This document shows positions 1-64,000 of a stretch of 64,000 nt of DNA, one piece after another. The position numbers were made by a program, and so were the translations under genes. The notes under the pieces were generated by a model. That model was not told the origin of the DNA and searched no databases. It saw nothing but the letters and a program-made list of their open reading frames with translations. Position 1 is the first letter of the stretch. The number at the start of each line of letters is the position of its first letter. The stretch is taken from positions 4,149-68,148 of the forward strand of contig JAZQBL010000039.1 of assembly GCA_045545665.1 (NCBI GenBank), read 5' to 3'. Source of the DNA: Eubacteriales bacterium (lineage in GTDB: Bacteria; Bacillota; Clostridia; Oscillospirales; CAG-272).

Positions 1-52
1 CTTATCCATCGAGCTTTCTATTTTCTTTAAAATATCCATCTATGCTTTCCTA

Positions 53-1129
53 TTAATAAATGAAGCCTTCAGCAGCCAAAAGCTCTGCAATAAGAACTGC
101 ACCGCCTGCCGCGCCTCTGAGCGTGTTGTGTGAAAGACCTACAAACTTATAGTCGTAAACCGTATCTTCGCGGAGTCTTCCCACAGATATGCCCATACCG
201 CCGTAAATATCTCTGTCAAGCTTTGTCTGAGGGCGGTTATCTTCTTCAAAATACGTGATAAACTGTTCGGGAGCGGAGGGCAATTTAAGCTCTTGAGGTT
301 TGCCCGAGTACTCAGCCCACGCCTTGAGGATCTCCTCTTTGGAGGGCTTTTCTTCAAAGCTTATAAATACAGCCGCCATATGTCCGTCGGACACAGGAAC
401 TCTTATGCACTGTGTTGTGATCGTGGGAGTTGATGCAGGAACTATCTTTCCGTCTTCTACCTTACCCCATACGCGGAGGGGTTCTTTTTCGCTCTTTTCC
501 TCTTCGCCGCCGATGTAAGGAATGACGTTGTCTATCATTTCGGGCCACTGAACGAACGTCTTACCTGCGCCCGATATTGCCTGATACGTCGTTGCCACAA
601 CTGTTGTGGGACGGAACTTCAAAAGGGGTGTTATAAGCGGAACGTACGACTGAATGGAGCAGTTGGGCTTTACAGCGATAAAACCTTTCTTTGTTCCGAG
701 GCGTTCCTTCTGGTACTTGATAACTTCCGTATGACAATCGTTTATTTCGGGGATCATCATAGGAACGTCTTCCGTCCAGCGGTTTGCCGAGTTATTGGAA
801 ACGACAACGACCTCAGCCTTTGCGTACTTTTCTTCAAGAGCCTTGATCTCTTCCTTTTTCATATCGACAGCACAGAAAACGAAATCTACCATAGATGCGA
901 CCTTTTCAACGTCTGCTGCATCGTATACTGTCATCTGCTTTGCGTATTCGGGAATATCGCAGGAAAGCTTCCATCTTCCCTCAACTGCCTTTTCATAAGG
1001 CACTCCTGCGCTTCTTGCGCTTGCTGCCAGAGCGCATACTTCAAACATGGGGTGGTTGTCGAGAAGCTGAATAAATCTCTGTCCTACCATACCCGTAGCA
1101 CCGATTATACCTGCTTTGATTTTTGCCAT
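53..1129 (-). CDS. asd: aspartate-semialdehyde dehydrogenase
   Basis: GATGMVGQRF dinucleotide-binding N-terminus, active-site KPNCS, and SHNTLRGAAG near the C-terminus. Start moved to the ATG (MAKIKAG) four codons inside the TTG-started ORF 53..1141. Confidence 0.9.
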   Translation of the reverse strand: MAKIKAGIIGATGMVGQRFIQLLDNHPMFEVCALAASARSAGVPYEKAVEGRWKLSCDIPEYAKQMTVYDAADVEKVASMVDFVFCAVDMKKEEIKALEEKYAKAEVVVVSNNSANRWTEDVPMMIPEINDCHTEVIKYQKERLGTKKGFIAVKPNCSIQSYVPLITPLLKFRPTTVVATTYQAISGAGKTFVQWPEMIDNVIPYIGGEEEKSEKEPLRVWGKVEDGKIVPASTPTITTQCIRVPVSDGHMAAVFISFEEKPSKEEILKAWAEYSGKPQELKLPSAPEQFITYFEEDNRPQTKLDRDIYGGMGISVGRLREDTVYDYKFVGLSHNTLRGAAGGAVLIAELLAAEGFIY

Positions 1130-1247
1130 AGTATATACCAAACCTTTCTGAAAGTGCGATATGCAACAAACTTGTCAAAGCCTTGCTTTTGAAAGAATTG
1201 CATTTCAAAACTTGCACTTTCCACCGTTATTATTTCATTCGGGGAAT

Positions 1248-1276
1248 ATTATAACAATTATAATTTATTTTGTCAA
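1248..1276 (-). promoter_or_regulatory. sigma-70-type promoter upstream of asd
   Basis: Minus strand TTGACA (1276-1271), 17-nt spacer, TATAAT (1253-1248), about 120 nt upstream of the asd start. Confidence 0.5.
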
Positions 1277-1364
1277 CACATATTTGAAAAGAATGTGAGA
1301 TTTTTTTATTATATTCCTGCATTTTCATATATTCTTGCAATTTTGATACGCAGATTTTGCAAGA

Positions 1365-1410
1365 AAACAAAAACCGGCCGCTGACAACAGTTTATGTTAT
1401 CAGCGGCCGT
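1365..1410 (-). terminator. Rho-independent terminator after the DUF1508 gene
   Basis: 10-bp inverted repeat CGGCCGCTGA / TCAGCGGCCG followed on the minus strand by TTTTTGTTTT, 23 nt after the stop at 1433. Confidence 0.6.
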
Positions 1411-1432
1411 TTGTCATTTAAAAAATCTTCAA

Positions 1433-1813
1433 TCAGTCTTCTGCGGGTTCTTCAACAGCAGCATCAACAACGTTCTTGCGTACGCTTTCGATACCGTTGA
1501 GGCAGCTTGCTTTTGCCTTGTAGCCTTCGCTTGCGAGGATGGGCTCACCGTTTCTTGCCTTGAGGCGGAAACGGAATTCACCGGATTTGTCTTCGTAAAC
1601 TTCGAATTTAGGATGCTTTACAGCTTCAACGTTTTCTACTGTCTGATCTTCAACGTTTGCTATCTGCGCATTTTTAGTTACACTTTCAATGCTGTTCTTG
1701 CAGCTTGCAAGGGTTGTGAAAACTTCGCCGCCTATGCCGATAGACTCGCCGTTTCCTGCCTTGAGTGCAAATGTGTAACCTGTTTTTGTTTTGTTAATAA
1801 CAAACTTTCCCAT
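1433..1813 (-). CDS. YegP/DUF1508 (UPF0339) family protein, two tandem repeats
   Basis: 126 aa with two internally similar halves (F.LKAGNGE.I..G.....ASC.N.IESV.KN and FRFRLKARNGEPILASEGY..KASCLNGIESVRKN), typical of DUF1508. Confidence 0.7.
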   Translation of the reverse strand: MGKFVINKTKTGYTFALKAGNGESIGIGGEVFTTLASCKNSIESVTKNAQIANVEDQTVENVEAVKHPKFEVYEDKSGEFRFRLKARNGEPILASEGYKAKASCLNGIESVRKNVVDAAVEEPAED

Positions 1814-1915
1814 TTTGTATATTCCTTTCTTTTACCCCCCAAAAGGAGTATTATTCCCTGTATACAATATTAACATAAAAATCTTATATTGTCAAGAGAA
1901 AAACAGCAAAAGTGC

Positions 1916-3523
1916 TCAATCTCTCCATTTTTCTCTTATTTCTCTTATCTGTGTCATCAGTTTTGTGTTGTCTTTATTCGGTCTGCCGCGTCTGTCTTTA
2001 ACCAGAAGCAGGAGCTTTTCAGCCTCGGAAACGAGGTCGTTATATATCATTTCGGCACGTGTGTTACCCTTGTTTACCGTCTTGCGCTCTATTTCTTTGC
2101 CTTGTGCGTATACGGTCATTATTCCCTCTTTGAGATCGTATTCGGCACCGCTGTACGGCGCTGTTGCTCTGTAACCGTTTTCCGAAAGAAGGTCTCTGAA
2201 ATCTTCGCAAGCATCATCGTCGCCGTGATTGACGAATATAAAGTCGGGTTTGTTTTTAAATCCGTTTACCCAGCGCAAAAGCCCGTCTCTGTCGGCGTGT
2301 CCGCTCGTGCCGTGGAGCGAGCAGATCTCTGCGTTTACCGTTATTTCTTCGCCGAAAAGCGTCACCGTTTTTTCGCCGTCAAGAAGTCTTCTTCCCAAAG
2401 ATCCATCCGTCTGATATCCGACAAAAAGAACGATACTGTTCGCTCTCCACAAATTATGCTTCAAATGGTGGCGTATGCGCCCTGCCTCGCACATTCCGCT
2501 GGCAGAAATGATAACCTTCGGTTCTTCGTTGATATTTATTGCTTTTGATTCGTCCGCTGTTGTGGATATGCGTATACCGTCAAACCAGATCGGATTTATT
2601 CCTTTTTTTATAAGTTCCGTCGTTTCTTCATCAAAGCACACGGGATTGCACTGCATAAATATTGCAGTTGCTTCCGATGCAAGCGGGCTGTCAACGTAAA
2701 CCGGGAAACGGTTGTGGCCTTTAACGAGGTTCTTTTGTTTTATCTCTCTTATTGCATAGAGCATTTCCTGCGTTCTGCCTACGGCAAACGACGGTATTAT
2801 CACGTTTCCGCCGTTGTCAAGAGCCTTCTGAATATATCCTGCAAGTTCGTATACGACGTTGCTCCTGTCGCCCGAGTGTACACGGTTTCCGTAAGTCGAT
2901 TCAATAACGAGATAATCAGCTTCTTCGACCTGTTCGGGATCTTTTATTATACGCTGATCGGTATTTCCGACGTCTCCGCTGAATACTATTTTCTTGCTTA
3001 TGTCGCCTTCGGTAAGCCAGATCTCAATACAAGCCGAGCCGAGAAGATGTCCGATATCGGTAAAACGCACCTCAACACCTTCGCCGACCTTTATTATCTG
3101 TCCGTAATAGCAGGGGCGGAAGCGTGATATTGCGCCCATAGCGTCGTTAAGGTCATACACGGGCTCTGGTGCCGGAACGCCTGCACGTTCAGCTTTTTTA
3201 GCTCTCCATTTTGCTTCGTTTTCCTGGATATGTGCCGAATCACGAAGCATAATATTACAAAGATCGCACGTTACGTCCGTTGCGTATATCAAGCCCTTGA
3301 AACCGTCTTTGTAAAGCTTCGGCAGCATACCCGAGTGGTCGATGTGTGCATGCGTCAAAAACACCGCTTCAACATCGGACGGCGGTATCGGAAGCTCGAC
3401 GTTCTGAAAAACGTCTCTTCCCTGTTCCATTCCGAAATCAACAAGATAATATTTTCCGTTTACTTCAAGCAACGTACAACTTCCCGTTACTTCATGAGTC
3501 GCACCGATAAACTGTATCTTCAT
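1916..3523 (-). CDS. MBL-fold metallo-hydrolase of the beta-CASP RNA-metabolising type
   Basis: 535 aa with the HAHIDHSG (HxHxDH) motif. N-terminus MKIQFIGATHEVTGSC..L and C-terminal GHAD motif are as in beta-CASP ribonucleases. Confidence 0.8.
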   Translation of the reverse strand: MKIQFIGATHEVTGSCTLLEVNGKYYLVDFGMEQGRDVFQNVELPIPPSDVEAVFLTHAHIDHSGMLPKLYKDGFKGLIYATDVTCDLCNIMLRDSAHIQENEAKWRAKKAERAGVPAPEPVYDLNDAMGAISRFRPCYYGQIIKVGEGVEVRFTDIGHLLGSACIEIWLTEGDISKKIVFSGDVGNTDQRIIKDPEQVEEADYLVIESTYGNRVHSGDRSNVVYELAGYIQKALDNGGNVIIPSFAVGRTQEMLYAIREIKQKNLVKGHNRFPVYVDSPLASEATAIFMQCNPVCFDEETTELIKKGINPIWFDGIRISTTADESKAININEEPKVIISASGMCEAGRIRHHLKHNLWRANSIVLFVGYQTDGSLGRRLLDGEKTVTLFGEEITVNAEICSLHGTSGHADRDGLLRWVNGFKNKPDFIFVNHGDDDACEDFRDLLSENGYRATAPYSGAEYDLKEGIMTVYAQGKEIERKTVNKGNTRAEMIYNDLVSEAEKLLLLVKDRRGRPNKDNTKLMTQIREIREKWRD

Positions 3524-3757
3524 TTACATTACCTCCGTTTTTGTTTAATTATTCCCAAGATCATTATATCATACAGAACAGCTCATGTAAAGTAAATTAT
3601 TCTTTACATTTTTTATTTTTGACATTAACATATCCAAAAGATAGGGTCTACTCATATCCTTTGGAAAATAATAAGCATCGCAGAATGCTTCGATATCATT
3701 TGGCAATGCTCTTGCAATATACTGAATTTTGGAAAGCGTAGTTGTTCGTATCGTGTA

Positions 3758-3886
3758 GCGTTGCGTTTGTCTGCTCAAGCACAGGTCTATCAGAAAAATT
3801 CCCGAAATTTTTAAGAGCTTGGAGCATCCCAACGGGCACCGCTTTTCGAACTTAGGAAGTAAAAGCAGTCTTCGCTGACGTAACGC
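3758..3886. repeat. copy 1 of a conserved ~70-nt element with self-complementary flanks
   Basis: Core 3763-3833 aligns at roughly 75% with 14007-14078. Flanking arms GCGTTGCG (3758-3765) and CGTAACGC (3879-3886) can pair. Nature unresolved. Confidence 0.4.
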
Positions 3887-4042
3887 AGACTTTTTTCGAG
3901 ATGAACCATTTTATCCGCTCCTTCTGTTTCAGCAGGTGAGATTTGCAGGAGATTCTCGCACTGAATTTAAATAATGACTTGATTTGAGCAAGCATGATTC
4001 TTTGGCAAACGCTATATCTGTATAAATGCTACTCTATATTTA

Positions 4043-4237
4043 TTAGGTGTACTTTATATGTAACCATTTATCATCGAATAAACTTTTTGCCAAACAGTCT
4101 TCGTGGCAAAACAAGTCTTGTGAAGGATTTTCAGTCGCTTCATCTTGATTGGATTTTTGTACAGTCAAAACATATTGCGGAAATTCCTTGATTTCCTTTC
4201 CACAAAAACAACAACATTTTTTCATCATCATTATCAC
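4043..4237 (-). CDS. small Cys-rich (zinc-ribbon-like) hypothetical protein
   Basis: 64-aa ORF with KKCCCFCGKEI ... FCHEDCL. Overlaps the upstream ORF by 98 nt. No strong RBS. Confidence 0.35.
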   Translation of the reverse strand: MIMMMKKCCCFCGKEIKEFPQYVLTVQKSNQDEATENPSQDLFCHEDCLAKSLFDDKWLHIKYT

Positions 4238-4385
4238 CCATAATTTTTCGCCAAATTTTCAAGCCTTGCTTTGTTACTTCTCTTATAAAAGTAATTATTT
4301 CACCGACATTATTTTCAACTGTAATATTGTATTTGCCATTATCAATGACTCGAATATAAACTTTCGCACCGCAGTAACACCGCAT
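4140..4385 (-). CDS. hypothetical small protein
   Basis: ORF 4140..4409 trimmed to the first ATG (MRCYCGAKVYIRVIDNGKYNITVENN...). Its 3' part overlaps the next ORF in another frame. Confidence 0.35.
   Translation of the reverse strand: MRCYCGAKVYIRVIDNGKYNITVENNVGEIITFIREVTKQGLKIWRKIMGDNDDEKMLLFLWKGNQGISAICFDCTKIQSR
4198..4383. repeat. direct repeat, intact copy (partner 7688-7862)
   Basis: By-eye alignment with 7688-7862: near-identical apart from scattered substitutions and an ~11-nt deletion in the partner. Confidence 0.75.
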
Positions 4386-4550
4386 TCCGGCTACAAACTG
4401 TATCAGCAAGTGTACCTGTTACGGACTATCCCTCAGTCTTTTGCTTTGCAAAATCCACCTTTCTTTACACAAGAGAGGATTTTTTGTCACTTCGCAATCT
4501 TTTCGTCTCCCGGTGATAAAACCGGGGTGATTTCCACGCCTTAAGGCGCC

Positions 4551-4584
4551 AAAAAACACAGTCGGAACTTTCGTCCGACTGTGT
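4551..4584 (-). terminator. Rho-independent terminator
   Basis: ACACAGTCGGA / TCCGACTGTGT stem followed on the minus strand by TTTTTT, 10 nt after the stop at 4594. Confidence 0.65.
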
Positions 4585-4593
4585 TAAAATTAT

Positions 4594-6882
4594 TTATTTC
4601 GAAGAAGGTATTTCGTACTCAATAATGAGTTCAAACTTCGTCTTTTTCTTTGCAGAATATATTGCAACTTCATCGTCGCTAACTTTCTGTATGTAAATGG
4701 TATTATTTACAAACGCAGAAGCGATTCCAACATCATCTGCAACCTTCTGCTTTTCCTTGCCGTTACGGCTGGAATAGAGTGTACCTGTTTCGTCATCGGC
4801 AACATCAGCTATGAAGAGGAGGTAATCGTCATGCGTCATAGTCATTCTTTCAGCATCGTCTGCTATCTTCTTGGGTTCACCCGTTTTCTTTACGTAGCGG
4901 AGTGTTTCATCTTCGTCGATGAAATAGCATTTTTCGCCATCTGACGTAATTTCAAATGATGTAACATCACTTGCAATTTCAACGTATCCTTCTTCGCTGT
5001 AACCGTTTCCGCGATAAAGATCACCGGAATCGCTCAACGAGTAAACCTGAAGGAAATAAACAACTTCAGCAGTAGGTGTCGTTTCGAAACTGGATACATA
5101 ATTCTCTATCTTGTGTGTTTCGCATTTATCGTCGAGATAGTAAAGTGTGTGGTCTTCATTAGCTATGAAGTACTGTTCAAGTAAGCTTTCCATAGGCAAC
5201 GTCAAACAATTTGAACCACTTGATACTTCGGAGTTATACTTGTTGTATCCCATCTTATCGATTCTGATACCGTCCGAAGTTATCTTTACCTTTTCTCCGC
5301 CATCTTCGGAAAAATAAACGTCATTACCTTCGCCGAAAATCGCCTGCGTATGATCTGTATTGAGGCACATAGTAGGAAGATTGTTTACATCATTAAGGAT
5401 CTTAACTGATTCCTTTCCGTCCTTCTGTACGTAAACAGCCTTCTTTTCAACATTAAAATAGTAAGCAAGTTTTGCTTTGTTTGATATTGCAAGAGGTCTA
5501 AGTCCGTCACCGTCTTCATATTCTTCAGCCTTGCCGCCGGAATATGTAAACATTGTATATTCATGTTCGCCGTCTTTGATTTCACATTCAGCATAAGCTA
5601 CAGTCTTACCATCAGGAGATACACATATAGATTCAACCTTTTCATCCGTGATGGATTCTGCTTTTTCATCTTTGATAACGTAATGGAAAAGCTCTTGTTC
5701 TTCTCCGGCTTTATCAGTAACAACATAAACAAGTGCTGTACCCTCGGATGCGAGATATACATCTTCTATGTTATCTTCTTCAGCAACAGTAAGGAGCTTC
5801 TTGCCGGTATATACGTACAATACGTCCTCTTTTTCGCCGTCAACAACAAACGCTTTGGTTTTGCCGTTAATAGATGTTCTCTCAATAGAAGCTTCACCCT
5901 CTACAGTAGATTCTACAACCTTACCGTCAACAATAATCAATGTTTCTTCCTTATCGGGATCATACGACAGAAGTATAGACTTCTCGGGGATGACATATTT
6001 TGTTGCTTTGGGCCATGCGGCAATAACGATAATTATAAGAACGAGCAAAAGCAACGCGGCGCCCGCTATAATTCCGATACGCTTTATCAAAGCAGGATTT
6101 TCCTTTACAAAGCTGCTTGCTTTGTTTGCAGTATTTGAAAAGAAATCTTTAACTTTAGTAAAATCAATGTTTGTTGCAGCGCCGTCTTCGTCATCGTTGT
6201 TTGCTGCGGCCGCTACAGTTGCTGCTGTTGCCGCTGTTGCTGTCGCTGCAGCCCCTGCGTAGAAGGCAGCGTTATTCGCATCATCGTCGCTATATGCATC
6301 CATATTATTGTCAACTGCATAACCGTTGTTAGGCTGAACTGCGGGCTGGTTTTTAACCATAGGGCCAAACAATTTAAGAGCAACAAAAACAATTATAGGG
6401 AACAAAAGCATGATGTACATACCAAATCCGGGTCTTACACCAATTGTAATTCCCCACATTTTTTCGCGTACAACGATTAAAGTTATAAACGAAAAGATTG
6501 CAGCAAGAACATTGATGCCGATATAACTAAGTATTGCGATCGTTGAGATCTTGTTTATCAACTTAGTATTCAAAGCAGGGAGAACATTAGTACCTGCAGA
6601 TGTTGCTTTGAATGCGCCAAATAAGCCGAAAAGTATCATAAGGATACTCAACACAAGGAGAATAATAACAAGGACCGATGTAAATGCGAGAGTAAAAGAT
6701 GAAGAGTCTGAAAGGTCACTGGCAGCAGTCATAAACTTGTACCCGTTGACACCCTCTGACATCTTTTCACTCCCATAGCTCGCATAAGCAACCGCATAGT
6801 TGAAACACATGAGAATGAAGTTGAACACACCTATCACGAAACATGCAAGTGGGTTCAAAAGTTTTTTGAGATTGATTGACAT
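4594..6882 (-). CDS. multi-pass membrane protein with low-complexity Ala/Thr/Asn linker and extracytoplasmic beta-propeller-like (TolB/DUF5050-like) C-terminal region
   Basis: Start set to the ATG at 6882 (MSINLKKLL), preceded by GAAAGGAAA. Several hydrophobic helices in the first ~210 aa, then an AAATATAATAATVAAAANNDDEDG linker and another TM. Repeated SPDGK / DG..I.. strands follow. Confidence 0.7.
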   Translation of the reverse strand: MSINLKKLLNPLACFVIGVFNFILMCFNYAVAYASYGSEKMSEGVNGYKFMTAASDLSDSSSFTLAFTSVLVIILLVLSILMILFGLFGAFKATSAGTNVLPALNTKLINKISTIAILSYIGINVLAAIFSFITLIVVREKMWGITIGVRPGFGMYIMLLFPIIVFVALKLFGPMVKNQPAVQPNNGYAVDNNMDAYSDDDANNAAFYAGAAATATAATAATVAAAANNDDEDGAATNIDFTKVKDFFSNTANKASSFVKENPALIKRIGIIAGAALLLLVLIIIVIAAWPKATKYVIPEKSILLSYDPDKEETLIIVDGKVVESTVEGEASIERTSINGKTKAFVVDGEKEDVLYVYTGKKLLTVAEEDNIEDVYLASEGTALVYVVTDKAGEEQELFHYVIKDEKAESITDEKVESICVSPDGKTVAYAECEIKDGEHEYTMFTYSGGKAEEYEDGDGLRPLAISNKAKLAYYFNVEKKAVYVQKDGKESVKILNDVNNLPTMCLNTDHTQAIFGEGNDVYFSEDGGEKVKITSDGIRIDKMGYNKYNSEVSSGSNCLTLPMESLLEQYFIANEDHTLYYLDDKCETHKIENYVSSFETTPTAEVVYFLQVYSLSDSGDLYRGNGYSEEGYVEIASDVTSFEITSDGEKCYFIDEDETLRYVKKTGEPKKIADDAERMTMTHDDYLLFIADVADDETGTLYSSRNGKEKQKVADDVGIASAFVNNTIYIQKVSDDEVAIYSAKKKTKFELIIEYEIPSSK

Positions 6883-6972
6883 GACGTTTTCCTTTCTTTC
6901 AGTAAAAATAAAAATGAATAATAATGAACGAAGGTCAACACTTTTATTGTGCAAAAACCTACATTTTTTTGC

Positions 6973-7001
6973 ATTATAACACACCTTTCTTTTAATGTCA
7001 A
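6973..7001 (-). promoter_or_regulatory. consensus sigma-70-type promoter
   Basis: Minus strand TTGACA (7001-6996), 17-nt spacer, TATAAT (6978-6973), ~90 nt upstream of the 6882 start. Confidence 0.6.
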
Positions 7002-7127
7002 CAATTAATTAACTTTTTCTTGAGTAATTTTAATATTTTTCTACTTTTTTCGAACATATCTTTTAAATCTTTTTATTCTCTTTTGCATACAGTAATGTTT
7101 CTACAAATTGATTTCTCGTCTTCTTTC

Positions 7128-7165
7128 GAAATAAACAAGCCGATCTTAAAAAGTCAAGATCGGCT
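7128..7165 (-). terminator. Rho-independent terminator
   Basis: 10-bp stem AGCCGATCTT / AAGATCGGCT, followed on the minus strand by a T-rich run, downstream of the 7241 stop. Confidence 0.55.
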
Positions 7166-7240
7166 GCCCGGAAATGGTTTATGGCAAAAAAGCAACAAAC
7201 ATTCAGTGTAGAGCGAAAACTTAAAACATACAAAAACAGC

Positions 7241-7609
7241 TTATTTTTTCAAAAGCCATGAAACAATTGAAAAAATAACAAAATCGACCAGAACTAAACA
7301 AATATGGAACATCACCAAAATTCCAATAATATTTGCAGAATAATTTGCGAAAAAACAAATAATCGAATTCACAGGACCAAGAAATGCAAAAAACAGAGAT
7401 AGTATAAGTTCAAAGTAATAATACCGAGGGATCTTTCGTTTTTTAAGATGAAATACAGTCCTTACCCATCTTGCGGGAATAACATATCCTTTAGGATAAC
7501 GTGATGAATTAGTCCTGATCCTTTCTATCATTCCTATCGCTGAATTCTTGCAACACATACTTGACAAAAAAGAAAGTCCCAGAAACATAAATGTACATTC
7601 AACGTCCAT
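7241..7609 (-). CDS. hypothetical membrane protein
   Basis: 122-aa ORF with three or four hydrophobic segments. No recognisable motif. Confidence 0.5.
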   Translation of the reverse strand: MDVECTFMFLGLSFLSSMCCKNSAIGMIERIRTNSSRYPKGYVIPARWVRTVFHLKKRKIPRYYYFELILSLFFAFLGPVNSIICFFANYSANIIGILVMFHICLVLVDFVIFSIVSWLLKK

Positions 7610-7687
7610 ATTTAAACCTCATTGAATTTCCACGAGCTCGGGCGGGCACTCAAAAAACATTATAGCAGCTACGCCATAATGTTGATT

Positions 7688-7862
7688 TTCCACAAAACAA
7701 CAACATTTTTTCATCATCATTATCACCAATAATTTTTCGCCAAATTTTCAAACCTTGCTTTGTTACTTTCTTCATAAAAATAATTATTTCACCGACATTG
7801 CTTTCATGTATTTGCCATTGTTAATGGCTCGAATATAAACTTTAGCGCCGCAGTACCACCGC
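7688..7862 (-). pseudogene. degenerate partial copy of the 4140-4385 / 4237 small-gene pair
   Basis: Aligns with 4198-4383. An ~11-nt deletion puts the RWYCGAKVYIRAINNGKY frame into an early stop. Only the first ~10 codons of the Cys-rich ORF are retained. Confidence 0.6.
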
Positions 7863-7917
7863 CTTGCATTGATTTAATACAATTTCGTCTTTTTCTATTC
7901 AATTCACGGTTTTTATG

Positions 7918-8751
7918 CTAACCATTCATCTGTTCTCTTCTCTTTGCGCCATTGGATATTAATAATTCCGTCAGTTGGTCCACTTGTTCCTGTGCTGATC
8001 CGTTAGGATTGGATATTGCAAAATCCAACGCAGTCCATCCACCCTTTGCCGGTTCATTCACCTTTACTTTTTGATTCAATAAAAGAGCAGTAATTTCGAC
8101 GCTTCCAACAACTACCGCACAATGAAGTGCAGTATTTTGATAAATATCTTTAACATTTACATCTGCTCCTAATTCAACTATTCTTTTAACCAGTTCAAAA
8201 CGATTGGCGATACAAGCGTGAATCAAAGAGGTTCTGCCATCGTGACCACACATATCAACACACGGGAGCTTCATAACCATTTCAATAATTTCCGTATCTG
8301 TATATGCTGTTCCCTCGCTTGAAGCCTTCATCATATCTGAAATCGTATCGATTTCATTTCGAGGCTTGGCATCAATCTGTTTCTTTCTGAACTTAGTGAT
8401 ACTACCGCTAATATCAAATTCACAAATCATTGATTTCTTGGGAATATTACGTGCAATAGAAACCAAAGTATCAATTGCTTTTTCACCATGAATATTCGCA
8501 TGCAAGCAAATAAAACCGGCACATAATCTTGTCTTGGGATCGTCATCCTCTAACCATTTCAGCAACAAATCAGAGTAGAGTGATGGATCGGCAATCACTC
8601 GATCCGTCAAACCTCCCAATGCTGTCACTGCGCGGTTATGTCTGCCTGCAGAACCTTTTTCGAGAGTATCTTTCGAATACAAATTATACCTTGATGAATG
8701 CAGCAAAAACGATTTTTTAAATCTATCTAATTTTTTCTCCGAATCATTCAT
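7918..8751 (-). CDS. ankyrin-repeat protein with helical N-terminal region
   Basis: Ankyrin repeats GRTSLIHACIANRFELVKRIVELGADVN, NTALHCAVVVGSVEITALLLNQKVKVN, GWTALDFAI. A TATAAT at 8812-8807 lies on the first ORF codons, so the start was moved to MNDSEKK (8751) behind GGAAGAG. Confidence 0.75.
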   Translation of the reverse strand: MNDSEKKLDRFKKSFLLHSSRYNLYSKDTLEKGSAGRHNRAVTALGGLTDRVIADPSLYSDLLLKWLEDDDPKTRLCAGFICLHANIHGEKAIDTLVSIARNIPKKSMICEFDISGSITKFRKKQIDAKPRNEIDTISDMMKASSEGTAYTDTEIIEMVMKLPCVDMCGHDGRTSLIHACIANRFELVKRIVELGADVNVKDIYQNTALHCAVVVGSVEITALLLNQKVKVNEPAKGGWTALDFAISNPNGSAQEQVDQLTELLISNGAKRREQMNG

Positions 8752-9049
8752 ATTTTTCTCTTCCAACATTATGTATATTTTTAATAAAAACATAATTTGC
8801 GTTACCATTATAGCACAGTTTTTTTAAGCTGTCAACATTTCCATTTTATGTCAAAAACAATTACACCCGTTGCGAATCTGCCGCAAATCCTATCGTTATC
8901 CGCCGAACATAAACAAAGCTGCGCTGATAGTTAAATGCGACCGATAAAGAAGCATCACTCATATCAGAAGCTTCGATTTAAACCGGTGCAAAGTTTTGAA
9001 CAGATCTCAATTTTTGAAAAATATTTCTCGGTTTATTTTTCAAAACGTA

Positions 9050-9078
9050 TTGAAATTCCCTTCCGAAAGCGATATAAT
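9050..9078 (+). promoter_or_regulatory. sigma-70-type promoter of pyk
   Basis: TTGAAA (9050-9055), 17-nt spacer, TATAAT (9073-9078). Confidence 0.55.
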
Positions 9079-9107
9079 ATTTTATGTATAAACTTCGGAG
9101 GGAATAT

Positions 9108-10520
9108 ATGAGGAAAACAAAAATCATTTGTACGATAGGTCCGTCCAGTTCAGACGAAAAAACAATCACACAAATGTGCAAAGCGGGTATGAATGTTGCG
9201 CGTTTGAACTTCTCCCACGGCACTCACGCAGACCACAAAGAGAAAATAGACCTTATCAAAAAAGTCCGTGAAAAGTTAGAATATCCCATTCCCATTATGC
9301 TTGACACAAAGGGACCCGAATACAGAATAAAGACCTTCCGAAACGGCAAGGTCGAGATCCCCACGGGAAGTACTTTTACCTTTACCACGGAAGACGTGGA
9401 GGGAGATGAAACAAAGGTCTCCGTCAATTACAAAGGGCTGATACACGATCTTGAGGTCGGTGACAAGATTTTAGTCAACAACGGTTTAGTTGTATTCGAA
9501 GTAAAAGAGCTGTGCGAAACCGTTGCCGTTTGTACGACTGTCGTCGGCGGTATTCTCAGTGACAGAAAAAGTATGTCGTTTCCGAACAAGGTAATGTCGG
9601 GACCTTATCTTTCCGAGCAGGACAAGGCTGATCTGCTGTTCGGCATCGAAAACGATATAGATTTTGTTGCGGCGTCGTTTGTATCAACTAAAGAAGACGC
9701 TCTGTCTGTCCGTGAATTTTTAAACGCAAACGGCGGTGCTTCCATAGACTTAATTGCAAAGATCGAAAACCGTGCGGGAGTTGACAACATTGAGGAAATA
9801 TGCGAAGCCTGCGAAGGTATTATGATAGCGCGGGGAGACCTCGGTGTTGAAATTCCTTTCGTAGAGGTTCCCTCTGTTCAGAAATATCTGATAAGCAAGT
9901 GCCGTATGCTCGGCAAACGTGTGATCACAGCCACGGAAATGCTGGAATCCATGATGCAGAATCCCCGCCCGACACGTGCGGAGATATCCGATGTTGCAAA
10001 CGCTGTGTACGACGGAAGCTCTGCGGTTATGCTTTCGGGAGAATCCGCTGCGGGAAAATATCCCGTTGCCGCAGTTGAGAGTATGGCTCAGATATGCGAA
10101 TATACAGAACAGCGTATTGACTATAAAAAGTGGTTCTCCACTTCCGAATTCCGTATCAAAAATAATCTTGATGCCATCTCACACGCGACGTGCGCTATGT
10201 CTATCGACGTAAACGCAAAAGGTATCGTCGTATGTTCCGTATCGGGTACTACCGCAAGAATGGTAAGCCGTTTTCGCAGTCCCGTTGACATCATCGGAAT
10301 GACAACGGATAAAAAAGCCTGGAGAAAGCTTGCACTCAGTTGGGGAATAACGCCTATGCTTTCCGAAAAATTCAACTCTATGTACGTCATGTTCTATAAG
10401 GCTATGGCGTGCGCAAGAATGGCTTTAAATCTCCACCCCGGTGACAACGTGGTATTGACGGGCGGAACTATAAACGGACAGTCGGGAAACACGAACACGA
10501 TCAAGGTAGAGCAGGCTTGA
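9108..10520 (+). CDS. pyk: pyruvate kinase
   Basis: MRKTKIICTIGPSS, NVARLNFSHG, MLDTKGPE, MIARGDLGVEIP motifs. Start set behind GGAGG. Confidence 0.95.
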   Translation: MRKTKIICTIGPSSSDEKTITQMCKAGMNVARLNFSHGTHADHKEKIDLIKKVREKLEYPIPIMLDTKGPEYRIKTFRNGKVEIPTGSTFTFTTEDVEGDETKVSVNYKGLIHDLEVGDKILVNNGLVVFEVKELCETVAVCTTVVGGILSDRKSMSFPNKVMSGPYLSEQDKADLLFGIENDIDFVAASFVSTKEDALSVREFLNANGGASIDLIAKIENRAGVDNIEEICEACEGIMIARGDLGVEIPFVEVPSVQKYLISKCRMLGKRVITATEMLESMMQNPRPTRAEISDVANAVYDGSSAVMLSGESAAGKYPVAAVESMAQICEYTEQRIDYKKWFSTSEFRIKNNLDAISHATCAMSIDVNAKGIVVCSVSGTTARMVSRFRSPVDIIGMTTDKKAWRKLALSWGITPMLSEKFNSMYVMFYKAMACARMALNLHPGDNVVLTGGTINGQSGNTNTIKVEQA

Positions 10521-10597
10521 TCCTGTAAAAATCTGCGCTTTCGATTCGTTGTATATAAAACTTTTTTCAATTTACTGCATTAGTTTTTAAAAAACTA

Positions 10598-10625
10598 TTG
10601 ATTTTTTATAAAAAAGTAGTATAAT
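10598..10625 (+). promoter_or_regulatory. candidate promoter of the antiporter gene
   Basis: TTGATT (10598-10603), 16-nt spacer, TATAAT (10620-10625). Confidence 0.4.
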
Positions 10626-10715
10626 ATTTTTTTGGCATTGAAAATACAGGGGGCAGTGTAAATTATGACAGCCTTACAATGCCTTAAATATCAATTTTGA
10701 AAGAAGGCGTATTTT

Positions 10716-12011
10716 ATGAACCAGACGGCAAGTATTTTTATGAGCCTCTCGATAGCTTTGCTTTCCGGACTTTTATTGTCAAGAGTTGCAAAAAAAGTAA
10801 AGCTCCCTGCGGTTACAGCATATCTTGTAGCCGGCGTTCTCATCGGCCCGTTCATTCTCGGTTCTTTGAACATTCCGGGAATAGGAATTACAACAGAACA
10901 GATCGAAGGATTCGGTATTATTTCGGATCTCGCTCTCGGATTTATCGCTTTTGCTATGGGTAACGAATTCCGTCTTGCCCAGCTTAAAGAGATCGGCAAG
11001 CAGGCTACCGTTATCGGAGTTTTACAGGCACTGTTCACGACTGTTGTTGTGGATGCGGTGCTGATCGGTTTGCACTTTCTTATGCCCGATAAGCTGTCTT
11101 TATCCGCCGCTATTGTTTTAGGCTCCGTTGCAACGGCTACCGCACCTGCGGCAACCTTGATGGTCGTTAAGCAGTATAAGGCAAAAGGACCCGTAACCGA
11201 TATACTTCTTCCCGTTGTTGCTTTGGATGACGCGGTCGGTCTTGTGGTATTTGCTGTTTCCTTCGGTATTGCAAAATCCATAAGTCTCGGAAAGGTTGAC
11301 GTACTTTCAGTTATTCTCGAGCCTTTACTCGAGGTCGTTCTCTCTCTCGGTCTCGGTTTTATTTCGGGACTTCTCTTCACTCTTTGTGAAAGATATTTCC
11401 ATTCACGTTCAAAAAGAATGGCTGTGTCGGTTACGTTCGTTATGATGACGGTTGCCGTATCGTGCCTTAAATTTGATATCGGCGGTATTCACATCGGTTT
11501 TTCTTCCTTGCTTGCTTGTATGATGCTCGGAACTGTATTCTGCAATATGTGCGAGGTATCGGAAGAGCTTATGGACAGAGCCGACAGGTGGACGACACCT
11601 ATTCTAATTCTCTTCTTCGTTATCAGCGGCGCCGAGCTTGAGCTTTCGGTATTTGCCGATTGGGCTGTTGTCGTAGTAGGTATCGTTTACATAATCTCAC
11701 GTTCGTTTGGTAAGTACTTCGGCGCTAACATCAGTGCAAAAATGATGAAATGCGATCCCAACATCGTTAAATATCTCGGCATTACGCTTTTACCTCAGGC
11801 GGGCGTTGCACTCGGTATGGCTATTAAAGCAATCGAGCTCGGACCTGACGGTGCTGTTGTAAGAAATATTACGTTGTTTGCGGTTCTGATATACGAGATC
11901 GTCGGTCCGTACCTGACGAAGATTGCACTTACGAAAGCAGGAGACATCAAAGAAGAAGGACGCACGAGCGCAAGAGAAGAACATCTTGCAAAAAAATCGC
12001 TGAATAAATAA
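10716..12011 (+). CDS. cation:proton antiporter (Na+/H+ exchanger family)
   Basis: 431 aa, about 11-12 TM segments. N-terminus LLLSRVAKKVKLPAVTAYLVAGVLIGP is typical of CPA-type exchangers. Confidence 0.85.
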   Translation: MNQTASIFMSLSIALLSGLLLSRVAKKVKLPAVTAYLVAGVLIGPFILGSLNIPGIGITTEQIEGFGIISDLALGFIAFAMGNEFRLAQLKEIGKQATVIGVLQALFTTVVVDAVLIGLHFLMPDKLSLSAAIVLGSVATATAPAATLMVVKQYKAKGPVTDILLPVVALDDAVGLVVFAVSFGIAKSISLGKVDVLSVILEPLLEVVLSLGLGFISGLLFTLCERYFHSRSKRMAVSVTFVMMTVAVSCLKFDIGGIHIGFSSLLACMMLGTVFCNMCEVSEELMDRADRWTTPILILFFVISGAELELSVFADWAVVVVGIVYIISRSFGKYFGANISAKMMKCDPNIVKYLGITLLPQAGVALGMAIKAIELGPDGAVVRNITLFAVLIYEIVGPYLTKIALTKAGDIKEEGRTSAREEHLAKKSLNK

Positions 12012-12028
12012 GCTGAACAAATAAAATA

Positions 12029-12070
12029 AAAGATACTCTTTTACTTTCAAAGTACAGAGTATCTTTTTAT
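12029..12070. terminator. bidirectional hairpin between convergent genes
   Basis: AAAGATACTCT / AGAGTATCTTT stem with T-run on the + strand. Confidence 0.5.
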
Positions 12071-12465
12071 TTGCTGCGTGTTTCGGATCTTACCACTTTT
12101 GTACCGAAGGTCTTTTCTTCCCAATAAACCAGCTCGGAAAAATATATCTTATCTATGCAAAGACCCTTTAAAAAATAATAGTATCCAACGGAATACATCA
12201 AAAACGCACGTTTGACAAGAATTTTAAAATTGGGAAGACTTCCATCTTTGTTACAAATAACAAGTCCCACGATCTTTTTTCCTATACTTGCATTTCTGAA
12301 TACAATGTCTTTGAAAAAGAGTGGTGTCAAGAATAAAAAGTAAATAAAGAAATTGAGTTCAAAACCAAATTTTATAAAAATATTTTGAAAAATGTAAAAG
12401 AAAACTGCTACAACAAAATCATCTATAAAAGATGCAATTGAACGTTTTACTAAGATCGGCATCAA
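12067..12465 (-). CDS. RDD-family-like small membrane protein
   Basis: 132 aa. KRSIASFIDDFVV N-terminus followed by TM helices and GKKIVGL resembles the RDD domain. Assignment is tentative. Confidence 0.5.
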   Translation of the reverse strand: MMPILVKRSIASFIDDFVVAVFFYIFQNIFIKFGFELNFFIYFLFLTPLFFKDIVFRNASIGKKIVGLVICNKDGSLPNFKILVKRAFLMYSVGYYYFLKGLCIDKIYFSELVYWEEKTFGTKVVRSETRSK

Positions 12466-12578
12466 TAAAACATCCTTTCAAAAATATTTTCTGACCGTAA
12501 TTTTACGAAAGATACGTACATCAAACATCAAAAAGCTTCAACGCCATAATTAGGATAACAAAAATACATTTTATTAAA

Positions 12579-12968
12579 TCACGGTGCTGACAATAAGAAC
12601 CTTGGAGGCTTTCCGCTTTCCTCCTCACCTTGATAATACCCTATTCCTTTTCCGCAATAAATAATGCATATTTCTCCCGTCTGCGCTTTATTTACAGCCT
12701 CTTTCAATGGCAAAACGCCGATATAACTTTCTCCAACAAAATAAACATTTTCAGCTTCACTCAATTGCAGGAGATAATTCCTCATTTTATCACCCGACAT
12801 ATAAGCAATCGGTTGTAAGCATTCTTTTTTGAAATACTTAGGTCCGGCGAAATGCCAAAAAACGGTATTTCTTTTTTCGGAATTATTCAGTTCCCATATG
12901 AATCTGTCCTGTTTTTCCTTCACTATATATTTTCGTATTATTTCTTCTTCAAATTTATAATTTTCCAT
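12579..12968 (-). CDS. hypothetical cytoplasmic protein (possible orphan immunity protein)
   Basis: Start set to MENYKFEEE behind AGGAAG. Overlaps the stop region of the upstream ORF by 14 nt. No recognisable motif. Confidence 0.5.
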   Translation of the reverse strand: MENYKFEEEIIRKYIVKEKQDRFIWELNNSEKRNTVFWHFAGPKYFKKECLQPIAYMSGDKMRNYLLQLSEAENVYFVGESYIGVLPLKEAVNKAQTGEICIIYCGKGIGYYQGEEESGKPPRFLLSAP

Positions 12969-13395
12969 ACTTATACTTCCTGCTGTACAGCAAAACAGTC
13001 TTTGTGTCGCCATTATTTTCGTCTTCTTTTTTTAACCCAACAACATCATATACCAGCAAAGTAATTGCAGTGTCACACAATAAAACAATAAATACCAAAA
13101 AGAACACTACCCACAAGCTGATATATTCTTCGTCCAATTCTGTCTTCTCTGTTTCAATATCGTAATATACCGCAGAATCACTCCTGAGATCTACAATACA
13201 TTTTTCATCAAACAAACGGTCTCTTATAGTTCTGTCATCTACCACTTTTGCTTTCACCGACGTAACGTTTTCCGATAAAAGATCATTTACTATATGCTGT
13301 TCATAATCATACCATAGGTTAAAATTTTTGTCAGCAAAGCACAAAAGAGATTTTTTCACAAAAAGAGACGTCGCTTTTTTAATCAAGTATGTCAT
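12955..13395 (-). CDS. hypothetical protein with C-terminal TM helix
   Basis: 146-aa ORF with hydrophobic segment YISLWVVFFLVFIVLLC. No clear RBS. Confidence 0.4.
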   Translation of the reverse strand: MTYLIKKATSLFVKKSLLCFADKNFNLWYDYEQHIVNDLLSENVTSVKAKVVDDRTIRDRLFDEKCIVDLRSDSAVYYDIETEKTELDEEYISLWVVFFLVFIVLLCDTAITLLVYDVVGLKKEDENNGDTKTVLLYSRKYKYGKL

Positions 13396-13514
13396 TAAAA
13401 AATATCGCCGATGGGGAGCCGCTTCATAAAGAAATGTTCTTCCTGCTTCCTTTTTATATAAAAACTAACACTTTCGGTTTGAAAGCGTTATAGTGGGTTA
13501 CATACTTTTTATTT

Positions 13515-13580
13515 CTTGATATGAATTGCGGCGGAAAAATTCTTTGTCGATCTCATTTATAACACACGTTTTTTAATGCT
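13515..13580 (-). repeat. ectopic 66-nt copy of the 3' end of the TIGR01212 radical SAM gene
   Basis: Aligns with 47563-47629 (2 mismatches, 1 indel). Translates on the minus strand as ..CVINEIDKEFFRRNSYQ, as in the gene at 47540-48508. Confidence 0.85.
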
Positions 13581-13597
13581 TTTTCTTGCGAATTTCT

Positions 13598-13829
13598 TTA
13601 CTCTATAATGATATTCCAAAACTCTCCGCCTCGGTCAACTCTTACAACAGGGTTGTTATCACAGCAAGCAAAAAGATTTTTTTATGTCATTCCCACAGGT
13701 AGCAGTTAAGACGTCTGTTGTATCAGATGAGATAAACCGACCGATCTTAGGATCATAATAACGGCTAGATATATAGTCCGTATCATTATCGCAGTAATAT
13801 CCACGATAACGATCATAATATACAAAGTG
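13598..13829 (-). pseudogene. frameshifted, truncated RHS-core C-terminal fragment
   Basis: Minus-strand frame HFVYYDRYRGYYCDNDTDYISSRYYDPKIGRFISSDTTDVLTATCGNDIKK runs into a stop. After an A7 run the +1 frame reads NLFACCDNNPVVRVDRGGEFWNIIIE-stop (RHS core-end motif). Confidence 0.7.
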
Positions 13830-13910
13830 TTACAACAGTTTAGCCATATTGAACTTAACAACGCCTTTGCGAGAAAACGGTTAGGGGAAACCGATTAACT
13901 AAACCGTTTT
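13736..13910 (-). repeat. 175-bp direct repeat, copy 1 (RHS core-end homology block)
   Basis: 7 mismatches against 15345-15519 by manual alignment. Confidence 0.85.
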
Positions 13911-13994
13911 CTTATCAAAGGCAATTTTGTAACCGCCAAGTTAAAACTTTTTCAAATCACCTACTACAAGGGAAATGAGAGTGCGCTATACCAG

Positions 13995-14115
13995 CCAGCA
14001 AGCATCGCGTTTGGTCACCCAAACACAGACTTGTCAGGAATATTCCTGAAACCTTTAAGTGCTTGGGATTACCCCAACAAACGGCCTTTTGTCCCCAAAA
14101 GGCGATGCTTGCCGG
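13995..14115. repeat. copy 2 of the conserved ~70-nt element with self-complementary flanks
   Basis: Core 14007-14078 is similar to 3763-3833. The 14-nt arms CCAGCAAGCATCGC (13995-14008) and GCGATGCTTGCCGG (14102-14115) are complementary at 13/14. Internal hairpins at 14034-14049, 14062-14076 and 14082-14099. Confidence 0.4.
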
Positions 14116-14140
14116 TATTATGTCCATATCTCAATCTTAA

Positions 14141-14689
14141 TTAATCGCTGGTAAATATTCCACAAAAATATTGTTCTACTGCTGACTGATGTGGAAAATA
14201 AATAGCAATCTTTTTTTTACATTTCTTTAGTGCTTCCTTATATTTTCGCTTACTCCCATTATCAGCCAAGTACAGGATTTCCGCTAGTTCGTTGTTGGGA
14301 TCGTTAGAATAAGCTTCGGAAATCAGATCGTTGCCTGCCTTCTCTACTTCCCTAATATCAGTGCTTACATACGGAAAATCCATTTGGTTTATACACATAA
14401 AATAACCAAATAACCACAAGCAATCAGAATCAGTCCAACATCTTTCTTTTGCAAGTGTATACGCTTTTTCAAGACCTAGCTCGAACACATTTCTATTCAA
14501 TTTATCCTTCGGCATATTACAATGCCAAAATGTTAAAACATACCAACTCTGTGCTGCAAGCCGATATAAAACTGTCTTGTTTTGAGATTGGGAATGCATC
14601 AGATTATTTAAGTACTCTATAGATTCACCCCATTGTTCCTGTTGCTCGTATTTAACTAAAATATCATCGTCATACAATATTGCACTCAT
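14141..14689 (-). CDS. candidate immunity protein of the orphan RHS toxin cassette
   Basis: 182 aa. ATG overlaps the toxin stop (ATGA at 14686-14689). Acidic helical protein with no signal peptide. Confidence 0.6.
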   Translation of the reverse strand: MSAILYDDDILVKYEQQEQWGESIEYLNNLMHSQSQNKTVLYRLAAQSWYVLTFWHCNMPKDKLNRNVFELGLEKAYTLAKERCWTDSDCLWLFGYFMCINQMDFPYVSTDIREVEKAGNDLISEAYSNDPNNELAEILYLADNGSKRKYKEALKKCKKKIAIYFPHQSAVEQYFCGIFTSD

Positions 14690-15438
14690 CTTGTTTTCAC
14701 CCATGCATCCGAGATTCTAATTACGCCATCAATTACGGCATAGTGCACAATAATTTTCTGACCCATGTATAAATATACCGATTCATATATAATTGAAGTA
14801 ACTCCTTTTTTTACCATCTTATTAATTAAGGTTGTTGCACCTTTTTTCAATGCTTGAGATATAAGGTTTTTAACGCCGCTTTGTGTAACATTTTTCAGCA
14901 CAAGATTCCATGCATGCTCTTTGGTAATAATGTGTCCCCATGTTTTTTGAGAAATACTAGATAGTGCTTTATATATAGCTTTTAGTTTAACCCCACTTGT
15001 GGATGTAGCTCCACAAAGGAAACCTACTCCATAACCTACAAAACCGCCAATTCCACCTCCGACAACAGACCCTCCAAGGCCATAGCCGACAACATATTTC
15101 CAGCGATCTTGTTTAGCTACATTATTTTTAACGGCTTTTTTATATCCGTATACTCCTCCAGCAGTTCCTCCAATTAAAGCGCCAATTCCTATTCCAATTA
15201 ACACTGCTGTCGATATTACGAATTCGCCAGTTGGGTCAATATTATTTACTGGATTGTTAGCACAATAAGCATATACATTATACCCTATTAACCCTGCACC
15301 CTCATCAAACTCGCCATTATACACATTGGATTCAGGGATAATCCACCGACCGATCTCAGGATCGTAATAACGGCTAGATATATAGTCCGTATCATTATCG
15401 CAGTAATATCCACGATAACGATCATAATATACAAAGTG
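14686..15438 (-). CDS. start-less orphan cassette: RHS-core C-terminal end plus variable toxin domain
   Basis: The open frame begins directly after a TAA with no ATG or RBS. It reads HFVYYDRYRGYYCDNDTDYISSRYYDPEIGRWIIPESNVYNGEFDEGAGLIGYNVYAYCANNPVNNIDPTGEF. A Gly-zipper hydrophobic segment follows, then a ~105-aa domain (..TWGHIITKEHAWN..VIRISDAWVKTR). Confidence 0.65.
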   Translation of the reverse strand, partial: HFVYYDRYRGYYCDNDTDYISSRYYDPEIGRWIIPESNVYNGEFDEGAGLIGYNVYAYCANNPVNNIDPTGEFVISTAVLIGIGIGALIGGTAGGVYGYKKAVKNNVAKQDRWKYVVGYGLGGSVVGGGIGGFVGYGVGFLCGATSTSGVKLKAIYKALSSISQKTWGHIITKEHAWNLVLKNVTQSGVKNLISQALKKGATTLINKMVKKGVTSIIYESVYLYMGQKIIVHYAVIDGVIRISDAWVKTR

Positions 15439-15519
15439 TTACAACAGTTTAGCCATATTGAACTTAACGACGCGTTTGTGAGAAAACGGTTAGGGGAAAC
15501 CAATTAACTAAACCGTTTT
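15345..15519 (-). repeat. 175-bp direct repeat, copy 2
   Basis: Partner of 13736-13910. Covers ~95 nt of RHS coding sequence plus ~80 nt upstream of the in-frame stop. Confidence 0.85.
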
Positions 15520-15638
15520 ATCTCTTCAAACTATTTTCTATTGTTTGCAATGCAAAATAAACTTAATAAATATCAATATCTTATTCTTAAATTATTCTGA
15601 ATTTTGATACTATTCTCACTACCGATATCATTATGTTT

Positions 15639-16028
15639 TTACACTTGTATTCCGAAAAAATTATTATTTTTTGAGAGATGTATTTTTAAAACCTTTGAAA
15701 GTACATTTAATTCTCTCTTCTGACTCCACAGAAAAAACGGGCGTTCAAATATCCAAATTTTTCTTTCTTTTTCCCAGATATCCGGTTCTATTGTGCAGAC
15801 GTTAATTGGTCGTTCGCTCAACTTTTTCAATTCTGTGCTAAACTGCGAAGAACAGCAATAACTTATTCCTCTTTGAACCTCATCGTAAATCGTAAAACAA
15901 CCGCTGTCATTATAAAAGCTATGTGTTACCACTGTCCAACTTCCATAACAATGGTAAAAAATTTGGCTTTTATATAAAAGATTATAATCTTTTATGAGAA
16001 AATCAAAAATTTCTTCTATTTTTTTCAT
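15639..16028 (-). CDS. hypothetical cytoplasmic protein (immunity-like)
   Basis: 129 aa with a good RBS (GAGGAG, 7-nt spacing). Preceded by a 57-codon start-less open frame (16042-16212). Confidence 0.5.
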   Translation of the reverse strand: MKKIEEIFDFLIKDYNLLYKSQIFYHCYGSWTVVTHSFYNDSGCFTIYDEVQRGISYCCSSQFSTELKKLSERPINVCTIEPDIWEKERKIWIFERPFFLWSQKRELNVLSKVLKIHLSKNNNFFGIQV

Positions 16029-16250
16029 AACAGACTCCTCATCCCAAAAAATGAACTGCTAATTTCCAAAAATTGCGTGTTTTCCAAATACCAACAGTTA
16101 CTTTTTCCATGGCATACCATGCTCCTTTTGTAATAATATCTGTTGGCAGTCCAACATCGATTGTTGTGCTGCTTTCCCATAGGAGTTTCTTTCGCTTTTT
16201 TCTTAAATTATATCAAAAATTTGTGAATTTTTCAATGGTTAGATGCGTTG

Positions 16251-16282
16251 CAAGGCGGTGGCGAATCATCGCCACCGCCTTG
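16251..16282 (-). terminator. GC-rich hairpin after the adhesin gene
   Basis: 13-bp stem CAAGGCGGTGGCG / CGCCACCGCCTTG, 9 nt after the stop. No clear U tract on the minus strand. Confidence 0.4.
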
Positions 16283-16291
16283 CATTCATAA

Positions 16292-19200
16292 TTAGTTGTT
16301 AGCTACATTTCTTCTCTTTCTGTCGTAGACGGTCAGAGTGATTACTGCACCGCCGCTGATAAACATCAAAACGAACCACATTTCCAGATTGGAGTTGTCT
16401 CCGGTCTGAGGATTGTCGGGGACGGAAGGTGTGTAATCGTAGGTATTCTCAAACGCTGCAACCGGCTCTGCCGTTTCTGCTTCATTCATCGTCACAGTTG
16501 CGACGAGGGTGTTGGTTTCCTCATTCAGCGCAATGGTGATGGTGATCGCATATTCGGCGGTGCTGTAGGTTATGTTTGCCTTGCCGCTGTTGACCTCAGT
16601 CAGCTTGTAGGAGAAGGTCTTACCGATATCGTCCTCAGTAAAGGTCAGGGTGAACTTCGCCTTGCCGTTTTCATCGGATATCTCGGTGATGCCCTCCGCA
16701 CCGTCTGCCGGAGCTTCCAACAGGAACTCAAAGCCTCCGGGTCCGATCTTTTCGCTGCCCTTGTTCACGACCGTCTTGACGATGTCAATATCCACGGTAA
16801 TGTCTGCGGGCTTGGGAGTATAGACATTGTTGAAGGCGATGGTGTCGACTGCATCGTCGCTGCCTTTCTTTACGATTATGGGGTCGCCTGCTACCAGCTT
16901 GCCGTTTTCGTCGTCAGTCACTTCGATGGTCACATAGTAGACCATTTCGTCGAAGGTCACGCGCTCAGCTACCACACTGTCGTCCTCGTAAACTACGAAG
17001 AAGTAAATACCGGGTTCGGTGAAGGAAACTGCGTCGAAAGAGAAACCGCCGTCTGCGCCGTTAAGTGCGTACATCGGGGTTGCGTCCTCAATGATGTTGA
17101 AGACTTCGTTTGCTTCAATCATCACGAACTTGAATTCGCCCTCGTTCAGATCTCTGCCGGTGAGTTCCTTGCTACCGACGATATTCACGTTTGTAGAGGT
17201 TACGCTGTAGTCGTTGACAAATGCGATGTCCTGTGCCACCTCGGAGGTCTCACCCTTCACCTTCACCATAGTGGTGCCGGTTATAACCAACTGACCCTTA
17301 CCGTTATCCAAAACGGTTACAGTAATGTGGTACCGGGTATTGTCGTATACCACGCCGCCAATAGGGTTCTGGCTATTTTCCTTGACGATGAAGTTGTGGG
17401 TTCCGGCTGTGTCAAGAGGAATGCCTGCGAATACGAAGTTGCCGTTCTCATCATTCTTCACGGACTGAATCGCTGCACCGTCGATCTCAAAGTTTTCGTT
17501 TGCCTTGTAGAGATCGAAGGTAAAATCATTTGCCTTCAGCTCACGGTTGCCGCTGATCAGATTCAGTGTCTTGCTACCCTCAAAGTCGATGACAGTAGAA
17601 GCAGAATCGTAATCGTTGGTGAAGTTCAGGGCATTAATTGCGCTGTCTGCAACTGTTGCGGTTGCGTCCACAGCACCGTTTCCGTCGTCGGTAACAGTCA
17701 CGGTAACCTTGTACTCGATATTGCTGTAGGTGACACCTTCAATGGTCTTACCGGCGTTCTTTTCCTTCAGCACGTAGTAGAAGGTCTCGCCTATATCATC
17801 CGGTACGTAGGTCATGTTGATCACAAAACCGGTTTCGGGATCTGCGGTTGTGGTTGCCACGGGAGTTGCGCCAAGGTTTTCGAAGTTCGCATCTGCCTCA
17901 TAGAGTTCGAATACGAACTCGTCATCCTCGTTCCACTCGCGTCCGTCAAGCGTCTTGGTGCCGGACAGCTCGATGGAATCGGTGCCGGTCACGTTGTAGA
18001 TGTTAGTGAATACAATTTTATTTACCAAAGAAACTTGCTGGCCATTCACCTTTGTAACAGAGTAGCTGCTGGACAATGTGCCATCCAGATTGTCGGTCAC
18101 CGTGACGTGGATACGGTAGACCGCACTGTCATTGGTAATGCCGTTGACAGTTCTGCCTGCGTCTGCCTCGGTGATCAGGTAGTAGTAATCGCCGGCTGCC
18201 ATGTACTCGATCTTATCGAATACGAAGGCGGTGCCATTGTTCTGCTTGGACTGGAGGATGTCGCCAAGCATCCAGTTTGCATCAGATTTGATGAGGTTGA
18301 AGGAGAACTTCAAGCTACCGAGAGTCCTGTTTTCCAGAGCCTTTGTGCCTTCAAACTGCACAGAAGCGCCTTCTTCGATAGCGTACTCATTGACGAAATT
18401 AAGCGTAGAGGCGGTGGCATCTACAATGGTAGTTACCGTCTCGATACCGCCGGTGCCGTTATCACGAACCTCAACCTTGATCTGATACGCAGCGCTGCTG
18501 TAGGTAAGTCCGTTCAGATTCGTGCCTGCACCCGTCTCTTTCACGACATAGTAGAAGGTCTTGCCCACATCTGATGCCGTGTAGCTCAGATCAAACTCAT
18601 ATCTATGAGTTGTGGAATCCATCGCAACGGTCGTCTTGGGAGTCTCGCCGATGTTGTAGTTCTCGTCGGCTTCGTAAAGCTCGAAGGAGAAGCTGTCGTC
18701 ATCCTTGAAATCACGTCCGTCGATAAACTTTTCACCGGACAGGGTCACAGATGCGCCGCCGGTAATTTCATAGACATTGACGAACAGGATCTTATCCTGC
18801 GGGATGCCTTCATCGTCATAGATGTGAATGGTGGCATGCAGCTGACCCTTCAGGTCATCGGTGATCTGGACCCACACGCGATACTCGGTATCGTCATAGG
18901 TCACACCGTCAATGGTCTGGCCGCCGTTCTTTTCCACTACGATAAAGTGCTGATCACCGACAGTATCAAAGTCGATCTTAGTAAAGGTGATCAAACCGCC
19001 CCTTGCGTTTTTAACGGTTTCTCTGGGCTGTCCAATCTTCTCCCAATCGGTATTGGAGTTGTAAAGTTCAAACTCATATTCGCCGCCGACGAGGTTATTG
19101 TCCACCTTTCCGGTGAGCTGCTTCTCGCCGTTAAACTGTGCCCATGTGGGATTTGCCTTGTAGTTATTCTCAAACACCAAGGTGTTGCCTGCACCGCTGA

Positions 19201-22200
19201 CCGATTCAGACTCCACGATCAGTGCGCCTGCACCGTTGTCCTCGATGACTACGGTCACGGTGTATTCACGGCTGTCATAGGAGATACCGTAGGTCGTTCC
19301 GCCTTCGGCGACAACCTCTCTTACGGTATACACATAGGTTCCTGCCTTGTTGTAGGAGATCGCCGGGAATACGATGTTGTCGGTATTTGTTGCAAGGTTC
19401 TTCACCGTCCAGCTTCTCGGATTCCGGATCGCATCACCGTTGTAACTCCGCTCGGTGAGCACGAAGGAGAACTCGTCATTCAGAAGCGTTCTGCCGTTCA
19501 GAACCTTGTCGCCTACGATGGAATGGTCTACAGGCGTTGCCGTATAGGTATTCTTAAATGTGATCTTGTTGCCGGTAGCATTGACAAATACGTAACTTGC
19601 GCTCAGCTTACCGTTCACGTCGGTTACGCTCACAGTCATACGGTAGGTAGTCTTGTCGGTGACAACACCGTTACCGTCTGCACCGGTTTCGACGATATTG
19701 TAGAAATAGGTTCCTGCCTTGTCGAACTTAAGGGTTTCGTTAAAGGTTACCTTACCTGTCGCATCGTTGGTTCCTTCGAGAACCTTGGTGCCGTCCTGTT
19801 TCTGAACTTCGAATTTGAACTCGCCGTTCACCAGATCTCTGCCGAAAATTTCCTTGCTTACGAAGTCGATGTCAAGCTCAGTATCGGCAGGATCGTAGGT
19901 ATTGGTAAAGTTTGCTGTAATGGAAGTTCCGGCATTTGCAGGCTGTTCTGCACCGATGTAGATGATAGCAGAGATGGTGCCGTCGCCATTGTCAGAAACA
20001 ATGACCGTAACGGGGATTTCAACATTACTGTAGATCCATCCTGCCGGTACAGTTTCAGGAACGATCTCCTTCAAGGTATACTGATAGGTTCCCGTTTCCA
20101 TATAGGACAGAACAAATCTTGCAAAACCACGGTCTGTAGTTGCCGGAGAGGTGTATACAAGGTTCTCACCGTCATACAAGCCGAAGGTGTATCCTGCCAG
20201 AGATTTTGCCGAACCGCCGTTGTTGGTGATCGCCTTGTTCAGATCGATGGTCACCGTGGCATTTCCGGAAACCGAATAGGTGTTGGTGAATTCTGCATTC
20301 ACATTCCAACCGGCGGTGTTCTTTGTTACTTCGGTAGTGTCGGGTCTGGAAGCGACCACATCTGTGATCTCAAGCTGTCCGTCCATGTTGGCATCACCAA
20401 CGATAACCGAGAAGGAGTGTACAGTCTTGTCGTAGGTAAATCCGCCGAGAGGAGTGTCGGGCTCGATCTCGATAACACGGTAATAATAGGTTCCTGCAGC
20501 CTCGTATTTTTCATCTTCAAAAGCGTTTGCAAAGGTAAAAGTGGTTGCGCCGTAGGATGCCTGAGCAGTACCAAGATCCTGCCAACTGCCATCGTCAAGA
20601 AGCTTCTGGAGCACGAAATCAAAGCTATAACCCTGTTGCCAATTCTGATTTTCCAGCAGTTTTCTTCCTCTGACGGTGATATTAACGGGGTAAACCTCTG
20701 CAGCCTCATAATCATTTACCACGATTACAGAAACGGTGTTAGCATCCACGACGGTTACCTGTCCGTCGCCGCGTTGACCGTTATCCCAATATGTCGGTGT
20801 GAATCCGGCACCCTTTTCGGTCTCAACTACCGTAGCCGTTGTGCCTGCGGGAAGTCCGAACACCTCAAGTTGTTCGTCGTGCCTGAGCGTAACGGTGAAC
20901 TTGCCTTCTGCATCGGTGGAGATGCTTGTGATTGCAGAATTACCGGAATGCTCAGCCGTAAAGGTAGCATTTGCCGTGCCGATACCGCTGAGAGTCACCT
21001 GTATGGTAAAGTTCTTATCTTCCGGGATCTGATAATCCTGACCGAAGTCATGCTCGACTTCCTTTGCGATCGTCAGGTTGCCGGTACCTCTTTCATCGTT
21101 GACAAAGGACACGTTCTTGATCTCGTATTGGTTGACAGTCACTGTGCCGCTGTCGGAAAGGCCGGTAGCGGTGGCAACATATTCGGCTGTCTCGCGTTCT
21201 ATGATACGGAAGGTATCGCCTGCGGTCAGACCGCCGATGTAGAGGACGTCGCCGGCATTGAGTTCAACCGTAGCGTTTCCGTCATCAAACAGTACGCTGG
21301 TTTCAACCTCGGTTCCATCGGCCTTGATAAGCCATGCCGGATAATAACGTCCATCCTGCGCATTGGTAGTGTTGAAAATGTCAAACACGAACTCCGTGCC
21401 CGGATCCGCAACACCGGCTGCCATTGTTTTTGTCAGCTTGATACCGGTCTCGGGAATCACAGTCATCTTACCGTTGTTACCGAGGGTAGCACCAACGTAG
21501 AAGTTATAACCCTCATCGTTAACAGCGTGATTTTTGGTATCTGTAAAAGGTATATGGACCTGACCGAGCGTTCCGGTCAAATTTTGGGCCTTATCCACGG
21601 TGTAGCCGTCAAGGTTCACGTGAACGTTACCCTTGGGGATATACCAGGTTCCGTCGCCCTTGGGAAGTGCCGTTGCTTTTGCTGCTGCGGACAGCGGACG
21701 GTAAACGGTCTCGGTACGGAGGCTTCCGTTGTTCTTATATACGCTATAGGAACGGTAGAAGGTTCCGTCAGCCGATGGCTGTGCCTCACTGGTATACAGA
21801 GTGCCGCTGGTGTCGCTGTAAACAGGGGCATCTTCCAGATAGTAGTACTTATCGTTCTGTCTGGAGGGGTTAAAGTAGCTATAGGTATTGACGGTGCCGT
21901 AGCCGGTGGTATTTTCATGATTCCACTGGTTGGTGTAGAAATTAATGGTACCATCTGCATTTGTATTTTCTGCCAGATAATCCGCAGATACCACTTCCTT
22001 AACGTTTAAGGAATTGATATTATCGTCCAGTGCAACCTCATATACCAAGCGGATGGGATTATCTGCACCGCTGACGGTGAGTTCGGAAAGCTCGCCGTTC
22101 TCATCCAAGGTTACATTATAGGAAACGATAGGGATAAGCGCTGCGGGAACCGCAAAGGTCACAAGCTCTTCGCCGGTGGCGATGTTTTTGCGTACCTGAA

Positions 22201-24046
22201 CGGTCGCATACATCATATCGGACTCGGTTACACCGTGGCTTTCATCCACCGCACCCAGATAACCGTAGGAACGGATCACGAACGCAGGATCGGTGTCCGC
22301 GTTGCCGGTTACCTCAGGAAGAACGGTAGTACCCTCGTTATAGAAGCCGAGGAACTTGCCTGCTGCGTTGGCATACCAACCGATATAATTGGAGTAGTTG
22401 TTGGCATTGGTATAGCTAAGCTGACCGTTTTCATAGGCAAGACCGATCAGCGTTCTTGCGGTATCATCGCTGTCGAGTTCCAGTCTCGCACGAACGGCCG
22501 CTACCATTTCTATACCCAGCGCGGTAGGATTGTCATAGGTTCCAAGGTTACCACCGCCGGATACAAAATTGGAGGCAATATCCGCACCGGAGAAAAGGTG
22601 ATTGTCAATGAGAATACCCTTGATATCGGTCACGCTCATATATTCGCCAATCTTATCTACGAAGGAGACATAGCCGGAAAGATCCTCATTCTGAGAAATA
22701 AGAGTGGGGAAATATGCAGACTGAAGTTGGATCGTACTGACGATGTTTTTGAACACGTCGATCATATTGCTCGTGCTTGCGGAAAAATACTGATCTACAT
22801 AGTTCTGTTCCAGGGGCGTGCTGATCTTGGTAACGGAGCGGTTGTTTCCGAGGGAAACCGTCTCGCCTACATCAATATGGTTATAGCCTGCAAAGGTGAT
22901 CTGACCGCGCCAATTGGTTTGAATGTCATTCCAGAAGTCGTCCACAGCGGTGGAAGCTTCGGAGTGATCAGGATCCAGAACACTCAGTGCGATGCTGTCA
23001 TTGTCCACGCCAAGACCCAGCGTATAGAACAAAGCGTCAGTTCCATACTTTTCTTCGATCTTAGCCTTTGCATAAGCTGCACTTAACTGGCTGACAAAGC
23101 CGAGAGCAGCGCTGGTTGCACTTCCGTCGCCCAACTGAATGGTACCGGGTGCGGTAAAGTTTGTACTGCCAACCGTAGGCGCGCCGTCAGACATAAGCAC
23201 CAAAACCGGCTTGCGATTTAGAGTTCCCAGAATCGGATCTTCTATAGTTGCGGAATTGGCAACGGATGTAAACTGATTCATCGCCAGAATAACACCCTTT
23301 TGGATATAGGTTCCGCCATAGGCATCCTTTTGATTGGATGCAGGAGCTTGGTTGCTGTTTTCGTATCTAACAGCACTATTCAGCTTAACAACTTCAAAAT
23401 TTCGGTTGCCGTTTCCGTTAGGATTATTTCCATAGCGTGTACCATAGGAAAGATATTCGCCTTTACTGTCGGTAGTGTAGCGTCCGAGAGGAAGCATAAG
23501 AATTGCATCGTTGTCAGTAGTGCTTCCCCCTACTGTATAAGGTCCGGAATAAAGAACCACACCTACTCGGTTATGCTTATTGGAGGAAAGCAGATTCTTA
23601 ATGCTTTCGTTTGCGGCAGAGATAAGGTCTTTAACAACATCGTTGTTGCCATTGTCACCGTTCATTGAACCCGAAAGGTCCAGAACCAACATAGTATCGG
23701 TAGGAACGCTGGACATTCCGGTGATGTTCATGTTGGCTGCTATGGCAGACAGAGCAACAAGGAAACTGTTCTGTTCATCCTGGGTAATACCAAGACCGCT
23801 AAATGCGGATGCATCGGTAAAGACGGATTTATCCATCCAAACGCCGCCTGCGTTTTCGGTAGAGATATCACCGGTTATGTGGAAGAACTGTTTCCAACCG
23901 TCCATGGTTGACGGGTCTGCCGCGCGGTTGCTGTTTACATTTGCCGCAGACGCTGTCAGAACGGTCAGAGGGATCATGGTAAACAGAATGGCGATCGTCA
24001 CAAATACGCTTGTGATTCTGTTTCCTAAACTTTGTTTGCGAGTCAT
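16292..24046 (-). CDS. giant sortase-anchored surface adhesin: signal peptide, vWA domain, ~11 tandem pilin-isopeptide (Spy0128/FctA-like) repeats, NPQTG sorting signal
   Basis: Start set to MTRKQSLGN behind AAGGAGG. Signal/TM segment ITSVFVTIAILFTMIPLTVLTASA. MIDAS motif VLDLSGSMNG (D at 23680-23678) and VLVLMSDGAPT. Repeats follow the pattern L.GR.L..GEF.F.L...AG.Y.Y...E....G(V/I)TYD...Y.V.V.V.D. C-terminus has NPQTG (16400-16414), a hydrophobic helix and RKRR. Confidence 0.85.
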   Translation of the reverse strand: MTRKQSLGNRITSVFVTIAILFTMIPLTVLTASAANVNSNRAADPSTMDGWKQFFHITGDISTENAGGVWMDKSVFTDASAFSGLGITQDEQNSFLVALSAIAANMNITGMSSVPTDTMLVLDLSGSMNGDNGNNDVVKDLISAANESIKNLLSSNKHNRVGVVLYSGPYTVGGSTTDNDAILMLPLGRYTTDSKGEYLSYGTRYGNNPNGNGNRNFEVVKLNSAVRYENSNQAPASNQKDAYGGTYIQKGVILAMNQFTSVANSATIEDPILGTLNRKPVLVLMSDGAPTVGSTNFTAPGTIQLGDGSATSAALGFVSQLSAAYAKAKIEEKYGTDALFYTLGLGVDNDSIALSVLDPDHSEASTAVDDFWNDIQTNWRGQITFAGYNHIDVGETVSLGNNRSVTKISTPLEQNYVDQYFSASTSNMIDVFKNIVSTIQLQSAYFPTLISQNEDLSGYVSFVDKIGEYMSVTDIKGILIDNHLFSGADIASNFVSGGGNLGTYDNPTALGIEMVAAVRARLELDSDDTARTLIGLAYENGQLSYTNANNYSNYIGWYANAAGKFLGFYNEGTTVLPEVTGNADTDPAFVIRSYGYLGAVDESHGVTESDMMYATVQVRKNIATGEELVTFAVPAALIPIVSYNVTLDENGELSELTVSGADNPIRLVYEVALDDNINSLNVKEVVSADYLAENTNADGTINFYTNQWNHENTTGYGTVNTYSYFNPSRQNDKYYYLEDAPVYSDTSGTLYTSEAQPSADGTFYRSYSVYKNNGSLRTETVYRPLSAAAKATALPKGDGTWYIPKGNVHVNLDGYTVDKAQNLTGTLGQVHIPFTDTKNHAVNDEGYNFYVGATLGNNGKMTVIPETGIKLTKTMAAGVADPGTEFVFDIFNTTNAQDGRYYPAWLIKADGTEVETSVLFDDGNATVELNAGDVLYIGGLTAGDTFRIIERETAEYVATATGLSDSGTVTVNQYEIKNVSFVNDERGTGNLTIAKEVEHDFGQDYQIPEDKNFTIQVTLSGIGTANATFTAEHSGNSAITSISTDAEGKFTVTLRHDEQLEVFGLPAGTTATVVETEKGAGFTPTYWDNGQRGDGQVTVVDANTVSVIVVNDYEAAEVYPVNITVRGRKLLENQNWQQGYSFDFVLQKLLDDGSWQDLGTAQASYGATTFTFANAFEDEKYEAAGTYYYRVIEIEPDTPLGGFTYDKTVHSFSVIVGDANMDGQLEITDVVASRPDTTEVTKNTAGWNVNAEFTNTYSVSGNATVTIDLNKAITNNGGSAKSLAGYTFGLYDGENLVYTSPATTDRGFARFVLSYMETGTYQYTLKEIVPETVPAGWIYSNVEIPVTVIVSDNGDGTISAIIYIGAEQPANAGTSITANFTNTYDPADTELDIDFVSKEIFGRDLVNGEFKFEVQKQDGTKVLEGTNDATGKVTFNETLKFDKAGTYFYNIVETGADGNGVVTDKTTYRMTVSVTDVNGKLSASYVFVNATGNKITFKNTYTATPVDHSIVGDKVLNGRTLLNDEFSFVLTERSYNGDAIRNPRSWTVKNLATNTDNIVFPAISYNKAGTYVYTVREVVAEGGTTYGISYDSREYTVTVVIEDNGAGALIVESESVSGAGNTLVFENNYKANPTWAQFNGEKQLTGKVDNNLVGGEYEFELYNSNTDWEKIGQPRETVKNARGGLITFTKIDFDTVGDQHFIVVEKNGGQTIDGVTYDDTEYRVWVQITDDLKGQLHATIHIYDDEGIPQDKILFVNVYEITGGASVTLSGEKFIDGRDFKDDDSFSFELYEADENYNIGETPKTTVAMDSTTHRYEFDLSYTASDVGKTFYYVVKETGAGTNLNGLTYSSAAYQIKVEVRDNGTGGIETVTTIVDATASTLNFVNEYAIEEGASVQFEGTKALENRTLGSLKFSFNLIKSDANWMLGDILQSKQNNGTAFVFDKIEYMAAGDYYYLITEADAGRTVNGITNDSAVYRIHVTVTDNLDGTLSSSYSVTKVNGQQVSLVNKIVFTNIYNVTGTDSIELSGTKTLDGREWNEDDEFVFELYEADANFENLGATPVATTTADPETGFVINMTYVPDDIGETFYYVLKEKNAGKTIEGVTYSNIEYKVTVTVTDDGNGAVDATATVADSAINALNFTNDYDSASTVIDFEGSKTLNLISGNRELKANDFTFDLYKANENFEIDGAAIQSVKNDENGNFVFAGIPLDTAGTHNFIVKENSQNPIGGVVYDNTRYHITVTVLDNGKGQLVITGTTMVKVKGETSEVAQDIAFVNDYSVTSTNVNIVGSKELTGRDLNEGEFKFVMIEANEVFNIIEDATPMYALNGADGGFSFDAVSFTEPGIYFFVVYEDDSVVAERVTFDEMVYYVTIEVTDDENGKLVAGDPIIVKKGSDDAVDTIAFNNVYTPKPADITVDIDIVKTVVNKGSEKIGPGGFEFLLEAPADGAEGITEISDENGKAKFTLTFTEDDIGKTFSYKLTEVNSGKANITYSTAEYAITITIALNEETNTLVATVTMNEAETAEPVAAFENTYDYTPSVPDNPQTGDNSNLEMWFVLMFISGGAVITLTVYDRKRRNVANN

Positions 24047-24352
24047 ATAATTGGCCTCCTTTATAAACACTTTAATTTTCACAAATTGATAGGGGCGAAT
24101 TAATCCTTTGCAGTTCACATCATTTCGCCCTCCATTGGCTTGTGTTTACAAGCCTAATTACAGGGATTTTCGAGCCTCTGTCCCCACGCGAAACATTATA
24201 ATGGGTGGCAGACGCAAAATTTGGCACTTGGGGCTTTGGTGATTGGCTTTGCGGCTAACAAGGCATTGTTTGGTAGGGTACGAAGTAGCCTACCAAACAG
24301 GAGTACCCCTGTTTGCACTCCGCTTTAGACGAAGATATTTTGTTTTAACAGC

Positions 24353-24682
24353 TTATGACGTGCTTTCCTGTTTGCACCGTTTTGGACATCTACAAACACC
24401 GAGGAAATCGTCGTGCTTTTCCAGATGTTGACAATCGTTGCACCATCCTTCACCGGATATTTTGGGCTTTGGACTAAAATGTCGGCAGATCTCCTGGTCT
24501 GCTGTAACAAATGGGTATCCGGTTGCAGTATGCATCGGTTCTTTTAAAAAATCCGGATAAATCGGCATCGGTTCATTTCGTTCCCGTTCCAATTCCGGCT
24601 CGTAATATCCGTACCTTATCTCAAATGTGTGTCCTTCAATTTCAACGATTTTGTAGAGATCACCTTCTCGGATATTCGTCAT
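24353..24682 (-). CDS. Cys-rich small hypothetical protein
   Basis: 109 aa with C-terminal cluster GWCNDCQHLEKHDDFLGVCRCPKRC. Same GC-rich composition as its neighbours. Confidence 0.6.
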   Translation of the reverse strand: MTNIREGDLYKIVEIEGHTFEIRYGYYEPELERERNEPMPIYPDFLKEPMHTATGYPFVTADQEICRHFSPKPKISGEGWCNDCQHLEKHDDFLGVCRCPKRCKQESTS

Positions 24683-24804
24683 TCACGGGGTTCCTCCTTT
24701 CAGACAGAAAAAATCCTGCATAATGATTTATGGCATCATTATACAGGATTCTTTTTATTCTATGGGTAACTTTTTGAGTCCAAAAAGTGGACAGTTTTTT
24801 GCCT

Positions 24805-26055
24805 TTACACGTATGCACCTAACTCTTCTCGTTTTGTCGCACCCGTTTTATTCATAATACGGAAGATGGATTTTTTTACCGAGTCCACCGACATATACAG
24901 TCGTCCCGCAATTTCGCTGTTGCTGATTCCAAAAGCAGCAAGACGGGCAATCTCCCTTTCTCTGATGGTCAAAGCACTGGATACACTTCGGGACAAAAGC
25001 GAATTGTGAACCTTCGTCCAGCCTTCCAGCAAACTTTTGTGGAGTGCCTTAAAACGGTCAAACGCTTTCTCGTCCGCAAGCCGCAATCGGTCGTCCAACA
25101 GAGTATCAAAATTACGTCTGTGCTCGGCAAGAATACCCAGCAAATTGTCAGGCAACGCAAGAGCGATGGCTATATCTATATGCTTGACGGCGCTTGCATC
25201 GTCACCGATCTGATGATAGGAAATCGCAACGAGCAAACGCAGATATATTTCGGGAATGACCAGCTTTTCCGCAACTACACCGGAGATCAGCGGCTCGGTG
25301 ATATAAGGAATGCTCTTCACCAGTCCCATACCCGTAACATCGGGCAGCTTGAACTTGCCCTTTGCCATTTCCTGTGCAAACACAAGCAGGTATTTGACGT
25401 AAAAAACCTTTGCTGCAGCGTGAGAATCCGGGTGCAAATACTCAAATTGGCCCCGCTGGAACCATCCCGGATAGTTTGAAAGATCCCGCACCGCACTATT
25501 AACGCAAGCAAGGGAAAGTGCCATGATATCTCTGTCTATATCGTTTTTTGCCGTTGCCTCCGTGATATGTACCTTAGCTTCTCTATACAGGTTAATATCG
25601 CCTTTCCACATTGCCGCAAGCGCAAGCAGCATACCGCCTGCGTTGACGGCGTAAAAGCCGGAATGTAAATTTAAGAAATGCCGTGCGTGTTCATACACCT
25701 TGTCGATCTCGCCGCGGCTGTAGGCAATCTCGGCGGCAAACAACTGCTGTGCTTCGGGGTGATCAGCAAGGGATGCAATGACCTCGTTTGCCGAACCGGG
25801 CTTGGTATATAGGTCTGTCATATCGAGGAACGGAGCCTTACGAATAAGGGGCTGATGTAGGGCAGAGTTTTCCTTTGCCGCTTTACCTTCCTTGCTTCTG
25901 CCGTCGATTGGGCGCTGAGCATCGGCAGGAATCATCCAATCCCGTCCTTTTCGCTCTGCTCCGGGAATTCTTCCTCGTTTACACAGGTCCTGCACATTCC
26001 TTACTGTCATTTTCCATTTTTCAGCCACTTGCTGCGCTGTTATTTTATCTGCCAT
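24805..26055 (-). CDS. LuxR-family transcriptional regulator with N-terminal excisionase/MerR-like HTH and helical-repeat (MalT/TPR-like) middle region
   Basis: C-terminal LTIREREIARLAAFGISNSEIAGRLYMSVDSVKKSIFRIMNKTG is a LuxR/GerE HTH. N-terminal ITAQQVAEKWKMTVRNVQDLCKRGRIPGA is a second HTH. Start set to the second ATG (MADKIT). Confidence 0.8.
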   Translation of the reverse strand: MADKITAQQVAEKWKMTVRNVQDLCKRGRIPGAERKGRDWMIPADAQRPIDGRSKEGKAAKENSALHQPLIRKAPFLDMTDLYTKPGSANEVIASLADHPEAQQLFAAEIAYSRGEIDKVYEHARHFLNLHSGFYAVNAGGMLLALAAMWKGDINLYREAKVHITEATAKNDIDRDIMALSLACVNSAVRDLSNYPGWFQRGQFEYLHPDSHAAAKVFYVKYLLVFAQEMAKGKFKLPDVTGMGLVKSIPYITEPLISGVVAEKLVIPEIYLRLLVAISYHQIGDDASAVKHIDIAIALALPDNLLGILAEHRRNFDTLLDDRLRLADEKAFDRFKALHKSLLEGWTKVHNSLLSRSVSSALTIREREIARLAAFGISNSEIAGRLYMSVDSVKKSIFRIMNKTGATKREELGAYV

Positions 26056-26145
26056 AGCCGCACCCTTATCTCTCATTTTTCAGAGCGTAAAGGGACGCCT
26101 TGTTTGTTATATAATAACCAACAAGGCGATATCCCCTTGAAAATT

Positions 26146-26243
26146 TTCGTATTATCCCCGTTATATGCTTCGTTATACCGCATATTACACAAGGGAACAA
26201 TTCGTTATCTTACCCTCCTTTATTATACTTCGTTATAACGAGA
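26146..26243. promoter_or_regulatory. array of TTCGT(T)AT direct repeats upstream of the LuxR-type gene
   Basis: TTCGTATTAT at ~26146; CTTCGTTATA at 26168-26177 and 26228-26237; TTCGTTAT at 26201-26208. Spacing is about 23-32 bp. Confidence 0.3.
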
Positions 26244-26377
26244 ATTGCAAGAGGATAAATTGTAACTTTTTTGAACAGTTTTTTGTAACGAGAAAAATCC
26301 GACCGTCTCGTTTGATGATCGGATTTCCTTTTGCCCCGTACCGGCTTTCACCCATTGGTCAATTTTTGCCCCTTTGA

Positions 26378-26408
26378 GCGAAAACCCCTGTGGTTTCGGG
26401 GTTTTTCG
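26378..26408 (-). terminator. hairpin terminator downstream of the partial tRNA copy
   Basis: Minus strand AAAAACCCCGAAACCACAGGGGTTTT. Confidence 0.45.
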
Positions 26409-26436
26409 AACCGATATCTTTTTCGGTTCACACTGT

Positions 26437-26478
26437 TGGTTGCGGAGGAAGGACTTGAACCAACGACCTTCGGGTTAT
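26437..26478 (-). repeat. 42-nt duplicate of the 3' part of tRNA-fMet (anticodon loop to CCA)
   Basis: Identical to 26712-26753. Identity starts inside the anticodon (..AT|AACCCGAAGG..). No matching 5' half upstream. Confidence 0.9.
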
Positions 26479-26670
26479 CGCTTCGCGCCCGTCCCGTCGC
26501 ATAGTCGAAATGCGTGCAAAGCGCAGCCTTGCTTCATTTCTCCTTGCTTTGGGGACAGCGCTTGTTCAAAGCATCACACCGTGATGTTTTGAACTTCGCT
26601 ACCCAACGAGCACCACTCGTCGTGCTCATGCCCCAAAGCAAAGATGGAATTCTCACTCTCGGAATGAATC

Positions 26671-26703
26671 AAAACAAAAAGCCACCCAAACGGGTGGCTT
26701 TTC
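26671..26703 (-). terminator. Rho-independent terminator after tRNA-fMet
   Basis: Minus strand AAAAGCCACCCGTTTGGGTGGCTTTTTGTTTT. Confidence 0.65.
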
Positions 26704-26711
26704 GTTTTAAC

Positions 26712-26787
<76 letters not shown>

Positions 26788-26815
26788 ATATGAATAGTGA
26801 CCGGCTTTTAATAAA

Positions 26816-26903
26816 TGGTGCCGGAAACCGGGCTCGAACCGGTACGGGAAAAAATCCCACGAGATTTTAAGTCTCGGGCGTCTGCCTGTTCCGCCACTCC
26901 GGC
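26816..26903 (-). tRNA. tRNA-Leu (TAA)
   Basis: GCCGGAGTGGCGGAACAGGCAGACGCCCGAGACTTAAAATCTCGTGGGATTTTTTCCCGTACCGGTTCGAGCCCGGTTTCCGGCACCA. Long variable arm, anticodon loop CTTAAAA, CCA encoded. Confidence 0.9.
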
Positions 26904-26926
26904 ACATTGCCTCTCACTGTTCAAGT

Positions 26927-26955
26927 ATTGTATCACACTTTTTTTGTTTTGTCAA
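26927..26955 (-). promoter_or_regulatory. promoter of the tRNA-Leu/tRNA-fMet operon
   Basis: Minus strand TTGACA (26955-26950), 17-nt spacer ending in TG, TACAAT (26932-26927), ~20 nt upstream of the tRNA-Leu 5' end. Confidence 0.6.
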
Positions 26956-27082
26956 GTCTTTTTTTGATTTTCTTTTCAAAAAGCAAAGATTTTTCTTTCC
27001 TCATTCGGCAATTCACTTGTTTACTACCATTCTGTACTGTATTCTTCTCGAGTCATCGTTTTTTTTCATCGTGCATGTCTTA

Positions 27083-27949
27083 TCATAATTCTTCGCTTGT
27101 ATTTTTCTTATACCCTTCACCGAACACCGACGTTGCCGAAGTGACGATAATAAAAGCGTTTTCGTCTTCCTGTCTTACAATATCCTTCGCTTTTGGGAAA
27201 TTTCTTGACTGAAGCACGCACATAATTACCTCTTTGCTATGATCCGTATACGCCCCTTTTCCGTCAAGAAAAGTTACCCCCGTTTCAATTTCGAGCAAAA
27301 GTCTTTTTGATATTTCCTCCGGCTTATCGGAAATTATATACACAAGTCGTGCCGTATCAGAACCATACAAGACAGTATTGATCACCCTTGTTTGCAAGAA
27401 AGCCGCAACCGCCGCATAAAGTGCAGGAGATATATTTTTGAAGCAAACAGCCGATGCGACTATTATTATACAGTCTATCACCAGAAACAGCGTACCTGTG
27501 CTTACGTGTCTGTATTTTGTTCTCAAAACACGTATTATTATATCGGATCCGCCTGTTGTTGCACCGAATCTGAAAACAAGTCCTATTCCGACACCCGTCA
27601 AAAGTGCTCCGAATATTGCGGCAAGAAGCACGTCTTGTGTCAAATCAAGCTCAAACCTTGCTATAACGTCCATAAGAACAGATGCAAGTCCGACCGTGTA
27701 AACGGTTGAAAGCATAAACTTGATCCCGAATTTCACAGCTCCGAGAATGAGTATCGGAATATTAATCAAAAACACCCACGTACCCGTATGAAATATACCG
27801 ACAGTTTTATCAAGTATTATGGATATTCCCGACACCCCTCCGGGTGCAAGGCTGTTGCTTTCAAAGAAAAGCGTTACTCCTGCGGCGTATATCAATGCGC
27901 CGATGGATATCATAAACAATCTTTTTAAAAATTCCGTTTTTTGTTTCAT
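27083..27949 (-). CDS. YitT-family membrane protein (DUF2179 C-terminal domain)
   Basis: 288 aa. FLKRLFMISIGALIYAAGVTLFFESNSLAPGGVSGISIIL is typical of YitT. Confidence 0.8.
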   Translation of the reverse strand: MKQKTEFLKRLFMISIGALIYAAGVTLFFESNSLAPGGVSGISIILDKTVGIFHTGTWVFLINIPILILGAVKFGIKFMLSTVYTVGLASVLMDVIARFELDLTQDVLLAAIFGALLTGVGIGLVFRFGATTGGSDIIIRVLRTKYRHVSTGTLFLVIDCIIIVASAVCFKNISPALYAAVAAFLQTRVINTVLYGSDTARLVYIISDKPEEISKRLLLEIETGVTFLDGKGAYTDHSKEVIMCVLQSRNFPKAKDIVRQEDENAFIIVTSATSVFGEGYKKNTSEEL

Positions 27950-27953
27950 TCAT

Positions 27954-30164
27954 TTAACCCATAAACAAATTTCCGATATTTCTTTCGGCAACCACGTATA
28001 TGATATAATCGGGTGCAAGCTCTTTTACAGCATCTCTGTCGATACCGTAATCCCACATTTCGCCGATATAAAGGTTTGAAAAATGTTCAGCCGTATAGGG
28101 CAGCATCTGCATAGCGTACGAATCGCGGACCATATACGCCGAAGGAAGTCCGTCACCGTTTGCGGTAAGGCTGAATGCGTCGATAGCCTCGGGTCTTGAT
28201 ATAGTTTCGGGTTTTTCGTAGGATTCGTTGACCTTGCTTTCAAAGCGAGGAACGAGGTGCGGAACGCTTTCGCGTATTCTTTCTTCAACGCCTATAAAAC
28301 CTGCAAGATCTCCGCCTATATCCGTCGTGTATTTTATATCGAAATCATCCATGTCATACGGTGCGGCATTCGGGAATTTCTCCGCTATTTTCTGCATAAG
28401 GCTTCGGTAACCGAAATAAGCCCCTATCTCCGTCCAGTGAGTATCTGTCTGATAATACAGTTTTCCCGCATCTTCATTTTCTTTTATTACGTCTGTAAGG
28501 TCGATGACAGATATACCGTCTATTTCCGACATTTTTTCAGCAAAAGCATTCTTTCTGCTTTCGTTTTCCTCAACCACACGGTTTTTGATCCTGTCTGAAA
28601 CATCGCTGTCACCGTAAACTGTGAGCGGATTGGGCGCACAAAGAATAATGATCTCCGTTTCCTTACCCGTAAGCTTTCTTATATCGTCAAGCTGATGCTT
28701 TGCGTTTCTGTCCATATACGAAAGCTGTTTATCTGAAAATGCGTTTTCTTTTGTATAATCCTCAAGTGTTTGGTCGTAAAACAATCTTGAGCCGCTGCCT
28801 GTAATAATATTATCGGAATTTACCGTCTTTTTCGGGACCGACGTATATGCAGGAGAGGATACTTCCATTCCCTTCTTCTGTGCCGTTATCATTATATCAC
28901 TGCCGCCGCTGTTTTCGACCGATATAATGAACAGTCCGTCAATACAAACCGTTTCTGAGGGTTTTCCTCCGCATTTGCCTACTATCTTCGCACCGTCTTC
29001 CGCCTTGCCGAAAACGAGCGTACTGCCGCGTGCAACGGAAAGTGCTGTGTATATTTGAGGCTTTTCGGTAGGTATGCCGTTTGTGACACTTTCACCGTAT
29101 GAAGAAGATGTGACCTCGTCAAGCCAGATATCGAGCTCATCTTCCCTTATAACGTGTACGACCGCATCGATGCCGTCTTCTTCACAAGCCAAAGCATTGG
29201 GTGCTGATACGACCTCCGCATAGCTTGCAGCAAAATACGGCTTTAAAAGTGCTCTTTCATTTTCTGACGGTATTTGCAAAAGGAGCTTCGTATTTCCTTT
29301 GATCCCCGAATCTTTTTCAGCCGTTGTAACGGTTATACCGTTTTCTTTTTCAACAACCGCGTATTTCAACTCAAGCGGTGACATATCCACCGTATACGTT
29401 ATATTTTTCACGGTCTTTTTCATACCGACGCGTTCTGCAAGCTCTTTTCCGTCAGTTTCCGTCTTCGTAAGCTCAAGGTGGTTTATATTAAACGGTGTAA
29501 AAGCTTTACCTACGTCTTGTGCTATTGCATCGTATACGTAGTAAGCGCCGAGAGAGTTTATTGAATTTTCCGTGTTGTTATAAAGATTATATCCATCCGT
29601 GTAATTATTTATTACTTCCGCAAGGGATGATATATCGACTGTCGTATTTTCATTCATATATTCGATAAGCTTTGACGAGCGTGTATTTTCCGATATTTCA
29701 TCCCCAAACGGAGATATTTCATCGTACACGGTCTGCGTGTTCGGTATGATATAAAGACAATATTCCGCGCCGTTGTTTTCATAAAAAGACTTTACGTTCT
29801 GAAGTGTATCTGCAATTTTTGAAAGCTCTTCTTCCGAATACGTATATTCACCGTTAAAGTCCTTCTTATAGTCAAACGTATCCGTCTTTACGGGAAATAA
29901 AAATCCGTTCTTTCCGTTTTTAACGTCGTTTGAGGAAACCCTGCCTGTGAGATTATACACCGTTTTTCTGAAGATAGATGCAGGTGTATTATCACTTATC
30001 CCTCCGTATACAGAATGTGAGAGCTTTTGAAAAAAGCCTGTCTCGTCATCGTTTGAATAATTTTCTTTATACGCGCACACGGTCGCCGCGGAAATATATA
30101 TGATTGCAATAAACAATATAGCGGCAGCTGTTGATATTATTACTTTTCGTGTTTTCTTTGTCAT
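27954..30164 (-). CDS. membrane-anchored DHHW / AlgX-AlgJ-like SGNH-type protein (polysaccharide O-acylation family)
   Basis: 736 aa with an N-terminal TM and a YYQTDTHWTEIGAYFGY (D-x-H-W) motif in the C-terminal half. The N-terminal half looks like a degenerate second copy. Confidence 0.6.
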   Translation of the reverse strand: MTKKTRKVIISTAAAILFIAIIYISAATVCAYKENYSNDDETGFFQKLSHSVYGGISDNTPASIFRKTVYNLTGRVSSNDVKNGKNGFLFPVKTDTFDYKKDFNGEYTYSEEELSKIADTLQNVKSFYENNGAEYCLYIIPNTQTVYDEISPFGDEISENTRSSKLIEYMNENTTVDISSLAEVINNYTDGYNLYNNTENSINSLGAYYVYDAIAQDVGKAFTPFNINHLELTKTETDGKELAERVGMKKTVKNITYTVDMSPLELKYAVVEKENGITVTTAEKDSGIKGNTKLLLQIPSENERALLKPYFAASYAEVVSAPNALACEEDGIDAVVHVIREDELDIWLDEVTSSSYGESVTNGIPTEKPQIYTALSVARGSTLVFGKAEDGAKIVGKCGGKPSETVCIDGLFIISVENSGGSDIMITAQKKGMEVSSPAYTSVPKKTVNSDNIITGSGSRLFYDQTLEDYTKENAFSDKQLSYMDRNAKHQLDDIRKLTGKETEIIILCAPNPLTVYGDSDVSDRIKNRVVEENESRKNAFAEKMSEIDGISVIDLTDVIKENEDAGKLYYQTDTHWTEIGAYFGYRSLMQKIAEKFPNAAPYDMDDFDIKYTTDIGGDLAGFIGVEERIRESVPHLVPRFESKVNESYEKPETISRPEAIDAFSLTANGDGLPSAYMVRDSYAMQMLPYTAEHFSNLYIGEMWDYGIDRDAVKELAPDYIIYVVAERNIGNLFMG

Positions 30165-30285
30165 AAAATCATCTCCGTAAAATCATTTTATTAAGTAATG
30201 CGGAATAGTATTATACAGCTTACATTTTATCATACACATACCGATAATGCAAGTATAAAGTTTGAATATTTTCAGGAGTTAACCA

Positions 30286-32868
30286 ATGACAAAATATGAA
30301 GATTTCAAAGGTCTTACATCAAAAGAAGCAACCCTTTCCGCAGAAAAAAGCGGAAAGAACCGTGTGACAAGAAAGAAACGGCATTCGTTTTTCAAGCAAT
30401 TTATTTCTTCGTTCAACGATCCTATAATAAAAATACTTTTGGGGACTCTTTTAATCAACGCCTTATTCTGGATAAAGGATTTTGATCCGTACGAGGCAGT
30501 CGGTATAGTATCGGCAATACTGATTTCGACGTTCATTTCAGCACTTTCCGAATACGGCTCGGAGGGAGCGTTTTTGTCTTTGCTTGAAGAAAGCGAAAAA
30601 TGCACGTGTTCTGTGATAAGAGACGGAAAAATATCCTCTTTGCCGCCGTCGGAGCTTGTATGCGGTGACATCGTTTTACTGATACCCGGAGAAAAAATAC
30701 ACGCAGACGGCGTCATCGTGCACGGGAAGGTTACGGTAAACCAATCGGCACTGAACGGAGAAAGCAAGGAAGTTATAAAAATGCCTTCGGATGGCGGAGC
30801 TTTCGGCGGAATACTGTCGCAAAACACACTGCTTTCGGGAACGCTTATATGCGAAGGTGACGGTCTTATGCAGATAAAAGCCGTTGGCGACGGTACATAT
30901 TACGGAAAAATAGCAGGCGAATTGCAGACAAAAGGCGCGGAAAGTCCGTTAAAAGAAAAGCTCTCGGTGCTTGCACGTTCCATAAGCAAGCTCGGATTTT
31001 TTTCTGCCTTTCTCGTTGCATTTGCGGATCTGTTCAACGCAGTAATAATAGACAACTCATACAGTAAAGAGCTTATATTTACATTTTTGTCCTCGCCTGA
31101 AGCGGTTATGCAAGCACTGTTACACGCGGTAACTCTTGCGCTCACCGTCGTTATCGTTGCAGTACCCGAAGGCTTACCTATGATGATAGGTGTGGTGCTT
31201 TCCGCAAACATCAAAAAGATGAAAAAAGACAACGTGCTTGTGCGAAAGCCCGTGGGAATAGAGACGGCAGGCTGCATGAACATACTGTTCACGGATAAAA
31301 CCGGAACGCTTACGTACGGCAAACCGACTGTGTCCGATTTTATTATGGCAAACGGTGACGTTCTTCCCTTTTCGGCTTTCAAACAGACTGATGCTTACAA
31401 GCTGTTTTCCTGCTGCAGTATTTTAACGTCATCATGCAAGCGCACCGACGGTGAAGCAGTGGGCGGAAACAACACCGACAGAGCCGTTTTTTCAGTATCC
31501 GATGAAAAATATTCAAAAGATTACACGACAGTAAAAACGGTTGAATTTACAAGCAAAAGAAAATATTCTTCGGCAACGGCTGTGAAGAATAACAAAAAAA
31601 GAACGTTTTACAAAGGTGCGTACGAGGTATTATTTTCAAAATGCACTCACGGCATTGACAGATCGGGGAACGTCGTTAAAATTGACAAAGCCTTCAGCGA
31701 TACCGTAAAACAGTTTGCCGAAAACAGCGGGCGTATTCTTTTGCTCGCTTATTCCGATGAAAGTGACTGTCTTACGCTCATATGTGCCGTAAATATGAAG
31801 GACGGTCTGAGACGTGAAGCAAAAAGTTCGGTAAAGCGTCTGCAAAAAGCAGGCGTTGACGTTGTTATGATAACAGGTGACGGTCCTGACACGGCAAAAT
31901 CCATAGCTGTTGATTCGGGTATTCTCTTCGGAAAAAGGCGGAAGATCGTAACGGGAGTCGAGCTTTCGGGGATGACTGACGATGAAATCAAAAAAGAACT
32001 TCCCTCTATTGCCGCAGTTGCAAGAGCTTATCCCGAAGACAAAAGCAGGCTTGTGAAAATTTGTATGAGCGAGGGACTCGTTGCCGCAATGACAGGAGAT
32101 GGAATAAACGACTCCCCCGCCTTAAAACATGCGGACGTCGGTTTTGCACCGGGATCGTCTGCATCCGTAGCAAAAGAGGCATCCGACATAATCATACTTG
32201 ATGACAACATCTCATCCGTGACAAAAGCAGTCCTTTACGGAAGAACGATATTAAAAAACATAAAAAAATTCTTGATGTTTCAGCTCACGATGAATTTTTG
32301 TGCCGTTGCCGTTTCGCTGTTTGCTCCTTTGATAGGCTGTGAAACGCCCGTAACCGTGTTACAAATGTTGTGGATAAATATCATAATGGATACTCTGGCA
32401 GGGCTTGCATTTGCAACCGAAGAAGCAAGGGAGGAATATATGAGCGAGCCGCCAACAGGAAAAAACGAACGGATACTTACAAAACCGATGATCGTAAATA
32501 TACTTTACAGCGGCATCATATGCGTCGTCATTATGCTTTGGTATCTGCTTTCGGATTTCGTTTATAATTTCTTTTCAGGGCACAATACGGAATTTTACTG
32601 CGGTTTTTTCGGCCTTTTTGTTTTTTTGGGCGTTTTTAACTGTTTTAACGTAAGAACACATAGATTAAACCTGTTTTCACACATAACAAAAAACAAACTG
32701 TTTATTCCCATAATAAGTGCAGTAGTCGGCGTTCAGCTTTTGCTTATGTACTTCGGCGGAAGTATTTTCCGCTGTGCTGTACTGAATTTCAGACAGATAT
32801 CTTTTGTTTTACTTTTGTCATCGCTTATAATACCGCTTGATATGATCAGAAAGCTTTTCTCAAAATAG
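30286..32868 (+). CDS. P-type calcium-translocating ATPase
   Basis: DKTGTLT phosphorylation motif, VAVPEGLP, TGDGINDSPALKHADVG. 860 aa with about 10 TM segments. Confidence 0.9.
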   Translation: MTKYEDFKGLTSKEATLSAEKSGKNRVTRKKRHSFFKQFISSFNDPIIKILLGTLLINALFWIKDFDPYEAVGIVSAILISTFISALSEYGSEGAFLSLLEESEKCTCSVIRDGKISSLPPSELVCGDIVLLIPGEKIHADGVIVHGKVTVNQSALNGESKEVIKMPSDGGAFGGILSQNTLLSGTLICEGDGLMQIKAVGDGTYYGKIAGELQTKGAESPLKEKLSVLARSISKLGFFSAFLVAFADLFNAVIIDNSYSKELIFTFLSSPEAVMQALLHAVTLALTVVIVAVPEGLPMMIGVVLSANIKKMKKDNVLVRKPVGIETAGCMNILFTDKTGTLTYGKPTVSDFIMANGDVLPFSAFKQTDAYKLFSCCSILTSSCKRTDGEAVGGNNTDRAVFSVSDEKYSKDYTTVKTVEFTSKRKYSSATAVKNNKKRTFYKGAYEVLFSKCTHGIDRSGNVVKIDKAFSDTVKQFAENSGRILLLAYSDESDCLTLICAVNMKDGLRREAKSSVKRLQKAGVDVVMITGDGPDTAKSIAVDSGILFGKRRKIVTGVELSGMTDDEIKKELPSIAAVARAYPEDKSRLVKICMSEGLVAAMTGDGINDSPALKHADVGFAPGSSASVAKEASDIIILDDNISSVTKAVLYGRTILKNIKKFLMFQLTMNFCAVAVSLFAPLIGCETPVTVLQMLWINIIMDTLAGLAFATEEAREEYMSEPPTGKNERILTKPMIVNILYSGIICVVIMLWYLLSDFVYNFFSGHNTEFYCGFFGLFVFLGVFNCFNVRTHRLNLFSHITKNKLFIPIISAVVGVQLLLMYFGGSIFRCAVLNFRQISFVLLLSSLIIPLDMIRKLFSK

Positions 32869-32888
32869 TTATTAATATAATATTCTAC

Positions 32889-32917
32889 TTGACAACAATA
32901 CCATTATGTAGTATAAT
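32889..32917 (+). promoter_or_regulatory. consensus promoter of the + strand EPS operon
   Basis: TTGACA (32889-32894), 17-nt spacer, TATAAT (32912-32917). Confidence 0.6.
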
Positions 32918-32950
32918 ATATTGTAAGATAAGTGTACATATGGGGGAGCT

Positions 32951-33604
32951 ATGAAACACAAGCCGGGATTTTACGAAAAATACGTTAAGCGTCCGCAGGA
33001 CTTTATTTTGTCATTGTTAGCTCTGACAGTTCTTTTTCCTGTCATACTTATCGTTGCTTTGATCGTGCGCATAAAGCTTGGCTCGCCCGTTGTTTTCAAG
33101 CAAGAGCGTCCCGGGCTTAACGAAAAAATATTCAAGCTTTACAAGTTCAGAACGATGAGTGATGAAAAAGACGAAAACGGCGAGCTTTTGCCCGATGAAC
33201 TGCGTTTGGGCAAATTCGGAAAAGTACTCAGAAGCACGTCGCTTGACGAGCTTCCGTCACTTATCAACATCATAAAAGGCGATATTTCAATAGTAGGTCC
33301 CCGTCCGCTTCTTGTCAGATATCTTCCGCGATATAACGAGCATCAGGCAAGACGTCACGAGGTCAGACCGGGGTTCACGGGTTACGCGCAGACAAACGGA
33401 AGAAATGCAATAACCTGGGAACAAAAGTTTGATTACGACGTTGAATACGTAGACAACATCACATTCATCGGAGATTGGAAAATAATATTCAAAACTGTCC
33501 TGACGGTTTTGAAGCGAGACGGTATAACGTCCGAAACCTCCGTCACGATGGAAGAATTCATGGGCAGTGATACAGTTGAAAAGGCAAAGGAGTCGTTGAC
33601 GTGA
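32951..33604 (+). CDS. undecaprenyl-phosphate sugar phosphotransferase (bacterial sugar transferase family)
   Basis: 217 aa, one TM. Motifs [33 protein letters not shown]. Confidence 0.85.
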
Positions 33605-34471
33605 AGCATGCGGTCTTGTTAACGGTACATAACAACACAACAATAGTTAAGACTTTGATAAGGCTTTTGGACGACTCCCGTTTTTCTTTCTATCTACTTA
33701 AAGATTCAAAATCAGACATTGATATTGAAAAATTCGTCCCCGAATTAAAAAACGCAAGTGTAACACTTCTTGAGCCTCAAAAAATGTACTGGGCAGGTTT
33801 TTCTCAGATCGATGCTGAATTCAAGCTTATAGAAAAAGCAATTAAAGATTCTCCTGACTTTTTACATTACCTCAATGGTGCGGATCTACCTTTGAAAACT
33901 GCGGATGAAATAGATGCGTTTTTTGAAGAAAACCGATCGGACATCTTTATTGACACAGGCGATAAGCCCGATTTTGTTCTCAGACTATAAAGTTTACTGT
34001 AAGCATTATTTTGTCGAAAATAATCTGTTCAGAACAAATAAGGCCGTCAAGATATTGAATCACGCCATTGCAAAACTGCACACTCCTTTTGTGTCTAAAA
34101 AGAGTAAAAAGTATCCTCTGTACGCCGGATCTGCTTTATGGAGTATCCCGGGTTATTTTGCCGAATACGTCCTTTCGAAAAAAGATGATGTTTACAAGAT
34201 ATATAAAAATTCTTTGGCGGCAGATGAAGTCTTTATCCAATCTCTTCTTATGAATTCCGAATATGCAGCATTACGCAGTACACACAAGAATGCACGGTAT
34301 ATTGACCGGAAAAACCGTGAAGGAAATTCCCCGAAAACGTTTAAAGAATCCGATTGGGAAGAAATAAAATCTGCAATATATAATCCAAACTTAATATTTG
34401 CACGCAAATTTTCCGAAGACGTAGATTTAAAAATAGTCGACCTTCTTAACAGCGAACTGAAAAACAAATAA
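33601..34471 (+). pseudogene. GT14 (core-2/I-branching-like) glycosyltransferase split by a +1 frameshift
   Basis: ORF 33601..33990 (frame 1) and ORF 33914..34471 (frame 2) read as one protein if the frame changes around 33960-33990 (..DTGDKPDFV / DYKVYCKHYFVEN..). Family assignment is tentative. Confidence 0.5.
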
Positions 34472-34488
34472 CGGAAGCGGTAAATTAT

Positions 34489-36117
34489 ATGAAAGAATTC
34501 AGAATATTATTTACAGGTGTAGGAAGACGAATAGAGCTTATCCAGGCGTTCAGATCTGCCGCACTTAATCTGGACATAAAATTAAAAATATACGGTACTG
34601 ATATTACTCCAACTGCCCCGGCATTGTTTTTTTGCGATCACGCAAGAAGAGTTTGCAGGGTAAAGGACCCGAATTACATTCCGCAACTTTTGGATATCTG
34701 TAAGCAAGACTGTATCGATCTTGTTATACCGACGATCGACACGGACCTTCTTTTGCTTTCACAAAGCACCGAACGCTTTGCAGCTGTCAACACAAAAGTT
34801 ATGATAAGCGCTCCCGACAAAATTGCTGTTTGCAGGGACAAAAATCTTACATTTGATTTTTTCAAGGAATGCGGTGTAAAAGCGCCCGAAACATTCAACG
34901 ATTACAAAAAATATCAAGGCACCTTCCCGTGTTTTATAAAGCCGAAGGATGGGAGCAGTAGTATCAACGCTTTCAAAGTAACCGACAAATCACAACTTTC
35001 CATGTATGCTGAAAAAACGGATGATTATATCATTCAGCCGTTTATTCAGGGTACGGAATACACCGTCGACATTTTCTGTGATTTTGACGGCAACCCCGTT
35101 TTCATTACCCCGAGAATACGTCTTGCCGTAAGAAGCGGCGAGGTTTCGAAGACAAAGATCGTCAATGACAGGAAAATACTTGATGAAACGTACAAAATAA
35201 TCGAAAAATTCAAGCCGTGCGGACCGATGACGGTTCAGCTCATACGTCAAGATGAAACACTTGACGACTACTTCATAGAAATAAACCCGAGATACGGCGG
35301 CGGGGCTCCGCTTTCGATGAAATCAGGTGCACGTTCAGCCGAATCCGTACTGCAAATATTAAGCGGTACCACTCCCGTAAAAAGCACTCACATAAGCGAC
35401 GGGGCTGTATACAGCAGATTTGATCAGAGTGTATGTATCTGCAAAAGCGAGATACCGCATGATATAAAAGGTGTTATTTTTGATCTTGACGACACTCTTT
35501 ATTCAGAAAAAGAATACGTAAGAAGCGGATTTTGTGCCGTTGCAAGATTTCTCGGAAACGATGAATACGCCGACAAGCTCATATCTTATTTTCAGCAAGG
35601 CAAGCAAGCTATAGATGAATTGCTCACAGAAGAAGGTCTGACAGGCAAAAAAGCTGAATGTATCAGCATTTACCGCGAGCATACACCCGAAATTTCACTG
35701 TATAACGGAGTAAAAGAGCTTATATCAAAGCTTCATAGTGCAAAAATAAAAGTGGGGATCATAACCGACGGGCGTGTCAGCGGACAAAAAAACAAGCTTG
35801 CATCTCTCGGTCTTGATAAGATAATTGACGATATTATAATAACAGATGAGCTTGGCGGACCTCAGTTCAGAAAGCCGAATGATATTTCTTTCAGAATAAT
35901 GCAGTGCAGGTGGAAGATCCCGTTTGAGGAGATGATCTATATTGCAGACAATCCCACAAAGGATTTTCATGCGCCAAAGCAGCTCGGAATGAATTATTTG
36001 TGGTTTAAAAACCCGGACGGTCTCTACAGTACTGATGATTGTGACATGCAGGACAATGAGGTCGTTGAACGCATTGAAGACATAGAAACAAAACTATTTA
36101 CCGGACAAAATATATGA
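34489..36117 (+). CDS. ATP-grasp enzyme fused to a HAD-superfamily hydrolase
   Basis: N-terminal ~310 aa are ATP-grasp (..YFIEINPRYGGGAP..). The C-terminal HAD has motif I VIFDLDDTLY, then GIITDG and ADNPTKDF. Confidence 0.75.
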   Translation: MKEFRILFTGVGRRIELIQAFRSAALNLDIKLKIYGTDITPTAPALFFCDHARRVCRVKDPNYIPQLLDICKQDCIDLVIPTIDTDLLLLSQSTERFAAVNTKVMISAPDKIAVCRDKNLTFDFFKECGVKAPETFNDYKKYQGTFPCFIKPKDGSSSINAFKVTDKSQLSMYAEKTDDYIIQPFIQGTEYTVDIFCDFDGNPVFITPRIRLAVRSGEVSKTKIVNDRKILDETYKIIEKFKPCGPMTVQLIRQDETLDDYFIEINPRYGGGAPLSMKSGARSAESVLQILSGTTPVKSTHISDGAVYSRFDQSVCICKSEIPHDIKGVIFDLDDTLYSEKEYVRSGFCAVARFLGNDEYADKLISYFQQGKQAIDELLTEEGLTGKKAECISIYREHTPEISLYNGVKELISKLHSAKIKVGIITDGRVSGQKNKLASLGLDKIIDDIIITDELGGPQFRKPNDISFRIMQCRWKIPFEEMIYIADNPTKDFHAPKQLGMNYLWFKNPDGLYSTDDCDMQDNEVVERIEDIETKLFTGQNI

Positions 36118-36833
36118 ACACTGTAAAGATAAATAAAAGAAACACTTTGATGATAGCGCACAGGGGACTTAGCGGAATCGAAAAAGAAAATACCCTTCCC
36201 GCTTTTGTCGCCGCGGCAAACAGAAGCTATTTCGGTATTGAAACGGACGTGCATATGACGCGCGACGGCAAGTTCGTCGTGATACACGATGAAACGACCT
36301 CACGTGTTGCAAAAGATAACGTGACGATCGAAAAAACCGACTACAGCGAAATTAAAAACATTGAGCTTTACGATATATGCGGCAGAAAGACGCGTACCGA
36401 TCTTCGCATTCCTCTTCTGTCCGAATATATAAGAATATGCAAGAGGTATGAAAAAACAGCCGTTCTTGAGCTTAAGACCCCCTTCACAAAGGAACAGGTA
36501 AAGCAGATAGTCGATATAATCAAATCGGAAAAATATCTTGACGGCGTGATCTTCATTTCATTCCATCAGCAAGATCTTATATACGTAAGAGAATTATGTC
36601 CCGACAGTCCCGCACAGTTTCTGACAGGTGACATAAGCAAAGAAAACGTGGATTTTATGAAAAAGTACCGTCTTGACCTTGACTGTCAGCACAAGTCACT
36701 CACAGAAGATAACGTCAAAGCTCTTCACGGTCTCGGATTAAAAATAAACGCATGGACGGTCGATGACCCGAAGGCAGGCGAAAGGCTTGCGTTATGGGGT
36801 GTTGACTACATTACAACAAATATTCTTGAATAA
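36114..36833 (+). CDS. glycerophosphodiester phosphodiesterase family protein
   Basis: IAHRGLSG..ENTL.AF and GIETDVHMTRDGKFVVIHD motifs. Start overlaps the previous stop (ATGA). Confidence 0.85.
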   Translation: MNTVKINKRNTLMIAHRGLSGIEKENTLPAFVAAANRSYFGIETDVHMTRDGKFVVIHDETTSRVAKDNVTIEKTDYSEIKNIELYDICGRKTRTDLRIPLLSEYIRICKRYEKTAVLELKTPFTKEQVKQIVDIIKSEKYLDGVIFISFHQQDLIYVRELCPDSPAQFLTGDISKENVDFMKKYRLDLDCQHKSLTEDNVKALHGLGLKINAWTVDDPKAGERLALWGVDYITTNILE

Positions 36834-36842
36834 AGGATAATA

Positions 36843-36875
36843 TGGAGATGTGATTTTCATATCTCCTTATTTTAC
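36843..36875 (+). terminator. Rho-independent terminator
   Basis: GGAGAT / ATCTCC stem followed by TTATTTT. Confidence 0.55.
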
Positions 36876-36894
36876 ACTTTTAAACGGATGAATT

Positions 36895-37581
36895 ATGAAA
36901 ATTAACGGATTACAAAAACTCACCCTGCTTGATTTCCCGGGAAAGACTGCCTGCATAGTTTTTACCCCCGGTTGCAATTTCAGATGCCCTTTTTGCCACA
37001 ATGCGTCTCTCGTCACACATATAGACACATCATCGCAGATAGAAGAAAACGAGTTCTTTTCATTTCTTGAAAAGCGCCGCCGTATGCTTGACGGTGTTTG
37101 TATAACGGGCGGAGAGCCTCTGATGCAAAACGGTATAAAAGAATTTATAAAAAAAATAAAAGATATGGGATACGCTGTAAAGCTTGATACAAACGGAACG
37201 TACCCGGACAAGCTTGAAGAGCTTATAAAAGACGGTCTTCTTGACTACGTTGCAATGGATATCAAAAACTGTAAGGAAAAATACGCGCTGACATCGGGAA
37301 TATCCGATATCGTCTACGAAGATATAATAAAAAGTATTAATATCATTTCAAGCAGCAACGTTGACCACGAATTCAGAACGACCGTTACAAACGAGCTTCA
37401 CACCCCCGAAGATATAGGAAAGATCGCAGAAACGATAAAGGGTGAAAAAAAATATTTTCTGCAGAATTTCACCGATTCGGGAGACGTCATTTCCTCTGAA
37501 ATAAGCAGTGTTTCACAGCAAAAGCTTGATGTGATGCTATCATTTGCCAAGGAACATATCCCGAATACACAAATAAGATAA
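36895..37581 (+). CDS. nrdG: anaerobic ribonucleoside-triphosphate reductase activating protein
   Basis: Radical SAM CNFRCPFCHN, GGEPL. 228 aa, adjacent to nrdD. Confidence 0.9.
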   Translation: MKINGLQKLTLLDFPGKTACIVFTPGCNFRCPFCHNASLVTHIDTSSQIEENEFFSFLEKRRRMLDGVCITGGEPLMQNGIKEFIKKIKDMGYAVKLDTNGTYPDKLEELIKDGLLDYVAMDIKNCKEKYALTSGISDIVYEDIIKSINIISSSNVDHEFRTTVTNELHTPEDIGKIAETIKGEKKYFLQNFTDSGDVISSEISSVSQQKLDVMLSFAKEHIPNTQIR

Positions 37582-37593
37582 TTTTCAAAAAAA

Positions 37594-37645
37594 ACATAAT
37601 ATGTAGTAAAAAACACTTGACAAAACACAATATGTATTGTATAAT
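37594..37645 (+). promoter_or_regulatory. nrdD promoter overlapped by two NrdR-box-like palindromes
   Basis: TTGACA (37617-37622), 17 nt, TATAAT (37640-37645). ACACAATATGTATTGT (37625-37640) matches the NrdR box 14/16. ACATAATATGTAGTAA (37594-37609) is a weaker box exactly 31 bp upstream. Confidence 0.55.
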
Positions 37646-37692
37646 ACAATCCCACCCACAAAATATATTAAACGAAAAACAGGAGGAATCAT

Positions 37693-40065
37693 ATGTATAA
37701 CGTAATCAAACGTGACGGTAAGATCGTATCTTTTGATCTTGCGAAAATAAGTTCGGCAATAACCCAGGCATTTGAAGCTTGCAACAAGCAGTACAATGCA
37801 AATATTATAGATTTTCTTGCCCTCAAAGTAACGGCAGAATTTGAACCCAAAATAGAAAACCAGGCAATATCGGTCGAAAACATCCAGGACAGCGTTGAGT
37901 CTGTGCTTATCAAAGCAGGATACGACGACGTAGCCAAAGCTTACATCATTTACCGCCGTCAGAGAGAAAAAATACGTAATCTCACAGCGACGATGGTAGA
38001 CTACAAGGCAATTATCGACAACTACCTTAACATAAACGACTGGAGAGTTAAAGAAAACTCAACAGTCACCTACTCCGTCGGAGGTCTTATTCTCAGCAAC
38101 TCGGGTGCTGTAACGGCAAACTATTGGCTGTCTGAGATCTACGACGACGAAATAGGAAATGCACACAGAAACGCCGACATTCACATTCACGACCTGTCGA
38201 TGCTTACAGGTTACTGTGCAGGTGGGTCGCTCAAGCAGCTCATGCAGGAAGGTCTCGGCGGTGTTGCGGGCAAAATAACCTCTGCTCCCGCAAAGCACCT
38301 TGCAAGTCTTTGCAACCAGATGGTAAACTTTTTGGGAATTATGCAGAACGAATGGGCGGGCGCACAGGCTTTCTCATCGTTTGATACATATCTTGCACCG
38401 TTTGTAAAGGTTGACAATCTTTCATACGGTCAGGTCAAAAAGTGCATCGAATCGTTCATTTACGGTGTAAACACTCCCAGCCGTTGGGGTACGCAGTCTC
38501 CCTTTACAAACATAACGCTTGACTGGGTAGTACCGAACGACTTAGCAGAGCTTAACTGTATCATAGGCGGAAAAGAAGCCGACTTCAAGTACAAAGACTG
38601 TCAGAAGGAAATGGATATGGTAAACAAGGCCTTCATCGAAATAATGATCGAAGGTGATGCTAACGGCAGAGGCTTCCAGTATCCCATCCCCACGTATTCA
38701 ATAACACGTGACTTTGACTGGTCCGATACGGAAAACAACCGTTTGCTCTTTGAAATGACGTCAAAATACGGTACACCTTATTTCTCAAACTACATCAACA
38801 GCGATATGGAACCGAGCGACGTAAGAAGTATGTGCTGCAGACTCCGTCTTGATCTTCGCGAACTTCGCAAAAAGTCCGGCGGTTTCTTCGGAAGCGGTGA
38901 ATCAACGGGTTCTGTCGGTGTCGTTACGATCAATATGCCCCGTATCGCTTACCTTGCAGAAAACGAAGAGGACTTCTACAAGCGTCTTGACCGTCTTATG
39001 GATATTGCCGCACGTTCACTCAAAGTAAAACGTACGGTAATTACAAAGCTTCTTGATGCAGGTCTTTATCCTTACACAAAGAGATACCTCGGAACGTTCA
39101 ACAATCACTTCTCGACCATCGGTCTTGTAGGTATGAACGAAGCGGGACTTAACGCTAAATGGCTCAGAGCCGATCTTACGAACGAAAAGACACAGCAGTT
39201 TACAAAGGACGTTCTCAATCATATGAGAGAAAGGCTGTCCGATTATCAGGTAGAATACGGCGATCTTTACAACCTCGAAGCAACACCTGCAGAGTCTACG
39301 TCATTCCGTCTTGCAAAGCACGACCTCAAGCATTATCCCGATATCATCACAGCAGGAAATGCAGAAGGCAAAACACCTTACTACACAAACAGCTCTCACC
39401 TCCCTGTCGGATATACAGAGGATATATTCTCTGCTCTTGATGTTCAGGACGAGCTTCAGACACTTTACACGTCGGGTACCGTATTCCATGCGTTCTTAGG
39501 TGAAAAGCTTCCCGACTGGAAGGCGGCGGCTACTCTCATAAGAAAGATAGCGGAAAACTACAAGCTTCCCTACTACACACTTTCACCCACTTATTCCGTA
39601 TGTAAAAACCACGGATATCTTGCAGGCGAACAGTTCGTATGCCCCGAATGCGGCGAAAAGACGGAAGTATACAGCCGTATAACAGGTTACTACCGTCCCG
39701 TTCAGAACTGGAACGACGGAAAGGCTCAGGAGTATAAGGACCGCAAGGTATACGACATTGCAAACTCCAAGCTTACGCACGAAGGCGTTCTTTCCGAATC
39801 AATAAAGGAAAGCCGTGTTGAAAACACATCAAACGAAAACGACGGTGCATGGCTCTTCACAGCTGCAACGTGCCCCAACTGCAAGATAGCTTGCTCAATA
39901 CTCGACAAAGCGGGATTTGCTTACGAAAAGCTTATCGCAACGGAAAACGTGGATATGACGAACAAATACGGCGTAAAGCAGGCACCGACGCTTGTCGTGG
40001 TAAAAGACGGTACAGCTACAAAATATTCAGGCGTATCGGACATCAAAAAGATGCTCAACGCATAA
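37693..40065 (+). CDS. nrdD: anaerobic (class III) ribonucleoside-triphosphate reductase with fused C-terminal thioredoxin/glutaredoxin-like domain
   Basis: ATP-cone N-terminus (MYNVIKRDGKIVSFD), Zn site CKNHG...CPECG, glycyl-radical motif SRITGYYRP. An extra ~71-aa domain WLFTAATCPNCK...APTLVV (39850-40062) follows. Confidence 0.9.
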   Translation: MYNVIKRDGKIVSFDLAKISSAITQAFEACNKQYNANIIDFLALKVTAEFEPKIENQAISVENIQDSVESVLIKAGYDDVAKAYIIYRRQREKIRNLTATMVDYKAIIDNYLNINDWRVKENSTVTYSVGGLILSNSGAVTANYWLSEIYDDEIGNAHRNADIHIHDLSMLTGYCAGGSLKQLMQEGLGGVAGKITSAPAKHLASLCNQMVNFLGIMQNEWAGAQAFSSFDTYLAPFVKVDNLSYGQVKKCIESFIYGVNTPSRWGTQSPFTNITLDWVVPNDLAELNCIIGGKEADFKYKDCQKEMDMVNKAFIEIMIEGDANGRGFQYPIPTYSITRDFDWSDTENNRLLFEMTSKYGTPYFSNYINSDMEPSDVRSMCCRLRLDLRELRKKSGGFFGSGESTGSVGVVTINMPRIAYLAENEEDFYKRLDRLMDIAARSLKVKRTVITKLLDAGLYPYTKRYLGTFNNHFSTIGLVGMNEAGLNAKWLRADLTNEKTQQFTKDVLNHMRERLSDYQVEYGDLYNLEATPAESTSFRLAKHDLKHYPDIITAGNAEGKTPYYTNSSHLPVGYTEDIFSALDVQDELQTLYTSGTVFHAFLGEKLPDWKAAATLIRKIAENYKLPYYTLSPTYSVCKNHGYLAGEQFVCPECGEKTEVYSRITGYYRPVQNWNDGKAQEYKDRKVYDIANSKLTHEGVLSESIKESRVENTSNENDGAWLFTAATCPNCKIACSILDKAGFAYEKLIATENVDMTNKYGVKQAPTLVVVKDGTATKYSGVSDIKKMLNA

Positions 40066-40079
40066 CGGGAACTTAAAAT

Positions 40080-40988
40080 ATGTATGATATTATAGTGATC
40101 GGCGGCGGCCCTGCGGGGCTCGTCGCCGCCCTGTATGCTCGCAGGGCGAACAAAAGTGTACTTGTTATAGAAAAAGGCGGATTCGGCGGACAGATCGCCT
40201 ATTCGCCAAAGGTTGAAAACATTCCCGGCTTTACGGAGATCACGGGAAATGAATTTGCAGAAAAGCTCGTTGAGCAGGTTTTGGCTCAGGAAGCCGACGT
40301 GGAATGTGCCGAGGCACTCAGCATTACCGAACGCGACGGAATAAAGACCGTTACAACGGATTCGGGCGATTTTTCAGCAAAAGCCGTTATCATTGCAACG
40401 GGTGCAAAGCATAGACTGTTGGGACTTGAAAACGAAGAAACACTTATCGGCGAGGGTATATCATTCTGTGCCGTGTGCGACGGTGCTTTCTACCAGGGCA
40501 AGACCGTTGCCGTAATAGGCGGCGGAAATTCCGCTTTGCAAGAGGCTATACTGCTTTCGGATCTTGCAGAAAAAGTGTACGTGATACAAAATCTTGACTT
40601 CCTCACAGGCGAAGAAAAGCTTGCAGAAAAGCTCAGAACGAAGGAAAACGTACAGATAATTTTAGGCTCCGTCGTCGAAAAGCTCATCGGCGAAAAAGAA
40701 CTCGAAGGAATAATTATAAAAGATACTGCGACGAATGAAAGCACGAGCCTTTCCCTTGACGGAATGTTCGTTGCTATCGGTCTTGTTCCGCAAAACAGCG
40801 CATTTAAAGATAACGTCTGCCTTGATGAACGCGGATACGTTATATCGGATGAAAGATGCACTACAAATACCGCAGGTATATTTACCGCAGGTGACTGCAG
40901 AACGAAGACGATACGTCAGGTAATAACAGCCGCATCGGACGGTGCAACAGCCGCACTTGCCGCTTGCGATTATATCGACAGCTTATAA
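40080..40988 (+). CDS. trxB: thioredoxin-disulfide reductase
   Basis: GGGPAG, redox-active CAVCDG, GGGNSA, and the TAGDC C-terminal FAD motif. Confidence 0.9.
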   Translation: MYDIIVIGGGPAGLVAALYARRANKSVLVIEKGGFGGQIAYSPKVENIPGFTEITGNEFAEKLVEQVLAQEADVECAEALSITERDGIKTVTTDSGDFSAKAVIIATGAKHRLLGLENEETLIGEGISFCAVCDGAFYQGKTVAVIGGGNSALQEAILLSDLAEKVYVIQNLDFLTGEEKLAEKLRTKENVQIILGSVVEKLIGEKELEGIIIKDTATNESTSLSLDGMFVAIGLVPQNSAFKDNVCLDERGYVISDERCTTNTAGIFTAGDCRTKTIRQVITAASDGATAALAACDYIDSL

Positions 40989-41050
40989 ATAAAAAGCACA
41001 GAACTTTTTCTCTGTTGTTCTTAACGGAGAAATTGCAGGCACGAAAACTT

Positions 41051-41083
41051 CGGCAGAGAACTTGTTTTCTCTGCCGATTTGTG
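41051..41083 (+). terminator. Rho-independent terminator after trxB
   Basis: CGGCAGAGAA / TTCTCTGCCG stem followed by ATTTGTGTT. Confidence 0.6.
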
Positions 41084-41233
41084 TTATAATAGAGATAATG
41101 AAAAATCCTCTCCCTTTGGATGCGTGCAACCTTAGGGGTATGGGCTTTGCCCTATGCCTGCGTTGCTTGCAACGCTGTAATACAAAGGAGAAACTTGCGA
41201 TAAAATAGTTTTATAGTGAAGGAGATATGTGTA

Positions 41234-41683
41234 ATGAGCAGAAAAAAGCTTGAACCCTATTTGGAATTGCTGAACGGAAGTATACTCGATAATTTAACAT
41301 TGGCTGCTCAGATGATGATGTTTTCATTTGGAAATATTGCTATTCATTCTCAATGCTTTACAAGAATTATGCACAAAAATCGGATTTTGCTGACGACTTT
41401 GGATTATCAAAATTGGGATGAGGTAGATGATAAAAACAATGATGAATGGTATAATTTATCTCTGCATAAAAATCTGATCATAAATAACAAGGTAATTAAA
41501 ACAGAACTTACGAATAGCAACGATTTATTTATATGGTTGGAAAATGACATACAGTTGCAAATATTTATTTCGAATGGATTTCCCCATTATGTAGAAGGTT
41601 GCGAACAATGGCGAATTTTTGAAAATGATAGAGAAAATATGCCGCACACGGTGATATATTCTAATTGCGTTCAAGAAGAATAA
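41234..41683 (+). CDS. hypothetical cytoplasmic protein
   Basis: Start set to MSRKKLEP behind GAAGGAG. No recognisable motif. Confidence 0.5.
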   Translation: MSRKKLEPYLELLNGSILDNLTLAAQMMMFSFGNIAIHSQCFTRIMHKNRILLTTLDYQNWDEVDDKNNDEWYNLSLHKNLIINNKVIKTELTNSNDLFIWLENDIQLQIFISNGFPHYVEGCEQWRIFENDRENMPHTVIYSNCVQEE

Positions 41684-41690
41684 AATAATA

Positions 41691-41727
41691 TAGCCTCGAC
41701 AGACCTTTTAAAAATCTGTCGGGGCTA
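41691..41727. terminator. bidirectional hairpin between convergent genes
   Basis: TAGCCTCGACAGA / TCTGTCGGGGCTA stem. Confidence 0.55.
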
Positions 41728-41825
41728 CTTATTTGTTTACTACGGAGCAAATATTAGCAAACCCACGTATGATTTCTCCGCTAAGTATATCACCTTTTTT
41801 GTTCTGTGCTTTTAATTTTTTCATT

Positions 41826-42281
41826 TCATTCCGCTTTAAAAAGCAGGCGGTAAGATATGCTTTTTCCTTGCGCCCTCTTAATGGAAAACGATGCGATAAG
41901 TCCAAAGGCAAACAATAATATCAGAAATATAAACCCTGCCCCGCCGTCGTCGGCTAATTTTCCGTTAACTACCAAAAAAGCGGATCCAAAGCCTCTGTCC
42001 GAGCGTCTTACGGTGTTTATTATCATTGAACCGTACAGAAAAAGCGGTATCACTGCTGCCGCAATAGGATCAACGTACCATTTAAAAAGGCTGAACCGCA
42101 TAAGAAACGCAACGAGCACCGGTGTCATAAAAAACAGCGTAACGTACGTAGCGAATACCGCCGCACCGAGTCCTGCATCGGCAATATCCAGCATCAAGGA
42201 CACCGTATAAAAGAACGCCATATATACGATCACCGTGAAAATATAATATAAAAACTGAAAGATAATAAGCTTCTTTTTCAT
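41826..42281 (-). CDS. hypothetical 4-5 TM membrane protein
   Basis: 151 aa, hydrophobic throughout. One nucleotide separates its start from the upstream stop. Confidence 0.55.
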   Translation of the reverse strand: MKKKLIIFQFLYYIFTVIVYMAFFYTVSLMLDIADAGLGAAVFATYVTLFFMTPVLVAFLMRFSLFKWYVDPIAAAVIPLFLYGSMIINTVRRSDRGFGSAFLVVNGKLADDGGAGFIFLILLFAFGLIASFSIKRAQGKSISYRLLFKAE

Positions 42282-42282
42282 T

Positions 42283-43686
42283 TTATAACTCTCTTATTTC
42301 CGTTACGCTTATTTCCAAACGACTTAAGACGTTATTTTGGGCAGCATCATCATAGCTGAAGCTTAATTTTATACATCTTTTTACAGTCGTATTTTTTCCG
42401 TCACCAGTCTTCACTTTATATGTTTCTGTGTAGATAAGTGAATACGGATATTCGTTTTCATTTGCTATTAAATTCTGAAATACGATACTGTCACGTCCGT
42501 TACCGTACAACGTCATATCGGTTTCGGAATTTTTGTCCGGGGAAAAACCTTCGTACGGATCTGTTTGTACCGCAAAAGTTTTAAATACTTTTTCAAGCGG
42601 ATCGCCAAACTTTACACCGTACGGCGTATCAAGACCGTCGATCGGCACTTTGGTATACAAGCGGTTTGAATACTCTGCACTTTTTCCGTCCTCTGAGGCT
42701 TTGTAATCGTTATAAAACCCAAACAGATCATTCGTTGCCTGCCAGCCTCCGCCGTAAGGTCCGTCGTAGTGCATCCCCATCGCCCCCACTACGTTCGCAC
42801 CGTTGTAGCTGTATTTTTCCACCTGCGCTATAAAATCGCCTTGTGAAAGTCCTGATCTGAAATTCAATTCATCAAGGTATGAGGAAAGATATTTTGATTC
42901 TTTATCGCCAAAGCTTACGCTTGTATCATCACCGTTTTCATCTGTTTTAGGAAAAGAAAGCGTGATCCGTTCAGAAAAGAACAGATGCTCGTGGTCAATA
43001 CCGCAGCCTCCGTCAACAACGTCACCCGTATCATTTTCAGAAGTCGTCGGCGTTATCTTTTTTATAACTTCAGCAAAAAGGCAAAGATATCCGTCTTCTT
43101 TTTGCAGATAAAGAGCGAAACGGTTGTCATATCCTTCAACATCCTTTGTTATCTTTCTTTCCGCTCGTGCTACAAGCTCATCGGTGATAAGAGGGATATA
43201 AAGTGCGTATCTTTCATCTATCGTTATCTTTTCACCGCAGTCGGGCAACGTAAGTATGTATTTTCCGTCAAGCTGTGATATACACGATGCTCTATTTTTA
43301 CCGACGCTTATTGCTTTTATCTCACATTGAGGAGTCCACCCGCCGTCCGGATAATCACTGTATTCCCAATACGATATTTCACCTTCAAAGTCAACTGTTA
43401 CTATATCATTTTCATGAAGGTCTGTAAAATCAGACCATACGACACGGTAAAGTGTCCCTGCGCTATCGTAGGCATAAAAGCAGTACGGCTTTTCGTCTTT
43501 GTATTCAAATGCAACACAGCTTGGCATAGTTTGTGCTATTTTCAATATAAGCGGCAGATTTTTACCGCTTTCCTGTGTCGTACTGTCGTAACCATTTTGA
43601 GAATCATCCGAATTTGTATCGGTACATCCCGAAAGAGTTGAAATAATAAGTGCAAGCATCAATAATGAAACAAGTAATTTTTTCAT
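42283..43686 (-). CDS. lipoprotein of unknown function
   Basis: Signal peptide with lipobox LSGC (MKKLLVSLLMLALIISTLSGCTD). 467 aa. Confidence 0.7.
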   Translation of the reverse strand: MKKLLVSLLMLALIISTLSGCTDTNSDDSQNGYDSTTQESGKNLPLILKIAQTMPSCVAFEYKDEKPYCFYAYDSAGTLYRVVWSDFTDLHENDIVTVDFEGEISYWEYSDYPDGGWTPQCEIKAISVGKNRASCISQLDGKYILTLPDCGEKITIDERYALYIPLITDELVARAERKITKDVEGYDNRFALYLQKEDGYLCLFAEVIKKITPTTSENDTGDVVDGGCGIDHEHLFFSERITLSFPKTDENGDDTSVSFGDKESKYLSSYLDELNFRSGLSQGDFIAQVEKYSYNGANVVGAMGMHYDGPYGGGWQATNDLFGFYNDYKASEDGKSAEYSNRLYTKVPIDGLDTPYGVKFGDPLEKVFKTFAVQTDPYEGFSPDKNSETDMTLYGNGRDSIVFQNLIANENEYPYSLIYTETYKVKTGDGKNTTVKRCIKLSFSYDDAAQNNVLSRLEISVTEIREL

Positions 43687-43701
43687 AGGACTCCTCCTTT
43701 A

Positions 43702-45285
43702 TTATTTTTTATCGGCTATATAATATACGCTGAAAACATCAAGTGCTCTTATCTTTATATACCCTTTTTCAAGTGCTTCCTTCACCGTCATTGAAGTGCC
43801 GTCGGCAAAGGTTACTATGACGTATTTGCTTTTTACTGACGGAAAGTAGTACACCTTTTCATCATCTTCAAAGAATTTTTCCATCGCCGTATCCGTCGGG
43901 ATATTGTTTTCTCTCGCCATATCTCTTATATTGGCAATCGGTTTTTCGTAATACGGAACGTACAGCTCATCCCTTGCGTATCGGAATTTTTGTCCGTCTT
44001 CTATATCAAACGAACCTGAAGGCGGATTTGAATCCTTTCTTGAATATACCCACTCCGCCCCGTTATAGTGGAAGACGTAGCTGCAAAGTTCCTCCGGTTC
44101 TGCATTTTCAACGTACAGCTTTAAAACACCGCCGTCTTCTTCATATTTTCCTGTAAGTGCAAACGACTGTGAGGATGAAAGTGACATCATGAAAGTGCCC
44201 AGGTATTCGTTAAGAGCGAAATAATTTCCGAATTTGTCACCGTCGATTTCACCTGAAACATACATGCTCCAGCCTGTCGGCATCATATTTTTAAGCTCGT
44301 ACGTCGGGAAAATTGACGTACTTTGAAGCGTTTCGGGGTCTACCATATAAAGATTATATAAGACCGTACTTATACGTGAATCTCTCAATATTCCGTTTTC
44401 GTGATAGCAAACGAGCATAGGGGCTTCAAGCACTTCAGGTACGTATCCGCTTGCATCGACGTAGTCTGATGAAAACGCACCGCGCGCACGTATCATTTTA
44501 CCCCATTCGCTTACGAGATGGTCTTTATTTTCCTTTCCTGACACATCCGTACCGTTAAAGGATAAAAGCTGCATGATTCCGAGCTTTACGGCACCCGTTT
44601 CCGTTTCACGCGGATCTATGGAAGCGTTTCCGTCATAGTCAAATTCGTATTCATCTGTATATACTATCGTTCCCTTACCCGGAAGGAATGCTTCCGTAAC
44701 GGTTTCAAAGCCCGCATCGTGCATATAGATACGGTAATATATTATTGAAAAGATATCCTCTATCATTTTTTCGTATTGCTGATATCCTTTATCAAGTGAA
44801 GGAAATTCGGAAAAATCTCCGTGATACGGACGTATCGTTTCCGCATTTGTGCTTAAATAAAGATTATGGCTGATACCGTCGCACACGGCGTTTGTCAGTT
44901 TTATCTCTTCATACGTAAAATACAGATTGATAGAATCGTTTATCAAAAACAGTACTTCATCATACGTAAGCGGTGTGCGGACACCTTTTTCACGCAATGA
45001 CTTCAACACTGCGTACTGTTCTTCCGAAAATACCGTGGCTGTATTTTCATTTGTGTGAATATAGATGCCGAATTTTTCTTGCAGTTCTTTTTGCGGAAGT
45101 ATTCCTTCACCGAATACACCGTCGCTTTCTGAATCGTTATCGGTAACGTTTTCCATCACGTCAAGATCATACTGTTTTGCACCTTTATCATTCGATGATA
45201 TGGCATACATACAGCCTGTAAGTACAAGAGATGATAAAATAAGCAGTGATGTAACGATCATAAAAAATTTTTTGTTCCCTTTCAT
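43702..45285 (-). CDS. lipoprotein of unknown function
   Basis: Signal peptide with lipobox LTGC (..LILSSLVLTGCMY). 527 aa. Confidence 0.7.
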   Translation of the reverse strand: MKGNKKFFMIVTSLLILSSLVLTGCMYAISSNDKGAKQYDLDVMENVTDNDSESDGVFGEGILPQKELQEKFGIYIHTNENTATVFSEEQYAVLKSLREKGVRTPLTYDEVLFLINDSINLYFTYEEIKLTNAVCDGISHNLYLSTNAETIRPYHGDFSEFPSLDKGYQQYEKMIEDIFSIIYYRIYMHDAGFETVTEAFLPGKGTIVYTDEYEFDYDGNASIDPRETETGAVKLGIMQLLSFNGTDVSGKENKDHLVSEWGKMIRARGAFSSDYVDASGYVPEVLEAPMLVCYHENGILRDSRISTVLYNLYMVDPETLQSTSIFPTYELKNMMPTGWSMYVSGEIDGDKFGNYFALNEYLGTFMMSLSSSQSFALTGKYEEDGGVLKLYVENAEPEELCSYVFHYNGAEWVYSRKDSNPPSGSFDIEDGQKFRYARDELYVPYYEKPIANIRDMARENNIPTDTAMEKFFEDDEKVYYFPSVKSKYVIVTFADGTSMTVKEALEKGYIKIRALDVFSVYYIADKK

Positions 45286-45376
45286 ATTATACTACACCCT
45301 TTCTTTTTTTGCAAGCTTTTCCGTTTGCATCTGCATTGTACCTGCTGTGTTTTGCCAAAACGTCTTTGAGTTATTG

Positions 45377-46732
45377 TCAAGTTGTAAAAGTGACAGATAT
45401 TTCGCATCCTTTGCCGAGTTCCGATTCAAAGAGCATTTCTGCCCCGTGCACGTCTATTATCTGTTTACAAAGTGCAAGTCCGAGTCCTGCACCGCCGTCC
45501 GCTCTCGAACGTGATTTATCCGTACGGTAAAACGGCTCTGTTATATGTGAAAGCTGTTCGGCACTCATTCCCTTTCCGTTATCTTTTATGATAACACGGG
45601 AATCTTTGCAAGACACTTTCACTTCGCCGTTTGTATTACACGCTTTTATTGCGTTTTCAATAAGGTTGTAAAACAGCATTGACAAAAGCGTTTCATTTCC
45701 TGCAACGACCAAGTCTGTCACCTCGCACGTTATCTCAACACCTGTTTTTTCAGCCTTGAAGTGTAATTTTTCACAAACGTCTTTTAAAACATTTGAAACG
45801 GCAATATCCGTTTTTTCCGTTTTATTTTCACGAATAAACGCTCCGTCAAGGAGTATTTCCGATATTTTTTGCAAGCGGTCCGCTTCCGATATGATATATC
45901 TTGCCGCAACGGCTTTGCGTTCATCCGTGATATTTGCTTTTTCTATGTATTCTGCATATCCGTGAATACTTGTAAGAGGTGTGCGAAGCTCGTGCGCCAT
46001 ATCGTCAACAAGCATTTGTTTACGCTGTGCTTCCTTTTCAAGTGTTTGCATCTGCTCGTTAATTTTGGAAAGCATTGAATTGAAGCTTCTCGCAAGCAGG
46101 GTAAATTCGTCATTTCCCTTTTCTTCGACCGTTACGGAAAAATCTCCGTTTTCTATATTTTCCGTTGCTTCTTTCAGCTTTTCAAGCGGATATGACAGTT
46201 TTTTCAAGATAAAATATAGGCACAGCGCAAGTATCAAAGATACAGCGGCGGCTGTCAGTACGTACGTTAGCATAAACGATCTGAATTCAGAGTCGAGATT
46301 TTCCACGTTTTTGGCAAATATCATATCGTATCTGCCGTCACATATTTCAGACGATATTATGATATGGCGTTTGCCGTCGATATCCGCATGTTTTAAAGTG
46401 TTTTTCTCTATATCGTATTCGGTTTTAAAATTTGAATATACGATATTTTTATTTTCTTCAAATGCAAGATACAAGCCTTTTGATGCGTAATGAGTACCGA
46501 ATGACTGCATCAGAAGCGATGGATTACCGTATACGTTACTGTCGATCATATCCTCGTAATCACGTTCAAATGACATCGCAACGTAATACTGTTCTGCACT
46601 TGCGGTATCTTCCGCTGTTTCGACGTTCTTGTTGTACGTGTACACGGTGAGGGAAAGAACGCCTGCATTAAGACATATCAAAAACAGTATCAAAGTAAAA
46701 ATATACGTTTTTTGCCAAAATCTCATTTTCAT
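45377..46732 (-). CDS. sensor histidine kinase (two TM, HAMP, HisKA, HATPase_c)
   Basis: H-box HELRTPLTSIHGY, N-box LIENAIKA, G-box DNGKGM ... GGAGLGLALC. Confidence 0.9.
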   Translation of the reverse strand: MKMRFWQKTYIFTLILFLICLNAGVLSLTVYTYNKNVETAEDTASAEQYYVAMSFERDYEDMIDSNVYGNPSLLMQSFGTHYASKGLYLAFEENKNIVYSNFKTEYDIEKNTLKHADIDGKRHIIISSEICDGRYDMIFAKNVENLDSEFRSFMLTYVLTAAAVSLILALCLYFILKKLSYPLEKLKEATENIENGDFSVTVEEKGNDEFTLLARSFNSMLSKINEQMQTLEKEAQRKQMLVDDMAHELRTPLTSIHGYAEYIEKANITDERKAVAARYIISEADRLQKISEILLDGAFIRENKTEKTDIAVSNVLKDVCEKLHFKAEKTGVEITCEVTDLVVAGNETLLSMLFYNLIENAIKACNTNGEVKVSCKDSRVIIKDNGKGMSAEQLSHITEPFYRTDKSRSRADGGAGLGLALCKQIIDVHGAEMLFESELGKGCEISVTFTT

Positions 46733-47376
46733 ATTTCGAACCTGTAACCCGTTTTGTATACCGTTTTTATTCTGTTGGCAGCATCAAGCTTTTGGCGAAG
46801 TCTTTGTATGTGAACATCAACGGTACGGGTATCTCCTTCATAATCAAATTCCCAAACGAGACGCAACAGTTTTTCGCGTGATAAAGCGAGGTTTCGGTTG
46901 TTTACCAACACCTCAAGCAGATCAAATTCACGCGGTTTGAGAGATATCTCCTCACCGTTTTTATAGACCTTGCGGCTGTTAAACTCAACACGGACGTCAT
47001 CAAACTCGAAAAAGTCTGTATCGCGTTTCGTTCTGCGGAGTACGGCTTTTACTCTTTCGACGAGTTCAAGAATATCAAACGGCTTCGTTATATAGTCGTC
47101 TGCACCGAGGCGCAAGCCTTTTATTCTGTCGTTCGATGAAGAACGTGCGGTAAGAAAAATAACCGGTGTTTCCTCTATGTATTCCATTATTTCAAAGCCC
47201 GAATATTTCGGAAGCATTACATCAAGTATAATAAGATCGTATTTTAATTTCAGAGCTTCGGTGAGTCCTTCTTCACCATCAAACACCTGAAAGCACTCGT
47301 GACCGACCAATTCAAGATTAAATCTTACAAGGTCGTTTATTGCCTTTTCGTCTTCGACGATCAGTATTTTAGCCAT
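46729..47376 (-). CDS. OmpR-family response regulator
   Basis: Start set to MAKILIVEDE behind GGAGGGGG. Receiver motifs DLIILDVMLP and winged-helix C-terminus ..TVYKTGYRFE. Stop overlaps the kinase start. Confidence 0.9.
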   Translation of the reverse strand: MAKILIVEDEKAINDLVRFNLELVGHECFQVFDGEEGLTEALKLKYDLIILDVMLPKYSGFEIMEYIEETPVIFLTARSSSNDRIKGLRLGADDYITKPFDILELVERVKAVLRRTKRDTDFFEFDDVRVEFNSRKVYKNGEEISLKPREFDLLEVLVNNRNLALSREKLLRLVWEFDYEGDTRTVDVHIQRLRQKLDAANRIKTVYKTGYRFEI

Positions 47377-47497
47377 GTTCCCCCTCCGTTTATCCTTTCT
47401 ACAATTATACTTTACCACACTTTTGTTTCCAACTTGTTTCCGAATAAAAATTATCGTTTTATACCGATAATATTTTAACCGTTCCCGATGATTTTTA

Positions 47498-47532
47498 ATA
47501 AAAATCAAGGTCCTCTCCTCGAAGACCTTGAT
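47498..47532 (-). terminator. Rho-independent terminator after the radical SAM gene
   Basis: Minus strand AAAAATCAAGGTCTTCGAGGAGAGGACCTTGATTTTTATT. Confidence 0.6.
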
Positions 47533-47539
47533 TTTTCAG

Positions 47540-48508
47540 TTAAACAATATTATATCTTGCCCCTTGATATGAATTACGGCGGAAAAATTCTTTGTCGATC
47601 TCATTTATAACACACGTTTTTTTAATACTCCAGAGGGGTGCTATAAGTGAATTTTTATCTCCGTCGCCCGTAACTCTTGCTATTACCGTTTCCTTTGGTA
47701 AAACTTCAATTTGTGATACGGTGATACCCACATACTGCTGTAAAGTAAGCATTTCAAATTTACCGTCGTTATACATTTTTTCAAGCGGTGTGTCTTTTAA
47801 AACGTGCAAAGAATGTATTTTTACGAACTCGGGTGTCAAAGAGGAAACAAATTCTGCTGTCTTTATCATCATATTTTCATCTTCATACGGCAAGCCGTTT
47901 ATAATATGAACGCACAAATTTATTTTCTCACTTACGTTTCGCAGTTTTTCATATCCTTTGATAAAATCATCTGTTGTGTGACAGCGGTTTATAAGCTTTG
48001 CAGTCGTATCGTGCACGGTTTGCAGACCGAGTTCGACAGTAAGCGTTGTTTTTTCCGCAAATTCCGCAAGATACTCACAAACGTCATCGGGCAGTGCATC
48101 TGCCCTCGTTGCAATATTGACACCGACAACGTCCGGATAATTCAAAGCCTCGCTGTATTTGTTTTTTAATACTTCAAGCGGTGCGTACGTATTCGTATGG
48201 GCTTGAAAGTACGGAATGATACCGCAGTTTTCCCATTTGTGCTCCATCACTTTCCGTGTTTTGTCAAGCTGTTCTGTAACCGAAAGATCAGCGCTTGCCG
48301 CAAAATCTCCCGATCCTCTGTCAGAGCAATATATGCATCCGCCGTATCCTTTTTTACCGTCTATATTCGGGCAGGTAAATCCGCAGTCAAGCGGTATTTT
48401 TGCACATTTTTTTCCGAATTTGTGTTTTATGTAATAATCGTACGTGTGATAGCGTTTATTGCTATCGGAATATATGAACGGGTTAGTATCTTTTTGTGTA
48501 GTTTTCAT
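47540..48508 (-). CDS. TIGR01212-family radical SAM protein
   Basis: CPNIDGKKGYGGCIYCS cluster motif. 322 aa. Confidence 0.85.
   Translation of the reverse strand: MKTTQKDTNPFIYSDSNKRYHTYDYYIKHKFGKKCAKIPLDCGFTCPNIDGKKGYGGCIYCSDRGSGDFAASADLSVTEQLDKTRKVMEHKWENCGIIPYFQAHTNTYAPLEVLKNKYSEALNYPDVVGVNIATRADALPDDVCEYLAEFAEKTTLTVELGLQTVHDTTAKLINRCHTTDDFIKGYEKLRNVSEKINLCVHIINGLPYEDENMMIKTAEFVSSLTPEFVKIHSLHVLKDTPLEKMYNDGKFEMLTLQQYVGITVSQIEVLPKETVIARVTGDGDKNSLIAPLWSIKKTCVINEIDKEFFRRNSYQGARYNIV
47563..47629 (-). repeat. source copy of the 66-nt segment duplicated at 13515-13580
   Basis: Lies inside the last ~30 codons of the radical SAM gene. Confidence 0.85.
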
Positions 48509-48617
48509 TTAAAATCCTATATAATTTAAAGTTTGTAAATAATAACTTAACCGATATATCGTTTTTAGGGTATATAATGGAAGGCAATGAAATTAATTTA
48601 AAGAAAGCGTGTTTACT

Positions 48618-49442
48618 ATGTCAAACGAACAATGCACACATGATTGTTCTTCGTGTTCCGCAAACTGCTCATCACGTGAAAAGCCGCAGTATGAGCCGCA
48701 GAACAAGCACTCTCATGTAAAAAAAGTAATCGGCGTTGTAAGTGGCAAAGGCGGTGTCGGTAAATCACTTGTCACATCAATGCTTGCTACCGTTATGCAG
48801 CGCAGAGGATTCCGCACGGCAATACTTGATGCGGATATCACAGGTCCGTCTATTCCGAAAGCGTTCGGTCTTCACGGAATATGTGACGGAGACGGAGAAA
48901 ACATCTTTCCCTTTGTTACAAAAATGGGAACGGAAGTTATGTCTGTAAATCTCCTTTTGGAGGACGAAAGAACACCTGTCATCTGGAGAGGTCCCGTAAT
49001 TGCGGGAACTGTTAAGCAGTTCTGGACAGATGTACTCTGGGGCGAGGTAGACTTTATGTTTGTCGATATGCCTCCGGGCACAGGTGACGTACCGCTTACG
49101 GTATTCCAGTCGCTCCCTGTTGACGGTATAATAATCGTAACGTCTCCGCAGGAGCTTGTTTCTGTAATCGTCGGAAAAGCAGCCACCATGGCAAAGATGA
49201 TGAATATTCCGATAATCGGTCTTGTTGAAAACTTCAGTTATCTCAAGTGTCCCGACTGCGGAAAGGAGATCGAGATCTACGGAAAGAGCCGTGTTGACGA
49301 AGAAGCCGCCGCTTTAGGCGTTCCCACACTTGCAAAAATACCGATAGATCCCTCTTTTGCAAAGCTCTGTGATATAGGAGCTATCGAGCTTTTTGAAGGC
49401 GATTACATGGAAAAAGCCGCCGATCTTATAGAGAAAATATAA
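48618..49442 (+). CDS. Mrp/NBP35-family Fe-S cluster carrier ATPase
   Basis: Deviant Walker A GVVSGKGGVGKS, the C..C pair LKCPDCG, and a Cys-rich N-terminus CTHDCSSCSANC. Confidence 0.85.
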   Translation: MSNEQCTHDCSSCSANCSSREKPQYEPQNKHSHVKKVIGVVSGKGGVGKSLVTSMLATVMQRRGFRTAILDADITGPSIPKAFGLHGICDGDGENIFPFVTKMGTEVMSVNLLLEDERTPVIWRGPVIAGTVKQFWTDVLWGEVDFMFVDMPPGTGDVPLTVFQSLPVDGIIIVTSPQELVSVIVGKAATMAKMMNIPIIGLVENFSYLKCPDCGKEIEIYGKSRVDEEAAALGVPTLAKIPIDPSFAKLCDIGAIELFEGDYMEKAADLIEKI

Positions 49443-49444
49443 TC

Positions 49445-49472
49445 ATTACGGAACGGTCGCCCGTTCCGTAAT
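49445..49472. terminator. bidirectional terminator hairpin
   Basis: ATTACGGAACGG / CCGTTCCGTAAT stem followed by TTTTATTTTTT. Confidence 0.65.
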
Positions 49473-49473
49473 T

Positions 49474-50247
49474 TTATTTTTTCATTTTTTCCTTAAGTGC
49501 ATCTATCCGTTTGTCCCCGAATATTTTTCTGACAATTCTATTGGGAAGATACCTGAGTTTTTCAAGTGTCCTATACCATTTTGTTTGATGTCTCTTAAGC
49601 CGTGCAAAATCCTTCAGAGCTTTTTCAGTTCTCCACGTAGATGTAAAATGATGGATCGTATAAGTATTTTCTGTTATTTTTTGTTCAATACTGATGACCG
49701 ACAACGGACAAAAATATGTTTGAGGATATATTGTAATACCATCAAGTTTTTGCAAAGTATCATCCATTATCAATCCATGAGAAACAAGATCTTTTTTCAT
49801 AAAAGCCACATTTGGCTCCATGCATATTTCGCCATCAACAATATATGCTCTATCTGCATAATAATCAAGCCAACGTCTGATAACTGCATTTCCTTTTTCG
49901 GAAGCTATTATTCCAGTTGGAACAGAATCGATGCTTTCAAAACCTGAAAAAGCCTCGTTTTCTAAAAATACATCTATCGGTTTTGTCACTTCCACGTCCG
50001 TGTCCATATACACTCCGCCTTGTTCGTAAAGAACCTTAAGTCTTACGTAGTCAGAAACAAAGGCATATTTTTTCGCTTCGTACGCCTGCTTCGTCCAGAG
50101 AGTTGAATTTACATCAAAATTATCTTCATTCCATTCGATGATCTCATAATCCGGACAATACTTTTTCCAACTTTTAAGACACTTTTTCATAAGGTGTTTC
50201 ATTTCCCCTTTGCCAAACCAACAGTAGTGTATCTTTTTTTCAATCAT
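49474..50247 (-). CDS. GT32-like glycosyltransferase (DXD sugar transferase)
   Basis: IHYCWFGKGEM, FVSDYVRLKVLYEQGGVYMDTDVEV. Confidence 0.75.
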   Translation of the reverse strand: MIEKKIHYCWFGKGEMKHLMKKCLKSWKKYCPDYEIIEWNEDNFDVNSTLWTKQAYEAKKYAFVSDYVRLKVLYEQGGVYMDTDVEVTKPIDVFLENEAFSGFESIDSVPTGIIASEKGNAVIRRWLDYYADRAYIVDGEICMEPNVAFMKKDLVSHGLIMDDTLQKLDGITIYPQTYFCPLSVISIEQKITENTYTIHHFTSTWRTEKALKDFARLKRHQTKWYRTLEKLRYLPNRIVRKIFGDKRIDALKEKMKK

Positions 50248-50257
50248 TTTTACATCC

Positions 50258-51256
50258 TCATCTTTTCAGAATTTTCTTTATTGCTCTTTTCAATCTGTAT
50301 TTTCTCATATAAGCTATCGAAACCAAGGATGAATTCTCAAATACTTTCTTTTGCTCTTTTTTAGTGAACTTTTCAGCGGATGAAACAAGTACACTTATGA
50401 GATCGTAGTCTAAAAGCTCTGCATCATATACGGAAGTTTTTCTGTTTACCTCTGAAATTTTGCAAAAAGCCGAATGGAGAGTCACAAATGCATCAAGATC
50501 ATAGTTTCTTTCTCCTATACAAAAGTCAATATACGATGACAGCTCGTCCTCACTAAGGTCGGCGTTGAGTTCTTTTATCTGACGTTTTTTCAAATTTTTC
50601 AAGCTTTCGATAACACGTGCAGGGGGTTTTCTTGAGACTTGATTATCGTGTACTCTGTATTTAAAAAGCACGTCGTTTATTGATGCGATATCGTATTTTG
50701 CAGACACTCTGCACCACAGCTCATAGTCCTCAACTCCGTTGTAATCGGGGTCGTACCCGCCAACGTCCTTTATTGCGGATGTACGCATCATCACCGTCGG
50801 GTGTGCTATAGCACAGCTGAAAAACAGGTCTTTTTTTATTTTGGCAGGCTCGCTGTTTGACCATCCTGTTTCGGAAATAATTTTATCACCGCAAAAAGTC
50901 TGAACGCCACAAGAAACGACTGCAGTATTTTTATTTTCTTCAAGATACTTTAATTGCTTTTCAAAGCGTTCGGGAAGTGATATATCGTCGGAATCCATTC
51001 GGGCGATATACTCGCCTTTGCAAATCGAAAGTCCTCTGTTAAGTGTTTTTGCAACGCCGAGATTCTGCTCGTTTTTAATAAATACAATTCTTTTATCGTC
51101 GTATCCTTCTATGATCTTTACGGATGAATCGCTCGAACAGTCATCAATAATTATAAATTCAAAATCGGTATATGTTTGTGACAGGATGCTGTCAGTTGCC
51201 TCTTTCAAGTACTTTTCACTGTTATATACCGGCATAACGACACTTATTTTAGGCAT
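50258..51256 (-). CDS. family 2 glycosyltransferase
   Basis: ISVVMPVYNSEKYLKEATDSILSQTYTDFEFIIIDDCSSD, and DSDD. Confidence 0.85.
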   Translation of the reverse strand: MPKISVVMPVYNSEKYLKEATDSILSQTYTDFEFIIIDDCSSDSSVKIIEGYDDKRIVFIKNEQNLGVAKTLNRGLSICKGEYIARMDSDDISLPERFEKQLKYLEENKNTAVVSCGVQTFCGDKIISETGWSNSEPAKIKKDLFFSCAIAHPTVMMRTSAIKDVGGYDPDYNGVEDYELWCRVSAKYDIASINDVLFKYRVHDNQVSRKPPARVIESLKNLKKRQIKELNADLSEDELSSYIDFCIGERNYDLDAFVTLHSAFCKISEVNRKTSVYDAELLDYDLISVLVSSAEKFTKKEQKKVFENSSLVSIAYMRKYRLKRAIKKILKR

Positions 51257-52241
51257 TTTCTACCTCACTTATTATATGAGCGTAAATTGTTTTTTCGCCG
51301 TTTTCTGTTATTTCTTTTAAATTACCTTTGTATGACAGCTTAAAAAACGAGGATTTTTTTTGTATATTCTGATATTCTTCTTCATCGTACGGAGTATTTA
51401 ACTTCTGCATAAGATGCCACATTTCCTTATTGTTTGGCTCAACGCTGTCAATGAGAGCTTTTATTTTTTCAACGCCCGTGTAACCGCTTCTTATCATATA
51501 GTCTATTATTATATAATCAAGAAGCATATCGTGTTTCCCCCACCATACCAACAACGCTTCGTACACATATCCGAAAAGAACATTGTCTTTTTTACCGCTG
51601 AAAAAGAAGTTGCACCATTTTCCCATACAAGCCTCGTGCGGGCACTCGTTCGGGGTCGAGAATCTTTGAGTAAAATAATCCCTATTAAGAAAATCAAATT
51701 TGAAATCATCCGATAAAAATACCGTACTGTCTATCCACATTCCGCCATATGTAGTCACCAACGCGTAACGAAGTATATCCGTAAAATGCACAAGGGTGAT
51801 CTTACCGTTTTCAAATTTCTCAATGATATATTCCGGTATCGTTACGTATTTGTCATAGTTGTCCTCGGTTATAATATGGCAATGCGCTATATCCTGTGGA
51901 ATTTTACTTTTTATCCTTTTAACACATGCAGCGACTATCTGGGGCATTTTTTCTTCGCCCTGCCACCAACAGACAAAAACGGGTATCTTTCCGTTCATAT
52001 CAATTTTTTCTTTTGGATTTTCAAAAACGTATCCGTTTTTATATTTTTCCGTAAGCATTGACAATTCCTTGTCCATATAAGAAGACAGAGCCTTCATATA
52101 GCTTTCCGTCTTAGGTCTCGGAAAAATGAAATCTATCGCTCTGAAGACAGCTATTTTAAATCCAAATTCTTTGACATCCGGAAAAAACATTCCGCATTCT
52201 TTAAAAAATCTCTGAAATAAATGTTTGATCTTTGACATCAT
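51249..52241 (-). CDS. capsular polysaccharide synthesis protein (Caps_synth / GT32-like)
   Basis: IPVFVCWWQGEEKMP, FTDILRYALVTTYGGMWIDSTVF. Start set to MMSKIK, 3 nt after the upstream stop and behind AGAGG. Confidence 0.7.
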   Translation of the reverse strand: MMSKIKHLFQRFFKECGMFFPDVKEFGFKIAVFRAIDFIFPRPKTESYMKALSSYMDKELSMLTEKYKNGYVFENPKEKIDMNGKIPVFVCWWQGEEKMPQIVAACVKRIKSKIPQDIAHCHIITEDNYDKYVTIPEYIIEKFENGKITLVHFTDILRYALVTTYGGMWIDSTVFLSDDFKFDFLNRDYFTQRFSTPNECPHEACMGKWCNFFFSGKKDNVLFGYVYEALLVWWGKHDMLLDYIIIDYMIRSGYTGVEKIKALIDSVEPNNKEMWHLMQKLNTPYDEEEYQNIQKKSSFFKLSYKGNLKEITENGEKTIYAHIISEVENA

Positions 52242-52243
52242 AT

Positions 52244-53239
52244 TCAACCTCTGTAAAGCGGGATTTTGAACAGTTTCCAGCCCATCAAACGCATATATTT
52301 CCACATGTCTACGGAGAGATACATAATGTAATATTCAAATTTTTTAAAGAAATTTTTCTCCGTCGGAAGCCACATATCTTTTATTAATATCTTTGAATAT
52401 TTTTTCAGTTCTTTTTTCAACTCCTCGGGATCCTGACTGTTTTTACATCCCAAAATAAAATCAAGGAAAAAATATTTTGTTTGCAATGCAAAGCGTTCAC
52501 AAACATTCCCGATATTTTTTTGCATTTTCAACTTCATAAAGACTGTGTGTCTTTCTTTCATATCATCAATATTCGAAAGTTTCAAAAGACTCATTGCGCT
52601 TCCCGGATTGCTTCTGTAACAATATAAAGGTACATTCTTTATTCCCGCCACGCTGACACCGAGAAAAAGCACCTCAAACATAGTTCTTAAATCTTCCGCT
52701 CTCGTAGCTTTTGGAAATCTTATGTTTTTAAACAGTTCCGCTTTAAATATCTTATTCCAGACGTTCGGAAGCATCCATGCAGAAAAGAAATTTTTCAAAG
52801 ATTCGTCTTTTCCAAAGACACACGTCTCACTGGCGTAATCGTAAGTTTTATATATGTCTATTTCTTCCATATTTAAAAAAGTAAGAAAACAACAATATGA
52901 AAGATCGACTTTATTTGATACACAAAGATCTAGCAGATATTCAACAAAGTGAACGTTTATTACATCATCACTGTCGATAAAAGTAACATAATCACCGGTC
53001 ATTACGTCAAGTGCGATATTTCTGGCAGCTGATACGCCGCCGTTTTCTTTATGTATAACTTTAATTCTGCTGTCTTTTTCAGCATAGCTGTCACATATAT
53101 CGGGAGATGAATCCGTACTTCCGTCATCGACGAGTATTATTTCAAGTTCTTTATGCGTTTGTGCCAATATGCTTTCTATACGCTCGGACAGATATTTTTC
53201 GACGTTGTAAACAGGAACGATCACAGTTACTTTATACAT
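52244..53239 (-). CDS. family 2 glycosyltransferase
   Basis: VTVIVPVYNVEKYLSERIESILAQTHKELEIILVDDGSTDSS, and DSDD. Confidence 0.85.
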   Translation of the reverse strand: MYKVTVIVPVYNVEKYLSERIESILAQTHKELEIILVDDGSTDSSPDICDSYAEKDSRIKVIHKENGGVSAARNIALDVMTGDYVTFIDSDDVINVHFVEYLLDLCVSNKVDLSYCCFLTFLNMEEIDIYKTYDYASETCVFGKDESLKNFFSAWMLPNVWNKIFKAELFKNIRFPKATRAEDLRTMFEVLFLGVSVAGIKNVPLYCYRSNPGSAMSLLKLSNIDDMKERHTVFMKLKMQKNIGNVCERFALQTKYFFLDFILGCKNSQDPEELKKELKKYSKILIKDMWLPTEKNFFKKFEYYIMYLSVDMWKYMRLMGWKLFKIPLYRG

Positions 53240-53242
53240 CTT

Positions 53243-53908
53243 TTATACCTCAGATATTATTTTATCGCACTCGTCGTAGAGGGCTTTTTCGGCATTTATT
53301 CCGTGAGATTTTGCGTATGACGTTACAGCATACAAAAGCTTACCGATATCATTTTCATCCGAAAGATTTTCTGCAAGTGCTTTGATATCGTCCTTTGTTG
53401 CATAGGGCGTAGAATGTTTATTGAGTTTTGATGATATTTTTTCTGCTCTGACGAGCGACGGAAGTGCTTTTGATATACCGTCAAGCGCTTCTTTTGCGCC
53501 GGTCTGCCCCTTTGTCTGCATTTTTATCGCATTCCAGTTTTTAAGGACTTCGTCTGTTGTATCGGCTTTGACGTCAGCAAATACGTGCGGGTGGCGGATT
53601 ATCAATTTTTTGCATATTCCGTTTAAAATATCATTTATCGTATATTTTCCGTCGTCCTCTCCTATCTGTGCGTGAAACACGACTTGAAGCAAGACGTCGC
53701 CGAGTTCTTCTTTCATAATTTCGTCGTCGTCACTGTCGATGCCTTCTATCGCTTCATAGACCTCCTCAATAAAATCCGCTCTTATTGATTTGTGTGTTTG
53801 CTCCATATCCCAAGGGCATCCGCCGGGAGAGCGTAATATTTTGAGTATTGCCAAGAGATCGTCAAAAGTATAGCTTTCTTTTTTCACAAGTTCTGTTTTT
53901 TTATCCAT
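53243..53908 (-). CDS. mazG: MazG-family nucleoside triphosphate pyrophosphohydrolase
   Basis: GGCPWDMEQTHKSI, EEVYEAIEGID, ELGDVLLQVVFHAQI, RHPHVF. Confidence 0.85.
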   Translation of the reverse strand: MDKKTELVKKESYTFDDLLAILKILRSPGGCPWDMEQTHKSIRADFIEEVYEAIEGIDSDDDEIMKEELGDVLLQVVFHAQIGEDDGKYTINDILNGICKKLIIRHPHVFADVKADTTDEVLKNWNAIKMQTKGQTGAKEALDGISKALPSLVRAEKISSKLNKHSTPYATKDDIKALAENLSDENDIGKLLYAVTSYAKSHGINAEKALYDECDKIISEV

Positions 53909-53918
53909 TTTAACCTCT

Positions 53919-55496
53919 TTATTTTACAAGCTTTATTTTTTTAAGTATTCCGTAGATCTTTTCACCCTTTGGCAGATAGAGTATATCGTCGCCGTTCACC
54001 GTACCGCTTATACAGATGGATACGGCATAAACTGCTGCTGCCGCCGCTATCGGTATAAATACTGCGATTTTTGTGTCAGGCATAAATCCGTTTACGGCAA
54101 ACGCGCATACACCGCACAAAAATGCACAAAATGCAGGCTTTACAAATACTCGGTAGAAATTCGGTACGACTCCTGTTTTTCTACACATAAATATAAAATT
54201 CAATATTATTATTACAAGGTAAGATAAACACGTACCGAGGGGAATACCGAATCGTCCTATTTTATCAACTCCTATAAGAGTATACGAAGCTATAAGTTTT
54301 ACAACGATTCCCGCCGTCATCGATATCATCGGAAGCTTTTCGTTTCCCGATGCCTGAAGAACGCTGTTCGTTATTCCGAGTATTGCACAGAAAAACACAG
54401 CAGGAGCAAGCATCGTAAGCATGGGGGACGCAAGCTGTGCGGAGCCTTCCGGGAACAGAAGCGACAGTATACTGTATGAAAGCACACCGAGACCGACTGA
54501 GCACGGCAGAGATATAACAGCTGTTGTTTTAACTGCTGAATTTATGAGCGCTTTTCCGCTTTTGCCGAGTGTAAGTGTTTCGGTAAGCTTCGGAACGACA
54601 GCATACGCTATCGGATACACGAGCACCGTCGGCATATTGAACAGCGACACGGCAAGTGTCGTATAATTACCGTATATTTCCGTTGCCTGCTCTGCGGAAT
54701 ATCCTATATCCTGCAGGCGGGATGAAGATATAACGGTATCAATTACGTTTATAAGCCCCATGACCGAAGAAGAAACGGTTATCGGAAAAGCTATTGAACA
54801 CAGCTTTTTAAAAACGGCGGCTCTTTTTATATCGCTTTGCTCTTTTGTTTTCGGTGAACGAAGTGCCTTTGCCGCAGTGCAGTATATCATAGATACGAAA
54901 GTACCGAGTGTCACACCGCTTATTGCGTACGCCGCCGTAACGTATACGGGATACCCTTTTGAAACGGAATACGTCGCAAGAAGAAGACCAAAGGTCATTT
55001 TTCCGAGTGACTCCGTAACCTGCGAGACAGCCGTCACCGTCATTATTCCGAGTCCTTGAAAATATCCTCTTACAGATGACGATATACAGATGAACAACAG
55101 CGTCGGAGAAATTGCAAGCGCACATAAATATGCGTTTTCAACTTCTACAAATTCGGCGATATCACGTGCGAAGACCATCATAAAAAGGCATCCGAGTATT
55201 CCTATTACGGAAAATATAGCAAGTGCCGTTTTAAAAACAGTCTTTGTATTTGCTATATTTCCTTTTGCGTTTTCACGGCTTATCAAGACGGAAAGCGCCA
55301 CCGGAAAGCCTGCGGTTGAAACGAGGTACAGCCAGGAATATATGTTATAAGCCACGTTGAAATACCCCATACCTTCATCTCCTATGAGTCTTTGTATAGG
55401 TATTTTGAAAACGAGACCTATCACTTTTACAAGCAGATTTGCACACGTCAGCACGACAACGCCGTACGCCAACGTATTTTTTGTTTTATTTTTCAA
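53919..55496 (-). CDS. MOP-superfamily polysaccharide/peptidoglycan-precursor flippase (SpoVB/MurJ-like)
   Basis: 525 aa, about 14 TM. GDEGMGYFNVAYNIY N-terminal motif. Located next to mazG as in other Firmicutes. Confidence 0.75.
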   Translation of the reverse strand: MKNKTKNTLAYGVVVLTCANLLVKVIGLVFKIPIQRLIGDEGMGYFNVAYNIYSWLYLVSTAGFPVALSVLISRENAKGNIANTKTVFKTALAIFSVIGILGCLFMMVFARDIAEFVEVENAYLCALAISPTLLFICISSSVRGYFQGLGIMTVTAVSQVTESLGKMTFGLLLATYSVSKGYPVYVTAAYAISGVTLGTFVSMIYCTAAKALRSPKTKEQSDIKRAAVFKKLCSIAFPITVSSSVMGLINVIDTVISSSRLQDIGYSAEQATEIYGNYTTLAVSLFNMPTVLVYPIAYAVVPKLTETLTLGKSGKALINSAVKTTAVISLPCSVGLGVLSYSILSLLFPEGSAQLASPMLTMLAPAVFFCAILGITNSVLQASGNEKLPMISMTAGIVVKLIASYTLIGVDKIGRFGIPLGTCLSYLVIIILNFIFMCRKTGVVPNFYRVFVKPAFCAFLCGVCAFAVNGFMPDTKIAVFIPIAAAAAVYAVSICISGTVNGDDILYLPKGEKIYGILKKIKLVK

Positions 55497-55511
55497 ACAA
55501 ACCTCCGAATA

Positions 55512-56789
55512 TCAGAATTTGAATTTTTTCATATCCGTGGAAAGTTTTTCGATATCTATTGTTTTAAATTCTCCGTTTTCGTAAAGAGTCTCACCGTCAC
55601 ATACCGTCATGACAACATCCGTCGGGTAAACCGTATATATCAGCGTATTGACAGGAGAAAATGAAGGTATATTATGCGCTTTCGTAACGTCGGCTATTGC
55701 AAAGTCAGCCTTATATCCTTCTTTGATACATCCGCAGTTTTCCCTTCCCTGCGCTTTTGCGCCGTTTACGGTCGCCATGGGAATTATTGATGAAACAGTC
55801 GGAAAATCGGCTTTATGCATCACACCTCTGTGAAGAAGTGCCGTCATATTCATTTCATTCAAAACCGCAAGCCGGTTATTTGATGCAGCACCGTCAGTTC
55901 CCAAAACCACGTTGACATTCGCATTCAGCATTTTTTCAAGCATCATAACACCCGAGCCAAGCTTCAGATTGCTTATGGGATTATGCGCTACCGATGCTCC
56001 GTGCCGTGCAAGGATATTTATATCTTCATCTTCAAGCCATACGCAGTGTGCGGCAAGTGTTCTGCTGTTGAGCACTCCCGTTTTTTCGAAGAATCGGCAC
56101 GGGGTCATCTTACGGCGTGCTTTTCCTTCTTCGTGTTCTTTTTTCGTTTCGGACAAATGGATATGGAAGCCGCAGTTGTACTTTTGTGCAAGCTTTGCCA
56201 TATACTCACACGTATGCTCTGTATTTGAATATTCAGCGTGAAGTGACATATCGACTTTGATCCTGCCGTCAAAACTGTTGTTATAATTTTCAAACAAATA
56301 AACGCTTTCGGCAATTCTCGAATCACTCAGGACGTCGGAATTTTCATCGAAAGAAACGACGCTTCTTGAAACGTTTGCCTTCATTTTACTTGAACCTATC
56401 GCCTCAGCTATTGCAGGACAAAAGAAATACATATCCGACATTGACACAGTTCCGCTTGCTATCATTTCGGCACACGACAAAAGCGCACCAACGCTCGCCG
56501 ACTCGTCACAAAGCTTATCCTCGGCGGGAAATATTGCCTCGTTTAACCATCTGTCAAGCGGAAGATCCTCTGCCATTCCTCTGAAGTGTGTCATCGGTGT
56601 GTGAGTATGACAGTTATAAAGTCCCGGAAACATTAATTTTCCGCAACCGTTTATTTTTCTGTCGTATGATCCTTCCGGGGCAGTGTTGCCAACGTACGTA
56701 AAAACACCGTTTTCGTACGATACGTACATATCATTTTTATACGATCCGTCTTCAAATACGACCGTTATTTTCTCAAAAAGTGTATTCAT
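55512..56789 (-). CDS. mtaD: amidohydrolase, 5'-methylthioadenosine/S-adenosylhomocysteine deaminase-like
   Basis: NCHTHTPMT metal motif, HLSETKKE, VAHNP, LGTDGAASNN. Confidence 0.75.
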   Translation of the reverse strand: MNTLFEKITVVFEDGSYKNDMYVSYENGVFTYVGNTAPEGSYDRKINGCGKLMFPGLYNCHTHTPMTHFRGMAEDLPLDRWLNEAIFPAEDKLCDESASVGALLSCAEMIASGTVSMSDMYFFCPAIAEAIGSSKMKANVSRSVVSFDENSDVLSDSRIAESVYLFENYNNSFDGRIKVDMSLHAEYSNTEHTCEYMAKLAQKYNCGFHIHLSETKKEHEEGKARRKMTPCRFFEKTGVLNSRTLAAHCVWLEDEDINILARHGASVAHNPISNLKLGSGVMMLEKMLNANVNVVLGTDGAASNNRLAVLNEMNMTALLHRGVMHKADFPTVSSIIPMATVNGAKAQGRENCGCIKEGYKADFAIADVTKAHNIPSFSPVNTLIYTVYPTDVVMTVCDGETLYENGEFKTIDIEKLSTDMKKFKF

Positions 56790-57572
56790 TTAAGCATTTT
56801 CCCTTATATACGTTATGTATTCCATACAGTAGTCGTCACGTCCGGAAATGACCTCTGCCGATCTTATCGTGAGATGGTATGCGGGATTGGTATTATCCAT
56901 TATAGCCGCATCAAGTCCCTGATATATTGCACACGTAAGGTATGCTGAATTTATGTTTATTCGTTTGGGAAGTCCGAACGATGCGTTTGAAAGTCCGCAC
57001 ACAGTCATAACACCCGTAAAAGTTTCTTTTACTTCTTTTATGGTTTTTAAGGATATAAGCGCGCTTTCGCTGTCCGTTGCGGCTGACTGTACGGCTATAT
57101 CAAACAGTATTCTGTCACGCGATATTTCCTCATCATCCGCAATCTTCACTATTTCAGATGCAAACTGCATTCTTTCTTCAAGCGTGCTATGAGAAAGCAT
57201 ACATATAAAGCTTGCGTTTTTTTCTTTTATAACGGGCAAAAGCTGTGCCATTTCATCAGTTGTGTTCACGGAATTGAATATAATATCACGTCCGTTCGGC
57301 ACACATTCCGCACATTCTATAAGGACGCCCATATCGGGTGAATCAAGCACGACGCCTGCGTTTGAATTATCGCAAACAAGCTTTATGGTTTTTTTCATCA
57401 TTTTCTTTTCATCTTCGCAAAGAGCTGTATTTACGTCTATGTAATCAGCTCCGAAGGATGCCATTTTGTTTATGAGCTCAAGCAGATATTCTTCGTTTTC
57501 CTCTGCATACGCCGCCATTGTTTTCGGAATGGAGCTGTTGAGTTTTTCGCCTATGATAATCATTTTAGACAC
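56790..57572 (-). CDS. pterin-binding (DHPS-like) domain protein, methyltetrahydrofolate:corrinoid methyltransferase-like
   Basis: IIGEKLNSS N-terminus, GADYIDVN, GLSNASFGLP. Confidence 0.65.
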   Translation of the reverse strand: MSKMIIIGEKLNSSIPKTMAAYAEENEEYLLELINKMASFGADYIDVNTALCEDEKKMMKKTIKLVCDNSNAGVVLDSPDMGVLIECAECVPNGRDIIFNSVNTTDEMAQLLPVIKEKNASFICMLSHSTLEERMQFASEIVKIADDEEISRDRILFDIAVQSAATDSESALISLKTIKEVKETFTGVMTVCGLSNASFGLPKRININSAYLTCAIYQGLDAAIMDNTNPAYHLTIRSAEVISGRDDYCMEYITYIRENA

Positions 57573-57578
57573 CGTCCT

Positions 57579-58400
57579 TTATATTTCTTTCAATACGTTT
57601 GTAATAAGTCCCACAAAGCGTTCCTTCGCTTTTCCTGCGTTTATTACAACTTCATCTTCGTCGGGTTTTTCCTCTGAAATTCCTGCCGCCATATTCGTAC
57701 ATACGGAAATGCACAGTGCACGCATACCGCAATGCGCCGCCGCTATCATTTCGGGTACAGTTGACATACCTACAACGTCAGCGCCGAGGGTTTTGAGCAT
57801 TTTTATTTCAGCGGGTGTTTCGTACTGCGGACCTGCCATATAAGCGTAGACAGCATCCTTCAGTTCAAACCCGAGCTTTTTCGCTTCGTTCTTTGCTATA
57901 TTTATATATTCTTTATCATACACGGTCTGCATATCAAAAAATCTTTTGCCGAACTCGGGTATATTCTTACCTCTTACGGGAGATTCCGCACACAGCTTTA
58001 TGTGATCGTATACGACCGTTATGCCACCTATATCAAACGATGTATTTATAGCCCCCGATGCGTTTGAAACTATGAGTTTTTCAATTCCCATAAGCTTGAA
58101 AACATATATAGGATATACCGTTTCATACATTTCCCAACCTTCGTAATAATGGAATCTGCCGTTCATCACAACGACCGCTTTGTCTTCAATATATCCGCAC
58201 CACAGCTCTCCTGCCTGGTACGATACAGTCGATATAGGAAAGCCGGGAATATCCGCATATTTTATCACCGTGGGAGATTTGATCTTATTTACTATATCGC
58301 CGAGTCCCGAGCCTGCGATGATCGCAACGTCGGGAGTTATTTTTATTTTTTTCAATATAAAATCGGCACTTTTTTTATAATCGTTGTATTCGGGACGCAT
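57579..58400 (-). CDS. purine nucleoside phosphorylase (PNP/MTAP family 2)
   Basis: AIIAGSGLG, GRFHYYEG, GPQYETPAE, VGMSTVPE. Confidence 0.85.
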   Translation of the reverse strand: MRPEYNDYKKSADFILKKIKITPDVAIIAGSGLGDIVNKIKSPTVIKYADIPGFPISTVSYQAGELWCGYIEDKAVVVMNGRFHYYEGWEMYETVYPIYVFKLMGIEKLIVSNASGAINTSFDIGGITVVYDHIKLCAESPVRGKNIPEFGKRFFDMQTVYDKEYINIAKNEAKKLGFELKDAVYAYMAGPQYETPAEIKMLKTLGADVVGMSTVPEMIAAAHCGMRALCISVCTNMAAGISEEKPDEDEVVINAGKAKERFVGLITNVLKEI

Positions 58401-58421
58401 TTTTTTATTCCTTTCGTTTTT

Positions 58422-59318
58422 TCAGTTTCCTATAAATTCTCTGAAAAATGAATCCTTCGGCACGTATTCACGGCTTATTTCGGGAATATTTTCGTATTTT
58501 TTCATTATTCTTTCCGCCTCGGCTTTGTATCTTGACTCACCGTCAACCGATTCAAGCAGCTCTTTTACAAGAGGTGCCAACACATTTACCTCGTACGGCA
58601 CGAAAGAATTTATTCTTATATCCGACTTATCCGAATAAGGTATTATATTTTTGTCTTCGTTTTCAACAACACCTTCCCAAAGCTTAAACGTAAGGTCGGG
58701 AGATGCTCCTCTGAAAAGAAAATCACGGACAAGTCTTCTGCCGAAACGCAATTCCCTTTTGGTAAACACGTTACCGTATGCATTCATATCTGTATCGACA
58801 CAGATAAATATTTTCTTACATTCCTCGTGAAAAAGTCCCGTTATTTCGGGATATACTGCCTGTATTCCCTCAAATATGATGATGGTATTATCATCCGGAT
58901 CTATTTCTCTTTTTCCGTTTCTTCTTCCCGAAACGAAGTCGAATATCGGTATTTCGGTCTTATCCCCTCTTTTGAGGCTTTCCGTGCATTTACAAAACAG
59001 CTCGTAGTCGATAGCGTTTATGGATTCGAAATCCGTTTTTCCGTCTTTACCCTTTTGCTCGTGTGAGTCCTTGAAAAAGTCGTCAACGGAAACACTCATT
59101 ACGTTTTTTCCGTCCTTTTCAAGCGTATCTATCAGGACGCTCGTAGCCGACGTTTTTCCCGAACACGTAGGACCTGACAGCAATATAAATCTGATATTTT
59201 TATCGTCTGCTATATCATCCGCCGTTCTTTCTATATTTTCAAAAAATCGGCGGTCACATTCCTTTACAAAGTCAAATTTTTCTTTTTCGGATACGAATAT
59301 ACGGTCGTGAAAATACAT
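58422..59318 (-). CDS. uridine-kinase-like P-loop nucleoside kinase family protein
   Basis: Walker A LSGPTCSGKTS, IIIFEGIQA. Confidence 0.6.
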   Translation of the reverse strand: MYFHDRIFVSEKEKFDFVKECDRRFFENIERTADDIADDKNIRFILLSGPTCSGKTSATSVLIDTLEKDGKNVMSVSVDDFFKDSHEQKGKDGKTDFESINAIDYELFCKCTESLKRGDKTEIPIFDFVSGRRNGKREIDPDDNTIIIFEGIQAVYPEITGLFHEECKKIFICVDTDMNAYGNVFTKRELRFGRRLVRDFLFRGASPDLTFKLWEGVVENEDKNIIPYSDKSDIRINSFVPYEVNVLAPLVKELLESVDGESRYKAEAERIMKKYENIPEISREYVPKDSFFREFIGN

Positions 59319-59339
59319 ATTTACGCCGTCCTTTCATTT

Positions 59340-60818
59340 TTACAGTTTTGCGAAAAAGCCTTCCATTATCTTTTTCGTTTGCTCGAACACTTTATATCTG
59401 TCCTGCTCTAAATATTCATATGGATATTTGGGATTGAATATTCGTTCTATTTTAACGTTTCTCTCACCCACAAGCTTTGTAACAGCGCCCGCACCTGCGG
59501 AGAATATGGAATGTATCTCCTCCATCATAAGTATGTTATAGATACCTTCCGTTCCCTTTTTGCAATATCCGACGTTTTCAAGGTTACCCTTTGCGTTTTT
59601 CTGTCTGTACATATAATACGGGATATATCCCGCTTTTTTGGTCATTATCTGCGTATAGTCAACACATTTGGATACTTCAAAGTTTTCCCTTGCAAATATA
59701 TCCTGCCCTTCCTCCTTCAGTATATCCGCACTTCTTTTTACGCAAAACGTATGCGCGGTAATATTTTCCGGTGAAAGCTCGATTATTTTTTCAAGTGTAT
59801 CGGAATACGATTCTATATCATCCGTCGGAAGTCCCATTATAAGGTCTGTGTTTATACACGGTATACCGCTTTTTCTTGCCATTTCATACGCTTTGAAAAA
59901 CATTTCAGCCGTGTGGCATCTGTCTATCTCCTGCAAGACGAAATTATTGAGCGACTGGGGATTTATGCTTATTCTCGTTACGTTATGATCGTATGCGCTT
60001 TGCAGTTTCTTTTCCGTTATCGTATCGGGTCTGCCGGCTTCAAGAGTAAACTCGTCAAGCGAGGATGTATCGAAAAGCTCGTCTATATAAGCAAGCAGAT
60101 CTTCAAGCTGTTCTTCGTTAAGCGTTGTGGGAGTTCCTCCGCCGATATACACTGTCTTAAGCTTGAAGCCCGATTCTTTTATCTGTCTTGCAATGAGCGA
60201 AAGCTCGACCTTGAGTGCTTCAAGATACGCGGGAATAAGCGCCAAAAGCTTTTTCGTCGTAAAGCTTACAAACGAGCAATAGGAGCACCTCGTAGGACAA
60301 AACGGTATTGATATGTACACAGAGCACGTATCAAGCGGATATTTTTTGATTATTTTCAATTCATTACGTGCTATATCCGTGGCAATTATCGCTTTTTTGG
60401 GATACAATAGATACTGACGTCTCAATTCCTTTACCGTCTGATCCTTCGTCATTCCCTCATTGAGATAGTCAAGCACGATCTTCGTGGGACGCACGCCCGT
60501 AAGTATTCCCCACGGCGGAGTATATCCGAAAAACACCTCTGCGGCATTAAAAAATGCTTTGTTTGCCGCCATATTTTCGGTTTTTGTTTTCGGAAGTCCG
60601 CCATACGGCTCTTTATGGGAACGTGTGACTTCTTTATCGCCTATGCGTATTGAGGCAGTGCATACCGCTCCGTCTTCTTCACGGTCAAGTGTGACAGTTA
60701 CAACGGGAGTTTTTTCCGTTACCTCTTCTGATTCCGAAAACTTTGCTCCGGGAAAAAACAAAAGGCACAGCGTTTGCAGATAATATCTGCTTAAATTTTT
60801 ATCAATTATAAGTTTCAT
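59340..60818 (-). CDS. hemZ: HemZ-type coproporphyrinogen dehydrogenase-like radical SAM protein
   Basis: CPTRCSYCSF cluster motif, GGGTPT. 492 aa with the extended N-terminus typical of HemZ. Confidence 0.75.
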   Translation of the reverse strand: MKLIIDKNLSRYYLQTLCLLFFPGAKFSESEEVTEKTPVVTVTLDREEDGAVCTASIRIGDKEVTRSHKEPYGGLPKTKTENMAANKAFFNAAEVFFGYTPPWGILTGVRPTKIVLDYLNEGMTKDQTVKELRRQYLLYPKKAIIATDIARNELKIIKKYPLDTCSVYISIPFCPTRCSYCSFVSFTTKKLLALIPAYLEALKVELSLIARQIKESGFKLKTVYIGGGTPTTLNEEQLEDLLAYIDELFDTSSLDEFTLEAGRPDTITEKKLQSAYDHNVTRISINPQSLNNFVLQEIDRCHTAEMFFKAYEMARKSGIPCINTDLIMGLPTDDIESYSDTLEKIIELSPENITAHTFCVKRSADILKEEGQDIFARENFEVSKCVDYTQIMTKKAGYIPYYMYRQKNAKGNLENVGYCKKGTEGIYNILMMEEIHSIFSAGAGAVTKLVGERNVKIERIFNPKYPYEYLEQDRYKVFEQTKKIMEGFFAKL

Positions 60819-60820
60819 TT

Positions 60821-61270
60821 TTATTTCAGCAATTCAGTATCGAGGCATATTGTAAACGGTCCGTCATTTTCAAGCGACACCTTCATATCGGCACCGAATA
60901 CTCCCGTACTTACTTTTTCTATTTGTGTTTTTGCGTATGAGACAAAATATTCGTAAAGTCTGTTTGCTTCATCGGGGGGAGCGGACGACAGAAATTCAGG
61001 TCTGTTTCCGTGGGTACAGTTTGCGTACAGCGTAAACTGCGAAACGACGAGCATTTCACCGCCGACCTGCGGTAAAGAGAGATTTATCTTACCGTTTTCA
61101 TCCTTGAATATACGCATTTTAACTATCTTGTCGCACAGCTTTCTTGCAGTGCTTTCGTCATCACCCTTGCCGACGCCCAAAAGCACAAGATATCCTTTTT
61201 TACATTCGCCTACCGTTTCACCGTCAACCTTGACGCAGGCGTGGTTTACTCTTTGTATTACAGCTTTCAT
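60821..61270 (-). CDS. dtd: D-aminoacyl-tRNA deacylase
   Basis: [22 protein letters not shown]. Confidence 0.9.
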
Positions 61271-61279
61271 TTTATATCC

Positions 61280-63493
61280 TTATCTCGATACAGATTCAAC
61301 GTCTTTTATAGCACGCAGACGTGTCATTATCTGATACAGATGATTTGTATTTTTACAGCCTATCGTAAGGCTTATCGTTATTTCAGAATCAAAAGTTTGC
61401 ATATTGATCGACAGAAGCGAAACGCGCATTTCGGCAACCGCCGTCGTAAGGTCGGCAACGATGCTTATGGAATTATGCGCCACAACGTTTATCGTTGCTT
61501 CGAATACGCCTTCGTTCGAGGCACCCGTTTCCCACGATGCGGTTACAAATCTGTCTTTGTTTTCGTAATTCTCAAGCTGTGCCTTTATATTGGGGCAATC
61601 CGCTTTGTGAACGGATATTCCGAAGCCTTTTGTGATAAATCCGATTATTGCATCCCCCGGGATCGGACTGCAGCATTTTGAGAACTTGACAACACATCCG
61701 TCAACACCGTCAATAATAACGCCGCTTGTGGACTTTTTGACCTTTTTCTTGCCTGCCTGTGCCATATCGTCAAGGCTCGGCTTTTCGTTTACAACAGGTT
61801 TTACAACTCTGTCAAATTCATCCTTGAGCTTGGTCGATATTTTCGCAACGGTAAGTCCGCCATAGCCGATGATATTGTACATATCGTCAACATCCTGTAT
61901 ACCGACACGTTTTGCAACGTTGAGAAGCACCTCGTTTTTCTGCGCTTCGGTACACGCACCGAACTTTTGGAACTCACGGTCTATTTCGACCTTGCCCATT
62001 GCAATATTTTCGTTACGCTGTTCTTTTTTGAACCACTGGCGTATCTTGTTTCTCGCTTCGCTCGTTTTTACTATTTTGAGCCAATCTCTGCTCGGGCCTT
62101 TCGTTTGCGAGGATGTGATTATCTCGACGATCTCACCGTTTGAAAGCTCACGGTCGATATTAACTATCATCCCGTTTACCTTCGCCCCCGTCATTTTATT
62201 TCCGACAGCTGAGTGTATTGCATACGCAAAGTCGATAACGGTAGCACCGTTCGGCAGTGCGATAACGTCGCCTTTGGGAGTAAATGCAAAAACTTCATCC
62301 TGGAAAATATCTATTTTCAGAGCGTTCAGGAATTCCTCGGGGTCTTTCGTTTCGTTTTCCGTTTCGACAAATTCCGATATCCACTGAAGCTTTTTGTCTA
62401 TGTCCGCGGAAGCGGTAGCACCCGTCTTATATTTCCAGTTTGCGGCAATTCCGTATTCTGCTATATGGTGCATCTCGTGCGTTCTTATCTGAACTTCAAA
62501 GGGAATACCGTCACGTCCTATAACGGTCGTGTGCAAGCTTCGGTACATATTCGGTTTAGGTGTCGATATATAATCCTTGAAACGGCCGGGAATAGATTTG
62601 AAAAGATCGTGGATTATACCGAGAACGGTATAACATTCAAGCTCTGTTTCAACGATTATACGCATTGCGTAAAAATCGTATATCTCATCAAAGCTCTTGT
62701 TCTGATTGTACATCTTTTTATAGATGCTGTATACGGACTTCACACGGCCTTCCATTACGAACTCAATACCGTTTTCTTTGAGCTTTTCGGAGACGTAATC
62801 CTTTGCGTGCTGCAAAAAGTCTTTGTTTTCGCCGAACTTTTTGAGAATATCACGGCGCACCTCCTCGTATCCTATCGGGTCAAGATAGGAAAGAGACAGC
62901 TTTTCAAGCTCCTGCTTTATCTTCTGCATACCGAGTCTGTGTGCCAAAGGCGCGTAAACGTACATCGTTTCAAGCGCTATTTCTCTGCGTTTTCCCTCCG
63001 GCTTTGCGTCAAGTGTACGCATATTGTGAACTCTGTCACAAAGCTTGATAAAGAGCACGCGTATGTCCTTCGACATAGCTAAAAACATTTTTCTCAGATT
63101 TTCTATGTGCGCCTCTTCCTTGTCTTCAAAAGGAAATTCAACAAGCTTTGTAAGTCCGTCAACTATACGTGCGACAGATTCACCGAATTCCTTTTTTATC
63201 TTCCCGAGGTCGGTCTTGTCGGCGCAGTCCTCCACGGTGTCGTGCAAAAGGGCTGCGCACACGGAATCCGTATCAAGCTCCATTCCCACAACTATCTGCG
63301 CTACGGAAACGGGATGGGATATATACGGTTCTCCGCTTTGTCTGAACTGTCCTTCGTGAAGCATTGCGGCGTAATCGTACGCTTTTACGATCTTTTCTTT
63401 GTCGTAATTCTTACCCGTTTCGTCAAGATCCTTCAAAAGCTGTTCTATGGTTGCGGGTTTTTGTATCATTATTTCATCGTTGTTTGAATTCAT
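61280..63493 (-). CDS. relA: bifunctional (p)ppGpp synthetase/hydrolase
   Basis: HD domain HPVSVA..LHDTVEDC, synthetase YRSLHTTV, plus TGS and ACT regions. 737 aa. Confidence 0.95.
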   Translation of the reverse strand: MNSNNDEIMIQKPATIEQLLKDLDETGKNYDKEKIVKAYDYAAMLHEGQFRQSGEPYISHPVSVAQIVVGMELDTDSVCAALLHDTVEDCADKTDLGKIKKEFGESVARIVDGLTKLVEFPFEDKEEAHIENLRKMFLAMSKDIRVLFIKLCDRVHNMRTLDAKPEGKRREIALETMYVYAPLAHRLGMQKIKQELEKLSLSYLDPIGYEEVRRDILKKFGENKDFLQHAKDYVSEKLKENGIEFVMEGRVKSVYSIYKKMYNQNKSFDEIYDFYAMRIIVETELECYTVLGIIHDLFKSIPGRFKDYISTPKPNMYRSLHTTVIGRDGIPFEVQIRTHEMHHIAEYGIAANWKYKTGATASADIDKKLQWISEFVETENETKDPEEFLNALKIDIFQDEVFAFTPKGDVIALPNGATVIDFAYAIHSAVGNKMTGAKVNGMIVNIDRELSNGEIVEIITSSQTKGPSRDWLKIVKTSEARNKIRQWFKKEQRNENIAMGKVEIDREFQKFGACTEAQKNEVLLNVAKRVGIQDVDDMYNIIGYGGLTVAKISTKLKDEFDRVVKPVVNEKPSLDDMAQAGKKKVKKSTSGVIIDGVDGCVVKFSKCCSPIPGDAIIGFITKGFGISVHKADCPNIKAQLENYENKDRFVTASWETGASNEGVFEATINVVAHNSISIVADLTTAVAEMRVSLLSINMQTFDSEITISLTIGCKNTNHLYQIMTRLRAIKDVESVSR

Positions 63494-63508
63494 ATATTCA
63501 CACTCTTA

Positions 63509-64000
63509 TTATTCAACCGAGCATATCGGCATTTCGTTAAGCTGTCTGAAAAGTGGGCAGGAATCAAGCGGCTTTTTCTCTTTTTGAGGTATTATTTCAT
63601 AACGCATTAAAGCGGGACTTTCCCACGTACAGGAGATAAATCCCATACACTCGAAAATATCTGTTATAAGCGAAAGCTTTATGTAGTCCATATTCAGCTT
63701 ACGTGATGCTGAATTTAAAAATACAAACGCCGTATTATTCTTTTCTCTCTCTTTAAGGTACTTAAAGACCTTTGCACAGTCCTCTTTATCGGGTGCATAT
63801 CTTTTTTCGGGAAGTATTCTGCCGTCTTTTATATCCTCGCACAGATATTTTTTCGCTTCAAGCTCTTCGCACGTACTGCGGCAAAACTCGGCATCTCTGA
63901 TTATCATCTGTCGTGTCTGCATATTTCTGTAATCGTTTATTCCGAGATTGAAAACGATATCTATGCAGTCACCCTCCGAAAATCCGAGTCTTTCGGGGGA
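63509..64000 (-). CDS. recJ: 3' part of a RecJ-like single-stranded-DNA exonuclease gene (partial, runs off the window)
   Basis: The reading frame stays open upstream of the listed Met to the window edge (..SPERLGFSEGDCIDIVFNLGINDYRNMQTRQMIIRD..). Its position just upstream of relA-dtd matches the usual Firmicutes order. Identification is tentative. Confidence 0.5.
   Translation of the reverse strand, partial: SPERLGFSEGDCIDIVFNLGINDYRNMQTRQMIIRDAEFCRSTCEELEAKKYLCEDIKDGRILPEKRYAPDKEDCAKVFKYLKEREKNNTAFVFLNSASRKLNMDYIKLSLITDIFECMGFISCTWESPALMRYEIIPQKEKKPLDSCPLFRQLNEMPICSVE

Follow-up and report, generated by a model that had tools for sequence, protein, structure and literature searches.

The window, the whole 64-kb stretch of DNA analysed here, carries an array of three orphan RHS C-terminal toxin (RHS-CT)/immunity cassettes, one intact (B) and two broken (A and C), and the host is a gut Oscillospiraceae-like bacterium. 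All three cassettes lack an RHS shell, an N-terminus related to secretion and a start signal of their own. The region is AT-rich relative to its flanks, with a GC content of 0.29 to 0.41 over 12001-16000 versus 0.47 to 0.53 in the adhesin gene upstream. The latter encodes 2608 amino acids (aa), including 11 Spy0128-like isopeptide domains and a VWA domain, and has at its C-terminus an NPQTG motif and then a hydrophobic tail, in agreement with its earlier reading as a sortase-anchored adhesin. As a preliminary description of this DNA had stated, there is no rhs gene upstream: an RHS body is absent from the whole 64 kb, and a search of the same window for a recombinase found none.

The 175-nt repeat

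A 175-nt direct repeat is present at exactly the positions first reported (13736-13910 and 15345-15519), with 6 mismatches between the copies on recount instead of the 7 originally given. Its 62-nt exact core was found twice in the window and in 0 of 100 shuffles. On the minus strand each copy encodes an RHS core end, HFVYYDRYRGYYCDNDTDYISSRYYDP(E/K)IGR(W/F), in a frame that opens straight after a stop codon (TAA in both) and lacks an ATG; copy 2 has its first start-type codon, a GTG, at 15324. These features had been described correctly, as had the extension of the repeat by ~80 nt past the in-frame stop (81 nt upstream of the stop as measured here). The view of the repeat as simply shared core-end homology did not hold, since its first ~80 nt are non-RHS sequence, a diverged non-coding hairpin and a leader with a 5-codon mini-ORF, which also precede non-RHS ORFs. 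Taken whole, the 175-nt sequence forms the boundary unit of a cassette and is composed of a hairpin structure, the degenerate leader that holds the mini-ORF, and the RHS core end from RYRGYY onwards. An att-like site carries a 6-nt deletion in both copies.

Cassette B

The intact cassette comprises the following features.

15439 to 15519, minus strand: non-coding part of repeat copy 2, with hairpin-2 (AAAACGGTT...AACCGTTTT), degenerate leader and ATG plus four codons plus TAA
15217 to 15438, minus strand: RHS core end (RYRGYY...DPTGEF), holding the coding part of the repeat and the att-like site with its 6-nt deletion
14686 to 15216, minus strand: toxin C-terminal region, with glycine-zipper/transmembrane-like segments and then an Ntox35-like (BECR-fold RNase) domain
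14141 to 14704, minus strand: candidate immunity gene, 187 aa, probable start ATG at 14689

The proposed in-frame passage of copy 2 through the core-end boundary was confirmed, 15438-14689 being open for 250 codons through NVYAYCANNPVNNIDPTGEF. The RHS-core HMM test proposed in the preliminary description was positive: the core end matched TIGR03696 (RHS repeat-associated core) with an E value of 1.4e-12 (47.9 bits; cut-off, 32.5), which supports the reading as start-less orphan RHS C-terminal cassettes with adjoining candidate immunity genes. The match of the toxin to Ntox35 was under the gathering score (E = 4.5e-4), and 16 of its 21 homologues matched this family (best E, 3.5e-10). The domain motif is H...K(E)H, and the predicted catalytic KH dyad is EH in the window, a replacement that may impair the toxin. 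The downstream ORF is translationally coupled, as suggested before, with its ATG (14689-14687) overlapping the toxin TGA (14688-14686) as ATGA.

The immunity gene is co-conserved with the toxin in seven related loci (L001-L007; 80 to 93% at the aa level). In comparisons with the more distant copies, dN/dS was 0.17 to 0.31 for the cassette B pair and 0.17 to 0.21 for the immunity gene, and in the comparison with the closest copy, L005, which has small counts behind it, the values were ~1.6 for the toxin and 0.63 for the immunity gene. Contigs from bovine-gut metatranscriptomes span 14099-14467 of the immunity gene (~99% identical) and part of the toxin, with lower depth in the toxin region than in the immunity gene; other strains or contaminating DNA could be the source of these contigs.

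Cassette B might act by itself as a small toxin-antitoxin-like module, translation of its toxin starting either at the GTG inside the frame (15324) or by re-initiation past the MAKLL mini-ORF, and translation of this kind is reported for a Salmonella orphan rhs (PMC7043789). A 212-aa ORF does start at this GTG, and the metatranscriptome contigs do cover part of the toxin region; however, the GTG has no Shine-Dalgarno sequence upstream, the homologues start at many truncation points without a conserved start, and the RNA depth of the toxin falls below that of the immunity gene. We regard such autonomy as decidedly improbable.

Cassette A and the junction with the adhesin gene

16207 to 16235, minus strand: sigma-70-like promoter candidate, TTGAAA-17-TGaTATAAT, 11 of 12 positions, by consensus match only
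16042 to 16212, minus strand: 3' stump of the cassette A toxin C-terminal domain, with homology from ~16158
15639 to 16028, minus strand: immunity-like ORF of 129 aa with a GAGGAG Shine-Dalgarno sequence

The promoter candidate directly follows the terminator hairpin of the adhesin gene and precedes cassette A. The stump resembles the toxin end of an RHS cassette in a related locus, L059 (2404-2514; 46% identity over 37 aa; E = 2.7e-8), where a homologue of the 129-aa ORF (2553-2897) comes after the homologous toxin end, behind the RHS cassette. In the window, the ATG of the 129-aa ORF overlaps the stop of a short ORF upstream (ATGA). Of the small ORFs proposed earlier as orphan immunity genes, 15639-16028 is thus supported by the toxin-end/ORF pair in L059, whereas 12955-13395 and 12579-13013 lack such support.

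A false joining of the RHS array to the adhesin gene during assembly or binning would fit contigs from the four metagenomes examined, which span the array and its left flank and leave the adhesin gene uncovered, and also the contigs from metagenomes X2 and X6 that part from the window at 16204. Strain variation accounts for this divergence equally well, though, and the junction at 16204-16290 has a terminator hairpin of the ordinary kind and then a promoter-like site. The leader blocks, the left flank and the point where the array locus begins are all confirmed independently by a sister-strain contig, and an artefact is highly improbable.

The flank of the sister strain is 98.0% identical over 12.2 kb, and its array content differs: at the head is an RHS ORF, 381 aa or longer, and the array holds four further leader copies and an intact version of cassette C. 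Because the sister-strain array is headed by this RHS ORF, the missing rhs gene is strain specific. The adhesin as neighbour of the array likewise looks like a strain-specific rearrangement.

Cassette C and the left end of the array

13830 to 13910, minus strand: non-coding part of repeat copy 1, with hairpin-2, leader and mini-ORF (MAKLL, then stop)
13601 to 13829, minus strand: broken RHS core end of cassette C, which has lost 6 nt at the att-like site and 2 nt near 13700
13451 to 13507, minus strand: terminator-like hairpin (TAACGCTTTCAAACCGAAAGTGTTA plus T-run) inside a ~55-nt stretch
12955 to 13395, minus strand: 146-aa ORF containing a hydrophobic stretch, candidate orphan immunity gene
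12579 to 13013, minus strand: ORF of 144 aa, candidate orphan immunity gene, one weak match (22% identity, L066)
12177, unstranded: left limit of the hypervariable array, where sister-strain synteny stops inside an RDD-like ORF (12067-12465)

Copy 1 is frameshifted and truncated, as had been recognized; the break is the 2-nt deletion near 13700, after which a second frame continues as KNLFACCDNNPVVRVDRGGEFW. The first frame (13829-13662) scored 28.9 bits in the RHS-core HMM search, under the 32.5-bit cut-off. Homology to the intact sister-strain copy ends at GGEFW (13615), and cassette C has therefore lost its toxin. The ~55-nt stretch around the hairpin at 13451-13507 is 40- to 60-fold over-represented in gut metagenome contigs and was absent from the 167 loci searched. 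For ORF 12955-13395 there was no family match and no homologue in the related loci; it is possible that this ORF and 12579-13013 are orphan immunity genes.

The array could also be plain pseudogene debris, functionless, left by loss of the rhs gene and awaiting deletion. Cassette A is truncated, cassette C is frameshifted and toxin-less, and the att-like site is deleted in both repeat copies; in the toxin of cassette B, the dN/dS of ~1.6 against the nearest relative and the K-to-E change in the motif point the same way. Debris is nevertheless improbable, given that the 250-codon frame of cassette B and its 187-aa partner are intact and under purifying selection across the family, that the immunity gene is included in metatranscriptomes and that the 129-aa ORF is preceded by a promoter-like site and a good Shine-Dalgarno sequence.

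Non-coding modules between cassettes

13995 to 14118, unstranded: structured element, ~125 nt long, with 16-nt inverted repeats at its ends and four hairpins inside
13911 to 13994, minus strand: semi-conserved "type A" flank of this element, terminating in CGGTTACAAAATTGCCTTT

The ~125-nt element has sharp bounds and closes cassette B, with its onset ~23 nt past the immunity stop. Its predicted fold has a minimum free energy of -59.6 kcal/mol (z = -5.4), and an Rfam search with the element gave no match. Among 166 related loci there are ~150 full or partial copies, mostly directly 3' of an immunity gene; a profile of the element gave 150 matches in 1.9 Mb, 98 of them at 759 to 1779 nt past a core-end start. 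Pair cells were 90.6% paired versus 32 to 49% in slid controls, compensatory evidence was modest (5 pairs), and sequence conservation was 93 to 100% across genera. The element is almost a palindrome, so that roles in RNA and in DNA cannot be told apart.

The hairpin/leader is found repeatedly between cassettes in the source species. That of copy 2 aligns with one located before a 65-aa ORF and serine recombinase, or before other orphans (L004, L011, L055 and L077), with compensatory stem changes across loci, and hairpin-2 of copy 1 scored as terminator-like.

Cassettes in related loci

The core-end peptide of the window itself served as the query for related loci, and the resulting set is biased towards that cassette type. 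Its 167 sequences contain 320 distinct core ends, 33 with at least 1000 codons upstream, 56 cut by a contig end and 231 orphans, and many orphans form arrays behind one full-length gene. Cassettes in these relatives are discrete, start at the core-end ETG codons and carry unrelated toxins. Some are linked to a large serine recombinase (88 to 95% identical; Pfam architecture Resolvase, Recombinase, Zn_ribbon_recom and DUF4368), with which the modules form ~3-kb units inside rhs genes at the ETG codons, and the old tip lies displaced as an orphan just 3' of the inserted cassette. This recombinase unit was found in L004/L091, L011, L061, L063, L076 and L160, with five unrelated toxin cargos. Loci L009 and L011 have the cargo and element alone in common (1139 nt, 95.9%), within unrelated rhs genes.

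In comparisons among loci, cassette junctions were constant at GAGAC. The putative attP has 18-nt imperfect inverted arms (13 of 18 matching) and a 10-nt spacer, with a natural attP-like junction at L052 2765, in a model based on comparative junctions only. No circular form of the recombinase unit was seen, and one contig joint that "skips 3115" was weak (22-nt side, depth 3.2). Orphans in related genomes seem to originate when a discrete cassette inserts at a single, fixed core-end site; homologous exchange alone does not account for them. In other gut bacteria, relatives of the array apparently use a site-specific recombinase to swap cassettes onto RHS genes, a system seemingly undescribed so far; the array in the window is ordinary by itself.

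Origin of the array

The preliminary description had taken the cassettes for a silent reservoir: the block would have a counterpart in a full-length rhs gene elsewhere in the genome, and homologous recombination between the two would transfer one of the silent toxin/immunity pairs to the expressed gene. The 97%-identical blocks would be ideal recombination substrates, their presence in the sister strain with different array content shows that exchange at the blocks occurs, 37 nt (AGCCGTTATTACGATCCTGAGATCGGTCGGTGGATTA) are the same as the tip of many rhs genes, and activation of an orphan by recombination is documented in Salmonella (PMC3967940). However, besides the lack of an rhs gene in the 64 kb, the HFVYYD block start and leader are absent from full-length rhs genes in the genome and metagenome collections, half of the block is non-coding leader that would break an rhs frame, and a toxin could still be supplied by one of the three cassettes only. 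With two of three cassettes broken and a 6-nt deletion in the att-like site of both repeat copies, a reservoir is doubtful, and a relic plus immunity island fits better.

It is reasonably likely, in our view, that the three orphan RHS toxin-tip/immunity cassettes of the window are an array in decay, built by site-specific insertions and now mainly an immunity island. A recombinase acting in cis or in trans would have built the array by inserting one cassette after another, site-specifically, where an rhs gene has its 3' end; later losses in the source strain would have removed the recombinase, the body of the rhs gene and a functional att site. This mechanism is read from the relatives, the window holding neither recombinase nor rhs body. 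The window cassettes begin 13 codons upstream of the presumed crossover, behind a leader remnant, and their present junction hence came from a later deletion or duplication and not straight from a crossover by the recombinase. In the remnant, the immunity genes would be expressed and protect against neighbours with matching toxins, and the toxin frames would be silent unless re-joined to an rhs gene.

Comparison with known systems

The closest counterparts are the orphan rhs-CT/rhsI modules of Enterobacteria, such as the rhs orphan of Salmonella Typhimurium LT2 (PMC3967940), known as "standalone toxin cassettes" of polymorphic toxin loci (PMC3482391). As in these, the cassettes are 5' truncated, keep the RHS core end, a variable toxin domain and an adjoining, often overlapping immunity gene, lie several to an array, lack start signals of their own and vary between strains. 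Unlike these, the window has no adjoining full-length rhs gene, its host is a Gram-positive gut anaerobe, and its cassettes are spaced by two conserved non-coding modules (the ~125-nt element and the hairpin/leader). Orphans of the relatives start at one nucleotide position beside recombinase-type ends, in contrast to the variable homologous-recombination breakpoints of enterobacterial orphans.

With the recombinase-associated acquired interbacterial defence (rAID-1) clusters of Bacteroidales (bioRxiv 10.1101/471110) the array shares orphan immunity genes and toxin fragments, skewed GC content, repetitive intergenic sequences, a link to a site-specific recombinase, an integron-like look and occurrence in the gut. 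However, rAID-1 has a XerD-family tyrosine recombinase and relates to T6SS immunity, whereas in the relatives of the window the enzyme is a serine recombinase of the large type and the cassettes, as RHS tips, plug into a toxin gene; the repeats differ as well. The recombinase domain set of the relatives (Resolvase, Recombinase, Zn ribbon and DUF4368) is that of Tn4451/TnpX-type elements (reviewed in PMC5704250), as are the position of the recombinase at one end of a small element, the short identical flanking sequences and the probable recombination at a dinucleotide within ~46-bp sites. Here the cargo is a toxin/immunity pair and not resistance or mobilisation genes, many cassette copies have no recombinase, and the target is intragenic, where an in-frame replacement 3' end would re-tip the gene without disrupting it. 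Like integron cassettes, those of this family are promoter-less, have an imperfect inverted-repeat element directly past the ORF, share one orientation and mostly lack a recombinase; unlike integrons, they come without attI or an IntI tyrosine integrase, the sequence of the ~125-nt element is highly conserved in contrast to that of attC, and the putative crossover lies at the opposite cassette end, within RHS core-end coding sequence.

Orphan RHS cassettes in the window

The two copies of the 175-nt direct repeat were found where the preliminary description had placed them, at 13736-13910 (copy 1) and 15345-15519 (copy 2), and differ at 6 positions rather than the 7 counted there. A 62-nt exact core of the repeat occurred twice in the window and 0 times in 100 shuffles. 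Both minus-strand copies read TAA-HFVYYDRYRGYYCDNDTDYISSRYYDP(E/K)IGR(W/F), and the proposal that they encode the end of an RHS core was borne out by the RHS repeat-associated core model TIGR03696 (cut-off, 32.5 bits), which matched copy 2 with 47.9 bits (E = 1.4e-12) and copy 1 partially, with 28.9 bits, under the cut-off. In both copies a stop codon lies directly upstream of the frame and there is no ATG. The frame of copy 2 indeed runs on past the DPTGEF that closes the core end, with 250 open codons (15438-14689), and that of copy 1 is, as had been noted, frameshifted and truncated, resuming in another frame as KNLFACCDNNPVVRVDRGGEFW with a stop 5 codons on. The nearest core-end matches reached 78% in a back-translated search of one genome per species and 84% among metagenome contigs. 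Exact-protein look-ups with the 129-aa ORF, the cassette B immunity gene and the Na/H exchanger gave no match.

Features of the array
16212-16042, minus strand: cassette A, toxin stump (last ~37 to 57 codons of a toxin)
16028-15639, minus strand: cassette A, 129-aa ORF with a GAGGAG Shine-Dalgarno sequence
From repeat copy 2, minus strand: cassette B, core end to DPTGEF, two glycine-zipper/transmembrane-like segments and a candidate Ntox35 domain
14118-13995: ~125-nt structured element, ~23 nt after the stop of the cassette B partner ORF and followed by an 84-nt flank
From repeat copy 1, minus strand: cassette C, broken and without a toxin

The window thus holds an array of orphan RHS-CT/immunity cassettes, one intact (B) and two degraded (A and C); a variable toxin domain follows the core boundary in cassette B only, cassette C having none and cassette A a stump. 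The array (minus strand, from 16235 down) is headed by the terminator hairpin of the upstream adhesin gene and then by a good promoter-like site, TTGAAA-17-TGaTATAAT. A sub-threshold Rfam match to Listeria rli61 at 16202-16287 (36 bits; cut-off, 50) corresponds to this GC-rich hairpin. The region is AT-rich relative to its flank, with a GC content of 0.29 to 0.41 versus 0.47 to 0.53 in the upstream gene.

The C-terminal domain of cassette B matched Ntox35 (PF15534) just under the 23.6-bit gathering cut-off (21.3 bits; E = 4.5e-4), and 16 of 21 homologues of the toxin matched the same family (best E = 3.5e-10). Ntox35 occurs on RHS proteins, conserves an H and a KH dyad and is predicted to be an RNase of the BECR fold (PMC3482391). 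The motif at 14860-14880 reads GHIITKEHAW, in which the H is kept and the KH dyad reads EH, preceded by K. EH in place of KH is shared by the window and one homologue (P0001), other relatives having KKH or SKH, and this variant may reduce the activity of the toxin. The toxin TGA overlaps the ATG of a 182/187-aa partner ORF (ATGA), in keeping with the translational coupling suggested earlier, and the pair is co-conserved in seven related loci (L001-L007), with 66 to 89% amino acid identity for the toxin and 80 to 93% for the partner. Family scans gave no match for this candidate immunity ORF.

The small ORFs had also been put forward as immunity genes. For 16028-15639 the idea is supported by the related locus L059, where an RHS cassette is followed by homologues of the stump and then of the ORF; the other two (13395-12955 and 13013-12579) had no family matches in family scans and no convincing relatives among the related loci, and an immunity function for them is a guess. 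At 13451-13507 lies a ~55-nt stretch with a terminator-like hairpin, covered at a depth of 200 to 370 in four gut metagenomes, versus 3 to 9 in its neighbours, and absent from all 167 fetched loci.

Absence of an rhs gene and turnover in a sister strain

Family scans, together with searches using ten full-length RHS proteins of related genomes, detected no YD-repeat shell, N-terminal region or full-length RHS/YD toxin in the window. The ten proteins matched the 64-kb window solely at the two core ends, and the statement that no rhs gene lies upstream therefore holds for the whole window. No full-length rhs gene sharing the core-end homology precedes the array there; the upstream gene, correctly called an adhesin, is of the pilin type (2608 aa) and has 11 Spy0128-like isopeptide domains, a VWA domain and an NPQTG sorting signal.

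The contig of a sister strain (L167), whose pyruvate kinase is 99% identical to that of the window, matched window positions 1 to 12177 at 98.0% and then diverged inside an RDD-like ORF. Its array at the same locus is completely different from that of the window despite the 98% identical flank.

Array of the sister strain (L167, 13100-19596), in order
First: RHS ORF of at least 381 aa, incomplete at the contig end, whose core end is preceded by 125 codons of YD repeats; and an immunity gene
Second: ~125-nt element
Third: ETGLYY-type displaced orphan and its partner
Fourth: leader, MAKLL*, then HFVYYDRYRGYYCDNDTGPYYISSRYYD..., an intact 240-codon cassette
Fifth: three further leader copies before non-RHS ORFs

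The leader block is thus present in four copies. The intact 240-codon cassette is the counterpart of cassette C, which, in comparison, lacks 6 nt in its att-like site, 2 nt near 13700 and all sequence past GGEFW; repeat copy 2 has the same 6-nt deletion. These comparisons indicate that the array turns over between 98%-identical strains, that the 175-nt block is the repeated cassette boundary of this species and that the absence of rhs is a feature of the strain in the window.

Orphan arrays in related gut Clostridia

The 250-aa frame of cassette B had 521 database relatives, the best 120 of which were all short (145 to 435 aa), none being a full RHS protein. The 166 related loci fetched, with Oscillospiraceae, Faecousia, Acutalibacteraceae, Lachnospiraceae and Blautia among the named sources, yielded 320 distinct core ends: 33 followed an open frame of 1000 codons or more (full-length genes), 56 were cut by a contig end and 231 were orphans. 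The window pyruvate kinase is closest to proteins of Oscillospiraceae metagenome-assembled genomes. Many orphans were stacked behind a full-length gene, the open frame upstream of successive core ends being 1861, 9, 93, 75 and 117 codons in L062 and 1311, 379, 169, 67, 241 and 9 codons in L055; in other loci (e.g., L001, L012 and L017) no full-length gene was visible beside the array. In this clade of gut Clostridia, arrays of orphans are thus the usual state. In L005, an array of RHS orphans also contains a 229-aa PT-HINT fragment and, after it, a 187-aa ORF (together 2105-3367), and the arrays of the clade therefore mix orphans of different polymorphic-toxin scaffolds.

A composite cassette boundary

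The usual explanation for orphan toxin cassettes is homologous recombination with the main gene, and the preliminary description had read the repeat as shared core-end homology serving a silent reservoir of toxin cassettes, a model that is possible. The coding part of the repeat is indeed an RHS core end; the additional ~80 nt is a hairpin/leader unit and not RHS. In many loci, the ~125-nt element is followed by a flank ending CGGTTACAAAATTGCCTTT, a second hairpin (GGAAACAGTTGGAGGG...CCTCTAACTGTTAC), a Shine-Dalgarno sequence and a 65-aa ORF that begins, from its ATG, MRKVKLIVHETYQGKRK... The upstream part of both window copies aligned with this unit, and the hairpin is kept by compensatory changes between window copies and relatives (AAACGGTT/AACCGTTT versus AAACAGTT/AACTGTTA). 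Given this alignment, the 175-nt repeat is a composite cassette boundary and not an extended RHS homology. In the window copies the leader continues with a degraded Shine-Dalgarno sequence and ATG-GCT-AAA-CTG-TTG-TAA. The same hairpin directly precedes RHS fragments truncated at various points in L077, L032 and L079, and the 65-aa ORF is cut off at differing codons in further loci. Read-through of the in-frame TAA by stop-codon reassignment was rejected, as neighbouring genes stop at TAA; it is also disfavoured because the mini-ORF is a remnant of another gene's start, truncated variously in other leader copies.

The ~125-nt structured element

By blastn of the region against the related loci, 13995-14123 was 93 to 100% identical in many genera, on either strand, versus only about 75 to 85% for the coding DNA around it. 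The element has sharp ends (TACCAGCAAGCATCGC...GCGATGCTTGCTGGTA), is near-palindromic with 16-nt terminal inverted repeats and contains four internal hairpins, two of them with GNRA-type loops (GGGA and GUGA); its predicted fold has a free energy of -59.6 kcal/mol (z = -5.4). In a 32-sequence alignment scored on our own five-helix model, 90.6% of the pair cells were paired, versus 32 to 49% with slid partners; RNAalifold on a MAFFT alignment gave a partial, different consensus with almost no covariation term. Changes on both sides of a helix affected only 5 pairs, so that compensatory support is modest. Variants have one or three hairpins or swapped stems (e.g., GTTTGG/CCAAAC to CAATGG/CCATTG). 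Because the element is near-palindromic, an RNA role (terminator, stabiliser or processing site) and a DNA role are inseparable. An Rfam 15 search of 12000-16400 returned no match for the leader or the element (none at E <= 1 over 13995-14118).

In 1.9 Mb of related loci, a profile of the element recovered 150 copies, some full and some partial; 98 of them lay 759 to 1779 nt after a core-end start, i.e., directly behind the immunity gene, and others follow small ORFs in arrays at a spacing of 0.5 to 1 kb. Metagenome depth over the element was 10 to 40 times that of its neighbours. The TA-flanked terminal inverted repeats prompted the idea that the element is an IS630-type MITE; its fixed place after immunity genes argues against random transposition. 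In several loci (L041 near 12690, L051 near 2045, L036 near 1610 and L044 near 1560) a short motif, CAGGGGACGGTTCT, often in tandem, abuts truncated copies.

The window has a second, decayed copy of the element at 3748-3881 (36 bits; E = 4.5e-6), 3' of a small ORF rich in Cys. The AT-rich islet around it (about 3500-9000), separate from that of the array, also encodes an ankyrin-repeat protein (7918-8808). The same islet carries a ~180-nt direct repeat (4205-4386 and 7694-7865; 88 to 92% identity) that encodes, on the minus strand, ...CGAKVYIR(V/A)I(D/N)NGKY...VTKQGLKIWRKI.GDNDDEKMLLF, each copy overlapping the start of a small MKKCCCF... ORF. This repeat may represent a second, non-RHS kind of orphan toxin-end/immunity module.

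A recombinase unit in relatives

In L004/L091, L011, L061, L063, L076 and L160, the 65-aa ORF precedes a 538-aa large serine recombinase with Resolvase, Recombinase, Zn_ribbon_recom and DUF4368 domains; L047 has an internally deleted copy. The recombinases are 87 to 95% identical to one another, and the toxins between core end and element are unrelated, with five different cargos. No large serine recombinase was found in the window. The whole forms a ~3.1-kb unit (L004 5012-8360; L011 10001-13160; also L061, L063, L076, L091 and L160) consisting, in order, of a replacement RHS core end, a variable toxin, an immunity gene, the ~125-nt element, the hairpin/leader, the 65-aa ORF and the TnpX-like recombinase, and it sits at GAGAC inside rhs core ends, the former tip being pushed downstream.

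The left junction varies with the host as far as GA(G/A)ACNGGN; the (C/T)TCTAYTATGTATCCAGCCGTTATTAYGATCCTGAGATCGGTCGGTGG that comes next hardly varies at synonymous positions among scores of core ends from different genera. At the right junction, ~90 nt past the recombinase stop, ...GCCGGGTACATATATAAGTCCAGCC is invariant, and behind it come GAGAC and a core end of host type that varies, ETG(L/F)YYLNSRYYDP. The two element ends joined give GGGTACATATATAAGTCC-AGCCGAGACG-GGACTCTACTATGTATCC, with 18-nt imperfect inverted arms (13/18 matching) and a 10-nt spacer, which we infer to be the format of a serine-integrase attP; a natural attP-like junction occurs at L052 2765. The circle junction of the recombinase unit is predicted to be ...GGGTACATATATAAGTCCAGCC-GAGAC-GGGACTCTACTATGTATCC..., and in the window the att-like site carries the 6-nt deletion. 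Tn4451-type serine integrases require no accessory factor for recombination, which takes place at 2-bp identities (PMC5704250).

Many cassettes have the same right end (the CCGGAGGG hairpin, then GGGTACATAACAGAACCCAGCC|GAGAC) without a recombinase, and the constant ends and the ~125-nt element were 10 to 40 times commoner in metagenomes than the recombinase gene. Only cargo and element (1139 nt, 95.9%) are common to L009 and L011, within otherwise unrelated rhs genes. Assembled metagenome contigs contained one weak 3115-nt skip joint as the sole candidate excision product, and the 3.2-kb recombinase unit had no near match in plasmid or phage collections.

Expression and selection

The immunity gene of cassette B (14099-14467) was represented in two bovine-gut metatranscriptomes by contigs with about 99% identity, and 14631-14923 of the toxin by weaker ones; nothing specific covered the core end. 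These contigs could derive from other strains or from DNA. Autonomous expression of the cassette, in the manner of a toxin-antitoxin pair, is possible. Against distant copies, dN/dS was 0.22 to 0.31 for the toxin and 0.17 to 0.21 for the immunity gene. Against the nearest copy (L005), itself an orphan, the values were about 1.6 (10 non-synonymous and 2 synonymous changes) and 0.63 (14 and 5), which suggests, from small counts, a recent relaxation of selection on cassette B. It is also possible that the array is pure debris.

Model and comparison with known systems

We propose, with moderate confidence, that the window array arose by site-specific insertion of cassettes into an rhs gene since lost and is now mainly an immunity island. 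Discrete cassettes would be inserted at the E-T codons of the ETGLYY motif in rhs genes, each insertion supplying a new in-frame tip and displacing the old one. Taken alone, the window is most likely a strain-specific relic that is still protective via its immunity genes. We give even chances to the wider reading, that gut Clostridia (Oscillospiraceae, Lachnospiraceae and relatives) have an integron-like RHS system of 1.2- to 3-kb cassettes inserted by a TnpX-like recombinase at the ETGLYY E-T codons of any rhs gene, of which the window is a relic. Each cassette would bring a replacement core end, a toxin, an immunity gene and the ~125-nt structured terminal element, and the recombinase, carried by some cassettes, would act in trans on the rest. 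Insertion would re-tip the weapon in frame, turn the old tip into a downstream orphan and spread near-identical cassettes across genera.

The finding is modest for the window alone, and its interest lies in cassette movement in relatives. If the family-wide pattern holds, cassettes are swapped by a site-specific recombinase in many gut anaerobes, and this would explain identical toxin/immunity pairs in unrelated rhs genes of different genera, the single fixed start nucleotide of orphans in these genomes and immunity islands that outlast loss of the weapon. It also offers two testable objects: a compact recombinase with a defined ~46-bp target inside a conserved coding motif and a new, abundant ~125-nt structured element without an Rfam family.

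We found no literature linking serine recombinases to RHS or polymorphic toxins. The content of the window itself is a further example of the known orphan RHS-CT/immunity cassettes, and the building and movement of cassettes in relatives appear to be an undescribed variant. The likeness to TnpX-like elements lies in the recombinase with Resolvase, Recombinase and Zn-ribbon domains in related loci, the window itself having none. In comparison with integrons, an ORF listing and family scans of the array frames revealed no IntI tyrosine integrase in the array, and the inter-cassette ~125-nt element, unlike attC, is conserved in sequence.
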